Part shown: one piece after another, positions 1-64,000 of the stretch | How positions within the stretch are numbered: position 1 is the stretch's first letter | How the letters are laid out: the number at the start of each line of letters is the position of its first letter | Origin: Candidatus Woesearchaeota archaeon | GTDB taxonomy: Archaea; Nanobdellota; Nanobdellia; Woesearchaeales; ARS49 | Direction: 5' to 3' | NCBI GenBank assembly: GCA_016188265.1 | Contig: JACPID010000003.1 | Span: forward strand, 1 to 64,000 | DNA length: 64,000 bases | Position numbers and translations under genes: made by a program | Notes under the pieces: generated by a model | Told to the model about the DNA's origin: nothing | The model's database searches: none | The model's input: the letters and a program-made list of their open reading frames with translations, nothing else

Positions 1-1
1 T

Positions 2-193
2 AAAATAATAATAGATTTTATTGGGGAAAAAACTAGCGAGGTCAAAAATTTTAATGACTACTTTCTAGTTTTTATTGCCCAAATTCTCAATTTGCAACTT
101 ATAACTTGCGATAAAGGCATTTATGATTTTGCATCAAAAATAAAAAACATGCATAAACCTGTGTATGTTAATATAAACGATCGGTTTCAATAA
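2..193 (+). CDS. C-terminal part of a PIN-domain (VapC-like) protein, truncated by window edge
   Basis: Manual translation from nt 2 gives ...NFNDYFLVFIAQILNLQLITCDKGIY...RFQ*, matching the PIN C-terminal D...A...LITxD motif; stop TAA at 191-193. Confidence 0.65.
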   Translation, partial: KIIIDFIGEKTSEVKNFNDYFLVFIAQILNLQLITCDKGIYDFASKIKNMHKPVYVNINDRFQ

Positions 194-289
194 GATATCT
201 TAAATCCCACCCTATTTTTGTCTAGTGCCTAAAAAAAAAGCATTTCTCAATATTTTTACTTAATTAATAATTTTACACATTCTCATTTA

Positions 290-380
290 ATAGAAAACGA
301 AATAAATAATAGGGCAATAGTTTCGTTTTCTAAATAGTACGCGCCATAAAGAGTGTCCTACAAATTATGGCGCGTACTAT
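290..380 (+). repeat. Double-hairpin dispersed repeat, family A, copy 1
   Basis: 12-bp stem TAGAAAACGAAA/TTTCGTTTTCTA plus 16-bp stem ATAGTACGCGCCATAA/TTATGGCGCGTACTAT; near-identical copies at 3065, 34011 and 49138. Confidence 0.95.
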
Positions 381-1179
381 AATCATAAATTTGAATTCTC
401 ACTTTTTACCTATTTTCCGAATTATTCCGACAAAAATTAAAAACTAAAATAAATTATTTTTAATATAGAAGTTTATTTTTTTGATTTTTTGTTTTGTTGT
501 TGTGCGCAAAAAAATTTTACAAAATATAATAGTTGTGGTGTGCAAAAAATTACTAACTACTTTTCAAATCCAACAAAAATTAAAAATATAGTAAAAAATA
601 AAAAAAATCTAAAAATAAAATATTAAAAACTAGAAAAAAATCACAGAAAAAACTACAAATTCTACAAGTCAATAATTTCATTTATAACCACTTTAACAAA
701 ATTGTAAACAATTATGCCAGAATTTAAGTATTCTTGCAAGAGTTTGTATTTTTTGGTGTAGAAGCAGGCTTATTAAATCAAAATACCACCACCTAGTTTG
801 TCGAAATAACCCAGAAATTTCGTACATTACAACGACTGTGCTGTTAAAAAACAAGAATCCACTAATTTTTATCAAAAATAAAATAACATAGATTAAATTT
901 TAGTCGGGATTTTAAATGAATTAAATAAAAAATATGCAAATTACTACCTAAAAAATGAATAATAACCTTAAGTAAATAAAAAATTGCTTAAAATAACAAA
1001 AAAACAGGAAAACCTATATTATTTAATAAAAAAAATAAATTAAAATTTAAAACGATTAAATAATATAATTATTTATCATAAATTATTATCAAGATAAATT
1101 TTAATATTAGATTACATATTTTAATCTTATGTTGGAGTGCATAAAAGTTTTTATACATAACTAAATAATTTCAATAAAA
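381..1179. other. Long AT-rich non-coding region, candidate replication origin or regulatory region
   Basis: ~800 bp with no credible ORF; long A/T tracts; imperfect inverted repeat TTATTCCGACAAA (422-434) / TTTGTCGAAATAA (797-809); direct repeats GTTGT(T/G)GTG(C/T)GCAAAAAA. Confidence 0.35.
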
Positions 1180-1758
1180 ATGAAAATACAATTAGAAAGA
1201 AAAGAGGTTTTAGACAATAAAGATTCAGAAGAAGTAGCTAAAGTTCTTCTTGCAAGATTTGGCTTATTGCCTAGAAAAAAAGATGGAGCTGCAAAAATGC
1301 ACAAATTGCTTCTCGAGTTATATGAACGAAAAAAACAGTCAAATAAAGAAAGAAAACCTGAAATAGCTGTTATGCCAGTCGAGGATATGGGCTTTTTTGC
1401 AGGCATTAAAAGACAAACAATGTATGAATACTTACACAGGTGGCTTGATCTGCAAATATTGAAAAAAACCTCATTTGTAAGCAATGGAAAAGTAGTCATA
1501 GGATACGAGTTAAACGGCCAAAACATAGAAGGAGCATTTAGAAAAGCAGAATCAGCAATTAAAAACCATTTAGAAGACAGTTTCAGGCTTATTGAAACAC
1601 TTCAAAATGAAATTAAAAAAGAAAAATTACGTCGATCTAGTGATTCCAATATGTTAGAAGAGTATTCAAACCAACAAGATTCTTTTTCGCCTGCTCCTGA
1701 CGAAAAACAGGATCAAGACGCAACAACACAAGATTCCCCTGCATCCTTTTCTCAATAG
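1180..1758 (+). CDS. Winged helix-turn-helix protein of unknown function
   Basis: HTH-like segment VEDMGFFAGIKRQTMYEYLHRWLDLQILKK followed by a wing; C-terminal tail overlaps the convergent gene. Confidence 0.7.
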   Translation: MKIQLERKEVLDNKDSEEVAKVLLARFGLLPRKKDGAAKMHKLLLELYERKKQSNKERKPEIAVMPVEDMGFFAGIKRQTMYEYLHRWLDLQILKKTSFVSNGKVVIGYELNGQNIEGAFRKAESAIKNHLEDSFRLIETLQNEIKKEKLRRSSDSNMLEEYSNQQDSFSPAPDEKQDQDATTQDSPASFSQ

Positions 1759-2158
1759 GAATGCCTTTTTCTCGTATGTTCAAAATATATGAAGATACTA
1801 AACTTTCATTTAATGCTGTTTTTCTTGCAATTTCTTTATATGTAACAAATGTTTTTATTTCACTTAAAGTATAGAGTGCAAAAAAAACATCTTTTTCACG
1901 TTTAGTAAGAGGCTTAATTGAAAATTCAATAGCATTGCTTTTTCCTTTAACAAGCAATACAAGCTCATCAATTCTTTCTGAAAGTTTATCAATTTTAGAA
2001 TGAAGATTTTGAATTTCTTCATAAGACGATTGCAACTCAACAGTATTCTCGTTAATAGTTTGCCTGTGATCATCAAGTTCTTCACCAATATCATGAAGAA
2101 CATTATGTATAATATTAGATTCTGTAGTCGATAAAACTGCCTGTTGAACTCCCTTCAT
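1637..2158 (-). CDS. Coiled-coil plus C-terminal winged HTH protein
   Basis: N-terminal coiled coil; LTKREKDVF...TYKEIARKTALNESLVSSYILNIREKGIPI wHTH; SD-like GGGGTGG upstream. Confidence 0.75.
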   Translation of the reverse strand: MKGVQQAVLSTTESNIIHNVLHDIGEELDDHRQTINENTVELQSSYEEIQNLHSKIDKLSERIDELVLLVKGKSNAIEFSIKPLTKREKDVFFALYTLSEIKTFVTYKEIARKTALNESLVSSYILNIREKGIPIEKRMQGNLVLLRLDPVFRQEQAKKNLVGLNTLLTYWNH

Positions 2159-2262
2159 AAAATACCACCCCTTAAAAACAAACTTATTAGTAAATGCTGG
2201 GATTTATAAAATTTATTGTGTTGAAGTTGTTATAATGCCAGGCATAAATCAACAAAAAACAG

Positions 2263-2880
2263 CTAAAAAGTTGCTGACTTAAATGTTAAAACCTTTTCTT
2301 TACCCTCAGAAACACGCTGAATTGTTGATTCACTTTCAAGCTCATCAAGCAAGCGATAAAAAGAACTTTTAGAACAAAGCCCTTGTTCTTCAACAACTAT
2401 TTCCCTCAACTGCAATGCTGAAATTTTCTCGTATTTTGATATTAAGGACATAAGCATATTTTTTATGTATTCTTTAGAATTATGAGTCAATCTACGTATA
2501 ACTTTTTGTTCTAATGCAGTTTGAGGTTCTCTTCGAGAAACTGGCTGCTCTTCACGCACAATATTCTCTCTTGTTCTTAAACGCTGCTCATTATCATTTA
2601 ATCTTTGTTCAACTGAATCCAAGCGTTGAAAAAACTTATCAAAAGAATAGTATTTATCGACGAGTAAACGTATTTCATTAGCGCTTTTTGGAACTAAATT
2701 AAGCTCTCTTTGCATTTTATCTATTTGCTGTTGAAACTCACGATTTTGTGCAGAAAGATATTCTATCCATTGATATAAAACTCCCATATCTTCACGAACT
2801 TTAACAAAAGCAGAAGTCATGCCCAATTCAATTTGTTTAAGCTTTTCAAAACTTCTTGATCTCCTAAAAAATAACACCAT
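2263..2880 (-). CDS. Coiled-coil plus C-terminal winged HTH protein
   Basis: Coiled-coil N-half; ISALQLREIVVEEQGLCSKSSFYRLLDELE HTH-like motif. Confidence 0.75.
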   Translation of the reverse strand: MVLFFRRSRSFEKLKQIELGMTSAFVKVREDMGVLYQWIEYLSAQNREFQQQIDKMQRELNLVPKSANEIRLLVDKYYSFDKFFQRLDSVEQRLNDNEQRLRTRENIVREEQPVSRREPQTALEQKVIRRLTHNSKEYIKNMLMSLISKYEKISALQLREIVVEEQGLCSKSSFYRLLDELESESTIQRVSEGKEKVLTFKSATF

Positions 2881-2921
2881 ATTTTTATAAAAAGGCAGTT
2901 TTGTATAAAAATATTTCGATT

Positions 2922-3050
2922 TTGGGACGTTCCCAACACAGTCCTAAGAATACATTGGGACTATCTGGGAATGATATATCGACGATAAAAGTCATTCCCA
3001 GAGACTATCCTGGGAACGTCATAGGACTATCCTGGGAATGACTTAGGAAT
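2922..3050. repeat. Cluster of GACTATC(C)TGGGAA direct repeats and TGGGA palindromes
   Basis: Three copies near 2959, 3003 and 3025; palindrome TTGGGA-CGT-TCCCAA 2922-2936; 11-bp inverted repeat 2964-2974/2992-3002. Confidence 0.75.
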
Positions 3051-3064
3051 AACAATTAAAACAT

Positions 3065-3153
3065 ATAGAAAACGAAATAAATCATAGGACAATAGTTTCG
3101 TTTTCTAAATAGTACGCACCATAAAGAGTGTCCTACAAATTATGGCGCGTACT
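3065..3153 (+). repeat. Double-hairpin dispersed repeat, family A, copy 2 (slightly decayed)
   Basis: Matches 290-380 with a few substitutions (TAGGACA loop, CGCACC in stem 2). Confidence 0.95.
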
Positions 3154-3175
3154 GATATGTTAAAGGGTTTTATGA

Positions 3176-3320
3176 GTCTTGATATGTCGAAAATCACTCT
3201 TGACGCACACTACTGACTTTAGTCTGTAGAAAGGACGAGTGATTTTCGATCATGATCAAAAACTACACGCTACCTACTTCAATGTAATTTTTGACATGAT
3301 CAAAACTACTCTTGATTACT
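3176..3320. repeat. REP-like imperfect palindrome cluster (family D)
   Basis: 13-bp inverted repeat TCGAAAATCACTC/GAGTGATTTTCGA plus TCAAAAACTAC...GTAATTTTTGA; related to the hairpin at 36536-36569. Confidence 0.6.
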
Positions 3321-3396
3321 ACAGATCGCTAATGTAAATTAGGCACTATTAAAATACACTAAAAATTATGCAATTTTACCGGAATATTATTAAAAA

Positions 3397-4047
3397 GTGA
3401 GTATTTTTTTAATGAATATGAACAATGCAATTGTTTCAAAAAAAGCGCTAGCCAAGACATTATCATCATTAAAAGGCTTTAAAATACCAAAAGTGAGACT
3501 TGAACAGTATATGTTATCAAGTGACTCTGCTGCAAGTTTATTATGGATAGCACTAATGAATGGAGATATTCAGGAAAAAGTGATATGTGATCTGGGAGCT
3601 GGAACTGGTATTTTAGGAATAGGAGCATTATTATTAGGCGCAAAAAAAGTAATTTTTGTTGATTGCGATAAAGAAGCTCTTGAAATAACCCAAAAAAACA
3701 TAGATTCTATAAAAAGTGAGCAACAAATAGGAGAATTTGAAATACTAAATGAAAAAGTGAGTGATTTCTCTAAATCTAACATTAATACAATAATTCAAAA
3801 CCCTCCCTTTGGAACAAAGATAAAACACTCTGATAAAGAATTTCTTGAAAAAGCATTGAGGTTGGCAAAAAGTGTGTATTCAATTCATAAAGCAAGCACA
3901 GAAATGTTTTTAAGAGCAATTGCAAAAGACTATAATTTTAATTTATTTTTAATACCTCAAAAAGAATTACTAAAAAAAACTTATTTATTTCATACTAAAA
4001 AAAGAGAATACATAAACATAGTTCTAGCATATTTTAGAAAACAATAA
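3397..4047 (+). CDS. METTL5-like SAM-dependent RNA m6A methyltransferase
   Basis: LEQY, DLGAGTG SAM-binding motif, NPPFG catalytic motif; real start probably ATG 3412 or 3418. Confidence 0.85.
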   Translation: MSIFLMNMNNAIVSKKALAKTLSSLKGFKIPKVRLEQYMLSSDSAASLLWIALMNGDIQEKVICDLGAGTGILGIGALLLGAKKVIFVDCDKEALEITQKNIDSIKSEQQIGEFEILNEKVSDFSKSNINTIIQNPPFGTKIKHSDKEFLEKALRLAKSVYSIHKASTEMFLRAIAKDYNFNLFLIPQKELLKKTYLFHTKKREYINIVLAYFRKQ

Positions 4048-4082
4048 TATTTATATGTAATTAAAGTTTTTGAAAAAAAAAA

Positions 4083-4832
4083 ATGCCGAAAAACTACAAA
4101 TTAACAAAAACACAATTTGCAACAAGCATTACTGGCATTGTTGCTATAATAGCAATTATTTTGTTATTTACAACAGATTTACTTGAAGATCTAAACCCAA
4201 ATAAAACGTATGATTTAGAAAAAACATTAAAATCAGTATATAATCTTGATAAAAAATACAACACAAATTGGCGTGAAGAAAATGTGCCCTTAAAACTTAT
4301 TCAACAAGAAAAAATACTCCCATATTTAACAGATTTAGAAAAACTTTATGAAAATGCAAAGAATAAATCACCATCTTCTGAAATTATTTTAGTAGCTGGT
4401 TCAAATTACCAAATCAATATTTCTGAAAGAATACTTGATTTTCTTAATGCAAGAAAAGAAATGCTAACTGCACAAAAATACTATTATGAATCCAGTGAAA
4501 TAGGCGATAAAGGAATAATAGATTTTGAATATAGAAACACTGAACCATTCATAACTGAAACAGTGGATTGTGATAATATTGAATATTTAAGCAATGCAAC
4601 TCAGATTCTTAACAAAACAATAAGTGCTGCTAGAAATGCAATGTTCTTACTTGATAAAGCAATGATCTCCTGGGTTGAAGGCCAAGAAAAAATTGGTGTT
4701 AATGAATATAGAGCACAATTTTATACTTCTAGATTAGGCAGAATAAACACGCAAATTGAGCTTAATGAATGGTCTATAAAAGAATGCCTTAAAAAAAAAT
4801 TTATAAAAGAAAAATACAAAAATAACACATAA
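4083..4832 (+). CDS. Membrane-anchored hypothetical protein
   Basis: Single N-terminal hydrophobic helix; last codons and stop lie within repeat family B. Confidence 0.7.
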   Translation: MPKNYKLTKTQFATSITGIVAIIAIILLFTTDLLEDLNPNKTYDLEKTLKSVYNLDKKYNTNWREENVPLKLIQQEKILPYLTDLEKLYENAKNKSPSSEIILVAGSNYQINISERILDFLNARKEMLTAQKYYYESSEIGDKGIIDFEYRNTEPFITETVDCDNIEYLSNATQILNKTISAARNAMFLLDKAMISWVEGQEKIGVNEYRAQFYTSRLGRINTQIELNEWSIKECLKKKFIKEKYKNNT

Positions 4833-4897
4833 AATAGTTTGTCTTTTTCAATCTAGTTGAGGCCAAATAATAATGCCTTATTTATATCCTCAACTAG
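4809..4897 (+). repeat. Double-hairpin dispersed repeat, family B, copy 1
   Basis: Homologous to the reverse complement of 24322-24413; stems GAAAAATACAAA/TTTGTCTTTTTC and CTAGTTGAGG/CCTCAACTAG. Confidence 0.85.
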
Positions 4898-4939
4898 AAA
4901 ACGCAAAGGTTTTTAAATAAAAGATTATTTCTAACAACC

Positions 4940-5212
4940 ATGGAAGTTGTCATTGTTGAAGAGAGCAAAAACAAGCTTATTTTTGATATTAAAGGAGAAA
5001 CCAATACATTAACTGGAGCTTTAAAAAAAGAATTGTGGAATGATGAACATGTTAAAACTTCAGGATACCACATAGATCACCCATTAATTAATGTTCCTCG
5101 TTTTATAGTAGAAACTGATGGCGCAGACCCTAGAAAAACTGTAAAATCAGCTCTTAAAAGACTTGATAAAGTTGCTGAAAAACTTAAAGAACAAGCAAAA
5201 TTACTTAAATAA
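4940..5212 (+). CDS. rpoL: DNA-directed RNA polymerase subunit Rpo11 (L)
   Basis: GETNTLTGALKKEL...GYHIDHPL motif, 90 aa. Confidence 0.9.
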   Translation: MEVVIVEESKNKLIFDIKGETNTLTGALKKELWNDEHVKTSGYHIDHPLINVPRFIVETDGADPRKTVKSALKRLDKVAEKLKEQAKLLK

Positions 5213-5242
5213 AAACATTCTTATACTTCTAGTGCCTAACTT

Positions 5243-5761
5243 GTGTTGATGAGCTTTATTCGTATTAAAAAAATCAAAGGCCAAAATTATGCATATTTAG
5301 TTAAAAATACTTGGACAAAAAAAGGCTGTCGGCAAAATGTAGGAAAATATATTGGTAAAGTAATAAACTGTAAAAAACTTCAAAACGACCATACTCTTAC
5401 AAAAGAAACATATTCTGAACGTATTTTAGAAATAATTCAGCAAGAATTACTAAATCATGGTTTTAAAACAGAAACAAATAATCTTGTATTTGAAGATATA
5501 AGCATATCAATCAATCCACTAAATGTAAAAAAGAAAAATAAAAACATAGCATTGCAAATAAATGAAGGATTTATGTGCCAAGAAACACTTCAGCAATTAC
5601 AGGAATTCATGCCAAAAAGTGAAAAAGATCTTGAAAAGCTTGCAGTATTATTAGTAGAAGCAGGAATAAAGCTTAATCAAAATATATTTTTACAATTATG
5701 CGAACCATTAATTGCAAAATCAAAAGAACAAGAAAACTCAATTGATGAATTTTACTACTAA
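5243..5761 (+). CDS. Hypothetical protein with basic N-terminal beta-rich motif
   Basis: FIRIKKIKGQNYAYLVKNTW...RQ...KYIGK; probable start ATG 5249. Confidence 0.7.
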   Translation: MLMSFIRIKKIKGQNYAYLVKNTWTKKGCRQNVGKYIGKVINCKKLQNDHTLTKETYSERILEIIQQELLNHGFKTETNNLVFEDISISINPLNVKKKNKNIALQINEGFMCQETLQQLQEFMPKSEKDLEKLAVLLVEAGIKLNQNIFLQLCEPLIAKSKEQENSIDEFYY

Positions 5762-5764
5762 AAA

Positions 5765-6388
5765 CTATTTTTTTTTAATATACTTTAATAATTTTTCAGC
5801 TTTTTCTTTTATAGAAGAAATAAACTTTTCATACTCTTCCTTAAGCACAGATTTTTTATTGTAATTGCCCCAGGTTTCAAAAAACAAAACATCTTGAATT
5901 GAAAGCTTTGGCTTAATTTCAGGTTTTCCTCTGGGATAGCCAACAACTAAAATAGATTGAGGAGTTGCTTTTTTCGGAATATCTAAAATTTTTTTAACAG
6001 AACTTTCTAAAAATGCACCAACCCAACAAGCGCCAAGGCCTTGAGCATGTGCTGCAAGAAGCATATTTTCAGCAGCTGCGGCTGAGTTTTGTAAACTATA
6101 CACTTTTTTACCACGCTCTCCATACATTCGCTCATTTTTAACAGGTTCAGAACAAACTACAATATGAACTGGAGCTTCACTCATCCACATTTGTTCTGAA
6201 CTAGCTTCTGCAAGCTTTTCTTTTTTTTCAGAATCAACAACAATAATGAACTTCCAATCTTGAATATTGCCCGCTGAAGGTGCAGACTTTCCTGCATCAA
6301 TAATGTTTATTATTTTCTCAAACTCAACATTATCCTGCTTAAAAGAGCGGATACTTCTGCGTGAATTTAAACAAACAAGTGCGTCCAT
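5765..6388 (-). CDS. Nitroreductase family protein
   Basis: RRSIRSF, APSAGNIQDWKF, ENMLLAAHAQGLGACWVGAF motifs. Confidence 0.93.
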   Translation of the reverse strand: MDALVCLNSRRSIRSFKQDNVEFEKIINIIDAGKSAPSAGNIQDWKFIIVVDSEKKEKLAEASSEQMWMSEAPVHIVVCSEPVKNERMYGERGKKVYSLQNSAAAAENMLLAAHAQGLGACWVGAFLESSVKKILDIPKKATPQSILVVGYPRGKPEIKPKLSIQDVLFFETWGNYNKKSVLKEEYEKFISSIKEKAEKLLKYIKKK

Positions 6389-6411
6389 TAACAATTTTTC
6401 TATAATACAAG

Positions 6412-6419
6412 TTTATAAA
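6412..6419. promoter_or_regulatory. Palindromic TATA box shared by divergent leaderless genes
   Basis: TTTATAAA lies ~22-24 nt from both ATGs (6388 on -, 6441 on +). Confidence 0.6.
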
Positions 6420-6440
6420 GTTATCCGAGATTTATAAGAC

Positions 6441-8210
6441 ATGCTATATGCTGATTTGGTTAAAGTCTATGATAGATTAGAAAGCACTGCAAAACGTTTA
6501 GAAAAAACAAGTATTTTATCAGAATTTTTTAAAACAGTTTCAGAAGAGGAGTGTGAACATATTATTTTACTTCTTCAAGGATGTATTTTTCCAAAATGGG
6601 ATTCTAGAGAAACAGGCATTGCTCAGAAACTTTTAGTAAAATCACTTGAAATTGCCACAGGTAAAAATGAACATGAATTAAAAAAAATATGGAAAGAATG
6701 CGGAGATCTTGGTTTAGCAGCAGAAAAATTAACACAAATTAAAATTCAAGCAACATTGTTTTCACAATCATTAACTACTCAAAAAGTTTTTGAAAATCTA
6801 CAGAAAATACCTGTTTTAAAAGGGCAAGGAAGTGTTGATAGAAAACTACAGTACACTGCTGAATTATTAACAAGCGCAAAACCTCTTGAAGTAAAATATT
6901 TAGTAAGAACAATAATTGGTGATTTACGCATAGGGCTTGGAGAAGGAACAATAAGAGACGCAATTGTATGGAGCTGCTTTGAAAAAGAAATAAAATTAGA
7001 GTATAATAATGAAAAAAATGAATTGCAATTTCCAAATAAAGATAGGACTAAATATGAAAAATATGCTGAACTTGTTCAAGAAGCACTAGATATAAGCAAT
7101 GATTTTAGCATTGTTTTGAGGAAATCACGCAACAGAGAACTTGATAGTTTGCAATTAGTTGTAGGAAGGCCTATTAATGTAATGCTTTTTAAAAAAGCAA
7201 AAAATATTCAAGAAGCATTAGCAACAGTTGGAAAACCTGCTGCAATTGAAAAAAAATATGATGGATTCCGTGTTCAAATTCATAAACAAAAAAATAATAT
7301 TGTTTTATTTACCAGAAGGCTGGAGAATGTAAGTTCACAATTTCCAGATATTATCTCAGCTGTTATTGATAATGTCAAAGCAGAAAATTGCATTCTTGAT
7401 GCAGAAATAGTAGGCTATGATAAAACAACAAAAAGATCTCTGCCATTTCAAAATATTTCTCAGAGAATAAAAAGAAAATATGATATTAATGAAACAGCAG
7501 AACAATACCCTGTTAAAATTCATGTATTTGATTGTTTATTTATTGATAAAAAAACACTTTTAAAAGAAACTTTTCAAAAAAGAAGAGAATTGTTAAAAGA
7601 TTCAATCAAAGAAAAAGAAAACGTGATAACATTAGCAGAACAAATCATTACTTCTGATGAAAATAAAATAAGTGAATTCTATGAAAAATCACTTGATGAA
7701 GGCCATGAAGGAATAATGCTAAAAAATTTATCTGGAATCTACAAACCAGGGTCAAGAGTAGGCTATGGCGTAAAAGTAAAACCTACAATGGAAACACTTG
7801 AAGTAGTTATTATTGGCGCAGAATGGGGTGAAGGAAAACGCGGAGCTTGGCTTAGTAGTTTTATAATTGCAGTTCAAAAAGAAGATGATTTTGTTGAAAT
7901 AGGCAGAGTCGGAACAGGCTTTAAAGAAAAAAGTGAAGAAGGAATTTCATTTGATCAAATAACAGAACTATTAAAACCATTAATTATTAAAGAAAATGGC
8001 AAAGAAGTAATTGTAAGACCTGAAATAATAATTGAAGTGGACTATGAAGAAATACAAACAAGTCCAACATATAATTCTGGATATGCTTTAAGATTCCCAA
8101 GATTTGTAAGATTACGCGAAGATCGTGGAATTAAAGACATAAACAGTATAGATGATGTTGAAAAATATTATGCAGAGCAAAGAGGAAGAAGTGTGATTAA
8201 AAGCACATAA
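6441..8210 (+). CDS. lig: ATP-dependent DNA ligase
   Basis: KYDGFRVQIH motif I, EGIMLK, ALRFPRF; archaeal architecture. Confidence 0.97.
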   Translation: MLYADLVKVYDRLESTAKRLEKTSILSEFFKTVSEEECEHIILLLQGCIFPKWDSRETGIAQKLLVKSLEIATGKNEHELKKIWKECGDLGLAAEKLTQIKIQATLFSQSLTTQKVFENLQKIPVLKGQGSVDRKLQYTAELLTSAKPLEVKYLVRTIIGDLRIGLGEGTIRDAIVWSCFEKEIKLEYNNEKNELQFPNKDRTKYEKYAELVQEALDISNDFSIVLRKSRNRELDSLQLVVGRPINVMLFKKAKNIQEALATVGKPAAIEKKYDGFRVQIHKQKNNIVLFTRRLENVSSQFPDIISAVIDNVKAENCILDAEIVGYDKTTKRSLPFQNISQRIKRKYDINETAEQYPVKIHVFDCLFIDKKTLLKETFQKRRELLKDSIKEKENVITLAEQIITSDENKISEFYEKSLDEGHEGIMLKNLSGIYKPGSRVGYGVKVKPTMETLEVVIIGAEWGEGKRGAWLSSFIIAVQKEDDFVEIGRVGTGFKEKSEEGISFDQITELLKPLIIKENGKEVIVRPEIIIEVDYEEIQTSPTYNSGYALRFPRFVRLREDRGIKDINSIDDVEKYYAEQRGRSVIKST

Positions 8211-8243
8211 TTCTTTATTAGCAATTACTTCTTTATTTAATAC

Positions 8244-9083
8244 ATGAAAATTAAAACATATATTTTAATTGCACAAAAAAAATATGTAAAATATAACAGA
8301 TTAAACAAAGATCTTACTCAAGAAAATAAAACAGAACATAATAATCCTGAGACAAAAATTACAAGCTTATACAAGCCAAAATCTCTTTCAGAAGAAGCAT
8401 GGAAGTATGACATTTCTGATACACTTAAAAAAACAATAGAAGAACAGCTTTATGGACTTCCAACTAAAGAGCAAGAACTTCCTTTAATTTATTGGCCTGA
8501 AGAAAAAATGCCTCCTATAATGTATCCTATACCACGAGCATTTCAAGAATCAGAGCTTGAATCAAAAATAAACACAGATTATAAAACACAAACAAGTAGC
8601 GAATTTATACAGCATGCACGTGAATACTTATCAAGCAGTTATGCAAAAAGTTTTAACAAATATTTACAAAATAATCAAAAAAGATGTATAACCCCGCTTA
8701 AAGGGATTAGCACTGCCAGTTTAGGCCCGAACAGTTACGCTGCTATTGCAAGTACAGGTTATGATGCGATTTTGATAGGAAATGCTGATAAAGATTTTGA
8801 AAAAGGAGTAGTACAATTTGCAATAAATTATAAAGTTTCAAAAGAAGCAGCTAAACTTTACTTGTTTTTGCATGAACATGCTCATTTATCACAAGGACAT
8901 TTACAAAATTACAGCCACACAGTTGCAGAAAGAGATGTAGAGCAAATTGTCGGGGCATATGCAAAACAACAAGCACATACATATCAAGGGCGAGAAGAAG
9001 AGAAATTATATACTGAAATAGAGCATATTGCTAATCAGAGATATTTTGAAGTTGAAAAAAATTATGGAAAACAAGCAGCATGA
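8244..9083 (+). CDS. Hypothetical protein with HEXXH motif (putative zincin metallopeptidase)
   Basis: LFLHEHAH followed by AERDVE; start uncertain. Confidence 0.55.
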   Translation: MKIKTYILIAQKKYVKYNRLNKDLTQENKTEHNNPETKITSLYKPKSLSEEAWKYDISDTLKKTIEEQLYGLPTKEQELPLIYWPEEKMPPIMYPIPRAFQESELESKINTDYKTQTSSEFIQHAREYLSSSYAKSFNKYLQNNQKRCITPLKGISTASLGPNSYAAIASTGYDAILIGNADKDFEKGVVQFAINYKVSKEAAKLYLFLHEHAHLSQGHLQNYSHTVAERDVEQIVGAYAKQQAHTYQGREEEKLYTEIEHIANQRYFEVEKNYGKQAA

Positions 9084-9149
9084 GTTATATTCTGCAAAAA
9101 ATATTTTGTAGTTAATAAATATTTATATACTTGTTTTATTATGAAGAAG

Positions 9150-9387
9150 ATATAAAATTAATTTTAACTCGAGTTTTGGCGAACTCGGTTAAAAAGTTTT
9201 TGGCAATTATGTTTTGGCGAACTTCTTAATGTTACTTAGTTAACATAATCTTCAATTGTATTCAAGCTTTATTGGCGATAAAGCAATGAAACACTGAATT
9301 CTAAATAAATAATAGTATAACTTCCATATAAATTTTTCCATACTGGAAAAGTTGTTTTGGAATATACAGAATAAGGGGGAAATAAAA
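9150..9387 (+). promoter_or_regulatory. Long structured ftsZ leader with repeated TTGGCG hairpin loops
   Basis: TATA TTTATATA 9122-9129; TTGGC(G/A) at 9176, 9200, 9214 and 9272; SD-like AAGGGGG before ATG 9388. Confidence 0.55.
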
Positions 9388-10458
9388 ATGGACCTATTGG
9401 TAGAAAAAGCAAAAGAACAACAATTCTCTACAGAAGACTTAAGTGTAGGGAATGCAAAAATTCGTGTAATCGGCACAGGGGGCGCTGGAAGCAACATGGT
9501 GAATTGGCTCTACAAAAAAGGGCTAAGAGGAGCTGAAATTCTTGCATGCAACACAGACGCTCAACACTTGAAAATTACAGAAGCAGATAAAAAACTACTT
9601 ATTGGACGCGGAGTAACAAGAGGGCTTGGATGCGGAGGATTTCCACAAAAAGGTTCTGAAGCTGCAAATGAAAGTTTAGGAGAACTAAAAACACTACTTA
9701 AAGACTCTGATCTAGTTTTTGTATGTGCTGGAATGGGAGGCGGAACAGGAACAGGAAGCGCTCCAGTCATTGCACAAGCAGCAAGAGAAACAAATGCAAT
9801 TGTTATTGGAGTTGTAACAATGCCTTTTGATATTGAAAGAGCACGCGTTGATAAAGCAGAATTTGGATTACAGCAATTAAGAAAAAACTCAGACACAACA
9901 ATAGTAATTGACAATAACAGGCTTGTACAAATTGCAGGAAACTTACCTGTAGGCCAAGCATTTGCAGTAGCAAATGAATTAGTTGCATCAATGATCAAAG
10001 GAATAGTTGAAACAATCGCCCTTCCAAGCTTAGTAAATCTTGACTATGCAGATGTTCGCGCAATAATGAAAAATGGCGGCGTTGCAGCAATAGGAGTAGG
10101 AAGTTCAGACACCAATAATAGAGTTGAAGAAGCAGTCAAAGGTGCACTGAAAAATCCACTTCTTGATGTAGACTATACTGGTGCAACAGGAGCTTTGATT
10201 CATGTATGGGGAGGACCTGACATGACTCTTGAAGAAATAAGCCGTGTTGGCGAACTTGTAACAGAAAATCTAGACCCAGACGCAAACGTTATCTGGGGAG
10301 CAAGAGTAACTGATGACATGAAGGGAAAAATGATGGTGATGACAATAGTAACAGGAGTATCATCTCCGTGGTTACTTGGAAATCCGAACAGTAAAAGCCA
10401 ATTCAAAGAACAAGAAAAAGTATATAATGAAGAGCTCGGAATTGAGCTTCTAAATTAA
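9388..10458 (+). CDS. ftsZ: Cell division protein FtsZ
   Basis: GTGGAGSN, GMGGGTGTG tubulin signature, NLDYAD; ATG 9388 follows an SD-like sequence. Confidence 0.98.
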   Translation: MDLLVEKAKEQQFSTEDLSVGNAKIRVIGTGGAGSNMVNWLYKKGLRGAEILACNTDAQHLKITEADKKLLIGRGVTRGLGCGGFPQKGSEAANESLGELKTLLKDSDLVFVCAGMGGGTGTGSAPVIAQAARETNAIVIGVVTMPFDIERARVDKAEFGLQQLRKNSDTTIVIDNNRLVQIAGNLPVGQAFAVANELVASMIKGIVETIALPSLVNLDYADVRAIMKNGGVAAIGVGSSDTNNRVEEAVKGALKNPLLDVDYTGATGALIHVWGGPDMTLEEISRVGELVTENLDPDANVIWGARVTDDMKGKMMVMTIVTGVSSPWLLGNPNSKSQFKEQEKVYNEELGIELLN

Positions 10459-10540
10459 TTACACTCACCCCCTTGGTCTTTGGTGTGGTGTATTCTTTGC
10501 CTTCAATCCACCCCAAACCTAAGAAGGCAAACCCTGCTAG

Positions 10541-10569
10541 CCCCTCAGTCAACTGAGGGGTTTTTTTTT
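10541..10569 (+). terminator. Hairpin plus T-tract terminator after ftsZ
   Basis: CCCCTCAGT-CA-ACTGAGGGG followed by T9. Confidence 0.8.
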
Positions 10570-10579
10570 ATTACAAAAA

Positions 10580-11023
10580 ATGATATTAGAACAATCTGAA
10601 GTTTTTTTAAGGCTGATAGTAAGTTTAATGCTGTCACTTTTAATAGGCCTGGAAAGAGAAGTCAGAGCACAATCTGCAGGATTGAGAACTCATGTTCTTG
10701 TTTGTTTAGGATCAACATTGTTTACTCTAACAAGTGTTTTGCTTTTTGATCCTAATGTAACAGGAGCTGATTACACTAGAATAGCTGCACAGGTAGTTGT
10801 AGGCATTGGATTTATTGGAGGAGGTGTAATCTTCAAGTCTAATGGACAAGTTAAAGGTTTGACTACTGCTTCAACATTATGGGTAAGCGCAGCATTAGGC
10901 TTAGCTGTAGGATTTGGATTTTTTGCAATGGCAGTGTTTTCAACAGTGCTTATTCTTATAGTTATTTTATTAGGCAGGTGGTTTGAAGCAAAGCTTTTAG
11001 GCACTAAATTAAAAAAGAAGTAA
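10580..11023 (+). CDS. MgtC/SapB family membrane protein
   Basis: IGLERE...AGLRTH, RIAAQVVVGIGFIGGG, GLTTASTLW. Confidence 0.93.
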   Translation: MILEQSEVFLRLIVSLMLSLLIGLEREVRAQSAGLRTHVLVCLGSTLFTLTSVLLFDPNVTGADYTRIAAQVVVGIGFIGGGVIFKSNGQVKGLTTASTLWVSAALGLAVGFGFFAMAVFSTVLILIVILLGRWFEAKLLGTKLKKK

Positions 11024-11918
11024 TTCTATTTTCAGGGAATTTATATGTTGCAATATGATGTGCAAGTATTGCTAAAGTGATCTTGCCAATACCGTTTTTT
11101 GGCAATGCGGCTATTTGTACTTTATTATAAACTTCAGGATGAATATCACCATAAACTTTGCCGTCTATAAATTTAGTTCCAACATCAATAACAAAGGCTT
11201 TTTCTGAAACAATATCAGGAGTAAGAATATAACCCTTTTCAAAAGTGTATGCTCCAGCACAACTAATAATAATTTCTGCTTGCCGGCAAGCTTGTTCTTT
11301 TTCTTCAAAAGAAGTTTTTGAATTAATCCAGTCAAGAGACGCTCCTTTTCTTATCAAGTATTGACCCAGAGGCAAGCCTACACTGCCTCTGCCAATTAAA
11401 ACAAGTTTTAATCCTTCAATAGATTCATAAAAAAAATGAAGTAAAAGCATAACTGATTCTACAGTTGGATGAGTATATTTACAATCTCCATTAATAATTG
11501 AAGCTTGATTATAGTAAGTTATTCCTTCAACATCTTTATCAGGAGAAATTGTTTTTTTAATTTCAGGCCATGGAAAATCAGCTTTTGTTGGCTGCTCTAT
11601 TAAAATTCCTGAAACCTCATTACTTTCATCCCAGTGTTTTACAAAGCTCTCTAAACTTTTATTTGGAAAATTACATGAATACCACAATTCCTTTGCATTA
11701 ACTTGTCTGATTGTTTTTTCTCTTGAATTTCTATATGATTTAATATTAGAATTATTTACTATAACCATAACTCTGGAATACTCTGGATTTAGAGATCTGG
11801 CATGGTCTAAAATCACTCTTGCAAAAGCAGTGCCATTAATTGCATTAGGAAAAATTAATTTATTGTATTTTATTGGAAAAATTGGAAATTTTACGTTTAC
11901 AATAATTTCTTCAAGCAT
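11004..11918 (-). CDS. folD: Divergent FolD-like methylenetetrahydrofolate dehydrogenase/cyclohydrolase
   Basis: ISPDKDVEG, IGRGSVGLP, VIDVG, GDI and GIGKIT motifs; several catalytic motifs degenerate. Confidence 0.75.
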   Translation of the reverse strand: MLEEIIVNVKFPIFPIKYNKLIFPNAINGTAFARVILDHARSLNPEYSRVMVIVNNSNIKSYRNSREKTIRQVNAKELWYSCNFPNKSLESFVKHWDESNEVSGILIEQPTKADFPWPEIKKTISPDKDVEGITYYNQASIINGDCKYTHPTVESVMLLLHFFYESIEGLKLVLIGRGSVGLPLGQYLIRKGASLDWINSKTSFEEKEQACRQAEIIISCAGAYTFEKGYILTPDIVSEKAFVIDVGTKFIDGKVYGDIHPEVYNKVQIAALPKNGIGKITLAILAHHIATYKFPENRITSFLI

Positions 11919-11960
11919 TTATAGTTAATTTCTTGCTAACTTAAAAAAGTTTGTCAATAA

Positions 11961-12038
11961 CGAAAACTTGCGGCAAGTTTTCGGGATCCAAAATCTCGCA
12001 CTAAAGTGCAGGATTTTAGACAATGCGAGATTTTGGAT
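11961..12038. repeat. Intergenic tandem palindromes (REP-like)
   Basis: CGAAAACTTG/CAAGTTTTCG (10 bp) and ATCCAAAATCTCGCA/TGCGAGATTTTGGAT (15 bp). Confidence 0.75.
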
Positions 12039-12082
12039 AATCAAATTTAACACTTATAAATCTTTTTCACATAATAACTATT

Positions 12083-12862
12083 ATGCTGACACTCATTGGA
12101 CTGGGATTACATGATGAAAATGATATTACTTTACGCGGACTTGAAATAATTTGTAAAGCAGATATTATTTATTTAGAAAAATATACTTCAAAATTTGAAG
12201 CTACCCAAAAAAAACTCGAAGATCTTTATAAGAAACAGATTCAGCTTGTAAAAAGAGAATTTGTTGAACAAGAAGATACTATCTTATCAGAGGCTAAAAC
12301 AAAAAATGTTGTTTTATTAATTATTGGAGATCCGTTGAGCGCAACAACTCATTTTGAACTTTATTTACGCGCTAAAAAAGAAAAAATTCCTGTCAAAATC
12401 GTGCATAATGCATCTATATTAACTGCAATAGCAATTACAGGGCTTCAATTATACAAATTTGGCAAAATAGCAAGTATTCCTTTTGCTGATGAAAAATACA
12501 GTCCAGAAACTTATTATGATCTTTTAAAAGATAATAAAAGCATTGGCGCTCATACGCTATTTTTACTTGACGTGAAAAATGAAGAAGCTGAATATATGAG
12601 TGCAAAAGATGCAATAAAACAATTACTTTCAATTGAAGAAAAAAGAAAAAAAGGACTTTTTAAAGAAGATACATTATGTATTGTTCTTGAACGCGCAGGA
12701 AGCAATGATTGCACAGTTATATCTGCAACTGCAAAAGATTTTCTTAATCATGAATTTGGAGCGCAACCGCATGTTTTAATTGTTCCTGGAGAACTGCATT
12801 TCTTGGAAGAAGAAGCAATTACTTTATACAAGCTCCAAGAGAACAGCTATTTTCACAAATAA
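12083..12862 (+). CDS. dph5: Diphthine synthase
   Basis: LIGLGL, LEKYTS, GDPLSATTH, GLQLYKFG, HTLFLLD. Confidence 0.96.
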   Translation: MLTLIGLGLHDENDITLRGLEIICKADIIYLEKYTSKFEATQKKLEDLYKKQIQLVKREFVEQEDTILSEAKTKNVVLLIIGDPLSATTHFELYLRAKKEKIPVKIVHNASILTAIAITGLQLYKFGKIASIPFADEKYSPETYYDLLKDNKSIGAHTLFLLDVKNEEAEYMSAKDAIKQLLSIEEKRKKGLFKEDTLCIVLERAGSNDCTVISATAKDFLNHEFGAQPHVLIVPGELHFLEEEAITLYKLQENSYFHK

Positions 12863-13133
12863 CTTGTGTATGTTTTAAATATCCTTTTTCACAATAGTAT
12901 TCTGTTAAAAACAAACCTTCACATAAATCAACAACTGACTGTTCATCAGCCCCTTGTTTATAAGTTACAACACCTCTAACACCTGGATTAAACCCTTCAT
13001 CAGAATCATGACATTCAACAACTAAACCTGAAGGTTCTTCTTGTACAACCGATCCTGTAATAGTATTGCCAGAAGTACTAACACAGCCAGAAAGTAAAAT
13101 TAAAACTAATAACATTACACTCTTTTTCATCAA
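12819..13133 (-). CDS. Small Cys-rich lipoprotein
   Basis: Lipobox LLSGC; CHDSDEG...C...EYYC...C...CSLGAC domain. Confidence 0.75.
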   Translation of the reverse strand: MMKKSVMLLVLILLSGCVSTSGNTITGSVVQEEPSGLVVECHDSDEGFNPGVRGVVTYKQGADEQSVVDLCEGLFLTEYYCEKGYLKHTQVICENSCSLGACIK

Positions 13134-13238
13134 ACAATATTAAAGAGAATAAGTATTTATAGATTTCTATTTTATTCCCAAAATAGTCTCATTCCTAGGG
13201 TTTTATAGACGATACATAAACCTAGGACTGTCTCAGTC

Positions 13239-13433
13239 TCAGCTTTCTATGCCTAAGATTTCTCGTTTAAGTGTTTGAAATACTTCACGAATGTCTTTGT
13301 AATCAAAGCGTCTTTTGCATCGTGGACATGATTTTGGACTTTCCACTCTTGGAAACCAGCCATATGTACAATACTCACATGAATGCTGTGATATTTTTGA
13401 GTTTTGACTGTCTTCTTTTATTTCTACTTTCAT
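13239..13433 (-). CDS. Small zinc-ribbon protein
   Basis: CEYCTYGWFPRVESPKSCPRCK; SD GGAGG and a TATA box upstream. Confidence 0.7.
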   Translation of the reverse strand: MKVEIKEDSQNSKISQHSCEYCTYGWFPRVESPKSCPRCKRRFDYKDIREVFQTLKREILGIES

Positions 13434-13660
13434 ATCATTAACCCTCCAAATATTACTTTATTATGATAATATAATCAAAAGAGTTTATAAATCTTTTGAT
13501 TTTGTAACTATTGTCAAGTAGTTATTTTCTATTATTTATTTCATTTTTGCTGTGTTGCATAATTATTTTTTGAGTTTATAAGTTATGACTAAAAAAGTAT
13601 ACTGACTTTGATTTTTAGCGTCGAAGAACTTTGTAAATTTGTTCAGACGAAGTGTAGTAC

Positions 13661-13890
13661 CTAACTCATAGAATTATGTGTATTTTTTGATGCCAAAATA
13701 TCTATTAATGCCCTCTGATGTTCATTTGGTCGCGTAATTTTAATGTGTATCTTATCTGATTTCGGCATCTTAAACAAAGCCAATTTTATTTTTTGGATCT
13801 GGGAGATAACCTCTTCTTGGCTTAAATTAATTTTCTTTGCTTGTTTCACAAGCAATCTTAGAAATAGTAGAGCCATAACACAAGTTATCA
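13661..13890 (-). pseudogene. C-terminal remnant of a DDE transposase (IS1634/IS4-like)
   Basis: In-frame upstream codons give TCVMALLFLRLL...SQEEVISQIQKIK...EHQRALIDIL, resembling IS1634-type C-termini; no N-terminal part. Confidence 0.55.
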
Positions 13891-13912
13891 GTGAATAAAA
13901 TGTTTTTTCTGA

Positions 13913-14131
13913 CTATTTATGAAGGCATGAACTTAAAAAACTAAGAAATTGTGACGGATAATAAGCAGGGTTGAACGTAGGCCTGCCATTTTCAATTCGT
14001 TCTCGCTCAGCTGATAAATCATACGCTCTCCCGATTTCTGGTGATATGGCACGCAATCTTCTCAGATAAGCGCGGTGAGCAGCATCAACATCTTCTCTTG
14101 GCAGAGCCATTGGTCTTTTAGGCCCCCCCAT
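13913..14131 (-). CDS. Small hypothetical protein (GC-elevated islet)
   Basis: 72-aa ORF overlapping the upstream ORF; atypical composition. Confidence 0.45.
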   Translation of the reverse strand: MGGPKRPMALPREDVDAAHRAYLRRLRAISPEIGRAYDLSAERERIENGRPTFNPAYYPSQFLSFLSSCLHK

Positions 14132-14321
14132 ACGACTGACCTACTGGTACAACAACATAATCGCGACCTGTTTGTTCTCTTAATTCTTGAAGTTGACGTT
14201 CAAGTACTGATATGCTATCTAACTTAAAAGGAGTAAATAAACTGCTATCTAATTCTATTCCCTGTTCAATTATCCGGGCGTGTTGTGCCCTACACATTTC
14301 TGGTGCGGTTTTTGTCATCAT
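14118..14321 (-). CDS. Small hypothetical protein (GC-elevated islet)
   Basis: 67-aa ORF with TATA-like TTTAAATA ~25 nt upstream. Confidence 0.5.
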   Translation of the reverse strand: MMTKTAPEMCRAQHARIIEQGIELDSSLFTPFKLDSISVLERQLQELREQTGRDYVVVPVGQSYGGA

Positions 14322-14355
14322 GTCTTTATACGTGTTCTAACTATTTAAATGTTAT

Positions 14356-14592
14356 CTAGCGTAATCTTTCCCAGTCAATCTTATTGATCCAATCCGCCAA
14401 TACATTATTGACAGCAGTATATTCCACTGTATTCGGCACCCTTGCATTATCTAAGTATGCTCGGAATGTAGGATATTTGAGACCAGTCTCTGGATCTACG
14501 ATATCTCCATCCCATTTTCTATCAATAAGTAAATTTACATCTGCACCAAAGCCTTTGAGAGAAACTCTCTTCACTCGTTGATATCCGGGCAA
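14356..14592 (-). CDS. Hypothetical protein or gene fragment (GC-elevated islet)
   Basis: 78-aa ORF with non-ATG start; frame may extend upstream. Confidence 0.4.
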   Translation of the reverse strand: MPGYQRVKRVSLKGFGADVNLLIDRKWDGDIVDPETGLKYPTFRAYLDNARVPNTVEYTAVNNVLADWINKIDWERLR

Positions 14593-14815
14593 ACGTACTT
14601 GTTCATCGCTGTCTACACTAACAAAAGGAACTTCCCACGCATCGATTATTCTGTGTTTTCTATTATTTTTTGTTTACTGAAAAAATAAAAGAAATTCAGA
14701 AATTAAAGAAAATAACAAAATAAAATCAAGAAATACAAAATATTTTCTAAGTTGTAGCGCAGGTTTACAAAAAAATAATACTAACTATTTTGAAAAACAT
14801 AATTAAGCTTTCTAA

Positions 14816-15997
14816 ATGTTCTGGACAAGCTTAGGAGCATTAAGTGCAGGAATCTTAACAGGAATAATTGCTGGATTAATACCTGGATTGCATACTAACA
14901 TTCTTGTTCCTATTTTTATAGGATTATTTTATTCTGCACAAAATGAATTATTATTTTTATTTTTCCTATCATTAGGCATTGCTCAAACAATAACAGATGC
15001 AATACCATCAGTATTTTTAGGAGCGCCAGATCCTGATCTAGTTATAGGAGTATTACCAAGCCACGAACTTTACCTAAGGGGCATGGGTTATGAAGCTATA
15101 AGATTACTTACAATAGGATCTTTTTTTGCGCTTTTATTAAGCATTATATTATCGCCTTTGCTTTTTTTTATTTTAGAAAGTTTATTCACACTTGTTAAGC
15201 CAGTTCTTGTATGGATTCTGATTTTACTTGTATTTTTTATTTTATTTAAAGAATACTCTATCTGGAAATTAATTATTTTTGCCCTGACTGGAATTTTAGG
15301 AGTTATTGTTTTAAATTCAAATATTGAACAGCCATTAATTCCATTGCTTAGCGGATTATTTGGAGCCAGCGGATTAATAATATCATTAAAGCAAAAACAA
15401 ACAAGCGCTTCTCAATTTATAACACAATTTTTTAAGTTTAATAAAAAAGAGTATTTCCTAAGTATAGCTGGAAGTGTTTGCTCAGCATCTGTTATGAATT
15501 TATTTCCAGGACTTGGACCAAGCCAAGCAACTTCACTTATGCAGCCTTTATTTGCAAAAAAACACCCTTACATAACTCTATTATTTGTAGGCGGGGTAAA
15601 TACTGCAGACTTTGTAATATCCCTTGTAATGTTTTACATATTGGGAAAAACAAGAAATGGAACATTAGCATTACTAAAAACAATACATCCTGTTATTTCA
15701 ATTAAAGAATATATTTTTGCATGTTTGGTGTTATTAATCAGCGGAAGCATTACTGTGATGATAACATTAGCAATTGCAAGAATATGGATAAAAACATACA
15801 AAAAGATCCCTCAAAAAACTATAACAATAACAGTTCTGCTGTTTACAATATTATTAACACTATTTTTCTCAGGCTATCAAGGGCTTATTGTATTAATAAT
15901 TGCTACATTAATAGGAATTATTGCTCCACTTACAAATACTCCTAGAAGCATTTCAATGGGAGTGTTATTAGTACCTACAATAATGCATTATTTGTGA
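14816..15997 (+). CDS. TctA-like tripartite tricarboxylate transporter permease (archaeal type)
   Basis: GLIPGLHTN, IPSVFLGAPD, LPSH and FPGLGPSQA repeated motifs; polytopic. Confidence 0.88.
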   Translation: MFWTSLGALSAGILTGIIAGLIPGLHTNILVPIFIGLFYSAQNELLFLFFLSLGIAQTITDAIPSVFLGAPDPDLVIGVLPSHELYLRGMGYEAIRLLTIGSFFALLLSIILSPLLFFILESLFTLVKPVLVWILILLVFFILFKEYSIWKLIIFALTGILGVIVLNSNIEQPLIPLLSGLFGASGLIISLKQKQTSASQFITQFFKFNKKEYFLSIAGSVCSASVMNLFPGLGPSQATSLMQPLFAKKHPYITLLFVGGVNTADFVISLVMFYILGKTRNGTLALLKTIHPVISIKEYIFACLVLLISGSITVMITLAIARIWIKTYKKIPQKTITITVLLFTILLTLFFSGYQGLIVLIIATLIGIIAPLTNTPRSISMGVLLVPTIMHYL

Positions 15998-16033
15998 GAA
16001 AGTTTTAAAAAGCCCCCATTATTCTCTAAAAAC

Positions 16034-16294
16034 ATGGCAGTTATTAGTCATTTCAGGGGCAGTTTCCGCAGAAAAAAAGGAAACCATATGGTAATTCATG
16101 TTGAAAGTATTAGTTCTCGTGAAAAAGCTTCAGTTTTAGTTGGAAAAACAGTTGTGTGGACAACACCTGGAAAAAACAAAAAACAGATAAAAGGAAAAAT
16201 AGCATCTGCTCATGGCAATAAAGGAGCTGTTCGCGTTATATTTGAAAAAGGAATGCCAGGACAATCTTTAGGAACTGAAGTTAAAATAGAATAA
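16034..16294 (+). CDS. rpl35ae: 50S ribosomal protein L35Ae
   Basis: GKIASAHGNKGAVRVIFEKGMPGQSLG. Confidence 0.93.
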   Translation: MAVISHFRGSFRRKKGNHMVIHVESISSREKASVLVGKTVVWTTPGKNKKQIKGKIASAHGNKGAVRVIFEKGMPGQSLGTEVKIE

Positions 16295-16296
16295 AA

Positions 16297-16740
16297 TTAT
16301 CTTCTCATCCATTCAGGAGCTAAATTCTTAATCACATTATCCCAAAGTAATGGGGCTGTAACAATTAAACCACTTATAAAAAAACTGTGAAACCATGTTT
16401 CTTTTAAACCAACAGCGCCGCCACCACCTCTAATTGCAGCGCTTACACCATGGATTTTTATCAGTGCAATAAAACCTATAGCTGCGCGAAGAACCCATTC
16501 ATTATTAATATAAGCAATTTTTTCAAGATCAGGAATAACAGAATAAAGCCAGCCTGTATTCATTGTACAAAATACTGCAATAATGGCAAATACAATTGCG
16601 TGAATCATGTGGCCAAAACGATGAGTTGGAACAGAAACATCACGATGAAGAAGAATAGCTTCATAAATACCAATTGCTAAACCCATAACCAGTGAAGGCA
16701 TAATCAATAATGGTTGAACTTCAACAGCCAATAATATCAC
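16297..16740 (-). CDS. Hypothetical membrane protein
   Basis: Four hydrophobic segments; SD-like GAGGTG around the start. Confidence 0.7.
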   Translation of the reverse strand: MILLAVEVQPLLIMPSLVMGLAIGIYEAILLHRDVSVPTHRFGHMIHAIVFAIIAVFCTMNTGWLYSVIPDLEKIAYINNEWVLRAAIGFIALIKIHGVSAAIRGGGGAVGLKETWFHSFFISGLIVTAPLLWDNVIKNLAPEWMRR

Positions 16741-16841
16741 CTCTTAATATTGGTTATAAATAAAAGAAGTATATAAATTTAGCTAGAAATATTTAAATAA
16801 ACTAACATAACAATTAATTCTGAAAAAAAGGCATTATAAAA

Positions 16842-18863
16842 ATGGTAAATCTAGAATATTTTAATTTAATTCAAATTTATGAACAAATTTCATGGTTATG
16901 GGATGTTTTTATTCTGGGATTTTTATTAAGCGAGCTTTTTAGTGTGAGCAATGAAAAAATACACTTATCACGAAATAATAGAATGCCCTATATTCTTGGT
17001 TTTTTTATATCAACAGGAACAGTATACTGGCTGCAAAAACAAGGATTAACATTATTTTCATTAATTCCACAAATATTAATCCCACTCATACTCTTAGGCG
17101 GTGTTTTACTTTGGCATAGTCTTCATTCACGCTTTGGGCAAAAAAACAAGTACATACCTATAATTCTTGCAGTTTTCACAACAATTTTTCTTTTAGGGCT
17201 TCTTGCCCCATTACTAGATTTTTTTCCAATATTAGAACCATTAATTTCATTAATATTTTTTATAGCTCATATTGCTTTGTTAGTGCTTGTTTTCTGGGCT
17301 GTTGGATCTTTAGTTCATGCTTTATGGACTGGAGGCAGATCAAAACATGTACAACAGCATTATGAAAACGATTTATCAACTCTTGAAAAAAGGCTTTCAG
17401 AAGGATTTGAACAAACAAAAGAGTATATTTCTCAACAATTAGAACCAATCAAACTAGCAATTAAAGATTTGCATAATATTGTTAACAGCATACTTGATTT
17501 TGTAAAAGGAATTGTTGATCAATTAAAAAATGTAGAAGAACACCAAAACAATATTTTAGAACACCTGCAGACTGTTGCTAAAGATGTTAATAAAACTGGA
17601 GAATTATCACTAAGTCTTGCATCAGATGTTGGTGCAATGAGAACAAATTATGATGAACTAAGTTCATGGCTGAAAGATCATACAGGTTTAGTGATTGAAA
17701 AACTCGATAGTTTTCAAGAAAACATCCAGGAAATTAATACAAGATCAAAACAACTTCATGAAGAACAAATAGAATTATTATCTGAATTCAAGGGTTTAGA
17801 TAAAAAATTAGCAAAAAAAGAAGAACAATTAACTGATTTTATTCAAAATGCATCAACAAAAGCACATCTAGATACATTAAAAGAAGATATTAAATCACAT
17901 TTTGAAACATTAAATGCAAATATTGATGCATTAAAAACAGCAGAAAAAGAAACACAAACAAAAATCGAAGTATTGCAAAAAAGAAATATCAGCGTACGCA
18001 AAGATATGATTAAACGTGTTGTTGAAGAAACAATGCAAAAAATGAAAACAGCAAGCGAATCATTAGAACATGTTCAAAGAAGCGGAGGACAGGAAAAAGA
18101 ACAGGCATTGATTGTTATTAGACAAGCACAAGGCAGTATTTTAAATCTTCAGCAAGGAATTACTAGTTTAGGAAGTACACTTCAAGAAGTTGGAACTGAT
18201 CTTCAAACAACATACAGAACTAATGAAGATGTCAACCATGGTTTAAATAGCATGGCAAAAATAATGGAAGAAATTAAGATTTTGTTAGAAAAAATCAATA
18301 AAAAAACAGATCAGTACTACCAAGATTATAAAAAAGCAGATGAAATAGAAAAAGCAACAAGTGCAGAAGCAAGCAAAGCAGTTAAAAATGTTTTGCAGGA
18401 TCTTAAGATTGAAAAAGAGCTTTTAACATCAGTTACTCCAGCGCACAAAATAATTGCAAGTTTATACAATAATTTAAACAAAAGCAAAAATCAAAAAGAA
18501 GAAACATTAAAAGCAATTGATGACTTAAAATCATTAGTAAAACACATACAACCTGAAAGAACTTTAACACTTCCTGTAATTAAAAATCCAAATGATAAAA
18601 AAATATTATCTAAAAATAAAAAAGCAGATTTAGTGATTAATAGTATTGAAGCATACAAAGCAGAAAAAACAGAATATTTTAAACAATTAACAAATAAAAT
18701 AAATGAGGTTATTGCAGGATTAGAAGCTTTCTTAAAGCAAAGCCCTGTAAAGTGGAAGCAAGAAGTAATGCCTTACATTAGCCCATACATGCAAACATTT
18801 TATCAAATTAATAAATTTCAAGAAAATGTCCAAGATTTAATCAATATGCTTAGAGCCCTCTAA
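16842..18863 (+). CDS. Polytopic membrane protein with ~500-aa coiled-coil tail
   Basis: About five TM helices in the first 165 aa, then heptad-rich helical sequence. Confidence 0.8.
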   Translation: MVNLEYFNLIQIYEQISWLWDVFILGFLLSELFSVSNEKIHLSRNNRMPYILGFFISTGTVYWLQKQGLTLFSLIPQILIPLILLGGVLLWHSLHSRFGQKNKYIPIILAVFTTIFLLGLLAPLLDFFPILEPLISLIFFIAHIALLVLVFWAVGSLVHALWTGGRSKHVQQHYENDLSTLEKRLSEGFEQTKEYISQQLEPIKLAIKDLHNIVNSILDFVKGIVDQLKNVEEHQNNILEHLQTVAKDVNKTGELSLSLASDVGAMRTNYDELSSWLKDHTGLVIEKLDSFQENIQEINTRSKQLHEEQIELLSEFKGLDKKLAKKEEQLTDFIQNASTKAHLDTLKEDIKSHFETLNANIDALKTAEKETQTKIEVLQKRNISVRKDMIKRVVEETMQKMKTASESLEHVQRSGGQEKEQALIVIRQAQGSILNLQQGITSLGSTLQEVGTDLQTTYRTNEDVNHGLNSMAKIMEEIKILLEKINKKTDQYYQDYKKADEIEKATSAEASKAVKNVLQDLKIEKELLTSVTPAHKIIASLYNNLNKSKNQKEETLKAIDDLKSLVKHIQPERTLTLPVIKNPNDKKILSKNKKADLVINSIEAYKAEKTEYFKQLTNKINEVIAGLEAFLKQSPVKWKQEVMPYISPYMQTFYQINKFQENVQDLINMLRAL

Positions 18864-18896
18864 AACTTTTTAAACTAATTCTATTTAAGCTATAGC

Positions 18897-19181
18897 ATGA
18901 CTGATAAAGAAACACTTTTAAGAGTGGCAAAAAATGCAAGAATAAACCTAACAGAAGAAGAACAAAAAGAATTACTGCCACAACTTCAGGAAATTTTGGA
19001 ATTATTTACAAAACTAAAAGAAGCAGATACAAAAGATGTAAAACCAAGCTTCCACCCAGTTGAATTAAAAAATAAAACAAGAGAAGATAAGCCTAAAAAG
19101 TGTTTAGGCCAAGAAGAAGCATTAGCAAATGTAAAACATGAAAAAGACGGATTTATCAAAGGGCCGAGAATTATAAAATGA
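18897..19181 (+). CDS. gatC: Asp/Glu-tRNA amidotransferase subunit C
   Basis: VAKNARINL...RED...GFIKGPRI; first gene of the gatCAB operon. Confidence 0.92.
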   Translation: MTDKETLLRVAKNARINLTEEEQKELLPQLQEILELFTKLKEADTKDVKPSFHPVELKNKTREDKPKKCLGQEEALANVKHEKDGFIKGPRIIK

Positions 19182-20572
19182 TATCACAACTAGTTTCTAA
19201 TGTAAAAAAAGAAATAATAGACCCTGTTGAAAACACGTATAAAATAATTGAGAAAGCAAAAAAAATAAACAAAGAATACAATTACATAACAACTTTCTCA
19301 GAAGAAAAAGCAATAGAACAAGCAAAACAAGTAAAAAAAAACAAAAAAGGATTGCTGGCTGGATTGCCAATAACAGTTAAAGATTGTATTTGTGTTAAAG
19401 GAATTGAAACAAGCGCAGGCTCAAAAATTCTCAAGGGATACAAACCTGTTTTTAATGCAACAGCAATTAATAATCTTGAAAAACAAGAAGCAATAATTAT
19501 TGGAAAAACTGTTCAAGATGAATTTGGCTTTGGCAGTTTTAATATTAATACAGGATTAGGCTATAACATACCTAAAAATCCAGTAAATAAAGAACATGTT
19601 ACAGGAGGCTCGAGCGGAGGAAGTGCTGGAATTACCAAGCTATTAGATAATCATGCAAGCATTGCAGAAAGCACTGGAGGAAGCATTGAAACTCCTGCTT
19701 CATTTTGTGGAGTTATAGGCTTTTGCCCAACATACAGCAGAGTAAGCAGGTATGGACTAATATCATATGCAAATTCTCTTGACAAAATCGGACCAATAAC
19801 TAAAAGCATCAGCGACACTGCTCTTTTAATGAATGTTATCTCAGGACATGATGAAAATGACTGCACAACATCAAATGAAAAAGTAAGCAACTATACTAAA
19901 GCTCTTGGAAAATCTGTAAAAGGATTACGCATCGGAGTTATGAAAATACCAGAGCTTGACAAAGATATTGATAAAGCGCAATGGAGCGCTATTAAAGAGC
20001 TTGAAGAAAAAGGAGCAAGTTATGAAAAAATTGAGCTTCCAATAACAGAAAAGTATGGAGTTCCAGCATATTACATAATTGCAATGAGCGAAGCATCAAC
20101 AAATCTTGCATGCCTTTCAGGAATGCGATATGGCGTACAAGAAAATCCAGCAATGCACTTTGATGAATATTTTTCAATGATTCGCTCAAGTAATTTTGGC
20201 AAAGAAGCAAAAAGAAGAATTATCCTAGGAACATTTGCGAGAATGGCAGGATACAGAGAAGCATATTATTTGAAAGCAACAAAAATACGCACACTTATTA
20301 TTCAAGAGTACAAAAAACTTTTCAAAAAATATGACATCATTGTATCGCCAACAGTTCCGTTTGTTGCGCCTAAATTAAAAGATGTAGAAAAATTAAGCCC
20401 AGTAAAACAATATTTAGCTGACACGCTTACAGTAGGCCCAAATTTAGCAGGAATTCCTCATATGAGTTTTCCATTTAGAGAAAAAAAAGGGCTTCCAATA
20501 GGAATACAATTTATGAGCGATCATTTTAAAGAAGAAAAGCTAATAACAGTTGGCAGTGAATTAGAAAAATGA
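19178..20572 (+). CDS. gatA: Asp/Glu-tRNA amidotransferase subunit A
   Basis: Amidase signature VKD, GGSSGGS, STGGSI; FGKEAKRRIILGTF. Confidence 0.95.
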   Translation: MISQLVSNVKKEIIDPVENTYKIIEKAKKINKEYNYITTFSEEKAIEQAKQVKKNKKGLLAGLPITVKDCICVKGIETSAGSKILKGYKPVFNATAINNLEKQEAIIIGKTVQDEFGFGSFNINTGLGYNIPKNPVNKEHVTGGSSGGSAGITKLLDNHASIAESTGGSIETPASFCGVIGFCPTYSRVSRYGLISYANSLDKIGPITKSISDTALLMNVISGHDENDCTTSNEKVSNYTKALGKSVKGLRIGVMKIPELDKDIDKAQWSAIKELEEKGASYEKIELPITEKYGVPAYYIIAMSEASTNLACLSGMRYGVQENPAMHFDEYFSMIRSSNFGKEAKRRIILGTFARMAGYREAYYLKATKIRTLIIQEYKKLFKKYDIIVSPTVPFVAPKLKDVEKLSPVKQYLADTLTVGPNLAGIPHMSFPFREKKGLPIGIQFMSDHFKEEKLITVGSELEK

Positions 20573-21981
20573 GCTTAAAAATAGGCTTAGAAATACATGC
20601 AAGTTTGTTAACAAAAACAAAACTATTTTGTTCTTGCCAAGCTTATGGAGCAAAAGAACCAAATACGCAAACTTGTCCAGTGTGCCTGGGGCATCCTGGA
20701 AGCAAGCCTGTATTAAATAAAAAAGCGCTTGATTATGCGCTTAAGCTATGTCTAGCACTCCATTGTGAAATATCTCAAGAAGCAATATTTTCAAGAAAAT
20801 CATATTTTTATCCAGATCTTGCAAAAAATTATCAAATCACGCAATATGAAATTCCCTTGGGAAAAAATGGAAATATACAAGTAAGTAAAAATAAAATAAA
20901 AATAAGAAGAGTACATTTAGAAGAAGATCCAGGAGCCTTAGTTCATGTTGGAGGTAAAAGCAAAGCAAGCATATCTCTTGTAGATTATAACAGGTCAGGA
21001 CTGCCTTTATGTGAAATAGTAACAGAGCCGGTAATAACAAGTGCTTCTGAAGCAAGAGAAGTTGTAAAACAATTAACATCAATTCTAGAATATCTTGAAA
21101 TATTTGACATAAAAATATGCGAATTAAAAGCAGATGTTAATTGCAGCATTGAACAAAGCGGGTATACGCGTGTTGAAATAAAAAACATCACAGGCTTTAA
21201 AGAAATAGAACAAGCTGTAATATATGAGATAAAAAGACAGGAGAATCTAGTGAAAAAAGGCGGAAGAATTATTCAGGAAACCAGAGGATGGGACTCAGAA
21301 AAAAAAGAAACATATACTTTACGTACAAAAGAAACAGAAGAAGACTACGGATACATAACTGACACTGATCTTGTGCCTCAAGAAATTACCAAAGAAACAA
21401 TTGAAACTTTAAGAAGAGAACTGCCTGAATTGCCGCAACAAAAAGCAGAAAAATATGCTAAAAAATACAGCATAGATAAAATTGATGCAGAAATAATTGC
21501 GCAAGACAAACATGTAGCAGAATTATTTGAAAAAATAATTAAAAAAATTGATCCAAAATTAACAGCAAAATGGTTTAGGCATGAACTTTTACGCGTAATA
21601 AACTTAACAGAAAAAACAATCCATGAACTAAACTTAAAAGAAGAGCACATTCTTGAAATATTGAGTTTAATAAAAGAAGAAACAATAACAGAAAAAACTG
21701 CAAAAGAAATTGTTGAAAATTTGGTTAAAAAACCATTCTCTCCTAAACAATACATAAAAGAAAAAGGCCTGGAAATGAAAAAAAATATTTATGAACTTGA
21801 AAATTTATGCAAAGAAGCAGTTAAAGAAAATCAAAATGCAGTAAAAGATTATTTAGCCGGAGAAGAAAAATCAATAAACTTTATAATCGGCAAAGTTATG
21901 GGTAAAACTAAAGGAACAGCAAAACCGCAAGAATTGAAGGAAATAATTAAAAATATAATCCATGATGAGAACACACAATAA
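20569..21981 (+). CDS. gatB: Asp/Glu-tRNA amidotransferase subunit B
   Basis: IGLEIH, RKSYFYPDL, HLEEDPG, DYNRSG, RVEIKN. Confidence 0.97.
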   Translation: MSLKIGLEIHASLLTKTKLFCSCQAYGAKEPNTQTCPVCLGHPGSKPVLNKKALDYALKLCLALHCEISQEAIFSRKSYFYPDLAKNYQITQYEIPLGKNGNIQVSKNKIKIRRVHLEEDPGALVHVGGKSKASISLVDYNRSGLPLCEIVTEPVITSASEAREVVKQLTSILEYLEIFDIKICELKADVNCSIEQSGYTRVEIKNITGFKEIEQAVIYEIKRQENLVKKGGRIIQETRGWDSEKKETYTLRTKETEEDYGYITDTDLVPQEITKETIETLRRELPELPQQKAEKYAKKYSIDKIDAEIIAQDKHVAELFEKIIKKIDPKLTAKWFRHELLRVINLTEKTIHELNLKEEHILEILSLIKEETITEKTAKEIVENLVKKPFSPKQYIKEKGLEMKKNIYELENLCKEAVKENQNAVKDYLAGEEKSINFIIGKVMGKTKGTAKPQELKEIIKNIIHDENTQ

Positions 21982-23725
21982 CGGAGCATTAAGAAAAAAA
22001 GACATTAAAAAAGCAGTAACGCTCTGCGGATGGATTCATTCTATCAGAGACCATGGAGGAGTTATTTTTATAGATTTAAGAGATAGGTATGGATTTACTC
22101 AAGTAGTTTTTAATCCTGAACATAATAAAAAAATTCATGAAGAATCAATAAAACTAAAAAGAGAAGATGTTATTCAAGTAACAGGAACAGTTGTTCTCAG
22201 AAGCAAAGATACAATTAATCTAAACATGCCTACTGGAGAAGTTGAAGTTGTTGTTAATCAATTAAATGTTCTTGCAAAAAGTAAAACTCCGCCTATTGAA
22301 ATTGACGAGTTCAAGCCAGCAGGCGAAGAAGCAAGACTAAAGTACAGATATCTTGATCTTAGAAAAACAAGCATGAAGGAAAAAATTGAGTTCAGGCATA
22401 AAATTGCGCAATCAGTGCGTGAATACCTAAATAAACAGGATTTTTTAGAAATAGAAACACCATTTTTAATAAAGTCAACACCAGAAGGAGCAAGAGACTA
22501 TATAGTTCCATCACGCATCCATGCTGGAAAATTTTACGCACTTCCACAATCACCACAAATTTACAAACAACTACTTATGATGTCTGGTTTAGACAAGTAC
22601 TACCAACTGGCAAGATGCATGAGAGATGAAGACCTGCGAGCAGATAGGCAGCCAGAGTTTACACAAATTGATCTGGAAATGAGTTTTGTAACAGAAGAAG
22701 ACATTTATTCCATAATAGAAGAATTAATCAAACACGTATTTAAAACAGTTGGGAAAAAAACCAGCACTCCTTTTCAAAGAATCTCGTATACAGATTCAAT
22801 CAACAAATACGGCGTAGACAAGCCTGATATAAGATACGGACTTGAATTTATTGATGTAACTGATGCTGTAAAATATTCTGATTTTCAAGTTTTCAAAGAT
22901 GTTATTAAAAAAAACGGAATAATAAAATGCATAAATCCTAACAAAGACTTTGGAAGAAAAGAACTTGACTTGTACATAGAATATGCACAAAATATTGGAG
23001 CAAAAGGCATGGCTTGGATGAAAGTAACAAAAAAAGGACTGGAATCAAACATTGTAAAATACTTCACCAAAGAAATTCAAGATAAAATACTTAAAACAAC
23101 CAAAGCAAAAACAAACAGCACATTAATGTTTATTGCAGGACATCAAAAAAGAGTGCATCATGTATTAGCTGAATTAAGAAAAAAAATCAGCGAAGACCTA
23201 AAATTATACAATCCTGAAGAATTTGCATTTTGCTGGATTAATAATTTTCCTTTATTTGAAAAAAATGAAGAAACAGGAAAACTTGAACCAGCACACCACA
23301 TGTTCTGCAAACCAAAAGAAGGACATGAAAAACTGCTCAAAAACAATCCTGAAAAAGTAATCTGTACACAATATGATCTAGTTTTAAATGGCATTGAATT
23401 AGGTTCTGGAAGTTTACGCATTAATGAGCCTAAATTACAAGAGCAAGTAATGGATGCTATTGGAATGAATGAAAAAGAAAAACAACAATTCTCATTTTTT
23501 TTAGAAGCATTATCATACGGAGCTCCGCCACACGGAGGAATAGCCTTAGGATTTGACAGACTTGTTGCATTGCTCATAGGACTTCACGACATTAGGGAAG
23601 TTATTGCATTTCCAAAAAATAAAGCAGCAGAATCACTTGTTGACGGAGCACCAACATTTATTGATGAACAATTACTAAAGGATGCGCACATAAAGAACCA
23701 AGAGCGCCAACTAGATATGAATTAA
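21962..23725 (+). CDS. aspS: Bacterial-type aspartyl-tRNA synthetase (probably non-discriminating)
   Basis: MRTH, RDHGGVIF, STPEGARDY, DEDLRADRQPEFTQ, GAD insertion, GAPPHGG. Confidence 0.96.
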   Translation: MMRTHNNGALRKKDIKKAVTLCGWIHSIRDHGGVIFIDLRDRYGFTQVVFNPEHNKKIHEESIKLKREDVIQVTGTVVLRSKDTINLNMPTGEVEVVVNQLNVLAKSKTPPIEIDEFKPAGEEARLKYRYLDLRKTSMKEKIEFRHKIAQSVREYLNKQDFLEIETPFLIKSTPEGARDYIVPSRIHAGKFYALPQSPQIYKQLLMMSGLDKYYQLARCMRDEDLRADRQPEFTQIDLEMSFVTEEDIYSIIEELIKHVFKTVGKKTSTPFQRISYTDSINKYGVDKPDIRYGLEFIDVTDAVKYSDFQVFKDVIKKNGIIKCINPNKDFGRKELDLYIEYAQNIGAKGMAWMKVTKKGLESNIVKYFTKEIQDKILKTTKAKTNSTLMFIAGHQKRVHHVLAELRKKISEDLKLYNPEEFAFCWINNFPLFEKNEETGKLEPAHHMFCKPKEGHEKLLKNNPEKVICTQYDLVLNGIELGSGSLRINEPKLQEQVMDAIGMNEKEKQQFSFFLEALSYGAPPHGGIALGFDRLVALLIGLHDIREVIAFPKNKAAESLVDGAPTFIDEQLLKDAHIKNQERQLDMN

Positions 23726-23736
23726 AAGCCAAAGAA

Positions 23737-23982
23737 TTAATCATAAACATCTTTGCGATGATCAAAACAGTTAATGATAATTTTGTCTTGTTCAATTCTG
23801 TAAATTATCCTAAATGGGGCAACTCTTACACTACGATGATTCTTCAAATCATATTTTAATGGCTTGCCTATTTCTGGACTTTCAGAAAGTTTTTTTAATT
23901 GTTTGATAATCTTTAGTCTTGTTGTTTTATCTTTAAGTTTCTTAAAGTCTTTTCTGAACTCATCAGAAAATACGATTTCCAT
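23737..23982 (-). CDS. RelE/ParE family toxin
   Basis: FRKDFKKL...PEIGKPL...RSVRVAPFRIIY...HRKDVY. Confidence 0.9.
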   Translation of the reverse strand: MEIVFSDEFRKDFKKLKDKTTRLKIIKQLKKLSESPEIGKPLKYDLKNHRSVRVAPFRIIYRIEQDKIIINCFDHRKDVYD

Positions 23983-23983
23983 T

Positions 23984-24274
23984 TTACGCCATCAATAGAT
24001 CATCAATTTCTTCGTCACTCATAGAAGTGTCTGCTTTGACAGCTTTCCCTCTACTTATTTGTTCTTCACTTCTTTCAATAGCTTCTATTAAGCGAAGGTC
24101 TCGTGCTAGAGTTTCTTTTCTAATCATTTTTAATAAAATATTTCCTCCCTCATTAAAGACAAGAAATTTTGTTGATGCCTTTATTCCTGCATCTTTCCTA
24201 ATTTCAGCAGTGATTACCACTTGTCCATTTTCCGATAATTTTGTTATTGAAACTTCCATTTTTTTCACATACAA
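23984..24274 (-). CDS. AbrB/MazE family antitoxin
   Basis: TKLSENGQVVITAEIRKDAGI; directly upstream of the RelE gene; start may be 24259. Confidence 0.85.
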   Translation of the reverse strand: MYVKKMEVSITKLSENGQVVITAEIRKDAGIKASTKFLVFNEGGNILLKMIRKETLARDLRLIEAIERSEEQISRGKAVKADTSMSDEEIDDLLMA

Positions 24275-24321
24275 TGTATTTTAATATTAAAACATCTTTT
24301 ATATTTAAACTTTTCTGTTTT

Positions 24322-24413
24322 TTAGTTGAGGACATAAGTAAAGCATATATTATTCAACCTCAACTAAGTTGAAAAAGACAAACTATTTTATGTGTTACTT
24401 TTGTCTTTTTCTA
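24322..24413 (-). repeat. Double-hairpin dispersed repeat, family B, copy 2
   Basis: Stems TTAGTTGAGG/CCTCAACTAA and GAAAAAGACAAA/TTTGTCTTTTTC; inverted homologue of 4809-4897. Confidence 0.85.
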
Positions 24414-24456
24414 TTTTTACTAAACACTTAAAAACACTGCACATTGAAGTACACCT

Positions 24457-25746
24457 ATGAAATACGTGTCTATCGCAGAAGCAATAGAAAAAGGCAAAGG
24501 AACAGTAGAATTAAGAGGATGGTGTTATAGAGAAAGAAAAAGCAATAAGTATGCATTTATTGTTTTAAGAGATAATACTGATATTATTCAATGCATTGTA
24601 GAAAAAGAAAATGTACTGCCAGAAGTATGGGCTCAAGTTGAAAACCTGCTAATAGAAAGCAGCCTTACAATAAAAGGGGAAATTGTTAAAGAACCAAGAG
24701 CGCCAACTGGATATGAATTAAAAGCCAAAGAATTAAAAATTATTCAATTTGCAGACAGATTTCCAATTACAAAGGACCAAAGCACTGAGTTTTTACTTGA
24801 TAAAAGACATTTATGGATAAGAAGCAGGGAATTAACAAATGTTTGGAAAATAAAAGCGCAATTACTTAAAGCATGCAGAGAATTTTTTGATAAAAAAAAA
24901 TATTATGAAGTCACACCGCCAATAATTACTGGAAGTTCTTGCGAAGGAGGATCTACACTTTTTGAATTAAAATATTTTGATGACAAAGCATATCTTTCAC
25001 AATCAGCTCAGCTTTATTTAGAAGCAATGATTTTCAGCCTTGAAAAAGTATGGGCCTTAACACCGAGTTTTCGCGCAGAGCCTAGCAAAACAACAAGACA
25101 TTTAACAGAATATTGGCATTTAGAAGCAGAAGCTGCATGGATGAATTTTGAAGATTTGCTTAAACTAGAAGAAGAATTAGTAAGCTACATTTGCCAATAT
25201 GTTGCAAAAAATTGTAAAAAAGAACTTGCAGTTTTAGGAAGAGATCCTAAAGATTTAGAAAAAATAAAACCTCCTTTTCCAAGAATAACATATGATGAAG
25301 CAATCAAAATACTAAAACAAGATGAAATTAGTATAGACTGGGGAAAAGATTTGCGCACAATCGAAGAAGATCAACTAATGAAGCATTACGACAAACCTCT
25401 TATAGTTACAAAATATCCTAAAAAAATCAAAGCATTTTACATGAAAGAAGATCCTGAAAACAAAGATGTTGTTTTATGCTGCGATGTAATTGCTCCAGAA
25501 GGATATGGAGAAATAATAGGCAGCAGTGAAAGAGAAACAGATCTTGAAAATCTAAAACAAAGACTTAAAGAACAAGGAGAAAAAATCGAAGATTATGAAT
25601 GGTATCTTGATTTAAGATGTTTTGGCAGTGTACCTCATTCTGGATTTGGATTAGGAGTTGAAAGAGTGCTTAGATGGATTTGCAAATTAGAAACAGTCAG
25701 AGACTGCATACCCTTTCCAAGAACAATTAAAAGAATGACTCCTTAA
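24457..25746 (+). CDS. asnS: Asparaginyl-tRNA synthetase
   Basis: EFLLDKRHLWIRS, YLSQSAQLYLE, FRAEPSKTTRHLTEYW, GYGEIIGSSERE, VPHSGFGLGVER. Confidence 0.95.
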   Translation: MKYVSIAEAIEKGKGTVELRGWCYRERKSNKYAFIVLRDNTDIIQCIVEKENVLPEVWAQVENLLIESSLTIKGEIVKEPRAPTGYELKAKELKIIQFADRFPITKDQSTEFLLDKRHLWIRSRELTNVWKIKAQLLKACREFFDKKKYYEVTPPIITGSSCEGGSTLFELKYFDDKAYLSQSAQLYLEAMIFSLEKVWALTPSFRAEPSKTTRHLTEYWHLEAEAAWMNFEDLLKLEEELVSYICQYVAKNCKKELAVLGRDPKDLEKIKPPFPRITYDEAIKILKQDEISIDWGKDLRTIEEDQLMKHYDKPLIVTKYPKKIKAFYMKEDPENKDVVLCCDVIAPEGYGEIIGSSERETDLENLKQRLKEQGEKIEDYEWYLDLRCFGSVPHSGFGLGVERVLRWICKLETVRDCIPFPRTIKRMTP

Positions 25747-26037
25747 TTAACTTAATAACATCTTAATTCTATCAAGAACTTCTTTTTTCTCAAAAGGTTT
25801 CTCAAGTAAAGGTATTAAATACATCAAAAGATTGTGTTTTTCTTCTGCTTTTACAAGCACAACATTATCAGAAGCAACTGCAGTCCTATAATCTTCAATA
25901 GCATTTGATAAATCAACAAGAATTACTTTTAAAGCAGTTATGCGTGATTTACCAATATCCTTATCATTTTGCACTGTACTTTTAAGCAATTGAACTTCTG
26001 CTTTTAATGTTTCTAAAACTGATTTTAATGCAGGCAT
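25747..26037 (-). CDS. Hypothetical protein
   Basis: 96-aa helical ORF with TATA-like sequence upstream. Confidence 0.6.
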   Translation of the reverse strand: MPALKSVLETLKAEVQLLKSTVQNDKDIGKSRITALKVILVDLSNAIEDYRTAVASDNVVLVKAEEKHNLLMYLIPLLEKPFEKKEVLDRIKMLLS

Positions 26038-26092
26038 GCAATAAGGTTAAACAAGCAAATTTAAATTGATTTAGCTTTTCCAATATTATAAT

Positions 26093-26317
26093 ATGCGAAT
26101 ATACAAAATATCTGGCTGGAAAGTATGGCTAATATTACTTATAGCAATGATAATTTTTATAGCATTATTTATTATTGCAATCCACATATTTATTTTTCTT
26201 CTACCACTAATTCTAGCAATTGTTCTCATGAGTTTGCTATGGAATTTATTCTCTAAAAAAAGAAAGTATAAAAGAAAAGAAAAAGATTTTATTGATGTTC
26301 AGTGTCAAGTGAAATGA
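26093..26317 (+). CDS. Small membrane protein
   Basis: Long hydrophobic hairpin, basic tail, ends FIDVQCQVK. Confidence 0.65.
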   Translation: MRIYKISGWKVWLILLIAMIIFIALFIIAIHIFIFLLPLILAIVLMSLLWNLFSKKRKYKRKEKDFIDVQCQVK

Positions 26318-27515
26318 GTGAATTAATTGACTTCACTGAATCGTCAAGGATTCTTTTTTCAAAATCAGCAATTTTTTCACCTTCTTCTTTTTCAACAGAT
26401 AAAACCTGTGCAAGTTTTTTAACTAATCCTATTTGTTTTTCAACAGATGTTAACTGGTGCTGTTTTGTATTTTCCTGAATAATCTTTTCTTCTAAAACAT
26501 CAACATTTTCTGAAGAAATCTTAATTTCTTCAAATTCTTTTGAGCTTAATTTAGAAGTATTTTTTAGCATAGCATAAGCGCCTTGCTGTTCAAGATATTC
26601 AAAAATTTTCTGCATTAAAATATCAGAAGGCTTTCCTGAACACAAAACTCCTTTAAACCTTAATAAAACAATTGCATTCTCTACATTTTTTATTTGAGAA
26701 AAACAATAATCCTCAACTTGGCCAGGCGTTTTGCTATTACAATCAATTGTTAAAGAAACAACCTGGTGAAGCGGCAATGAAACATGTTTTACTCTAAAAT
26801 CTTCAACAATACAAAACGAGCCGTGTTTTAATTTTTCCAACTCTGAGAAATTATTTGGAAATGTAGGCCCTGGAAAAACAATATTTTGATAACCATCTAA
26901 ATCTTGACGATCAACAACATGAACATGGCCCCCTGCATAATAATTAAAACCTTTTGGTAAAAAAGAAACTTCCATTGCATCCATTTCCTCAAGATCTTTG
27001 GGCTTAAGTTCATTAATTGCAGAATGAAATAAAAAAATTTTATTTCCACGCTCATTTTCCAAAGATTCTCTGAGAAGATCCTCATAATAGTACTTATCTA
27101 AACCTCCTTTTTTTCCAATAATGCCTGTTATTTTAACTCCAGTTTTTGAGTCAACAGTAAAATGAAGCTTTAATTTGCCATCAACCACACTTCCTTTAGC
27201 TACATTAATGCCCAATCCAGCACGATCAATAATATCAAGCATTGTTTTTCCACTGGGGCTAAAATCATGGCTTCCTGCAATAAAATAAACAGGAATACTT
27301 GCATCATGGATTCTTTTCAATTGTTCAACAGCAAGTTTAATACTATCAATATCAGGAATTGCTGTATTAAAAAGATCGCCACATAAAAGAACAAAATCAA
27401 CATTTTCCTGCAAAATAATATCAACTGCTTTTACAAATGATTTTATGTTTAAATCACGCAATTTAGGTTCTTTCCAACCACCAATGTGAATATCAGACAT
27501 ATGAGCAAACTTCAT
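26289..27515 (-). CDS. mre11: DNA double-strand break repair nuclease Mre11
   Basis: SDIHIG, GDLF, AGSHD, FHS and AGGHVH metallophosphoesterase motifs. Confidence 0.92.
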   Translation of the reverse strand: MKFAHMSDIHIGGWKEPKLRDLNIKSFVKAVDIILQENVDFVLLCGDLFNTAIPDIDSIKLAVEQLKRIHDASIPVYFIAGSHDFSPSGKTMLDIIDRAGLGINVAKGSVVDGKLKLHFTVDSKTGVKITGIIGKKGGLDKYYYEDLLRESLENERGNKIFLFHSAINELKPKDLEEMDAMEVSFLPKGFNYYAGGHVHVVDRQDLDGYQNIVFPGPTFPNNFSELEKLKHGSFCIVEDFRVKHVSLPLHQVVSLTIDCNSKTPGQVEDYCFSQIKNVENAIVLLRFKGVLCSGKPSDILMQKIFEYLEQQGAYAMLKNTSKLSSKEFEEIKISSENVDVLEEKIIQENTKQHQLTSVEKQIGLVKKLAQVLSVEKEEGEKIADFEKRILDDSVKSINSLISLDTEHQ

Positions 27516-27550
27516 TATATCTGGTAAAAAGCAGTAATTTATAAGAATTA

Positions 27551-28000
27551 TTATATTAATTTAGCTAAGTCTAAATTTTTTAATCCAGAAATATCATTGC
27601 GTATTAATTCTGCCAATGTTCTTTTGATATCATGAAGTTTTTCTATACAATGTAAAGTAGTTATGCTACTTAAAGATTCAGCGATGCTACTTAAAGATTG
27701 TTCTGATTGTTCTGCTGAAGATTCGAATTTGTGCGTTAAAAAAAAATCGCTTAAATCAGTTATGTATTGATCTTCAGATGTGAACTTAAGATCTCTAACA
27801 TATTTCTGAAAATCAGAAATAATCCAGATGATACTAGCATGAATTCCCCTCATAGTATCATATTCATAATATACACTTTTATGCGCAGGATGGTCAAGAA
27901 AATCATGTTGTTTTTCTTCGTAGGTTCTTGCATAATCAACAATTTTTTTCAGTACTGAAAGAACTATATCAGGATATTCTTTTAAACACGATTCAGCCAT
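27551..28000 (-). CDS. Hypothetical protein
   Basis: 149-aa ORF between the GGDEF gene and mre11. Confidence 0.6.
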   Translation of the reverse strand: MAESCLKEYPDIVLSVLKKIVDYARTYEEKQHDFLDHPAHKSVYYEYDTMRGIHASIIWIISDFQKYVRDLKFTSEDQYITDLSDFFLTHKFESSAEQSEQSLSSIAESLSSITTLHCIEKLHDIKRTLAELIRNDISGLKNLDLAKLI

Positions 28001-28098
28001 AAAAAACTAGAATAATTTATGATTTAAAACTATTATGATTATTAGATTCACAGCCTTAGTCTTCACAGTACTTCTGCAGAGATTGATTTATTAGGCAG

Positions 28099-28174
28099 TA
28101 ATTAACTTTGCCACCTGCGAAATAAAATACAACTTAAACTACTCCTCTATCTATTCAAGTGGCAAAGTTAATTA
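28099..28174. mobile_element. MITE-like element at the 3' end of the GGDEF gene
   Basis: TAATTA-ACTTTGCCAC ... GTGGCAAAGT-TAATTA: a 16-bp inverted repeat, or 10-bp TIRs with a 6-bp target duplication. Confidence 0.55.
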
Positions 28175-29664
28175 GTAAGGTATTCTTGAATAATTTGTAT
28201 ATGATTTTTACCTCTACGTTTAGCCTCATACAAAGCTGCATCAGCTATTTCAAATAATTTTTTTGACAATTGGTCTGCATTTTCAATAGTTATTAATTTG
28301 CCTTTTCCATTAAAAAAAGCAAGACCTCCTGAAATAGTGAATTTATCATCAATGCCAATTCGCTTAAAAAAAATAGGACTTTCTTTTTCAATAAGCAAAC
28401 GTAAACGATTTACTACGCCAACAATCTCATGAAAGTCAGCAGGAGAAAAAATAACGCAAAACTCTTCCCCACCATAACGAAAAACAAGATCTTTAGCTTT
28501 AAGGGCTTTTCTTGAAGTATTTCCCAAAAACCGAAGCACATTATCCCCAACTGCGTGGCCGTAAGTATCATTTATTCTTTTAAAATTATCACCATCAAAA
28601 ACAAGCAGGCATAACTGAGAACTATCTTTGCTTGCTCTCTGAATTAGTTCTGGAATTTTCTTCCAAAAATATTTTTTTGTAAAACAATTAGTCAACTGAT
28701 CAATCAATGCTTCAAGCGCTGCAGCAGCAAGTTCTTTTTTTTCACGCAAAGAAAGCCATAAAGAACGAAGAGAATATCTTGATAAGGTTTTTTTACAAGG
28801 ATCATCAAGCATATCGCTATGCTCCATAAGCAAAGACTGATATTCTAAAACTTCTTCAGGTTTTGTAAAAGTTCTCAAGTCTTCTTTTACATCTGATAAT
28901 GTTATAACAGTTTTTTTTGAAAATGAAAAAAACATCATCTTTCTAGTTATTAAATCATGAATTTGTGTTTTTACAGTTCTCTTTTTTTCAAAAATATTTT
29001 GCAAAGGTGCAAGACATTCATTTTTTTCTTTGTATAAAGATAAAATGATTGCATAAATAATTTCTTCAAGCTCTTCTTCTTTTGCTCTAATCTGATCTTT
29101 ATTAATTTCACTTAAGTGTTCATACCATTGAAATACTTCATCTTCTTTTTGTAAAAAAAGTTTTTGATCATTAATATAAATTTCAAATTTGTCAAGAATA
29201 TGTAAAATCTGGTCTGCTAAAGAATCTTCTTCATGTTCTTTTTCAAGCGCTTGCGAGATTTTTTTAGCGCTTAATCCTATTTTTTTAACAGCCATAGAAT
29301 TTAAAGCTTCATTCTCCTTTGCTTCTAAAAAATCACGCCACTCTTTTGATAAAATGCTCTCCTCTTTTGCAGTAAGAGTTTTTTCTTCAAGTAAAAGCGC
29401 ATATTCTTTTTTTTCATAATCTAAAATTGATTGAAACTTTGAAAAAATCTGCCTCCGGATCTTTTCAATTTCGGATTTTATATGAAATATATTTGATAAA
29501 TCGCTCGCATCTCTAAGTTGCCTGCTCCACCAAACGAGATTTGCAATAAGTTTTTTATGCTCCTTAATAGTATTTAAACGATCAAAAAAACTTTTGAAAA
29601 CTTCCTGTTCTTGTTCACCTATTTTTTTAAATGCAACATACAATCTCTCAATATCATTGTTCAT
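28168..29664 (-). CDS. Diguanylate cyclase (coiled-coil N-terminus plus GGDEF domain)
   Basis: [43 protein letters not shown]; 4-bp overlap with herA stop. Confidence 0.93.
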
Positions 29665-31178
29665 AATAGCTTCATTCCAGAAAAGGTAGACTGTTCTTTT
29701 ATACTTTTCTGTTGTTTTGCTACATCATCAAAAAAAGGAATTGAAATTGGAATTGCAAATCTTGCAAATGTTGATGTAAGAATAGCCTCCCCTTTATCTA
29801 AAGAAGATATTGCATGTTCATCTTTACTTAAATCCTGAGCTGCGCTTTCAATTATGGCCTGTCTTTCTTGTTTTAATTCGGTGCCTAAAATAATTTTTGT
29901 ATTAAGATTTGCAAGAATATCGCGAGGAATTAAAGATGGTAATTGAGTAATTGCAATTAAGCCTATGTTAAACTTTCTGCCTTCTCTAGCGATTGTTGAA
30001 AATACATTATTTCCACGCTCAAGCGCATCTTTTGACAATACTCTTGGAGCTTCTTCGAGAACAATGGAAATTACAGGCAAAGCTGACAATGTTGCCTGAT
30101 CTGCTTTTTTAGCACTAGCTAATAATTCATGAGCTATAATACTTCCTAGAAAAACTTCAATTCTTTCACTAGCTAAAGAAGTATCAATAACAACTATTGT
30201 ACTTTCGTAAAGAGCTCTAATAACATCACTAACAAAAGAGTGGCCAGAAGTTGTACTAAAAATTCCTTTGCTAATAATAAAGCCATCTTGAATAGATAAA
30301 TTAAGAAGGCTTAGCAATTGCCTTTTAATAACTGCAAGCGTTGATTCTCCAAAAGAAACAGAAATAGGCTTATTTAAAATAATTGCTTCAATCCAGGAAT
30401 CAGCATATTCACGATAATATGATTGAAGCGCTTGATATTGAGGATCACTCCACTCAATAACTCCTTGAAAATGTTTTGGCTTGATTAAAGAAATATTAAT
30501 TCGCAATGTACGCGAACCTGGCGGAGGATTTGCAAAAGTGTAATATATTAGTTTGCTTGAAAATGCATGATCTTTTAAGCCGATTGAAGATCTTCCATAA
30601 TATTCATCATGAGGATCTAAAATAAGAATTCCTGCATAATTTTGAGCTAATAAATTCCACATCAAGTGCTTCATTAAAACACTTTTTCCACGGCCAGTAG
30701 TTCCACTAATTAATACATGATGACTGAGAACATTTCTGCCATCAAGAATTATTTCAACAGGTATTGTTTTTTTTCCACTTCTTAAAAATCCAAGAAAAAA
30801 AGGGTTTATAGACGGCTGAAGAAAAGAAACATCTTGTTTTGTTATTGATCTTACTGGTGAAAAAATTTTTGGCAATGTTTTGCAAGCTGCTGCTTTATTT
30901 CCTTTAATAAAAAGAATATTTTTTACATTAGCTAACTGGTACGAACGAAGTTTTTCATCCATTATTTGCAAATCTGTATCTTCTTCTAATTTTAATCCTG
31001 AAACAAGTTCAAGTTGCTGTTGCGATAATTGAGAACCATATGCAAGATCAAATACTTGCAAAAGAATCTTATTTTCTTTATCTTCAGTTATTAATAATTC
31101 ACCTAATTCAAAATATTCACTATTTTTTTGGCGAACACAAATATTTCCAAATTGACCTGAAATAACCAACCCTCTCAT
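29661..31178 (-). CDS. herA: HerA-like ATPase/helicase (DUF87)
   Basis: GTTGRGKS Walker [25 protein letters not shown]. Confidence 0.9.
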
Positions 31179-31248
31179 TTATAGAAATAAGTTAACAAAA
31201 GATTTATATAACTATCTTCCACAATATATCACAAAAGCAGGTGATAAT

Positions 31249-31827
31249 ATGTTAAGATTACTTTGGAGTCCTGGCAGCCTTATTGAAGATTTAAGAGGAA
31301 AACCAAGTTTTGGACTTGCATTTTTCACTTTAGTAATAAGCACACTCATCATATGCGGAAGTATTGTTTTATTTAGTTTTGTATCTCAGGATTCAAAAAT
31401 TCTGCTTAAAACAACAGGCACAATATTTGTAGCTGTTATTGTTATAGTCTTTTACTTGGCAGCATTATTAACTGCTATTATGAAAACACTTTCTGGAAAT
31501 GGTTCTTACACTGCAGGCCTTTCAAGCCTTTCATTACCAATGATGCCATTATCTGTTGCATTACTATTAATTGTTTTAGCAAACATTGTTAATATTACAA
31601 GCCAAACAATAATTGCAATATACACTATGTGGATAATCACTGGCCTATCAACTCCTTTTTTATTAGTGTTAAGCATATCTACAATATTTCGCGCACTAAA
31701 AGAATTATTTGAAACAAATATGATCACAGCATTATTAGGCTTTTTTCTTTTAAAAATAACAGTCATTGCACTATTGCTAGCAAGCACAACTCAATACTGG
31801 CTGCCACTATTAATTATAGCAGAGTAA
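31249..31827 (+). CDS. Yip1-like membrane protein
   Basis: N-terminal LLWSP motif and five TM helices. Confidence 0.65.
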   Translation: MLRLLWSPGSLIEDLRGKPSFGLAFFTLVISTLIICGSIVLFSFVSQDSKILLKTTGTIFVAVIVIVFYLAALLTAIMKTLSGNGSYTAGLSSLSLPMMPLSVALLLIVLANIVNITSQTIIAIYTMWIITGLSTPFLLVLSISTIFRALKELFETNMITALLGFFLLKITVIALLLASTTQYWLPLLIIAE

Positions 31828-31863
31828 TAATTATTATAAACTAGTTTAATAAACATAATAACA

Positions 31864-32067
31864 ATGGAAGACAATTTTCTAAAAAAAAAAGAAGTGCAAA
31901 AAGCTCTTAAAGAAGCAAAGAAACTTGAAAAACATATTATTCCTCAAGAAGAGATTGTAAAAACTTATGAAGAAGGCCTTGAACAATTAAATAAGTTAAA
32001 AGAATTTTTAAAACCAGCATGGTTTGTTAAAGATACTGACAGCAAGAAAAAAAAAGATAGCACCTAA
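31864..32067 (+). CDS. Small hypothetical protein
   Basis: 67-aa charged ORF with TATA upstream. Confidence 0.55.
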   Translation: MEDNFLKKKEVQKALKEAKKLEKHIIPQEEIVKTYEEGLEQLNKLKEFLKPAWFVKDTDSKKKKDST

Positions 32068-32212
32068 TTAAACACTATGCACCACTCAACAGTTATTACC
32101 GTCGAGTCTTAGTAATAATACCGACGAAAAGTTTATAAAATAGAAGTCCTAACATTATTAGATTCGATGCGTTCTCGTCGAAATAATAAAAAAAAAATCG
32201 GAGGAGTGACTA

Positions 32213-32440
32213 ATGGCACAAAAAGTAACAAAAGTAGGTGTAAAAAAAGAAAAAGGATATCTCTACTTTGTAGATAAAAAAGGAAATGTAGCTCGTGCAA
32301 AAATGGCACGCGGTAAAAAAAGAGGCGGCAAAACAGAAGTTGTTGCAAAAGCAGGTGTAAAAAAAGAAAAAGGATATCTCTACTTTGTAGATAAACAAGG
32401 AGATGTTTCAAAAGCTAAAATGGCACGCGGCGGAAGATAA
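32213..32440 (+). CDS. CC1-like small basic chromatin protein (two internal repeats)
   Basis: Duplicated GVKKEKGYLYFVDKxGxVxxAKMARG; strong SD GGAGG. Confidence 0.8.
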   Translation: MAQKVTKVGVKKEKGYLYFVDKKGNVARAKMARGKKRGGKTEVVAKAGVKKEKGYLYFVDKQGDVSKAKMARGGR

Positions 32441-32596
32441 ACCCGCCTTTGCTTATTAAATAAGGAGGTTATGCTTCATGGGAATTGCCATCTTTGGCGG
32501 ATAATACAGTCACAAATAAATCTGATAGTACTATATATTTTTAGAAAACTATTTATACTTGGCATTGCCTGTTCAAGTTATAAGAGGGGTTTTTAG

Positions 32597-33235
32597 ATGG
32601 TAATGAAGTTTTTTAAAAGAATCTTTGGAAGATTATGGAAAGACCTATTTAAAGGCAAAAAAGAACTGAAATTAGGACTGTACGGCCCGCCAAATTCTGG
32701 TAAAACCACTTTAGCAAATAGAATATGCTTAGATTGGCTTGGCGAAGAAATGGGCAGTGTAAGTAGCATTGCACATGAAACACGAGAAATACAAATAAAA
32801 GAACAAATTTCTATTCGTTCAAAAGATGGAAAAGAATTATTTTTTAATCTAGTAGACACTCCGGGAATTGCAACAAGAATTGATTATGAAGATTTTTTAA
32901 AAGCAGGATTAACTGAAAATAAAGCAAAAAAAAGAGCAAAAGAAGCAACAAAAGGAATAATTGATGCAATTAAATGGCTTGATGACATGGATGCTGTTGT
33001 TGTTGTTTTAGATGCAACTCAAGACCCGTACTCGCAAGTTAACATAACAATAATAGGAAATCTAGCGGCAAGAAACATACCTGTTATTATAGCTGCAAAT
33101 AAAGTTGATTTAAGAAAGTCAAATATGAAAAAAATAGAATCTGCATTCCCACAATATGAAGTTGTTGGAATTTCAGCAAAATATGGAAAGCATGTTGAAA
33201 AATTATATGAAACCTTCTTTAATTTAGTAAAATAA
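32597..33235 (+). CDS. oapA: Era-like small GTPase (OapA/ArvA family)
   Basis: GPPNSGKTTLANRI, HETR, DTPG, ANKVD; first gene of a three-gene cluster. Confidence 0.88.
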   Translation: MVMKFFKRIFGRLWKDLFKGKKELKLGLYGPPNSGKTTLANRICLDWLGEEMGSVSSIAHETREIQIKEQISIRSKDGKELFFNLVDTPGIATRIDYEDFLKAGLTENKAKKRAKEATKGIIDAIKWLDDMDAVVVVLDATQDPYSQVNITIIGNLAARNIPVIIAANKVDLRKSNMKKIESAFPQYEVVGISAKYGKHVEKLYETFFNLVK

Positions 33236-33237
33236 AA

Positions 33238-33621
33238 ATGGTAACTATACAATTTGTTCCATATGGAGAAATTGAAGATGTTAGCAGTGTTGGAAGGATT
33301 AGAAAATTATTAAATATTGCAAAACAAAATAAAATTGTATTATTACAAGGAAGACTTAAAAAAGAAGAAGAAGCTGAACTTATAAAAGCAACAATGGAAG
33401 AAATAAACAAAGAATTCAAAGGCATTGAATTAGCTGTTATTAATCCTGCAGAACAAGCATCAACTAAATTTCAAAAATTTCGAAACCAAGTATTTTCAAG
33501 TATTTTAGGAGATAGGCAAGGACTGACAATAATAGGCCCTGCAAATGTTGTAAAATCAATAAAAAAAGACCCTCATAAAATTGAATTGTTAACTGCAGAA
33601 AACAGAAAAAGAAGGAAATAA
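33238..33621 (+). CDS. oapB: DUF2073 protein (OapB-like)
   Basis: IRKLL...GRL..EEEAELIKATM...FKGIE...GLTIIGPAN; synteny with oapA. Confidence 0.85.
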   Translation: MVTIQFVPYGEIEDVSSVGRIRKLLNIAKQNKIVLLQGRLKKEEEAELIKATMEEINKEFKGIELAVINPAEQASTKFQKFRNQVFSSILGDRQGLTIIGPANVVKSIKKDPHKIELLTAENRKRRK

Positions 33622-33623
33622 CA

Positions 33624-34001
33624 ATGCCCCACCAATGCGTAAGGTGCAATGCCATTTATGAAGATGGAAGCAAAGAAATTCTAAAAGGCTGTTCCTGCGG
33701 AGCTCGACTATTTTTTTTCATTAAAAAAGAAAGGCTAGAACAGCTTAAAAAAGATTTAGATGTTAATCTTTCAAATGAAGATAAAAAACAAATAGAAGAA
33801 GATGTGTATGACCTTATAGGAACAAAAGATCCTGATGCGCCTGTAATTTTAGACTTTGAAACAATACGCATACTTAAACCAGGAAAATATGAAGTAGATC
33901 TTGTTCAGTTATTTAAAAAAGAACCTCTTGTTTTTAAATTAGAAGAAGGAAAATACATCATTGATTTGCCTGAAACATTTGAAAGACTTAAAAACAAATA
34001 G
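33624..34001 (+). CDS. oapC: Zn-ribbon protein DUF2072 (OapC-like)
   Basis: MPHQCVRC...ILKGCSCG...GKYEVDL. Confidence 0.88.
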   Translation: MPHQCVRCNAIYEDGSKEILKGCSCGARLFFFIKKERLEQLKKDLDVNLSNEDKKQIEEDVYDLIGTKDPDAPVILDFETIRILKPGKYEVDLVQLFKKEPLVFKLEEGKYIIDLPETFERLKNK

Positions 34002-34010
34002 TTTTAACAA

Positions 34011-34099
34011 ATAGAAAACGAAATAAATAATAGGACAATAGTTTCGTTTTCTAAATAGTACGCGCCATAAGAGTGTCCTACAAATTATGGCGCGTACTA
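34011..34099 (+). repeat. Double-hairpin dispersed repeat, family A, copy 3
   Basis: Fills the gap between convergent oapC and phoU-like genes; 1-nt deletion and G-to-A change vs copy 1. Confidence 0.95.
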
Positions 34100-34102
34100 A
34101 AA

Positions 34103-35008
34103 TCATTCATCATCAATAATAATTCTGGCAATATTATTCAATAAAGTGATTACTTGTTTAAAATGCTCATGTGTTTCATTAGGCAATTGATCAACTTCCT
34201 GCATAATTATTGTTCTTTGTTTAGCAAAATTATCTGCAAAATGTTTGTCTTTAGTATAAAATGATTTCATAAGTGCTTCATAATGTTCTGAAATATTTTT
34301 TAGAAATAATTGAACTGAATTTTGTTTTTCTTTTATAAGAGGATAAATATTTTTACAACAATCTGCAATATTTTCCAAATTAACAGCCAAATACCATAAA
34401 GATAATATTCTTGCAGGAAGGATTTTAAATTGTTCTGCCAATGTATCATCTTTTAAAGATCCTTTAAGCATACGAAATACTAAAAAGTATAATCTATTAA
34501 CATCTTGATCACGAAATGACAAGCTTTCCTGAGCTGTATCTTTTGATATATCTTGAAACATTGAACGTAAAATCATATCAATGCGCCTGATAGTTTTTTC
34601 AATAGAAACATCATCTATATTAAGGAGATCTCTTGCTGTAAATGAATTAGAAGATTGTTCAATAAGCTCTAGTGCAACAAAATCCCTTAAAAGTTCTCTT
34701 AATTCCTGTTGATTTTTTTTAACCTGCTCCCCAACTATATTTATTGTGTGATAATTATTTATGTACGCAGAAGTTATTTCTCTTTGAAGTGTTTCAAATG
34801 CTTTTGATTTTTCAAATGAGAGAGTAATTTCTCTTGCAACTGGTTTTGATCTTTTAATATGCGGGGTAATAATTATTTCTGTGGATGATTTCTCATATAA
34901 GTAAACAGCATCTCCTTTTTTGAGGTTATTTTTATCCAGCCACTCTTTTGGCAAAGATAAAGTATGACTTGTTTGTCCTGCTTTTACTAATTTTCTAACA
35001 TAAACCAT
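34103..35008 (-). CDS. AbrB-PhoU phosphate uptake regulator family protein
   Basis: RKLVKAGQTSHTLSLPKEW AbrB domain; DQDVNRLYF and LENIAD PhoU repeats. Confidence 0.88.
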   Translation of the reverse strand: MVYVRKLVKAGQTSHTLSLPKEWLDKNNLKKGDAVYLYEKSSTEIIITPHIKRSKPVAREITLSFEKSKAFETLQREITSAYINNYHTINIVGEQVKKNQQELRELLRDFVALELIEQSSNSFTARDLLNIDDVSIEKTIRRIDMILRSMFQDISKDTAQESLSFRDQDVNRLYFLVFRMLKGSLKDDTLAEQFKILPARILSLWYLAVNLENIADCCKNIYPLIKEKQNSVQLFLKNISEHYEALMKSFYTKDKHFADNFAKQRTIIMQEVDQLPNETHEHFKQVITLLNNIARIIIDDE

Positions 35009-35104
35009 AACAACCTCTTTACAACCTAAAGTATATACTTACCGTACTTGCCGTATTATATGTGCATTATTCATATATAAAAGCTTTTACATCCTATAAA
35101 ATAC

Positions 35105-35380
35105 AATGGTTAAGAACTAAAAAGGACGGTGTTAGTCGAAGAGGACGCAAATCCTAACATTGAGGAGGTCAAGGCTGAGCGTCAACAAAAACCTAAATGC
35201 CTTGCACCATATCCTTTTCAATATTATTTTCCTAATCAATAGGTGATTTGTTAGGCGAACATAAGTCACAACTCACAACAACTTACTGGGCGGGATTATA
35301 ACATCCCACCCATTGCACTCATCCCTCAAACCCCTCTAATGGCGCGAACATGGATTTCTTAATCTCGCGCCAATTTTTTT
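35105..35380 (+). ncRNA. Putative structured non-coding RNA, family not recognised
   Basis: GC-elevated with no ORF; TATA upstream; multiple stems; ends in TGGCGCGA/TCGCGCCA hairpin plus T7. Confidence 0.55.
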
Positions 35381-35448
35381 AATTTTTTATGCTAAAAACT
35401 ATATACAAATATAGAAATTATTATAAAACTAGCAGTATAACAAAACAT

Positions 35449-36558
35449 ATGCAATTAAAAAATAAAAACTTAGAAGAAAAAACAATCTTGTTTCTTAAAA
35501 ACCTTGAAAAAAAAGACAAAATTGCAATAATGCACCATTCAGACCCAGATGGTGTTTGTTCTGGAGTTCTTATTTCAAAAATTATTGAACGTTTAAGAGA
35601 TAAACCAATTGATTTACGTTATAATCAACATAGCAATGAACATGCTATACAACCACAAACTGTTAAATTACTAAAAAAATACAGTATTAACAAACTAATA
35701 ACAACAGACATATGTTCTGAAGAAAATAAAAAAAAATTAGAAGAAGTAGAAGATTTTGCTAAAATACTGATTATAGATCATCACAGATTTAAACATGATG
35801 CAAACTCAGAAAAAACCATTATGTTTAAGCCCCAACTTGTTTATGAAGGTATTGAACCTTCAAAGTATTGTTCAGCAAAACTAGTATATGATTTAGGAGA
35901 AAAATGCAGTATTTTTATGAAGGATCTTGATTGGATAGCATCGATAGGCATTGTTGCTGACATGGCTTTTCAAGAATGGGAAGAATTTCTTAAAAACACT
36001 GCTGAAAAATATGGAATTGAAAAAAATAATTGGTGGGAAGGAAAATTTGGAAAAGCTTCAAACCTAATTAATGATACTGAATGCTTTAATGATGAGCTTG
36101 CTAAAGAAAGTTTTTATTTTTTATCAAATGCGAGAAATATCCGAGATTTTTTATCATCTCCTTTAATAAAATATCAGAATATTATTCAAGAAGAAGTTGA
36201 TAATTGTCTCTCCTCTGCTAATGAAAAAGCAGAACATTATTCAGAATTAGAGCTGGTATATTACGAGATTAAACCTAAATATAAAGTAAAATCTTCAATA
36301 AGCACATTGATAAGCATGGAAAAGCCAAATACAACATTTATTATTGTTGACTTGTCAGAAGAGTATGCTACTGTAAGCGGAAGAAGATTAGATGGAAAAA
36401 TTGCAATGAATGAATTATTTGAATATGCAACAAAAGACATAACAGAAGCGCATGGGGGAGGACATGTTAATTCAGGAGGAGCTACTGTTCCAAAAAAAAG
36501 TTATGCTCTATTTAAACAAAGAATTTTTGAATATCTCAAAAACTACCTACTTCAGTAG
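35449..36558 (+). CDS. DHH/DHHA1 family phosphoesterase
   Basis: HHSDPDG, TTD, IIDHH, GIVAD, SGR and GGGH motifs; TATA ~28 nt before ATG 35449. Confidence 0.9.
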   Translation: MQLKNKNLEEKTILFLKNLEKKDKIAIMHHSDPDGVCSGVLISKIIERLRDKPIDLRYNQHSNEHAIQPQTVKLLKKYSINKLITTDICSEENKKKLEEVEDFAKILIIDHHRFKHDANSEKTIMFKPQLVYEGIEPSKYCSAKLVYDLGEKCSIFMKDLDWIASIGIVADMAFQEWEEFLKNTAEKYGIEKNNWWEGKFGKASNLINDTECFNDELAKESFYFLSNARNIRDFLSSPLIKYQNIIQEEVDNCLSSANEKAEHYSELELVYYEIKPKYKVKSSISTLISMEKPNTTFIIVDLSEEYATVSGRRLDGKIAMNELFEYATKDITEAHGGGHVNSGGATVPKKSYALFKQRIFEYLKNYLLQ

Positions 36559-36569
36559 GTAGTTTTTGA
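36536..36569. repeat. Perfect 15-bp hairpin across the DHH stop codon (family D-like)
   Basis: TCAAAAACTACCTAC-TTCA-GTAGGTAGTTTTTGA. Confidence 0.8.
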
Positions 36570-37558
36570 TCATACAAATAATGACATATACAAGCTTACT
36601 ACTCGACTTTGTTGAAACGCTTTTCACAGCACAATCTACAGAAATTTTACTAGATAAAGCAACAGAATTTCTTACAAATACTTTCAAAATATCAAACACA
36701 TGCATTTATCTTAAAGAAAATAAAAAAAGATTTTATTCAAATATACAAATTGAAAAAGAATACTCTTTAATTGAACAAAAATTATTAGAACTATTATGCT
36801 CTCTTAAAACAATAACATCAATTGCTTCAATTAAAAAAGATGTACTTACAGAAAATATCAAGATAGAAAACATTCCTAATTCAGTTCTGGCAATACCTTT
36901 AATAGATCAAAGAGAGTTCTTTGGTGCAATTTTTTTATACTCTGAAAAAGAACTTAAAGATTTTCAAGATATTTCTGATCAATTACAAAAAAGATTCTTA
37001 AATGCATACAAGTACATAAATAAGTATGATGAACTTAAAAAAACATCAGTAACAGATCCTTTAACAGGACTTTTCAATAGAATTTACATGATAGATTTCT
37101 TAAACCAAACACTCAAACATGCTGAAATTAGCAAAAAACCAACATCTATTATAATTTTAGACCTGGATAATTTTAAAGGATATAATGATACAAAAGGGCA
37201 CTTAGAAGGGGATAAACTTCTCAAAACAGTATCTGAAGGTATTTGCAACAAATTTCGTTTTCAAGATGTTGCTTGCAGATATGGCGGTGAAGAATTTGTT
37301 GTAATTCTCCCAAATACTGAAAGTAAAATCGCACTTCAGCGTGCAGAAGAAGTGAGAAGATTCATTGAAGCAGATTGCAATACAACCATAAGTGTAGGAG
37401 TAATGACTTGCCTAAACTCCTCGCTAAGTTCTCAAGAAATGTTAAAAAATGCAGATGATGCCCTATATAAAGCAAAAAGAACTGGAAAAAATAAAGTAAT
37501 TCAGTATATTTCTGTAGATAAAAGCCTCGGGGTTATTGATACAACACATGCAATATGA
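36566..37558 (+). CDS. GAF-GGDEF diguanylate cyclase
   Basis: GAF-like SVLAIPLIDQREFFGAIFL; DPLTGLFN, DLDNFK, NDTKGHLEGD, RFQD I-site, RYGGEEF; probable ATG 36581. Confidence 0.93.
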   Translation: MIIQIMTYTSLLLDFVETLFTAQSTEILLDKATEFLTNTFKISNTCIYLKENKKRFYSNIQIEKEYSLIEQKLLELLCSLKTITSIASIKKDVLTENIKIENIPNSVLAIPLIDQREFFGAIFLYSEKELKDFQDISDQLQKRFLNAYKYINKYDELKKTSVTDPLTGLFNRIYMIDFLNQTLKHAEISKKPTSIIILDLDNFKGYNDTKGHLEGDKLLKTVSEGICNKFRFQDVACRYGGEEFVVILPNTESKIALQRAEEVRRFIEADCNTTISVGVMTCLNSSLSSQEMLKNADDALYKAKRTGKNKVIQYISVDKSLGVIDTTHAI

Positions 37559-39831
37559 GAAAGACATTATTAGAAACAGCATATATTTTTGCAATTAGTG
37601 CAGTATTAATATTATTTTTATTATATACTAATTGGCATATTTATCTTGTATTTTTTGTTTTTTTATTTGCAGGACTTCCTATTTTAAGCTTTTTTCAATA
37701 CAAGAATTTTTCATGGATTGAAAGAATTTTAATGGCTTTTTTTCTTGCTGATAGCTTGTTTTTTATTTTTCACTTACTAGTATTATGGCGTATTCCGTTA
37801 TTAAAGCAATTTACACTGTTTTGGTTTTTATTTCCTATGCTGCTTTATTTTTTACGCTGGAACCATGTAAAATCAATAATTAATAATTCTGACTTAAAAT
37901 TTTCTGAAAAAAATGCAATACTAATATTATTGTTAACAAGTGCGTTTATACTTTCACCTGCTGCAAGACCTCATGTTTTATCTGATACAGACTATCTTCC
38001 AGAAGCATGGCAAGGATTAAATATCAATCACCAAATTGAAAGATCAGGATCAATAGCCTTATGGACTAAAGAACTGCTGGTTGGTTATCCTAGATTTATT
38101 TATGATGGATTTATTTCTTATGAAAAATTCGGATTTTTATCAATGATTTTTGGAACAAAAAATTATTTTGGAAGTATTAATTCAGTCCTTATAATTTCAT
38201 TTTTATTTATGCTTTTAGGAGTGTATAGATACTGCCGTTATCTAGGTGGAAAAGAGTACTGGTCACTTATCCCACCTTGGTTTATTCTTGGAAGCTATTT
38301 GTTTATCCAATTATTAGGATTGGGTTATTTAAGGGCAATTATGAGCATTTCAATATATCCATTAATGCTTATTTGCTCTATTAATATTAAAGAAAATTGG
38401 AGATTATTACTGATGATTTCAATTTTAAGCTTTTTTCACCATCCAATGTATGGATTGATTACAATTATATTCTGCTGTTTACTGAACTGTTTAAAGTATA
38501 AATCAATTGATGAAACTATAAAGCCAATTATGTATTTAAGCAGTTTGTTTTTCATAATTACATTATTCTGGTTAATTCCTGCCCTAACAACAAAAGAATA
38601 TTCATTCATGGAAATATCAAAAGTTTCTTCTGCATCTGAAAAATTAATAGATTATTTTAACTTTTTATTTAACTTAATTGTAAATGAAGATGAATATTTT
38701 TGGATCTTTTTTATAACCGGCTTAATTGCAACAATAATATACAATCCATCATACTTGTATGTTTTATTAACCATTATTTTATATGGACTGATTTATGTTA
38801 TTCCAATAATAGGAAAGGTACTAAACTCAATAGATTTAGGCAGATTACGCTGGCTTTGGTTCATGTTATTTAGCATATTTATAATATCACTCCAAAATAT
38901 TAAAAATAAAAAATTAGCAAAATTATTATTTGCAATTATTGTTATTTTTTTAGTTCTAAAATTAATAACACCACATCAACAAATAAAAAAATTTTATTTT
39001 GATGAAAGAAGCGCTGATGAAATATACAATTTTAGCATTCTAAGCAAATTAAAAACTCTGCCTGAAGGAAGAATAGTAACCTATGGAGCTTTTGCAGCTG
39101 TTTTTGATAACTTTTTGCAAATTATTTCACAAAAAGATATTATTCATTATGGAATGTATCACGGCCAACATATGAATTTATTTGAAAAAACAAGATCAAA
39201 AGATGGAAATTATACTCTGCCTGATTCTACTCAACAAACATTAAATTATTTACGCGCATCATTCACCCCTTTCATAGTAGTAAGTGAGTGCAGTAAAGAA
39301 AGACCGGGAGCAAAAACAACTTTAAGACTTTATAAAGAAGCAAATAATGAATTAGAAGAAACCTACAGTGAAGACTGCATCAGGGTTTTTAAAATAAAAA
39401 ACATATCATTTATTGAAAAGATCACTCTTGCAAGTGTTCCTGAAAATGAAAGTTTGTATATGTCATGGAATAATTCTTGGAAAGCATACAACGCAGAAGG
39501 AGCTGAAGCAAACATGATAATACAAAAAGAAGAAGAATTAACAAAAATACTTGATCCAGAACCATTACAATATCAAAGACAAAATAATGAACACATAATA
39601 ATATATGAACCAACTGAAAACTCATGGATAGTTATTAAAGAACAGTATCATCCTTACTGGAAAGCGCATCAATCAGAAAAAGAATTAACAGTATACAAAT
39701 CTAATATTGGAACAATGCTTGTGAAAGCAGAAACAAATGAAAAAATCGATTTAAAATTTCAAAACCCAGGATATGTTAAATGGCTAGCATTATTAAGCAT
39801 GTTAACTTTATTTTTACTAATGCTACTTTAA
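37555..39831 (+). CDS. Large polytopic membrane protein, GT-C/YfhO-like glycosyltransferase
   Basis: Many TM helices, LW...LVGYP loop, C-terminal KEQYHPYWKA YfhO-like segment; ATGA overlap with the GGDEF gene. Confidence 0.65.
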   Translation: MRKTLLETAYIFAISAVLILFLLYTNWHIYLVFFVFLFAGLPILSFFQYKNFSWIERILMAFFLADSLFFIFHLLVLWRIPLLKQFTLFWFLFPMLLYFLRWNHVKSIINNSDLKFSEKNAILILLLTSAFILSPAARPHVLSDTDYLPEAWQGLNINHQIERSGSIALWTKELLVGYPRFIYDGFISYEKFGFLSMIFGTKNYFGSINSVLIISFLFMLLGVYRYCRYLGGKEYWSLIPPWFILGSYLFIQLLGLGYLRAIMSISIYPLMLICSINIKENWRLLLMISILSFFHHPMYGLITIIFCCLLNCLKYKSIDETIKPIMYLSSLFFIITLFWLIPALTTKEYSFMEISKVSSASEKLIDYFNFLFNLIVNEDEYFWIFFITGLIATIIYNPSYLYVLLTIILYGLIYVIPIIGKVLNSIDLGRLRWLWFMLFSIFIISLQNIKNKKLAKLLFAIIVIFLVLKLITPHQQIKKFYFDERSADEIYNFSILSKLKTLPEGRIVTYGAFAAVFDNFLQIISQKDIIHYGMYHGQHMNLFEKTRSKDGNYTLPDSTQQTLNYLRASFTPFIVVSECSKERPGAKTTLRLYKEANNELEETYSEDCIRVFKIKNISFIEKITLASVPENESLYMSWNNSWKAYNAEGAEANMIIQKEEELTKILDPEPLQYQRQNNEHIIIYEPTENSWIVIKEQYHPYWKAHQSEKELTVYKSNIGTMLVKAETNEKIDLKFQNPGYVKWLALLSMLTLFLLMLL

Positions 39832-39842
39832 TAATTCAAGCA

Positions 39843-41036
39843 TCATTTTCTTGTAATTATCTCAACCACATCCCTATGTTTTAACATGTGATCTTTTCCA
39901 ACACTCATCTTAGTTTTAACATTAATAGCTCGAATAAAATTTTTTCCAAGATCAGTATGAAGATGGTATGCAAAATCAATAGCAGTTGAATTTTTAGGCA
40001 ATAAAAAACAGTCTGGTAAAACATTGCCATCTTTATCTGCAAGCTTGTTTACTCCGCCAGGAAAAATTGCTATTGCACCTAAAAGATCAAATACAGCAGT
40101 ATTTAGTATTTGTTGAATGCCAGTGCTTCCAAAAACATCTAAAATTTTTTTCTGTATAAACTCGAGAGCTAATCTTTGTTTAGGAGATAAGCCACCAATA
40201 ATTTCAAATTTACTATCTCCTGGAAGGTATTTAATAAAATTCTTTTTAGCTGCTTCTCTTAAAGCCAATTCTGCATCTGCAGCGCAAGGAATAATAATAT
40301 GATTAGGAAATGCTTTTTTCAAACGCTCAATATTTTCTTTAGCTGAATGAACATCAATCTTATTAGCAGCAATAACCATAGGCTTTGTTAATAAGCGCAG
40401 TTGAACTGCTAATTTGTGCAGATCTTCTTCAGCCCAAGATATTAATTGTTCTTTAGAAAAAGAAAGATTAGACAATGCTTTTTTAATATGTTCTTCTTTG
40501 ATATTCAATCCTGATAATTGTTTTGCTAAAGCAAGAACAACATCACTTTGTTCTTGTTGAACTTGGCGGGCAAACTTATCCCAACCTTTTTTAATAATAC
40601 TTAAAACCCACATATCCAACTCAAACTCTAAAAATTTTACATCAAAAACAGGATCATACTTTCCTGGTTCAACAGGTTCTCCTTTTTCATTTGAGCTTCC
40701 GCTTGCATCAACAACATGAATAAAAACATCTGCCTGCCTTAAATCATCCAAAAATCTATTACCCATACCTTTACCTTCATGAGCCCCTGGAACAAGCCCT
40801 GCAACATCAATAAGCTCAAAAGGAACAAAACGCTGATTATTAATACAATAACCATACCTAGGATTACATTGCGTATTAAATTCTTTATCAACACAATCAA
40901 TCCTCACATGAGCAAAACCTTTATTAGGATCAATAGTTGCAAAAGGATAATTTGCAATCAACACATCAGCAAGTGTAGAAGCTTTAAAGAATGTTGATTT
41001 GCCAGTATTAGCCTTACCTACAAGACCTATGATCAT
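39843..41036 (-). CDS. ychF: Obg-family ATPase/GTPase YchF (archaeal)
   Basis: GKANTGKST, NYPFATIDPN, DVAGLVPGAHEGKGMGNRFL, C-terminal TGS domain. Confidence 0.93.
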   Translation of the reverse strand: MIIGLVGKANTGKSTFFKASTLADVLIANYPFATIDPNKGFAHVRIDCVDKEFNTQCNPRYGYCINNQRFVPFELIDVAGLVPGAHEGKGMGNRFLDDLRQADVFIHVVDASGSSNEKGEPVEPGKYDPVFDVKFLEFELDMWVLSIIKKGWDKFARQVQQEQSDVVLALAKQLSGLNIKEEHIKKALSNLSFSKEQLISWAEEDLHKLAVQLRLLTKPMVIAANKIDVHSAKENIERLKKAFPNHIIIPCAADAELALREAAKKNFIKYLPGDSKFEIIGGLSPKQRLALEFIQKKILDVFGSTGIQQILNTAVFDLLGAIAIFPGGVNKLADKDGNVLPDCFLLPKNSTAIDFAYHLHTDLGKNFIRAINVKTKMSVGKDHMLKHRDVVEIITRK

Positions 41037-41086
41037 ACAATAATAGATTTCACAATCTTTTTAAAAAACTTTAGTATTACAATAAC

Positions 41087-41773
41087 ATGCTTAAAGCAGA
41101 TTTTCACGCACACTGTAAAGGAGACCCTCTTGATATATTTATTAAACACACACCTGAACAATTAATTGATCATGCAGCTTCACTAGGATACAAAGTTCTT
41201 GCAATAACATTACACACTAAAAACATTTACACAAAAGATCTTGCAGACTATGCTAAAAAAAAAGAAATTATTTTAATTCCTGGCTGTGAAGCAAACATAG
41301 AAAAAAAACACACATTATTGCTTAATTTTACACAAAAAGAAATAGATCAAATTAAAACATTTGAAGATTTAAGAATAATAAAAAAAGATCATCATGCAGT
41401 TATTGCAGCCCATCCTTTTTTTCCGCAAAGAAGCTGCTTATTTGGAAAATTAGAAAAAAATATCGACTTATTTGATGGCATAGAGCATTGCCATTTTTAT
41501 ACAAAATTAATTAATTTTAATAAATTTGCAAATAAAATTGTTATTAAGCATGAAAAGCCTTGGATTGGGACTTCAGATACGCACTTTTTATGGCAGATGA
41601 CTGGAAGCAATTACACACTAATTGATGCTGAACAAAACATAGAAAGCATTATTAAAGCAATAAAGAAAGGAAATGTAAAACTTGCAACTAAACCAGTTCC
41701 TTGGAAACAAGTAATAAAAACATTAGCAGCCATGTTTAATCCACTCCAGCATATTCCAGCAAAAAAGATATAA
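41087..41773 (+). CDS. PHP-domain metal-dependent phosphoesterase
   Basis: DFHAH, AITLH, IPGCE, AAHPF, GTSDTH. Confidence 0.88.
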   Translation: MLKADFHAHCKGDPLDIFIKHTPEQLIDHAASLGYKVLAITLHTKNIYTKDLADYAKKKEIILIPGCEANIEKKHTLLLNFTQKEIDQIKTFEDLRIIKKDHHAVIAAHPFFPQRSCLFGKLEKNIDLFDGIEHCHFYTKLINFNKFANKIVIKHEKPWIGTSDTHFLWQMTGSNYTLIDAEQNIESIIKAIKKGNVKLATKPVPWKQVIKTLAAMFNPLQHIPAKKI

Positions 41774-41800
41774 ACAGTTTTAGTATATTGTAAAAAAAAA

Positions 41801-43180
41801 ATGATTGTATCAATGCTTCTATTTATTACTGCTTTAATACTAAATTTGTATTACTTAAATGCAGGAGTATTTCACTATGATGGATTAATTGTTTTAGAAT
41901 CAATTCAACAAAATTCATTTCCAGTATTTCTACATTTACGAACAACTTATTTTTTTCTTGCCTTTATTCTGTCAAAAATATTGCCTTTTTCCATAGAAAC
42001 AACAATAAATCTAGTATCTGCTTTTTCAGGAGCTGCATGCATCAGTGTGCTTTATTTATTACTTAAAAAATATTTTAACAAAAACATATCTGCATTAGCA
42101 AGCACATTATTAATGCTTAATCCATTATTTTTATCAATTTCAACATATGGAAAAGAACACACTTTTGAAACACTGCTTTTTTTATTAACACTGCTTTTTA
42201 TATCAAAAAAACAAATCTGGAAAGCAACAACAACAATTATTCTTTACATATTTACCAGAGAAACAAGCATTTTTTTACTGCCTGCAATTTTTATTTTTGC
42301 ATACAAAAATCTTGATTGGACAAATCCTAAAACAAAAAAATGCATTGCAATAATATTTTTTGCATTTAGCGTGTATACATATTTTGCACTTTACCCTGCT
42401 TATTTTAAACAAGTTATTGAAGCCAACCACCCAGTTCAAAATTTTCATGCATGGAATTCAAACACTATAATACAAGCACTAAAAGACATTCAGCAAACAT
42501 TACACTGGCCAATGCTTCTACTTATTACCTTAGGAATAATAACTTTACTTATGCTTAAACAATATTTTTGGATTATATTTACAGGGTCTTGGTTGCTTCC
42601 CACATACATACTAATAAATCACAGCTTATACTCTTTCAGATGGCTTACAATAATAATGCCAGCAATGTCGCTGTTATCTGCATTTGGAATTAACGCCTTA
42701 TGGAAAAAAGCATACAAAATACTTCCAATTGCATTAGTTATACTATTTTCTACTTCAACTCTTGCAATGATGCACCCAATCCTATCATACAGACAAGAAG
42801 CTGGAGGAATGAAAGTATTAGAAGAGGCATTTAGAGATTCTGATAAAAATAGCTATGTAGGAATTTATGGAGACCATTGTATTTTTGTAAAACAGTATAC
42901 AAAAGCAAAATGCTTCCCAAATGATCCTACAAATCAAACAATTCAATTCATAAAAGAAAAATTAAAAGAAAACTCTACAGTTTACTTGTTTTTAAATTTT
43001 GATCAAAATCAAAAAAAACAAGTGCCAATGTTTCAAAAACAGCTTCAAGAAAACTTCAAAGGAGAAAGACTGCCAGATATAATTGGAGAAGACTTCCATG
43101 ATGCTGAAATTAGTTTAAAGAAAAAAAACTGGGTATTGTATAAAATAGTCTGCAGTTTAGAATACAAGAATTGCATATAG
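41801..43180 (+). CDS. GT-C (PMT/ArnT-like) membrane glycosyltransferase
   Basis: Polytopic; early HYD acidic motif, NPLF...STYGKEH, RETS, RWL. Confidence 0.65.
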   Translation: MIVSMLLFITALILNLYYLNAGVFHYDGLIVLESIQQNSFPVFLHLRTTYFFLAFILSKILPFSIETTINLVSAFSGAACISVLYLLLKKYFNKNISALASTLLMLNPLFLSISTYGKEHTFETLLFLLTLLFISKKQIWKATTTIILYIFTRETSIFLLPAIFIFAYKNLDWTNPKTKKCIAIIFFAFSVYTYFALYPAYFKQVIEANHPVQNFHAWNSNTIIQALKDIQQTLHWPMLLLITLGIITLLMLKQYFWIIFTGSWLLPTYILINHSLYSFRWLTIIMPAMSLLSAFGINALWKKAYKILPIALVILFSTSTLAMMHPILSYRQEAGGMKVLEEAFRDSDKNSYVGIYGDHCIFVKQYTKAKCFPNDPTNQTIQFIKEKLKENSTVYLFLNFDQNQKKQVPMFQKQLQENFKGERLPDIIGEDFHDAEISLKKKNWVLYKIVCSLEYKNCI

Positions 43181-43222
43181 AAAGTGAGAATTTATATATT
43201 CTAAATATGAAGAATATAATGC

Positions 43223-43834
43223 ATGCCAGAACAAGATATAAAGCACAGATACACTGATGTTGAATACATACAAGTTCATAAATTCACAATCAGTTACAAA
43301 GATGTTTTTTCTATGAAATACTTATACAATCTTTTAAGAGAATGGCTTGTTGACAATAATTATGCTTCAGATGACACTTCAAAATTTGGAGAAGTCTTTT
43401 ACTTACAAAGAGATAATCCAAAAGATGGAAGAGAAATATGGGCAAGATGGAGGCTTAAAAAAGAACCTGAAAAAGCAAGCAAGTTATGGAGATATGATCT
43501 TGATATTGATATCCACGTAACAGGCTTAAGAGAAGTAGAAATTCCAATAGGCAATAAAAAAATAAGAGCAGATCAAGGGGAAGTTGAAATCAATGTTGCG
43601 GCAAACCTTATTATTGATTATGAAAAAGCTTGGGAAAAACATCCTTGGCTTAAAAATTTCAAAAACTGGATTATTTACAAATACTTAAAATCAAAACTAG
43701 ATTCAAAAACAGCAGAATTATTTGAAGATGCAAGCAGGCTTCAAGAAGCAATAAAAACATATTTACAAATACAAACATACTTGCCAAAGAAAGAATTCGG
43801 AGAATTCTATGAAAAAAGATTACCTGAGGAATAG
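43223..43834 (+). CDS. Uncharacterised protein, paralogue 1 of a tandem triplet
   Basis: SYKDVFSMKYLY...W; LIIDYEKAW. Confidence 0.8.
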   Translation: MPEQDIKHRYTDVEYIQVHKFTISYKDVFSMKYLYNLLREWLVDNNYASDDTSKFGEVFYLQRDNPKDGREIWARWRLKKEPEKASKLWRYDLDIDIHVTGLREVEIPIGNKKIRADQGEVEINVAANLIIDYEKAWEKHPWLKNFKNWIIYKYLKSKLDSKTAELFEDASRLQEAIKTYLQIQTYLPKKEFGEFYEKRLPEE

Positions 43835-43836
43835 CA

Positions 43837-44328
43837 ATGGTAAAGGCAGAAACTGAACACTCTACAAGCACCTATAAAATTAAATATAGAGGATATTTTG
43901 ATCCTAATGAATTAATTGTTTTTATAAGAAAATGGGTTTTAGAAAATCATTATAGTTTTTCAGAAACAAAACACAAAGCAAGCAGCTCATCAATATCAAT
44001 AGAAGTTGAAGGAAGCAGAAAATTAAATGAATATGTAAAATACAAAATCAACATAAGCACAGATGCTGACGATATAAAACAAATAGAATTAATAAAAGAA
44101 GGCAAAAAAATAAAAACCTATGAAGGAAAACTAATTATGACAATCTGCGGAACTATGAATCTTGACTGGCAAAAACGCTTTAATAAAAGCCAAATACTGC
44201 AATTTCTGCAAGATTTTTTCCACAAATACATCATAAAAGAAAAAGTAGAAGATGAATGGATCAGCCCATTAGAAAACAATGCAATATCTTTAAGAAATGA
44301 CCTAAGAAAACTATTAAACATCAACTAA
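43837..44328 (+). CDS. Uncharacterised protein, paralogue 2 of a tandem triplet
   Basis: KYRGYFDPNELI...W; MNLDWQKRF. Confidence 0.8.
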   Translation: MVKAETEHSTSTYKIKYRGYFDPNELIVFIRKWVLENHYSFSETKHKASSSSISIEVEGSRKLNEYVKYKINISTDADDIKQIELIKEGKKIKTYEGKLIMTICGTMNLDWQKRFNKSQILQFLQDFFHKYIIKEKVEDEWISPLENNAISLRNDLRKLLNIN

Positions 44329-44330
44329 AA

Positions 44331-44828
44331 ATGGCAGAAAAAGAAAGCTTAGGAAAAAAAGAAATCCAATACGATGGAATTTTCAGCGCAAAAGAACTAA
44401 TTGAAACAATAAAAGACACTGCATCAGATAAAAAATTTAGCGTAAGTGAAGGAGAACATATTGAAAGTGTTAAAAAAACAGGAAGATACATCCAAAGAAC
44501 ATTAACCTTAGGAAAAACATTAAGCGATTATGCAAAATTAAAAGCCATTATATCACTGCAATTTTCAGAACTAAAAGATACAATAGTTCAAAAAGCAGGA
44601 AAGAAAAAAAAATATCAAACAGGAAAATTATACTTAACAATAGAACCATTACTAGTAACAGACTATGAAGAACGATGGGAAAGCAAACCAGTATTTTTTC
44701 TTCTAAGAATGTTCTTTGAAAAAAACATATACAGCCCGCAACTAAAAAAATTCAGAGCAGAAGGGGAAGAATTAATGGAATTATTATATGAAAACCTCAA
44801 AGCTTATCTTAATTTGCAAAAATACTAA
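44331..44828 (+). CDS. Uncharacterised protein, paralogue 3 of a tandem triplet
   Basis: QYDGIFSAKELI; LVTDYEERW. Confidence 0.8.
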   Translation: MAEKESLGKKEIQYDGIFSAKELIETIKDTASDKKFSVSEGEHIESVKKTGRYIQRTLTLGKTLSDYAKLKAIISLQFSELKDTIVQKAGKKKKYQTGKLYLTIEPLLVTDYEERWESKPVFFLLRMFFEKNIYSPQLKKFRAEGEELMELLYENLKAYLNLQKY

Positions 44829-44865
44829 ATTTTATAAATGATTATTTTATTCTATCTTATTACTT

Positions 44866-44952
44866 GCCTCCGTAGCATAGTAGCTATTGCGGCTGACTTG
44901 TAATATAAATCAAGTTATCAGCAGGTCGGGAGTGCAATTCTCCCCGGAGGCT
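44866..44952 (+). tRNA. tRNA-Thr(TGT) with a 14-nt intron at 37/38 (44903-44916)
   Basis: Acceptor GCCTCCG/CGGAGGC; anticodon arm GCTGA-CTTGTA^A-TCAGC; CTTG/CAAG helix of a relaxed BHB; T-arm GGGAG/CTCCC. Confidence 0.92.
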
Positions 44953-45004
44953 CTCAAAATTAACAGAATTTTGGATCCTCGAAGTGCAAGACACATTCGA
45001 GGCT

Positions 45005-45262
45005 TTACTCGTATGCGCGTTCTCGCTTATCAATATCTGAAATGAAAAGAATATTTTTCTCATAGAGCACGCAGTACTGTATCCTGTAATCCCCCACACT
45101 GACCCGAAATATTTTCTCTTTTCTGTTGACAACTCTTTTGATATCTGCTGGAAACGGATCTTCTGCGAGTTTCTCAATTCTTTGAATAATTCTTTGGGCT
45201 AATTGTTTATCTGCCTTTTTAAGAAAGTGGTGTGCGAGTGAAGACAACTCAACATTAAACAT
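45005..45262 (-). CDS. RelE/StbE family toxin
   Basis: FLKKADK...RIEKLAEDPFP...FRVSVGDYRIQY...DKRERAY. Confidence 0.9.
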   Translation of the reverse strand: MFNVELSSLAHHFLKKADKQLAQRIIQRIEKLAEDPFPADIKRVVNRKEKIFRVSVGDYRIQYCVLYEKNILFISDIDKRERAYE

Positions 45263-45264
45263 AT

Positions 45265-45465
45265 TTACAAACCAAGTTCTCTTTTAAGTAGTGAAAGAGA
45301 AGTTGTTTTACCTTGCTTGAGTTCTTTAAGACTCTGATCAAAACGCTTACCTTCTTCAATGGTCATAATGGTATCTGGATCAAACATGTGCTTCTTTATG
45401 AATTCTACTTCCTTCTTAATGTGTTTAAGTTCGGTATAAACTTTCTCAAGTATCGCTTCTGCCAT
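45265..45465 (-). CDS. Cognate RelB-like antitoxin
   Basis: 66 aa ending LKQGKTTSLSLLKRELGL; 2 nt upstream of the RelE gene. Confidence 0.8.
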   Translation of the reverse strand: MAEAILEKVYTELKHIKKEVEFIKKHMFDPDTIMTIEEGKRFDQSLKELKQGKTTSLSLLKRELGL

Positions 45466-45561
45466 ACTTGATTACTAAATATCTGAGTTTTTAAACCTTA
45501 CGCCCATCTTTGTTTGTTCTTAAAGAAAAAGGCCGGATAGAATTCTTGATGTGCCAATGTT

Positions 45562-46218
45562 TTAGTGTTTCATTTTTGCATCTGCCTGTTCTTTAACAAG
45601 ATTGAATAGAGTGTCCAAAATTTGTACAGGCACTGTAACACCCATATCTCGTTTCAATTGTTCAAGGAAATCTCCTAAATCAAATAGCGCGCGTTCTCGG
45701 CCTAATTTAACTTGATTTTTTGCCTCGTCAATGAGAATTTGCCAATTAATTGATCGGGATTCAATTATTTTTCTTGCATCATCCTTGTCTTTCAACCTGT
45801 CAGTTGCGCATTTCATCAAGATGATATCGTGAGAATCTGCTATTCTCAATGATAAAGTATCTCCGAATTGATGTGTTGCGCTTGCACGTTCCTGCATAGT
45901 TTTAGAGAAAACAAAATCAATCACGTCCACAACAAATAAATCAAATCTTTCGTTCCCTAATGTAAACATTTCAGGCTGGTCTTTTTTCCCGCCATAAACG
46001 CGAAATGCGTCCATTCCTTTATACCCAAGTGCAGTAAGTGCTTTCTTAAAAATTTCGCGATCCTTCATATTCTCAAAAACAATATCAACATCAAGTGTTG
46101 CATCTTTAATACCTTGGAACATCATTGCAGTTCCACCAATTGCATACACTGTTACGTGCTTAGACAATTTCTGTGCAATCGCTAAAAGCAGGCGCTGTTG
46201 TGCTTCAATGGTAATCAT
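45562..46218 (-). CDS. DUF6036/AbiEii-like nucleotidyltransferase
   Basis: AIGGTAM...TLDVDIV motif, ILMK...RLKDKDD. Confidence 0.8.
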   Translation of the reverse strand: MITIEAQQRLLLAIAQKLSKHVTVYAIGGTAMMFQGIKDATLDVDIVFENMKDREIFKKALTALGYKGMDAFRVYGGKKDQPEMFTLGNERFDLFVVDVIDFVFSKTMQERASATHQFGDTLSLRIADSHDIILMKCATDRLKDKDDARKIIESRSINWQILIDEAKNQVKLGRERALFDLGDFLEQLKRDMGVTVPVQILDTLFNLVKEQADAKMKH

Positions 46219-46835
46219 GCATATGCCTCCAAATCTGATTTGTTAAATGGCAGATATACTCTCCAACGATTCTCTATCTCTTTAAAATCCTTTGATTTAA
46301 GCCCAGGAATCAAATATCTAAATGCGTATTCCTTTTTTGGCAAAGAAAGATTACGAAACCTGCCACTCATTCTTCGAGTGCGCATAATTGTACGTGCAAG
46401 ATCATAAAGTGCACCAATCTGTCGTTCACAATAATTTCCTTTTGAAATCCGATATAAAACATCCCAATCTATTACTTTCTTAAATAATACAAGTGCTGAT
46501 AGAATTGTTCTAAGACTATCTCTTTTAACTGCATAAACTAATATCTCTTCTGGCGTTGGAGTCTTTCCATAAAATCTATGAATTACTCCCACTGCAAGCT
46601 TGATTGGGGAAATCTTATTGAGCAGCTCCTCATAACTTGTTCCACCTAACTTATTTTCAAAAGATATGGAGTATATACGATTGCCACTTGGAAAGCGCGC
46701 AGTTTTGACGTATCCTGCCTTTCGTAGACGGTGAATGTAATAGACGGCCTGCGGTCTACTAATGCCTAAAACCGACATCACAGATTGCAGTGTATGTACG
46801 CCTTCAAGTCGTTTAAACAATTCTTCTTTATGCAT
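46215..46835 (-). CDS. wHTH protein, putative AbiEi-like antitoxin partner
   Basis: N-terminal HTH LGISRPQAVYYIHRLRKAGYV; ATGA overlap with the nucleotidyltransferase gene. Confidence 0.65.
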   Translation of the reverse strand: MHKEELFKRLEGVHTLQSVMSVLGISRPQAVYYIHRLRKAGYVKTARFPSGNRIYSISFENKLGGTSYEELLNKISPIKLAVGVIHRFYGKTPTPEEILVYAVKRDSLRTILSALVLFKKVIDWDVLYRISKGNYCERQIGALYDLARTIMRTRRMSGRFRNLSLPKKEYAFRYLIPGLKSKDFKEIENRWRVYLPFNKSDLEAYA

Positions 46836-47041
46836 AAATTAAATGTAGCTAGATTAATATATAAAGGTTGCTATTTTTATCAAAAATAAGTTAAATATAG
46901 AGGTAATGATATTTAAATACAGAGCTTATAAATAAAACTGCTGAAATTGATTTGTGACAATAACTTCAAATAACAATCTTTATAAAATAATTGAGTTAAC
47001 TATCGTTATTATCTTGTTAAAATATCATGGAGGGATTAAGT

Positions 47042-47566
47042 ATGAGTGTAAAAATAGGACAAAAAGTTCAAGATTTTAAAGCAAAAGCATATCAAGCAGG
47101 GAATTTTGCAGATATTAAATTATCACAATTCAAAGGCAAATGGGTAGTATTATTTTTTTATCCTCTGGATTTCACATTTATTTGCCCAACTGAAATTAAA
47201 GGTTTCGGAGAAAAAGAAAAAGAATTTAAAAAACTAAATGCAGTAGTTATAGGAGCAAGCACTGACAGCGAATTTTCCCATAAAAACTGGTTTGAAAGAG
47301 ACTTGCCTGAAGTAAAATTTCCAGTTATTGCAGATACAACACGTGCAGTAAGTGAATTGTTCGGTGTTTTAAAAGAAGATCAAGGCATTGCATTCAGAGG
47401 AACATTTATAATTGATCCAGAAGGAATGCTTAGATACATGGTTGTTTCAGATTTAAGCGTAGGCAGAAGTGTTCAAGAAACATTAAGAATACTGCAAGCA
47501 TTACAATCAGGAGAACTTTGTCCTGTTGAATGGAAGCCTGGAGAACAAACACTAGGCAAAGCATAA
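47042..47566 (+). CDS. ahpC: 2-Cys peroxiredoxin (AhpC/TSA)
   Basis: FYPLDFTFICPTE, GRSV, LCPVEW; SD GGAGGG before ATG 47042. Confidence 0.95.
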   Translation: MSVKIGQKVQDFKAKAYQAGNFADIKLSQFKGKWVVLFFYPLDFTFICPTEIKGFGEKEKEFKKLNAVVIGASTDSEFSHKNWFERDLPEVKFPVIADTTRAVSELFGVLKEDQGIAFRGTFIIDPEGMLRYMVVSDLSVGRSVQETLRILQALQSGELCPVEWKPGEQTLGKA

Positions 47567-47581
47567 GGAGGTATTACTAAA

Positions 47582-48169
47582 ATGGTTGAAGCAAAAAATT
47601 TTGATCATTTAATTGGAAGATTAAAAGGAATAAGCGACAAGCAATTACAAGCTCATTTTGGATTATATCAAGGTTATGTTAAAAAACTAAATGAAATAAG
47701 AGAAAAACTTGCAAAAACAGACACTTCATTAAGCAATTACTCATTCGGAGATTTTAGCGAACTTAAAAGAAGAGAAGCAGTTGCATTTAATGGAACTTAT
47801 TTGCATGAATTATACTTTGAAAACTTAGAGTTAAAAAAAATACCATCTCAAGAATTAAAAAAAGCAGTTGAAAATGCCTGGGGAAGTTGGGAAAAATTTG
47901 AAGCAGACCTAAAAGGAAGCGCCGCCTCAACACCAGGATGGGTTGTTGTAACGTGGGATTATACTGACAAAAAACTACACACTTACATTTTATTTGAACA
48001 CCACATAGGGCTTCCAGCACACCAATATATTGTACTAGCACTTGACTGCTGGGAACATGCATTTATGATAGATTATGGAACAAACAAAGCTGACTATCTC
48101 AAAGCATTCTTAGAGAATGTAAATTGGGAAGTTGTTAATAAAAGGTTTAAGAACGCATCAAATTGCTAA
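47582..48169 (+). CDS. sod: Fe/Mn superoxide dismutase family protein
   Basis: AHFGLYQGYV, LHELYF and DCWEHAF metal ligands. Confidence 0.9.
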   Translation: MVEAKNFDHLIGRLKGISDKQLQAHFGLYQGYVKKLNEIREKLAKTDTSLSNYSFGDFSELKRREAVAFNGTYLHELYFENLELKKIPSQELKKAVENAWGSWEKFEADLKGSAASTPGWVVVTWDYTDKKLHTYILFEHHIGLPAHQYIVLALDCWEHAFMIDYGTNKADYLKAFLENVNWEVVNKRFKNASNC

Positions 48170-48202
48170 AATTTTAAAAATAACTAAAAACTTTTTAGAA
48201 GA

Positions 48203-49135
48203 ATGTATGATGTTTTAATTGTTGGAGCAGGAGCAGCAGGACTAACTGCGGCAATTTATACTTGTAGAAAAAATTTGAAAACAGCAGTTATCAGCTTGGA
48301 TATTGGTGGACAAACAAATCTTACTAATCATATTGAAAATTACCCCGGAGTTAATGCAATGCCAGGACCTCAATTAATGCAGAAATTTCAAGAAAATGCC
48401 TTAAATTTTGGTGCTGAGATTATTCCTGGAAAAGTAATTCATATAGATAAAAAAGATGATTTATTTGAAGTACAGTTAGCAAATGGTGAGAAAAATCAAA
48501 CAAAAGTTGTAATACTTGCATTTGGAAAAGTTGCAAGAAGCCTAAATATCCCTGGAGAAGAAAAATTCTTTGGCAGAGGAGTAAGCACTTGCGCTACATG
48601 CGATTCTCCGCTTTATAAAAATAAGATTGCTGCAGTTGTTGGCGGGGGAAATTCAGGTGTTGAAGCTGCATTGGAACTAGCAAGTATAGCAAAAAAAGTA
48701 TACTTAATACACAGGCATCAAAAACTAAAAGCAGATGAAATAACTGTGAAAAAAGTTGAGAAACAACCAAATGTAGAAATAATATTAAACAGCCAACCAA
48801 CAGAAATAATTGGAGATAAATTTGTAACAAGCATTATTGTCGAAGATGTTAAAACAAAAGAAAAAAAAGGCTTACACATTGATGGGGTATTTGTAGAAAT
48901 AGGTTATGTAGTTGATACAAGCATGGTTAAACACTTAGCAAAGTTAAATAAAAGAAATGAAATAATTATAACCGACAAATGTGAAACAAGCTGTCCTGGA
49001 TTATTTGCTGCTGGAGATGTTACAACAATGCCATTTAAACAAACAGTTATTTCAGCAGGAGAAGGAGCAAAAGCAGCATTACAGGCATATTATTATTTAA
49101 CAGGAGGAAAAGGTTCTACAATAGACTGGACATAA
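48203..49135 (+). CDS. trxB: Thioredoxin reductase
   Basis: GAGAAG, IENYPG, CATCD, GGGNSG, FAAGD. Confidence 0.95.
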   Translation: MYDVLIVGAGAAGLTAAIYTCRKNLKTAVISLDIGGQTNLTNHIENYPGVNAMPGPQLMQKFQENALNFGAEIIPGKVIHIDKKDDLFEVQLANGEKNQTKVVILAFGKVARSLNIPGEEKFFGRGVSTCATCDSPLYKNKIAAVVGGGNSGVEAALELASIAKKVYLIHRHQKLKADEITVKKVEKQPNVEIILNSQPTEIIGDKFVTSIIVEDVKTKEKKGLHIDGVFVEIGYVVDTSMVKHLAKLNKRNEIIITDKCETSCPGLFAAGDVTTMPFKQTVISAGEGAKAALQAYYYLTGGKGSTIDWT

Positions 49136-49137
49136 TA

Positions 49138-49228
49138 ATAGAAAACGAAATAAATAATAGGGCAATAGTTTCGTTTTCTAAATAGTACGCGCCATAAAGA
49201 GTGTCCTACAAATTATGGCGCGTACTAT
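49138..49228 (+). repeat. Double-hairpin dispersed repeat, family A, copy 4
   Basis: Identical to copy 1; begins 3 nt after the trxB stop. Confidence 0.95.
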
Positions 49229-49268
49229 AAGCAAAAATATAAAAATACTTGAAGATTATTAACACATA

Positions 49269-49730
49269 ATGAATAAAAAGATTTATCAGGCGTATAAGAA
49301 AAAATACACTTCACTGCCTAATTTTGAAGTGCTTGATCATGAATTTGAAATAAGCAGTATTGAGAGTGAATTGTTTGTATTAAGGCAGATTAGAAAAAAA
49401 GCCGGAGAACGCATTGAAGGCTTTATAAAATTCATTGAAGAAATTCTTCAGCCAGAAGGAGCTTCATTTTCTTCTATGTATGAATGTTTGTGTTTTGATG
49501 ACACTGAAAAAAAAGCAATGCTAGATATTTATAAAAAAATGATGATTCTTCACAGAAGCCTAGTATCAGCAGATATTGCACTTGACAATAAGCAAGATGT
49601 TGAAGTAATTAAACTTGTAACTAAAGAATGGCCAGTTCTAAGCAAAAAATTGCTTCCTTATGTGGAAAAGATTAAAAAACACTGGCATGAATTAAGAGAG
49701 ACAAAAGAAATACTAGATTATCTACAATGA
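49269..49730 (+). CDS. Hypothetical protein
   Basis: YKKKYTSLPNFEVLDHEFEI; ATGA overlap with adk. Confidence 0.75.
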   Translation: MNKKIYQAYKKKYTSLPNFEVLDHEFEISSIESELFVLRQIRKKAGERIEGFIKFIEEILQPEGASFSSMYECLCFDDTEKKAMLDIYKKMMILHRSLVSADIALDNKQDVEVIKLVTKEWPVLSKKLLPYVEKIKKHWHELRETKEILDYLQ

Positions 49731-50347
49731 AAATAATACTAATGGGCCTGCAAGGTAGTGGCAAAGGCACTCAAGCAAAAAAAATAAGCAAAAAATATAA
49801 TATTCCACATATTTCCACAGGAGATATGCTTCGAGCAGAAATTGCAAAGAAAACTGCTTTAGGTGAAAGAATTAAATCAATACAACAAGGAGAACTTGTT
49901 CCTGATCCAGTTATTATTGATGTAATAAAAGATCGCATCAATCAATTTGATTGCAAAAATGGGTTTATACTTGACGGCTTTCCAAGAACAATACAGCAAG
50001 CAAAATCACTTGATAAAATTGTAAGTGTTGATTACGTAATTGCTTTAGAAATACAGGATAGTGTTGCTATTGAACGATTAAGTAAAAGAAGCCAGTGTAG
50101 AAAATGCAATTATATTTATGGAGCAAATCAAAGACTAAAAAATAATATTTGTAAGTTCTGCAGTGGAGAAGTTTACACAAGAAAAGACGATTACCCTGAA
50201 GCTATTAAAAGAAGACTTGAAATTTACCACAAAGAAACTGAGATAATACTACGCTATTATGAAAATAAAAATTTACTTTACAGAATTAATGGAGAAAGAA
50301 GTGTAGAAGAAGTATTTGATGATATTACAAGTATATTAAAAAAATAA
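49727..50347 (+). CDS. adk: Adenylate kinase (Zn-lid type)
   Basis: GLQGSGKGTQA, HISTGD, ILDGFPRT, CxxC...CxxC lid, RKDD. Confidence 0.94.
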   Translation: MKIILMGLQGSGKGTQAKKISKKYNIPHISTGDMLRAEIAKKTALGERIKSIQQGELVPDPVIIDVIKDRINQFDCKNGFILDGFPRTIQQAKSLDKIVSVDYVIALEIQDSVAIERLSKRSQCRKCNYIYGANQRLKNNICKFCSGEVYTRKDDYPEAIKRRLEIYHKETEIILRYYENKNLLYRINGERSVEEVFDDITSILKK

Positions 50348-50353
50348 TAGTAA

Positions 50354-51334
50354 CTAAAATAACTGTCTCATATATTCTGTTGCATAACATCCAGGCTCAA
50401 GGATAAATTCAATTGTAAATTTATTTTTTCCCTGAAATTCTTCATCAGGCTCTAGTTTGCTGAGTTTTATTTTTGAAGCATAGGCAAGAATTTTCCTCTC
50501 ACCGCCAATTAAACTAATGACAGGAATTTCTCTTATTACAAAACTTTGAATATTAATATTATCTTTATCAAAAATTAACTGAACTATGCTATTTTGTTGA
50601 GAAGAAAGCTCAGTGCCAAATCCAACTAAAGGAAAAGTTGATTCTATTGTTGGTTTATTTTTTTTTATCCAATCATTAACACATTGATTCCAAACATAAG
50701 ATTGATATGCATTTACTAAAATTAACAATTCATTTTTAGGAATTTTTTGCAAAGTATTAACAAACTGGCCAGGATATTTTTCTAAAAAATCAGTTAATTT
50801 TTGCGAAGTAATGCTATTTTTTTGCTGAATAAGCCTAACTGCTTCCGAAAAGTTCTTCTGAATTAATGCCCTGCCTATCAAATGATTATAGTTTCCAAAT
50901 CTTTGCTCTCCATAATAATTAATAAAACTATCTCTTTTTTCAGGAAGATGAAGAATGTTTCTTACTATTATCTTAAAATAATTACCTTTTAGTTGACCTA
51001 AAAAAACAGGCTCTTCAGATCCGCCTAAAATAAAAATTTTAATATCTTTATGAGAAAATAATTTTAATTTTGAAGCAAATCCAACAGGAACAGAACACAA
51101 TTGTTTTGTTATTGCATGACGGTCTTTTAATCCTGCATAACCAATTAGTTTTATAGGAATTTTAATATTTCGAGAAATAATTTTAATTGCATTAAAGGTT
51201 GTCTGATCTTTTTTTTCAAGCCAAAAAACACAATATTTACCTTCAATTTTAGGAGTTATAACAGGAATTTCTTCAACATAAAAATCAGTTAATTTATGTT
51301 TAATAACATATTTTTCCAATATTGTTTTTAACAT
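50354..51334 (-). CDS. truD: tRNA pseudouridine(13) synthase
   Basis: DFYVEE, AGLKDRHAITKQ, GNYFKI, NYYGEQRFG, GCYAT. Confidence 0.94.
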   Translation of the reverse strand: MLKTILEKYVIKHKLTDFYVEEIPVITPKIEGKYCVFWLEKKDQTTFNAIKIISRNIKIPIKLIGYAGLKDRHAITKQLCSVPVGFASKLKLFSHKDIKIFILGGSEEPVFLGQLKGNYFKIIVRNILHLPEKRDSFINYYGEQRFGNYNHLIGRALIQKNFSEAVRLIQQKNSITSQKLTDFLEKYPGQFVNTLQKIPKNELLILVNAYQSYVWNQCVNDWIKKNKPTIESTFPLVGFGTELSSQQNSIVQLIFDKDNINIQSFVIREIPVISLIGGERKILAYASKIKLSKLEPDEEFQGKNKFTIEFILEPGCYATEYMRQLF

Positions 51335-51398
51335 AAAAAGCTAAACATATATTCTTATTTATAAATGTCTAGAAAGATATTAAAAAGAGTTTAAATTA

Positions 51399-51596
51399 AT
51401 GCTTTTCATGCAATCATCAATTGACCCATATGATTCACAGTATTACTTCAACATAAAAATACCTATAAATGAACACTTGATACCTGCTATAAAAAAAATA
51501 ACAAATTTAGAAGACAAAAAACAACGTAAGGAAAGAAAAAAAGAAATAGAAAAAGAAGCAACAGGTTTAGGAAAAATTCTCGACTTATACATCTAA
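51399..51596 (+). CDS. Small hypothetical protein
   Basis: 65-aa ORF ending GLGKILDLYI. Confidence 0.5.
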   Translation: MLFMQSSIDPYDSQYYFNIKIPINEHLIPAIKKITNLEDKKQRKERKKEIEKEATGLGKILDLYI

Positions 51597-51623
51597 CTTT
51601 GCGTGGTAAAGATAAGTATATGC

Positions 51624-52271
51624 TTAAATTCCCAGCCAAGCAACTAAAATATGGCCTATAAAACCTGCAAAAAGAGGAATTAACAAATTATCATCTATTT
51701 TTGTAACAACAGTCTCTACAAAAGTTGCTGTAAGAGCCATTAAAACAATAGGTATCCAAAGAATATCTCCGTGAGGTAAAATTGAATCAAGCCACCAAAT
51801 ATCAGAACGTAAGAAAATAATTCCTACAACAATATCAATAAAAAATTCAGCTAAAATCCCCTCCAGCGCTTTTCTTTTTCTGTACAACCAAATACTGCCA
51901 AAATATTTTCCAACTATTGCAGCTGACAAATCACCAAAAGTAGTCATAAGAATTGCACTTACAGCAACTCTTAAATCAAAAACAGCTAAACAAATAATTG
52001 CACCTAAAAGAAAAAAAATCTCACCACCCAAACGTTGCTGTTCGCTTTTTCTTTTAAAACGTTTCCAAAAATAAGAAACAACCGGAAGCTTTGCTTTTAA
52101 CTCAATACGAACATATTCAAACTCTATCAATATGATTAACAAAAATGCTAAAGCAAGAAGCGCTATACCACGATTAAATACTTGAGCAAAAAAACCATAA
52201 ATAACTAAAAAAAGTATTGAAAGTAGATGAATTACTTTTCTTCCAACTTCTTGCTGAAAATCCCAAGGCAT
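51624..52271 (-). CDS. CTP-dependent polyprenol/diacylglycerol kinase (SEC59/DGK1/VTE5 family)
   Basis: RKVIH, FGDLSAAIVGK, KALEG, DDNLLIP. Confidence 0.88.
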   Translation of the reverse strand: MPWDFQQEVGRKVIHLLSILFLVIYGFFAQVFNRGIALLALAFLLIILIEFEYVRIELKAKLPVVSYFWKRFKRKSEQQRLGGEIFFLLGAIICLAVFDLRVAVSAILMTTFGDLSAAIVGKYFGSIWLYRKRKALEGILAEFFIDIVVGIIFLRSDIWWLDSILPHGDILWIPIVLMALTATFVETVVTKIDDNLLIPLFAGFIGHILVAWLGI

Positions 52272-52326
52272 TAAATTAAAAACAAAACAATATTATATAA
52301 AAGTATCTCTATACACTAAAATTCAT

Positions 52327-52475
52327 GCGCCTGTAGCTCAGTATGGATAGAGCGGCGGGTTCCTAACCCGAAGATCGGGGGTTCAAAATGGTTTGTGGTT
52401 GATGGTTAGTGGTTTGAGGATTGCAAACTACCCACTACAAACTATAAACCATTGAAAGTCCTCCCAGGCGCGCCA
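52327..52475 (+). tRNA. tRNA-Arg(CCT) with a 71-nt non-canonical intron at T-loop 59/60 (52388-52458) and encoded CCA
   Basis: Acceptor GCGCCTG/CAGGCGC; loop TTCCTAA; splicing restores T-arm GGGGG-TTCAAAT-CCTCC; TTCA/TGAA BHB-like helix. Confidence 0.9.
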
Positions 52476-52502
52476 TTTTGAACAAAATTGAAGAGGTTTT
52501 AA

Positions 52503-53561
52503 ATGAAATACTTATACGCAATATGCAGTTGGGGCTTAGGACATGCAACAAGATCTTTACCAATCATAAACGCATTAATTCAGAAAGGCCATGAAGTAAC
52601 AATTGCAGCAAGCGATCGATCGCTTCAGTTTTTACAACAAGAACTCCCTAACTGTGAATTTATTAACTTTCCAGATTATCCTAAACCATATACAACAACC
52701 CATTTTTTTAGAGCAAAATTTGCAGTTTACCTGCCTGCTATAATAAATTCAATTAATAATGAAAAAAAAAGAGTAGATAAACTAGTTGAAAATAAAAAAT
52801 TTGACAGAATAATAAGCGATCATAGATATGGTTTTTTCCATAAGAATATTCCTTCTTATTTTTTTGGGCATCAATTGAGATTTATAATGCCTAGCAGATC
52901 AAAACTGCTTGAAAAAATAGGTGAAAAATTTAATGCAAACTACCAAAAAAAATTCGAGTATTTCATAATACCTGATTATGAAAAAAAAAATCTAGCCGGC
53001 GACCTATGCCACAATTTAAATTTGTTTGAAAAAGAAAAACTAAAATATGTAGGAATTATCTGCATGGCTGAAAAACAAAAAAAAAGAGAAAAAATAGATT
53101 ACTTTATTTCACTTTCAGGTGTTGAAGGCCAGCGTAAAAGCTTTGAAAACTTAATCATGCCTCAAATAAAAAAATTAGAAGGAAAAATAGTTGTTTCTTT
53201 AGGAAAACCTGAAGAAAAAGGAATAACAAGTAAAGACAATATAACAATTTATCAACACTTATCATCAGAAGAACAAATAAGTATTATGGCAGAAAGTAAA
53301 CTCATTATTGCACGTTCAGGATACACCACAATGATGGAAGTAGCGTCATTAGGCAAAAATGCACTATACATACCGTACAAAGGCCAAACAGAACAAGAAT
53401 ATTTAGCTGAACATCATGAAAAATTAGGCAATTATTATTCAGTAAACCAAAGAGAATTAAATCTTGAAAGGGATATTGGGCTTACAAGTTCTTTTAAAAG
53501 TTTCAGAAGAGATTGTGATATTAAAAAAAATATAAAGAATGTATTAAAAATCGTGACATGA
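52503..53561 (+). CDS. Glycosyltransferase (GT28/MJ1255-like, GT-B)
   Basis: WGLGHATRS, IISDHR, ARSGYTTMME, GQTEQ. Confidence 0.9.
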   Translation: MKYLYAICSWGLGHATRSLPIINALIQKGHEVTIAASDRSLQFLQQELPNCEFINFPDYPKPYTTTHFFRAKFAVYLPAIINSINNEKKRVDKLVENKKFDRIISDHRYGFFHKNIPSYFFGHQLRFIMPSRSKLLEKIGEKFNANYQKKFEYFIIPDYEKKNLAGDLCHNLNLFEKEKLKYVGIICMAEKQKKREKIDYFISLSGVEGQRKSFENLIMPQIKKLEGKIVVSLGKPEEKGITSKDNITIYQHLSSEEQISIMAESKLIIARSGYTTMMEVASLGKNALYIPYKGQTEQEYLAEHHEKLGNYYSVNQRELNLERDIGLTSSFKSFRRDCDIKKNIKNVLKIVT

Positions 53562-54160
53562 ACAATATAACCCGTTACTCACTTACACTATTTTTTCTTT
53601 TTTTAAGTATTTTCATACCTGTTATTTATTACAAGTATAACTCACTTCCCTGGATATTTTGGTTTTGTAATAATGTAAGCATTTTATTGGCGCTAGGTAT
53701 TTTTTTAAAAAATAGAACAATAATAACCGGCGAATTATTGCTTGGAGGAATAGGGCAGTTATTTTGGATTATTGATTTTATTACAAAATACTTTTTTGGC
53801 ATTTACACAACAGGTGTAACTGAATACATGTTTATTCCAAATTATCCGAAAATACTTTTTACAACAGGACTTACGCATTTTGCAATTTTTTTTTTAATGA
53901 TTTGGAGCCTTCACTTATTAGGGGGCCCAGCAAAAGACGGATGGAAAGTAGCTGCAATTCATGGAATACTGATATGGGCTGTTGCATTCTTTGTTTTTAC
54001 AGAACAATATAATTTAAATTGTGCATACAAGAGTTGTGTTTCATTCTTGCCTGAGTATGGCTATAAAATATACTGGCCAATTCTTTACCTATTTGGAGTT
54101 ATAATGCCATTAAATTATTTGCTTAATAAATATTGGAAGCAGAAAAAACATGTTAACTAA
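53558..54160 (+). CDS. Hypothetical membrane protein
   Basis: Multiple TM helices, FWFCN and YNLNC motifs. Confidence 0.75.
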   Translation: MNNITRYSLTLFFLFLSIFIPVIYYKYNSLPWIFWFCNNVSILLALGIFLKNRTIITGELLLGGIGQLFWIIDFITKYFFGIYTTGVTEYMFIPNYPKILFTTGLTHFAIFFLMIWSLHLLGGPAKDGWKVAAIHGILIWAVAFFVFTEQYNLNCAYKSCVSFLPEYGYKIYWPILYLFGVIMPLNYLLNKYWKQKKHVN

Positions 54161-56012
54161 TGAATTTTTTTAATAGCTCAATAATTTTCTGGCCCTGAGC
54201 TTTACCTCTGAGAGATTTCATTGCAATGCCAATTAATGCATTAAATGGCTTGTCTTTGTTTTCTTCAATAATCTTTTTAAGAGTTGCTTTAATTTCTTCA
54301 TCACTTAACATCTTATATCTTGATAAATCAAATGCTTTACCTTGAGCTGTATCAACAATAATTTGAAGTACAGATTCCTTGGTAATTTCAGAGTTATTAA
54401 GCGCTTTAAAAATTTCCTTAAAATAATCTTCAGTAATTAGATCAATATCGCTTCCAGGATAGTTTCTTGCCAATTCAGGTGCAAATGAAACAAGCATCTC
54501 AGCTATAAAAGCTTGTTTAACATTTTTATTTTCTTTGATTAATTCTTCAAATAAGAATACATACTCTGAGCGAGAAATTTTTTCTGCTAAATCCTTGCTT
54601 AAATTAAATTCTTTTTCATATCTTGCTGCTTTTTCTGTTAATAATTCTGGAACTTTAATCTTTTTTGTAAAATCATCAGTTAATTCAGTATCAGGAATAT
54701 CTGTTTCAGGATACATTCTTGCCGCGCCAGGCATTGGCCTTAAATATGAAGTTGTTCCATCTGGATTTGCTTTTCTAACTTCAGAAGGAACTCCCTTCAG
54801 TGCTTCATTTGTTCTTTCAATAACTGCAATTATTGCTTTTTCTGACCTACTTTTTTCATCTGCTACAATAACAAAAGCATCTTTAGCCCCACAATTTAAT
54901 TGTTTTTTTATAAGTTCTACATCTTCAGAAGAAATACCATACTTTGGCAGTTCATCTGAATGAAATAAACCTCCAACACCAGCAATTACTTTTGCTCTAT
55001 CGCTTAATTCAGTGCCAAAACGCCTATTTGGCTGCACTTCTTTTCCAAGAATGCCTGCAAATAAAGGCAGGCAAATCCCTAAAACAACACCTTTTTTTTC
55101 TAAAACAGATTTTATAACTTTAGAATCTGATTTGTCAAATATCTTTGTAAGATCTTCTGCATTTTCTTTGATGTGACGAATACCTGTTTTATGAAGATAA
55201 TTTTTAATTTCGACTAAATTTTGCTGTCTTTGCACTTCAAACTCAACAATTGTTGGAATAAGCTTTAGATCCTGAGCGCCTTTTATTTCTATTCTTGTTC
55301 CTTCTTTTATTGAAACATTAACATCTTGACGAATTGTTCCTAAACCTCGCTTTGCTTTTCCAGTAGAACGAAGAAGCAAGCCAATTGTTTCTGCAACTTC
55401 TCTGGCTTGTTCAGGAGTTATAATATCAGGAGTTGTACTTATCTCAATAAGAGAAATACCTAAACGGTCTAAACGAAAAACAGTAGATTCTTTTGACTCA
55501 CTTATTATTCTAGCAGCATCTTCTTCCAAAATAACAGTTGGAATGCCAACATTGCCTGATTTTGTTTTAAGAACTCCATTTGTTGCAATTAGTGCAGTTC
55601 TTTGAAAACCAGAAGTATTACTTCCATCGACTATTATTTTTCTCATAACTCGAATAACATCAACAAAAACAGCTTTGAGAAGCAGTGCGGTTTGAATCGC
55701 TGTTTTTAATGAATCCTGATTAATAATATAAGGAGGCTGTTCATCAAGCTCAACAAGACAAGTTGTATCATTATAACATTGATAAGAATAAATTTTACCT
55801 TTTTGCATTTCTTGAAGAGCAGCAATATCAATTTCTCCAGTTTCACCAACAGAAGCTCTTAATTTTCTTTGGACTTCAAAATCAGGCTCATCATCACGAA
55901 TCAAGGCAGGACAATTACAAAAAAGTTTAGTATTTTCTATTTGCTGATGAATTTCTAATCCACACTTAAGGCCGAGTTTTTTATAATCCAACTGCATATT
56001 AATCTGTTTCAT
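54153..56012 (-). CDS. gatE: Glu-tRNA(Gln) amidotransferase subunit E
   Basis: GLKCGLEIHQQ, DGSNTSGFQRT, RGLGTIRQD, RPMPGAARMYPETD. Confidence 0.97.
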   Translation of the reverse strand: MKQINMQLDYKKLGLKCGLEIHQQIENTKLFCNCPALIRDDEPDFEVQRKLRASVGETGEIDIAALQEMQKGKIYSYQCYNDTTCLVELDEQPPYIINQDSLKTAIQTALLLKAVFVDVIRVMRKIIVDGSNTSGFQRTALIATNGVLKTKSGNVGIPTVILEEDAARIISESKESTVFRLDRLGISLIEISTTPDIITPEQAREVAETIGLLLRSTGKAKRGLGTIRQDVNVSIKEGTRIEIKGAQDLKLIPTIVEFEVQRQQNLVEIKNYLHKTGIRHIKENAEDLTKIFDKSDSKVIKSVLEKKGVVLGICLPLFAGILGKEVQPNRRFGTELSDRAKVIAGVGGLFHSDELPKYGISSEDVELIKKQLNCGAKDAFVIVADEKSRSEKAIIAVIERTNEALKGVPSEVRKANPDGTTSYLRPMPGAARMYPETDIPDTELTDDFTKKIKVPELLTEKAARYEKEFNLSKDLAEKISRSEYVFLFEELIKENKNVKQAFIAEMLVSFAPELARNYPGSDIDLITEDYFKEIFKALNNSEITKESVLQIIVDTAQGKAFDLSRYKMLSDEEIKATLKKIIEENKDKPFNALIGIAMKSLRGKAQGQKIIELLKKFIS

Positions 56013-57276
56013 AACTTAAACTTTTACTGATTTCCCCTCTGAAATTCTGATTAAATAATCTGCTGGCTTCTTCTTTTTTATAATTGCTTAATAACCATGC
56101 TAGTTTAATAAATGCTGTTTCAGGAATTGTATCAGTATAATTACCTAAAACACCAATCTCAACTAATCTTCTTCCAGGCGTATAAACATTCATGTCAATT
56201 GACCCAAATATTGTTTGAGAACTCATAACAATTAATGTTCCTTCTTTTATCAGATCTTTAATTGTTGAAAATATCTTAGCATGCTCTTTAGTATACTCAT
56301 CAATTTCATTTATCGGTGCATGGCCTAAACCAGTGCCCTCAATAACCAGTCCATCAAATCCTTTGTAAGCTTGAAATTCTGATGCATACATATTAGTATG
56401 AACTTTTACTAAGCCAACTTTTAATTTTTCATTAAATAATCTTAAACTAAAAGAACCTTCAAATTTATCATGCTCTTTATACCATGAAACCTTTTTAGTT
56501 TTATAATCAACATGCGCTATAGGAGATCCATTTATAACTTTAAACGCACTTCTTTTGCTGGTATGCATTTTTCTAGATTTTGCAGCTGGTAAAACAAGTG
56601 CAGTTGTATCGCTTGATTCTTCATGCATGCAAATAGCAACACCCGAATAATTTGTTTGTGTAATAAAAACAACAGCACATAAAAGATTCATAGCTGCATC
56701 AGTACTTGGACGATCGCTACTTCGCTGAGAACCAACTAATATTACTGGAACAGAAATATTTTCTAAAACAAAAGACAGTGCAGCTGCAGTATAATGTAAA
56801 GTATCAGTGCCATGAGTTATAATAATGCCTTTTACACCTTTTTTTATTTCTTCAGCAATTGCTTTTGCTATAATATTGTAATGAGAAAAACGCATATCAT
56901 CTGAAGACATATTTCTAATAAGGCGTGAAGAAATATTTGCCATTGAAAATAGCTCTGGAAACATAACCAGCATATCTTCTGGAGTAAATTTATTATAAAC
57001 CGCGCCAGTTGAGTAATCAACTTTTGAAGCAATTGTTCCGCCAGTGTGCAAAATAGAAATTGTAGGCATATTTTTAAGTTGTTTTAAAACAACTTTTTTT
57101 CTTTCTTTTTCAACATGTTTGGCAAGAACACTTGACTTTTTAATATTTTTTTTATCAAAACCAGCATTATACCCTGTATTTAGCTTAAGAAATACTTTAT
57201 CTTTTTCATCTTGAACAAGAACACCATCATAAGATCCTTTAATTGTTTCTATTATTACATGATCACCAACTTGCAT
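55999..57276 (-). CDS. gatD: Glu-tRNA(Gln) amidotransferase subunit D
   Basis: TGGTIASKVDY, HGTDT, SQRSSDRPS, GTGLGH. Confidence 0.96.
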   Translation of the reverse strand: MQVGDHVIIETIKGSYDGVLVQDEKDKVFLKLNTGYNAGFDKKNIKKSSVLAKHVEKERKKVVLKQLKNMPTISILHTGGTIASKVDYSTGAVYNKFTPEDMLVMFPELFSMANISSRLIRNMSSDDMRFSHYNIIAKAIAEEIKKGVKGIIITHGTDTLHYTAAALSFVLENISVPVILVGSQRSSDRPSTDAAMNLLCAVVFITQTNYSGVAICMHEESSDTTALVLPAAKSRKMHTSKRSAFKVINGSPIAHVDYKTKKVSWYKEHDKFEGSFSLRLFNEKLKVGLVKVHTNMYASEFQAYKGFDGLVIEGTGLGHAPINEIDEYTKEHAKIFSTIKDLIKEGTLIVMSSQTIFGSIDMNVYTPGRRLVEIGVLGNYTDTIPETAFIKLAWLLSNYKKEEASRLFNQNFRGEISKSLSYETD

Positions 57277-57318
57277 ACAAGCAATAAAAGAATTATGTTT
57301 TAAAAATGTTTCCTGCCA

Positions 57319-60300
57319 CTAACCAAAATATGCTGGTTTTTCTTCACTCATTTGTTTTCCTTTGGCAGCACTAAAGTGTTCACCTAATTCTTCATAAGCC
57401 TTTTCAACATCTTTATTTGCACTCGGGCGTACTTTCTTTAATGCATCATCAAAATGCTTTTGAGAAATAACCTTTGAATTAATGTCTTCACGTAAAGCAA
57501 AAATAGCAGCTTCACGGCATACTGCTTCAATATCTGCACCTGCATAACCTTGTGTACGTTCTGCAAGATCAGTAATTTTAACTTCTTTAAGAGGCATATT
57601 TTTTGTATGGACCTTAAATATTTCTTCTCGGGTTTTTTTATCAGGAACAGGAGTAAGTATTATACGGTCAAACCTTCCAGGACGCAATAACGCTGTATCA
57701 AGCATATCTGGCCTATTAGTTGCGCCTACAACAACAACATCATGCAATGATTCTATACCATCAATTTCAGTTAATAATTGATTTACAACACGCTCAACAA
57801 CATGATTATCACCATCAGCACCTCTTCTAGGAGCAAGACTATCAATTTCATCAAAGAAAATTATTGTTGGAGCTGTTTGGCGCGCTTTCTTAAAAACCTC
57901 GCGAACAGCCTTCTCGCTTTCGCCCAACCATTTACTCAAAAGTTCCGGCCCTTTAACACTTATAAAATTAGCCTCACTTTCCTTGGCAATTGCTTTTGCT
58001 AATAATGTTTTTCCAGTGCCTGGCGCTCCATACACTAAAACTCCTTTTGGCGGTTTTACTCCAAGACGCTGAAATGCTTCAGGATGTTTTAAAGGCCATT
58101 CAATAGCTTCTTTAAGTTCTTGTTTAGCTGCGTCTAATCCGCCAATATCAGACCAGCTGACATTCGGTGTTTCAACAAAAACCTCACGCAATGCAGACGG
58201 CCGAACAACTTTAAGCGCTTCTTTAAAATCATCACGAGTAACAAGCAATTTTTCAAGAATTTCTTTAGGTATTGCTTCAGTCTGATCATATTTTAAATCA
58301 GGAAAAACTTTTCTAAGAACAATCATAGCAGCTTCTTTTGCAAGAGCTGAAAGATCAGCCCCAACAAAACCGTGAGTAATTGCTGCAAGCTCCTTAAGAT
58401 CAACATCTTTTGCAAGAGGCATATTTCTTGTATGAATTTTAAGAATTGTTAAACGACCTTCTTTATTAGGAACACCTATTTCAAGTTCTCTATCAAAACG
58501 ACCTGGACGGCGAAGAGCTGGATCTAAAATATTTGGAACATTAGTAGCAGCAATAACAATAATTTTACCTCTACTTTTTAAGCCATCCATTAAAGCAAGC
58601 AATTGCGCAACAACACGGCGTTCAACCTCTCCTCTTGTTTCTTCACGCTTACTTGCAATAGCATCAATTTCATCAATAAAAATAATAGACGGCGCATTTT
58701 TTTCAGCTTCTTCAAATTTTTTACGAATGTTTTCTTCACTTGCTCCGTAGTATTTGCTGTTATGTAATAATAATAGGTTGCCAGCAACAAAATTATTTTT
58801 ATCTACTGTAAAATCATATAACTCTTGGTCAGGGAGGATTTGTTTATTTTTGATGTATTCCCATGCAATATCTTTTCGCATTAAAGTATTGTATTCTGCC
58901 TTAATATCAGAACTTAATTTATTTTCTCTACTAATAATGTTGTATAACTTTTGTAAAGTGTATTTAGTAAATCTGCCTTTTCCATAAACATAGTAATCAT
59001 TATTTCTATATTTGTTATAAGCAACTGTTTTTCTTAGTTTATCCAAAAGAAGATGCGGCGTTGGTATGTTTGCGTGTTCTTTTTCTTTGATAGCTTCTGT
59101 TATTAAATTTAGTTTGTCTTGTTTTATTCTGCTTCCTACTTGTTTCGCAAAACTAATGCGCCCTTCATGACCGCGAATAACTAATGCAAACATAATTCCT
59201 TTTGGTGTTGGATGTTTTTTAAGAAATGTTTGAATTAGTAATTTAGAATTTAATAATGCTTGTAATTCTATCAAAAATTCTTTTGATTTTGAATATATTT
59301 TTGGCGTAGGATAATGGATGATTTTTTGTTTTGTTTTGATTGTTTGAATAGAAACTGTTCCATCACCATCAAAATATCCTCTAATGAACGCTGCTACTTC
59401 TTCTTTTGGAAGACTATAGAAGTATGGTGGAAGCGTGTCTGTCTTTTTGCCAGGATGCAATCCTAATAAGCCTAAGTACTTAACTAAAATAGCAGAATAT
59501 GTTGCTACTCTTCCATCATGCATTTCAGTTATTTTTTCTGCAGGGATATCAAAGAGCTTGTTGAGAAGCAATTTGAATTGATTCCTTAGAAGGGGATTAT
59601 TATTTGCAAAAACTACAGCATCGCCTTTTTTACTTATGTGTCCGTCAGACCAAATTAATCCTAATAATTCAAGAAGATCTGAACTGGTTTTTTTAGGCAG
59701 TTGTATAAAATTGCTGCGATTAATATTTTTTGATATAAGACTGTATTTTTTATTTTTGCAGACTAATTTAGGAATATTTTTTATCGGTATAATACGTGAT
59801 TTTTTAGGTAAATTTATTTCTCCAATACGTGCAACAAAATCTCCCTCTTTTAATTCTTCTAATCTTCTCCAAACAAGTTTGCCGCAACTGTACGTTAAAA
59901 AAGGTTGATTAAATGACCCTTTGACTTCATTCCCGTCGCTTAATATGATTTTAATTGCAGGCCCTTTTAATTTTACTACATGTGTTATTTTTGCTTTTGT
60001 AATCTTGTTATTTTTTTCATCAAGTGCATATGTTGTTAAAGGTTTTTTAAATTCAACAACATCAATTGATCCTAATTTTTTCTCTACACCTTTTGCATTG
60101 TCAAATATTTTTTTTGCAGTAACATGTCCTTTTGGGTTTAAGAATATTTTTGTATCTCCATCAACACACATAATCTCAGGACCATTAATAGAAATAAAGT
60201 GTGAATTTGTTTCATTTGCAACTGCTTTTGCTAATAATGTTTTCCCAGTGCCTGGAGGCCCGTGCAATAAAACACCTTTTGGCGGTTCTATGCCTAAACG

Positions 60301-61005
60301 CTCAAAAATTTCAGGATGTTTTAATGGCAATTCAACCATTTCACGTATTTTTTTAATTTCATCTTCCAAACCACCTATATCTTCATAAGCAACTTCAGGT
60401 AAAGTTTCTTCTTTTACTGCAACTGCTTCAGGATTTAAAGTAACATCTGTTGCTTCAGTAATGATAACAGGCCCTTTTGGATTTGTTTCTGCAACAATAA
60501 ACTTAAGATCCCCAAAACCAAAACCACCCATCATACTTTCTTCCATCATAGAAAACACATCCTCAAAAAAAGGACTTCCACTCATAGCAGCACGCCTTCT
60601 TTTTGTTCCACCTAAAGAAATAACATCACCTTTTACAACAGCTCTTCCTAACAAACCTTGCTTGAACAAATTAGAAGAAGCGCGAACAACAATACCTTCA
60701 CGCGCGGGTGCAATAATAACCTTTTTAGCATGGTCAATTTTTACAGCACGCACTTTAATCATTTCACCAATAGAAGTTTTAGCATTTTTACGAATTAAAT
60801 TATCCATACGGATCATATTTAATCCAATATCACCAGGATAAGCGCGATCCACAAGTGCAACAGTTTTTCTTCCGCCTTCTATCTCAACAATGTCCCCAGG
60901 ATGAACCCCTATATCTCTCATGAGATTACTATCTATACGAATAATGCCTTTACTAACATCATCCTGTATAGCTTCAGCAACTTTCAATCTCAGATCATTT
61001 ACCAT
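57319..61005 (-). CDS. cdc48: CDC48/VCP AAA+ ATPase with an intein (758 aa after splicing)
   Basis: N-domain; two AAA modules ([23 protein letters not shown]); insertion after INGPEIM. Confidence 0.96.
58759..60168 (-). mobile_element. 470-aa intein with LAGLIDADG homing endonuclease
   Basis: Starts CVDGDT, ends LLHN followed by Ser; LLGLIWSDG and [10 protein letters not shown] motifs; removal restores GPEIM-SKYYG. Confidence 0.95.
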
Positions 61006-61026
61006 TCACAAACCCTCAGAATAAAT

Positions 61027-61455
61027 TTAAGTTGATTTGCCAGAATCAATTTGTTTTGCTTCAACACGTGGTAATTGAATTGGCGGTGGAAGGTTAAGCT
61101 CTCGTGTAAGTATTAATGCTTCAATATGAGCTCTTGATAATACTGCATTTAAAACAGGAACCATAATTTCTGGTGAAACTTTTTTATCCTTTTTCCAATT
61201 CTTCAATACCTTTTCAGTTTCATCAAGTGAATCAAGCCATAAAACATCACCTTCTAAACGAAGTGTAGCAACATCAGGATCATATTGTGAAACAAAATCA
61301 AAAGTAAACTTAAGCGCTCCTTGTTTAGATGTAACACGAAGATCTGCTTTCTCTACATTAAGGATATTTGCATTACTTTGAATGTTAACTTTTCCGTCTA
61401 CAGCTTTCTTTTTCTCCAGATTAATTTTTGTAAAGCCTAAACCAAGTACAGTCAT
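61027..61455 (-). CDS. Hypothetical protein upstream of cdc48
   Basis: 142 aa ending LNLPPPIQLP; 21 bp from the cdc48 start. Confidence 0.75.
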   Translation of the reverse strand: MTVLGLGFTKINLEKKKAVDGKVNIQSNANILNVEKADLRVTSKQGALKFTFDFVSQYDPDVATLRLEGDVLWLDSLDETEKVLKNWKKDKKVSPEIMVPVLNAVLSRAHIEALILTRELNLPPPIQLPRVEAKQIDSGKST

Positions 61456-61510
61456 GGTATTTTCAAGATGCCACTAATTTATAAATTTTATGTTCTTGTC
61501 TTAGCTTGAC

Positions 61511-62461
61511 ATGTTGAAAACTGCATTGCAAATTCAAATAAGCAATAACTGCACTACAAATTCAGTTCAAACATTGCCTAAAAACCTGCTTTTTATAGAG
61601 CAATTTGAGCAAAAAGTTAAGCAAACAATTAAAAGATTTTCCATGTTTAAACCAGATGATAAAATTCTTGTTGCAGTAAGCGGAGGCAAAGACAGTACTG
61701 CAGTTTTGTATACCCTGAAAAAATTCGGATACAAATTTGAAGCAGTAACTGTTGATGCACATATTGGTTGTTATACAGAACAAAATCTTAAAAACATTAG
61801 AAAACATTGCCAAAATTTAGGAATTATCCTTCATGAAATTCCTTTTAGAAAGGTTTTTGGAGCTAGTTTATGTTTTATAAAAGACACATTAAGCCAAAAA
61901 GGATTTAATTTAAAGTCATGCACTGTGTGCGGTGTTCTTAGAAGGTATATTTTAAATAAAAAAGCAAGAGAAATTGGAGCTACAAAACTAGTTACAGGCC
62001 ATAATTTAGATGATGAATCTCAGGCTTTTTTTATGAATTTAATGAAGAACAAACTTGATTTATGCGCACGCTCAGGCCCTGTTAATGGAATGTCAAAGCA
62101 CAAAAATCTTGTCCAGCGAGTAAAGCCATTATACTTAACACGTGAAGAGGATATTGTTAAATACAGCAAAATGATGCAGTTTCCTGTTTATTACGGAAAA
62201 TGCCCTTGTTCTGTTGAGGGTTTTAGAAATTCTATAAAAGACGGACTAAATAATGTTGAGGAAAAATTTCCAAAAGCTAAAGAAAATATTATAAATTACT
62301 TTTTAAATATCCGTGACAAACTCCAAAAAAATTACGCATTAAATAAAGCACCTGATGAATGCATTCATTGCGGTGAACCATGTTCTAGTGAGATTTGCCG
62401 CGCTTGTAAAATACTTGTTGACTTTAAAATAATGGCAGAGGCTCCTGAAATTTTAGCATGA
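61511..62461 (+). CDS. tRNA 2-thiolation protein (TtuA/Ctu1/NcsA family)
   Basis: SGGKDS PP-loop, CTVCGVLRR, TGHNLDD, CP, C-terminal CxxC...CxxC; start uncertain. Confidence 0.9.
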   Translation: MLKTALQIQISNNCTTNSVQTLPKNLLFIEQFEQKVKQTIKRFSMFKPDDKILVAVSGGKDSTAVLYTLKKFGYKFEAVTVDAHIGCYTEQNLKNIRKHCQNLGIILHEIPFRKVFGASLCFIKDTLSQKGFNLKSCTVCGVLRRYILNKKAREIGATKLVTGHNLDDESQAFFMNLMKNKLDLCARSGPVNGMSKHKNLVQRVKPLYLTREEDIVKYSKMMQFPVYYGKCPCSVEGFRNSIKDGLNNVEEKFPKAKENIINYFLNIRDKLQKNYALNKAPDECIHCGEPCSSEICRACKILVDFKIMAEAPEILA

Positions 62462-63024
62462 TGGATATTGTTTTTCCTAATAATAATGAAAATGAGTTTT
62501 TAGACATGGCTGAAAAACTCAGCATTAAAAAATTAATTTTTGCATATACAGAAAAATCTCAGATAAAAAAAATCAAAGACGTAAAAACTGCTTTTTTGTG
62601 CGATGCTGAAAATGTTGATTTATCAAGAAAATATGCTGATTTTACCATAGTGAAAAGCGCTGGAAATGATAGGTTTTCTTTAGAACGTGCAAAACCAGAT
62701 TTCATGTTTGGCTTTGAAGAAATTGCTCAAAAAGACTCATTACACCAGCGCGCTTCAGGCTTAAATCAAGTGCTTTGCTCTATTGCATCAAGAAATAAAA
62801 TCAATATTTTATTTAATTTTAACATAATTCTAAAAGCTTCAGAAATTAAACGTGCACTTTTTATTGGCAGAATGATGCAAAACTCAATTCTTTGCAAGAA
62901 GTATAAAGTTCCTCATGCTTTTGTTTCTTTTGCACACTCGCCAAAAGAACTTCGTTCTCCAAAAGATCTGGAAAGTTTTTTCTCTTTACTAGGAATCACA
63001 CAGAAATTAGACGTATATTCTTAA
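62458..63024 (+). CDS. rnp3: RNase P protein component Rpp30-like
   Basis: LHQRASGLNQVL...A, LCKKYKVP, SFA...ELRSPKDL. Confidence 0.75.
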   Translation: MMDIVFPNNNENEFLDMAEKLSIKKLIFAYTEKSQIKKIKDVKTAFLCDAENVDLSRKYADFTIVKSAGNDRFSLERAKPDFMFGFEEIAQKDSLHQRASGLNQVLCSIASRNKINILFNFNIILKASEIKRALFIGRMMQNSILCKKYKVPHAFVSFAHSPKELRSPKDLESFFSLLGITQKLDVYS

Positions 63025-63529
63025 TACATTCTTCTAAAATTTGTTTATTCTTTATTTTTTTACAAATTTTTTCATCAAGTTTTTTAAATGCAATTTTTGC
63101 TTTTACAATATCTTGACACTGAACTTTTTTTGCTTCAAAATATTCTTCATCATACAATACCATGCTTAAACATTCTTCTTTCAAAACATTATCACTTAAT
63201 TCTTCACAACCCTCCTTATTGTGCAAAGCTCGTGCCTTACACCAAATATCTTTTTCAGGACAAAGATCAGGCCTTTTTTCTACAACAGCTTTACAATAAT
63301 CATCTTCACAAGGCACTGAATAATGCCTTATTTCTAGCTTACAAAATTCATTTGGACAAATATTTTCATCTTTTGTTTCTAGCGCTAATGAGTATAACTT
63401 ATCATTTTCTACTTCTTGTTCACATAAACTTAATTCTTCCCTGTATTCTTTTGCGCTAAAATAATGCCAAAAAAATAATCCAATTATTAATATAAGCAAT
63501 ACAAAAACAATTGCCACTCCTTTTTTCAT
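62996..63529 (-). CDS. Secreted or membrane-anchored Cys-rich repeat protein
   Basis: N-terminal TM; repeated A....D...C......C motifs. Confidence 0.7.
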   Translation of the reverse strand: MKKGVAIVFVLLILIIGLFFWHYFSAKEYREELSLCEQEVENDKLYSLALETKDENICPNEFCKLEIRHYSVPCEDDYCKAVVEKRPDLCPEKDIWCKARALHNKEGCEELSDNVLKEECLSMVLYDEEYFEAKKVQCQDIVKAKIAFKKLDEKICKKIKNKQILEECIKNIRLISV

Positions 63530-63606
63530 GTTATACTATAATTTCTTTTAGTTTATATTTGTTACTGATACTATAGCAAAATTTATTAATAAAGTAGTAT
63601 ATTTAG

Positions 63607-63700
63607 TATAGGCGCCGAACTTAATAATTGTATAAATAATAGTTAAGTTCGGCGAATATAACAAACGCAAAAATTATGAAAATATAGTGCGTTTGCTATA
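63607..63700 (+). repeat. Double-hairpin element, family C
   Basis: CGCCGAACTTAA/TTAAGTTCGGCG and TATAACAAACGCA/TGCGTTTGCTATA, each with an 18-nt loop ending ATAG. Confidence 0.75.
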
Positions 63701-63720
63701 TAATAAAAGAGGAATAAGTA

Positions 63721-64000
63721 ATGCGATGGATCATTGCAATAAGCGTCATACTAATTGTACTTCCATTAACTAATGCAGTTGTATTTGATTATTATATTGG
63801 TGAAGCTAATTCTATACACCTTTTACCAGGCCAGAAGCAAGAATTGCCTACAAAACAGTTTATGATTTACTTAAATTCTTGCGGCAGTGTTGCAAGAAAT
63901 AGATGTTCTTCCCTGTCAAGTTTTAATGCTGTTATTGATAGTGTTTCTCTTCCAGGCCATAATCCAGGAGTTGATGTTTTTGCTTGTTATACTGCTGTTT
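63721..64000 (+). CDS. Secreted protein, N-terminal part (runs off the window)
   Basis: MRWIIAISVILIVLPLTNAVVF signal peptide; open to the window end; SD-like AGAGG upstream. Confidence 0.7.
   Translation, partial: MRWIIAISVILIVLPLTNAVVFDYYIGEANSIHLLPGQKQELPTKQFMIYLNSCGSVARNRCSSLSSFNAVIDSVSLPGHNPGVDVFACYTAV

Follow-up and report, generated by a model that had tools for sequence, protein, structure and literature searches.

Two genes in a 64,000-nucleotide stretch of a Woesearchaeota-type DPANN genome, hereafter the window, encode proteins with intact GGDEF domains. On the strength of sequence comparison and structural models, we put at about 0.7 the probability that both proteins, GGDEF1 and GGDEF2, are genuine, catalytically competent diguanylate cyclases, native to their archaeal host and inherited within its lineage. 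GGDEF2 would be the core cyclase of the lineage, held in one chromosomal slot and built from a GAF-like sensor, a long helix and a GGDEF domain. In GGDEF1, a helical domain of ~300 residues that is confined to the lineage would be connected to a second GGDEF domain by a stalk helix. The host genome (0.92 Mb, 98%-complete) is a metagenome-assembled genome (MAG) of 25 contigs from groundwater metagenomes. The features of both loci are collected in Table 1, in which residues of GGDEF2 are counted from ATG 36581, the start implied by the 325-aa public gene call for this protein.

Table 1. Features of the GGDEF1 and GGDEF2 loci, in window positions; residues of GGDEF2 are numbered from ATG 36581
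Feature	Position	Strand	Remarks
Mre11-like phosphoesterase	26289..27515	-	family match
149-aa ORF	27551..28000	-	downstream of GGDEF1; no family match
GGDEF1	28168..29664	-	498 aa; intact active site
GGDEF1 catalytic GGDEF domain	aa 319-488, nt 28201-28710	-	Pfam GGDEF
GGDEF1 stalk helix	aa 288-320	-	predicted structure
GGDEF1 helical N-terminal domain	~aa 1-285, nt 28810-29664	-	all-helical, unannotated
HerA-like ATPase (DUF87)	29661..31178	-	stop overlaps GGDEF1 start
OapA-like GTPase	32597-33235	+	left side of GGDEF2 slot (32597..35008)
OapB	33238-33621	+	left side of GGDEF2 slot
OapC	33624-34001	+	left side of GGDEF2 slot
Double-hairpin intergenic repeat	34002..34102	.	19 matches in host genome; outside cyclase genes
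AbrB/PhoU-domain protein	34103-35008	-	left side of GGDEF2 slot
DHH/DHHA1 protein	35389..36558	+	389 aa; ends 7 nt before GGDEF2 ORF, same strand
GGDEF2	36566..37558	+	330 aa from TTG 36566; 325 aa from ATG 36581
GGDEF2 GAF-like domain	aa 1-125	+	fold
GGDEF2 long linker helix	aa 126-157	+	predicted structure
GGDEF2 catalytic GGDEF domain	aa 157-305, nt 37049-37495	+	Pfam GGDEF
GGDEF2 C-terminal tail DKSLGVID	after GGDEF domain	+	conserved, specific to GGDEF2 family
Polytopic membrane protein	37555..39831	+	758 aa; start overlaps GGDEF2 stop
YchF-related/YGR210-like GTPase	39843..41036	-	conserved right flank of GGDEF2 slot in relatives

An earlier note on this DNA had described two intact GGDEF reading frames with a full set of catalytic motifs, and this was confirmed by translation, by profile searches and by alignment to PleD and DosC. 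GGDEF1 matched Pfam GGDEF (PF00990) with an E value of 2.7e-31 (108.9 bits; cut-off, 23.8) and NCBIfam TIGR00254 with an E value of 6e-38 (130.2 bits; cut-off, 37.4); for GGDEF2, the corresponding values were 1.9e-39 (135.4 bits) and 1.5e-47 (161.5 bits). The DxLT, DxDxFK and NDxxGH motifs read DQLTNC, DGDNFK and NDTYGH in GGDEF1 and DPLTGL, DLDNFK and NDTKGH (within the run NDTKGHLEGD) in GGDEF2. Both proteins contain GD and RYGGEEF, and the C-terminal motif is present in GGDEF1 and reads ADDALYKAKRTGKN in GGDEF2. The inhibitory site (I-site) of GGDEF2 is RFQD, an RxxD motif located five residues upstream of GGEEF, while the same position in GGDEF1 reads KAKD, that is, KxxD instead of RxxD, so that GGDEF1 lacks the RxxD feature. 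Among 31 aligned GGDEF2 orthologues, GGEEF and the guanine-reading GD were present in all 31, and RxxD in only 18. Ten GGDEF1-type proteins retained GG[DE]EF in 7, GD in 9 and RxxD in 7 cases. The columns of the metal-binding Asp and of the guanine-reading Asn and Asp were invariant in both alignments (A1 and A2), GD being tallied in 9/10 GGDEF1-type proteins. According to the available text of a recent study, Hypr enzymes carry Ser in place of the guanine-reading Asp of xxGD (PMC13725321). A Hypr (cGAMP synthase) identity was rejected: as the earlier note had read, this Ser is absent, and Asp occupies the position in GGDEF1, GGDEF2 and the 31/31 and 9/10 relatives.

Foldseek searches matched both models to many solved cyclases with a probability of 1.00, and the TM-score on target reached 0.89-0.90 for isolated GGDEF domains. 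In the GGDEF2 model (pLDDT, 91.8), aa 1-121 form helices and a sheet of 5-6 strands; over its full length, the model aligned with the GAF-GGDEF protein Dcsbis (4zmu; 342 columns; E value, 2.3e-19) and with a phytochrome cyclase (5llw; E value, 5.9e-21). The GAF profiles PF01590 and PF13185 gave no match to GGDEF2 itself at an E value of ≤0.1, while 12/31 orthologues matched GAF (best E value, 7.4e-5) and 9/31 matched GAF_2. Fold and orthologues thus support a GAF-like N terminus in GGDEF2, as a structural prediction that goes without a Pfam match of its own.

The GGDEF1 model (pLDDT, 81.9) matched WspR, GCN4-WspR and the coiled-coil-GGDEF protein DgcB. Its N-terminal domain is rare, with only 26 matches at an E value of ≤1e-3 in 1.84 billion representatives. 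Of the 25 other proteins with this domain, 23 end in a C-terminal GGDEF domain; all named carriers are Woesearchaeota, and such proteins occur in at least 9 other genomes of the same family. No Pfam family was assigned to the helical domain in any of 10 members, and a weak language-model likeness to DGCcoil (PF20975; score, 0.87) serves as a lead only. Outside its own family, the best database matches of GGDEF1 were bacterial GGDEF-EAL proteins, in which the GGDEF domain alone was covered. The suggestion that the two proteins receive different inputs, through a coiled coil and a GAF domain, therefore holds in that two distinct sensor types are present, the GAF domain being recognized by fold and orthologues; the "coiled coil" would more aptly be called an all-helical domain of ~300 residues with a stalk helix.

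By the mechanism established for this enzyme family, each cyclase would work as a homodimer: two GGDEF half-sites, each loaded with GTP and Mg2+, would come together and produce c-di-GMP. Their meeting would be controlled by the N-terminal domains and linker helices, and GGDEF2 is probably also product inhibited via its RxxD I-site.

Both genes are embedded in archaeal surroundings, as had been noted before. The start of GGDEF1 overlaps the HerA stop as ATGA at 29661-29664, and the GGDEF2 stop overlaps the start of the following gene as ATGA at 37555-37558. The archaeal markers around the two genes are OapB/OapC, HerA, the Mre11-like protein, diphthine synthase, GatD/GatE and RNase P component 3. 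Likewise, the AT-rich composition is shared, with a GC content of 0.285-0.303 in the bins containing the two genes, inside the 0.261-0.350 range of the window. In several relatives, the Mre11-like gene directly follows HerA; here and in genome G017, the two are separated by GGDEF1 and a small ORF. The 149-aa ORF had no detectable relative next to GGDEF1-type genes in other genomes. Next to GGDEF2, the genome has one of its three DHH genes; the DHH/DHHA1 protein encoded there is weakly similar to RecJ (70.8 bits; cut-off, 360) and might be a nuclease or, speculatively, a phosphodiesterase acting on dinucleotides. The 758-aa membrane protein gave no Pfam or NCBIfam match and has language-model features like those of YfhO/PTPS_related membrane proteins; its gene has been inserted between those of GGDEF2 and the GTPase in a lineage-specific manner.

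GGDEF was detected in 36/36 other genomes of the same family (33/33 without the unpublished genomes G008, G024 and G034, which are also included in the family tallies of EAL, HD_5, PilZ and MshEN given below), often as 2-3 separate full-length genes per genome. It was also found in 16/24 other families of the order and in 66/251 genomes searched in the class, so the view that GGDEF is rare in archaea does not apply to the class of this host. GGDEF2-type genes occurred in 33/35 genomes with fetched loci; among these loci, a YGR210-type GTPase lay within 3 ORFs in 24, a DHH gene in 16 and either of them in 28. The left side of the GGDEF2 slot is conserved in relatives, and the order OapC/PhoU-domain gene/DHH/GGDEF2/GTPase, which runs across the intergenic repeat, recurs in many of them. 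In a FastTree analysis, GGDEF2 fell in a 101-leaf clade (support, 97) containing 0/84 bacterial-labelled leaves, and IQ-TREE placed 18 slot orthologues on a single branch (SH-aLRT, 99); the bacterial sequences in these trees are a small sample picked by similarity. The GGDEF1 domain lay among unlabelled and bacterial sequences with weak support in free trees and was not resolved from the bacterial ones. Constraining 7 GGDEF1-type domains together was not rejected (p-AU, 0.934), nor was constraining all 29 family GGDEF domains together (p-AU, 0.835). The phylogeny that the earlier note had called for thus places GGDEF2, though not GGDEF1, in an archaeal clade.

These data bear on whether the genes belong to this genome at all. 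That they represent bacterial contamination or a chimeric join is hardly credible, even though the host genome is a 25-contig groundwater-metagenome MAG and the 19-copy repeat interrupts short-read contigs between the GGDEF1 and GGDEF2 loci: both genes are locked to archaeal-context neighbours by ATGA overlaps and share their GC content, the gene order of the slot recurs across the repeat in many relatives, GGDEF is present throughout the family, and the closest full-length relatives of both proteins are all named Woesearchaeota or Nanoarchaeota. In addition, GGDEF1 lies between HerA and the Mre11-like gene on a 7.9-kb contig from three runs, with 0-3 differences; of the four runs that contain the locus, three may have supplied the assembly itself and are therefore not independent. 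Recent horizontal gain from bacteria, with no archaeal history, is very improbable as well. GGDEF is overwhelmingly bacterial, and the placement of the GGDEF1 catalytic domain in free trees and its GGDEF-EAL matches outside the family would fit such a gain; set against them are the conserved slot and bacteria-free clade of GGDEF2, the confinement of the GGDEF1 N-terminal domain to 26 proteins worldwide, shared by at least 9 other family genomes, and the unrejected single clade for all family GGDEF domains. Accordingly, neither a chimeric assembly nor nesting among recent bacterial donors without archaeal orthologues was found. Both genes are native, neither contamination nor recent transfer, and since they are also conserved across the lineage, with archaeal orthologues for both, the term "domesticated" used in the earlier note is a fair one. 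Native, inherited cyclases would also be compatible with an old transfer into the lineage's ancestor.

The host genome was also searched for known c-di-GMP degraders and receptors. Profile searches gave 0 EAL and 0 HD_5 matches and no HD-GYP, and PilZ, MshEN, ComFB, YajQ and class II riboswitch searches gave no match in this genome; the riboswitch negative rests on class II, as the class I search gave no signal in any control genome. A complete pathway of a known kind is therefore not visible, and of the c-di-GMP signalling originally proposed, the intact cyclase genes are supported and a system around them is not. Across 41 family genomes, EAL and MshEN were found in 0/41 and PilZ in 2/41, both of one genus, and HD_5 gave weak matches in 7/41 (25-42 bits, by profile score alone). 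The stand-alone PilZ of that genus retains RxxxR and DxSxxG, which we take to define the PilZ motif.

Real and native GGDEF proteins need not be sources of a c-di-GMP messenger. Their product could be another nucleotide (cGAMP, c-di-AMP or linear pppGpG), or their role could be that of a GTP sensor or a scaffold, in keeping with the lack of a canonical degrader or receptor match in the host genome, with the diadenylate cyclase for c-di-AMP that this genome already encodes, and with the catalysis-independent phenotypes of several archaeal GGDEF proteins in published assays (available text of PMC13725321). We consider this unlikely, given that the specificity residue is Asp and not the Hypr Ser in both proteins and their relatives, that conservation extends to every catalytic residue, a constraint that a mere scaffold would not require, and that one genus of the family has a motif-intact PilZ. 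Action of c-di-GMP on a host or partner cell, and not inside the archaeon, is very improbable: both proteins are predicted to be sensors located in the cytoplasm, the autoinhibitory I-site of GGDEF2 is of the sort usual in homeostasis within cells, and no export or injection gene was linked to either locus within the limited set of neighbourhoods examined, although no receptor was found in the host genome and dependence on other cells is generally assumed for DPANN archaea.

A bolder and unlikely extension is that Woesearchaeota-type DPANN archaea possess a lineage-wide c-di-GMP system with readers and degraders of novel kinds, in which DHH/DHHA1 could be the missing phosphodiesterase. The core cyclase has RecJ-like DHH/DHHA1 and origin-associated (Oap) genes as neighbours, and the paralogues adjoin HerA/Mre11 in this genome and DNA ligase in relatives; on that account, the messenger may have its place in replication, repair or the cell cycle and not in the motile-sessile switch of bacteria.

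The two cyclases of this host are a well-supported further example of archaeal GGDEF cyclases and not the first, because archaeal enzymes of this kind have already been demonstrated (available text of PMC13725321), which overtakes the premise of a first archaeal case. The locus adds a cyclase that is universal in the family genomes searched and held in a fixed slot, together with paralogues, in the absence of the usual partner domains; genomes of ~0.9 Mb with these properties are thus a compact place to look for new c-di-GMP effectors. It also offers two concrete proteins for biochemistry, one with an undescribed sensor domain, and archaeal use of c-di-GMP bears on the age of this messenger.

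The closest published work is that of Sidorov et al. (2026, Mol Microbiol, Sept 2026; PMC13725321), whose available text describes GGDEF proteins of archaea, most of them encoded in DPANN and "class II" MAGs. Some DPANN MAG proteins were active as cyclases when tested in Salmonella and E. coli by riboswitch, biofilm and motility assays; none of the first seven assayed was consistent across all three assays, and MBT3408960.1, a PocR-GAF-GGDEF protein from Woesearchaeota, altered biofilm behaviour independently of catalysis (PMC13725321). Within the available text of PMC13725321 and PMC10249747, c-di-GMP is described as not detected in any archaeal cell. Like GGDEF1 and GGDEF2, the proteins described there have archaeal flanking genes and no Hypr serine, and their types include GAF-GGDEF and PocR-GAF-GGDEF (PMC13725321). 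The layout of MBT3408960.1, given in the supplement, recurs in longer GGDEF2 orthologues, and the N terminus of the Woesearchaeota protein MBI4145595.1, also from the supplement, resembles the GGDEF1 family by eye only; six GGDEF2-family accessions are absent from the main text (PMC13725321). Whereas the available text calls archaeal GGDEF sporadic and states that turnover genes are not multi-copy per chromosome, GGDEF is family-wide here, often with 2-3 full-length genes per genome (PMC13725321). Synteny, lineage-wide conservation and a census of DPANN receptors and degraders lie outside the analysis as given in that text (PMC13725321).

Among bacterial systems, GGDEF2 resembles Dcsbis (PA2771; Pseudomonas aeruginosa), a GAF-GGDEF cyclase, in two-domain layout, fold and catalytic motifs, but it shares only 23-24% identity with it, its GAF domain is too diverged for Pfam, and it has an extra conserved C-terminal tail and an archaeal host. 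GGDEF1 is closest to the stalk or coiled-coil cyclases WspR (3bre, 3i5c), Caulobacter DgcB (6ttr) and SiaD (7e6g), with which its model shares a long helix leading into GGDEF (Foldseek E values, 6e-14 to 5e-12; TM-score on target, 0.75-0.85 for 3i5c and 6ttr); unlike them, it carries a helical domain of ~285 residues ahead of this helix. In sequence, the catalytic domain of GGDEF2 matches PleD of Caulobacter vibrioides best (1w25, 2v0n; E value, 8e-30). The aligned proteins have in common the Mg-binding Asp, the guanine-reading Asn and Asp, RYGGEEF and the RxxD I-site, with the residue roles described for PleD. Their inputs differ, PleD being governed by receiver domains and phosphorylation and GGDEF2 by what is predicted to be a GAF-like domain.

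The two genes of interest, GGDEF1 (a helical domain, a stalk and a GGDEF domain) and GGDEF2 (a GAF-like domain and a GGDEF domain, in a conserved chromosomal slot), had been called in an earlier note, made from the sequence alone, as two intact diguanylate cyclases and candidates for archaeal c-di-GMP signalling. Both open reading frames were found where that note had placed them, and every motif it had named was seen in alignments to the solved cyclases PleD and DosC, the best such alignments for GGDEF2 (8e-30) and GGDEF1 (4.2e-23), respectively. The Pfam GGDEF matches lie far above cut-off (GGDEF1, 2.7e-31; GGDEF2, 1.9e-39), and TIGR00254 is matched by both proteins. The public gene call of GGDEF2 is 325 aa long, which places its start at the ATG at 36581. 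In line with the claim that the proteins carry GD rather than GS, alignment to solved cyclases showed that the specificity residue is Asp in both, not the Ser of Hypr-type enzymes. The inhibitory-site RxxD of GGDEF2 reads RFQD, five residues upstream of GGEEF, and GGDEF1 reads KAKD at this position. The ATGA overlaps with neighbouring genes are real in both cases, and the shared composition was borne out, the GC content of the two loci (0.285-0.303) falling inside the window range of 0.261-0.350. The neighbours are archaeal as claimed: the window contains genes for HerA, an Mre11-like protein, OapB/OapC, diphthine synthase, GatD/GatE and RNase P component 3, as well as the archaea-typical ATP-dependent DNA ligase and CDC48. 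The nearest named full-length relatives of GGDEF2 are all labelled 'Candidatus Woesearchaeota', 'Nanoarchaeota' or 'Nanoarchaeia'. Both genes are confirmed as native and conserved, and the enzymes they are predicted to encode are probably active.

Positions of the two cyclase genes and of other features in the window and in relatives' loci
Feature	Position	Strand	Remarks
GGDEF1	28168-29664	-	ORF of 498 aa
GGDEF2	36566-37558	+	ORF of 330 aa from TTG
DHH/DHHA1 gene		same as GGDEF2	ends 7 nt upstream of GGDEF2; best family archaeal RecJ
Polytopic membrane protein, 758 aa	37555-39831	+	start overlaps GGDEF2 stop
Double-hairpin repeat	34002-34102		bipartite, intergenic
Further copies of the repeat	289-382, 3060-3153, 49137-49230		
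DNA ligase gene	6441-8210		
Low-complexity Leu/Phe-rich ORF	32133-32411	-	
GatA/GatB, AspRS, AsnRS, GatD/GatE	19178-25746 and 54153-57276		AspRS of bacterial type, GatD/GatE archaeal
tRNA-Ile	44866-44953	+	ARAGORN call, 88 nt, anticodon AAT at position 37
CDC48-family ATPase	57319-61005	-	1228 aa
Third GGDEF paralogue	L109, L119, L121, L138		in G010, G014, G015, G027
PilZ gene	L160:1435-1848	-	in G001; also L159 (G029)

The source genome comprises 923,817 bp in 25 contigs and roughly 1000 genes, with 98.2% completeness and 1.2% contamination, and the window belongs to contig 15. Window DNA was matched in groundwater metagenome runs, and the stretch 26000-32265 was covered by 7.9 kb Logan contigs in three runs with 0-3 differences, spanning the Mre11-like gene, a 149-aa ORF, GGDEF1 and HerA, and in pieces in a fourth. 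This cover lends weak independent support, since the four runs come from one study and three of them are possibly the source of the assembly. The double-hairpin repeat at 34002-34102 is predicted to fold as DNA at -26.4 kcal/mol (z, -9.0). It has 19 matches across the genome, of which 11 are nearly complete (95-100% identity), and its k-mer depth in the metagenome runs is very high. Many short-read contigs end there, and thus the two loci are unbridged by reads among the matches listed. That listing included no RNA run, and runs X1-X3 showed little cover to the right of 34100, which carries no weight because a filter may have removed records. The junction between GGDEF1 and GGDEF2 across the repeat is supported by gene order, as the succession of OapC, a PhoU-domain gene, the DHH gene, GGDEF2 and a GTPase gene recurs in many relatives. 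An Rfam scan of the window returned no family at threshold. Between the Yip1-like and OapA-like genes, contig ends were loose at 32139 and 32615 in all four runs, suggesting a repeat or variable stretch; the low-complexity ORF also lies within 32133-32615.

GGDEF genes were found in all 36 further genomes searched from this GTDB family (33 of 33 without the unpublished G008, G024 and G034), in 16 of the 24 other families of the order and, at class level, in 66 of the 251 genomes searched (completeness of at least 80%). Loci of up to ~20 kb (roughly ±9 kb around the match) were examined in 35 genomes, comprising 31 of the family (all those with full-length matches, minus the unpublished ones) and four of other families. 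A full-length GGDEF2-type protein (coverage of at least 0.85) was present in 33 of the 35. Within three ORFs of the GGDEF2-type genes, a YGR210-type GTPase gene was found in 24 genomes, a DHH gene in 16 and either of the two in 28; in several genomes without slot neighbours, the GGDEF2-type gene lies at a contig end. All catalytic columns are kept in 30 aligned GGDEF2 orthologues (34-51% identical), as is a C-terminal tail specific to this family (consensus DKSLGVIDV). Across the set of 31, GGEEF and GD are invariant and RxxD is present in 18. Family-wide occurrence together with the fixed slot of GGDEF2 supports the domestication in this lineage that had been proposed. A third group of GGDEF paralogues (333-366 aa) adjoins an ATP-dependent DNA ligase gene in four genomes; the window has the ligase gene and lacks this paralogue.

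The family of GGDEF1 is smaller. A word-indexed database search returned no full-length relative, and a profile search with the alignment of ten GGDEF1-type proteins against a 5.8-billion database was swamped by candidates sharing GGDEF words and did not recover the input relatives, so an exhaustive search was used instead. Within the relatives' loci, the first 310 residues of GGDEF1 matched proteins in G017, G019, G022, G026, G020, G015 and G014 by BLASTP (3e-43 to 4e-9) and in G011 (6e-10) and G027 (1e-4) by phmmer. The ten GGDEF1-type proteins align end to end with conserved catalytic columns, and ahead of the stalk they share a conserved stretch with the consensus KITxxDIKxDLRTLTxPEEVLEY. 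With residues 1-300 as the query, exhaustive HMMER searching across 1.84 billion representatives yielded only 26 proteins at E<=1e-3 (13 at <=1e-10), nearly all of 470-550 aa and matched at their own N-termini. A C-terminal GGDEF domain is present in 23 of the 25 others, the named proteins are all from Woesearchaeota, and no Pfam family matched the N-terminal domain in any of the ten members. The HerA-GGDEF1-small ORF-Mre11 arrangement is common only to the window and G017; HerA and the Mre11-like gene are directly adjacent, with nothing between them, in G003, G015, G026 and G035.

A constant neighbour of the GGDEF1-type genes was considered and rejected, as the adjacent genes encode phosphoglucomutase (twice), a class I tRNA synthetase, TruD, PIN/VapB and a kinase-like protein. 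A conserved small downstream partner was likewise rejected: similarity was confined to the ORFs in G019 and G022 (E 3e-13), an HMM of this pair found nothing further, and the 149-aa ORF of the window had no match among the ORFs downstream of GGDEF1-type genes. The GGDEF1-type gene lies directly 3' of a phosphoglucomutase/phosphomannomutase gene in G027 (L137:10917-12227) and G014 (L118:11100-12680), and in G027 the coordinates of the two genes overlap by 4 nt.

For phylogenetic analysis, GGDEF domains were extracted, using an HMM from the GGDEF2 orthologue alignment, from the archaeal loci, 80 further loci, 77 of them with bacterial titles, and the database matches of both proteins. Rows of fewer than 130 profile positions were dropped (467 to 436), the best per protein was kept (378) and identical rows were merged (364). 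FastTree placed GGDEF2 in a 101-leaf clade with support of 97, consisting of 29 leaves from family genomes, 70 full-length-family database proteins and the individual proteins P0082 and P0083; the 84 leaves with a bacterial label all lie elsewhere in the tree. The three slot orthologues that belong to other families in the order are not part of this clade. In a quick IQ-TREE run on 102 rows (LG+G4; 45 of the 84 bacterial rows, with no phylum label given more than five, and 28 hand-picked database proteins), the 18 slot orthologues share a single branch with an SH-aLRT of 99. The GGDEF1-type domains were scattered in these domain-only trees with weak support; three of the ten (L125, L136 and L113) are missing because of the 130-position filter. 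Constraining the remaining seven together gave a likelihood above that of the free quick tree and was not rejected (p-AU 0.934), and the same was true when the constraint was extended to the three paralogue groups, 29 family domains in all (p-AU 0.835). These tests are compatible with a single origin, although they do not prove it.

The neighbours of GGDEF2 were considered as functional partners. The DHH/DHHA1 gene (35389-36558) was rejected as a dedicated c-di-GMP phosphodiesterase, as just 16 of 33 genomes have it next to the cyclase gene, in a region that is syntenic anyway, its match to archaeal RecJ is far below cut-off (70.8 bits versus 360), and it is one of three DHH genes in the genome, the other two being on contigs 24 and 12; it is kept as a speculative lead for this activity. 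The 758-aa membrane protein had no Pfam or NCBIfam match. By language-model features (0.97-0.98) it resembles YfhO/PTPS_related membrane proteins, which are GT-C-type glycosyltransferases. As a conserved output it was rejected, since elsewhere it was found in one of 40 relatives, at 23% identity and in another genomic place; this distant copy being its only family match, the gene is a local insertion outside the conserved system.

Known degraders and receptors are scarce. This genome had no match to EAL, HD_5 (HD-GYP), PilZ, MshEN, ComFB, DUF520/YajQ or the class II riboswitch; for the class I riboswitch, searching gave no match in any control genome and is uninformative. A diadenylate cyclase is present. 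Across 41 family genomes, the window's included, the census found no EAL or MshEN, weak HD_5 matches near cut-off in seven genomes and PilZ in two genomes of one genus. PilZ, the sole canonical c-di-GMP receptor domain found there, is a 137-aa stand-alone protein whose RRFER and DLSEGG fit the c-di-GMP-binding motifs RxxxR and D/NxSxxG; its gene is flanked by a GDE_C glucosidase-like gene and an ArsR-type regulator. These motifs suggest that c-di-GMP is read internally in one or more genera of the family.

Elsewhere in the window, GatA/GatB, AspRS and AsnRS occur alongside GatD/GatE, so both routes to amidated aminoacyl-tRNAs are apparently present. The CDC48-family ATPase is unusually long, and its NCBIfam match is best over aa 750-1211, indicating that the protein is enlarged by a long N-terminal extension or by additional AAA modules. 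For the tRNA-Ile, the sole tRNA called in the window, both length and anticodon are out of the ordinary, possibly owing to an intron or a miscall.

The discovery as the earlier note framed it has already been published: the work of Sidorov et al. (Sept 2026; PMC13725321) reports GGDEF proteins in archaeal isolates and 20 MAG proteins, 'mainly' of DPANN and class II, with architectures that include GAF and PocR-GAF. Riboswitch evidence there indicates activity in three proteins out of the first seven, and two more showed robust activity. The paper describes archaeal occurrence as sporadic, with turnover genes not in multiple copies, and leaves open EAL/HD-GYP co-occurrence, receptors and phylogeny. 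No link to proteins tested in that paper emerged: the six GGDEF2-family accessions searched are absent from its main text, and MBI4145595.1, a Woesearchaeota protein printed in its supplement, was not among the 20 GGDEF1-family clusters looked up. Passages of a 2023 review describe c-di-GMP as undetected in archaea and cyclases as apparently almost exclusive to bacteria (PMC10249747); those of a 2023 groundwater study report more numerous diguanylate cyclase genes in sediment-attached ultra-small MAGs, with archaea not separated (PMC9938205). Searches for Woesearchaeota diguanylate cyclases and DPANN c-di-GMP listed no paper whose title or abstract deals with conservation across the lineage or with the synteny. 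Interest remains in the family-wide presence of GGDEF, the fixed slot, the existence of paralogues, the N-terminal domain of GGDEF1 as a domain not described before and the almost complete absence of known partner domains.

Following the established GGDEF mechanism, GGDEF1 and GGDEF2 would each act as a dimer binding one GTP-Mg2+ per GGDEF domain, with the sensor domain and helix deciding whether the two half-sites meet, and the RxxD site of GGDEF2 would confer product inhibition. The homodimer prediction for GGDEF1 scored 0.19 against a mark of 0.42, which speaks neither for nor against a dimer. Of the two inputs that had been proposed, coiled coil and GAF, the latter is supported by the fold of GGDEF2. 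In its model (31-row alignment; pLDDT, 91.8), aa 1-121 form an alpha/beta domain, aa 126-157 a long helix, and the GGDEF fold comes after these. Pfam GAF had no match on this protein and weak matches in 12 of 31 orthologues, and longer orthologues add a PocR domain. For GGDEF1, the model (10-row alignment; pLDDT, 81.9, lower over aa 85-150) is helical throughout as far as a stalk helix (288-320), which runs into GGDEF, rather than a plain coiled coil; a language-model match to the 'DGCcoil' family (0.87) is a weak lead. Foldseek comparisons gave full-length alignments of the GGDEF2 model with both the phytochrome-linked cyclase 5llw (E 5.9e-21) and Dcsbis, a GAF-GGDEF enzyme (4zmu; E 2.3e-19; 342 columns), while the structures closest to the GGDEF1 model were WspR, GCN4-WspR and the coiled-coil-GGDEF of DgcB.
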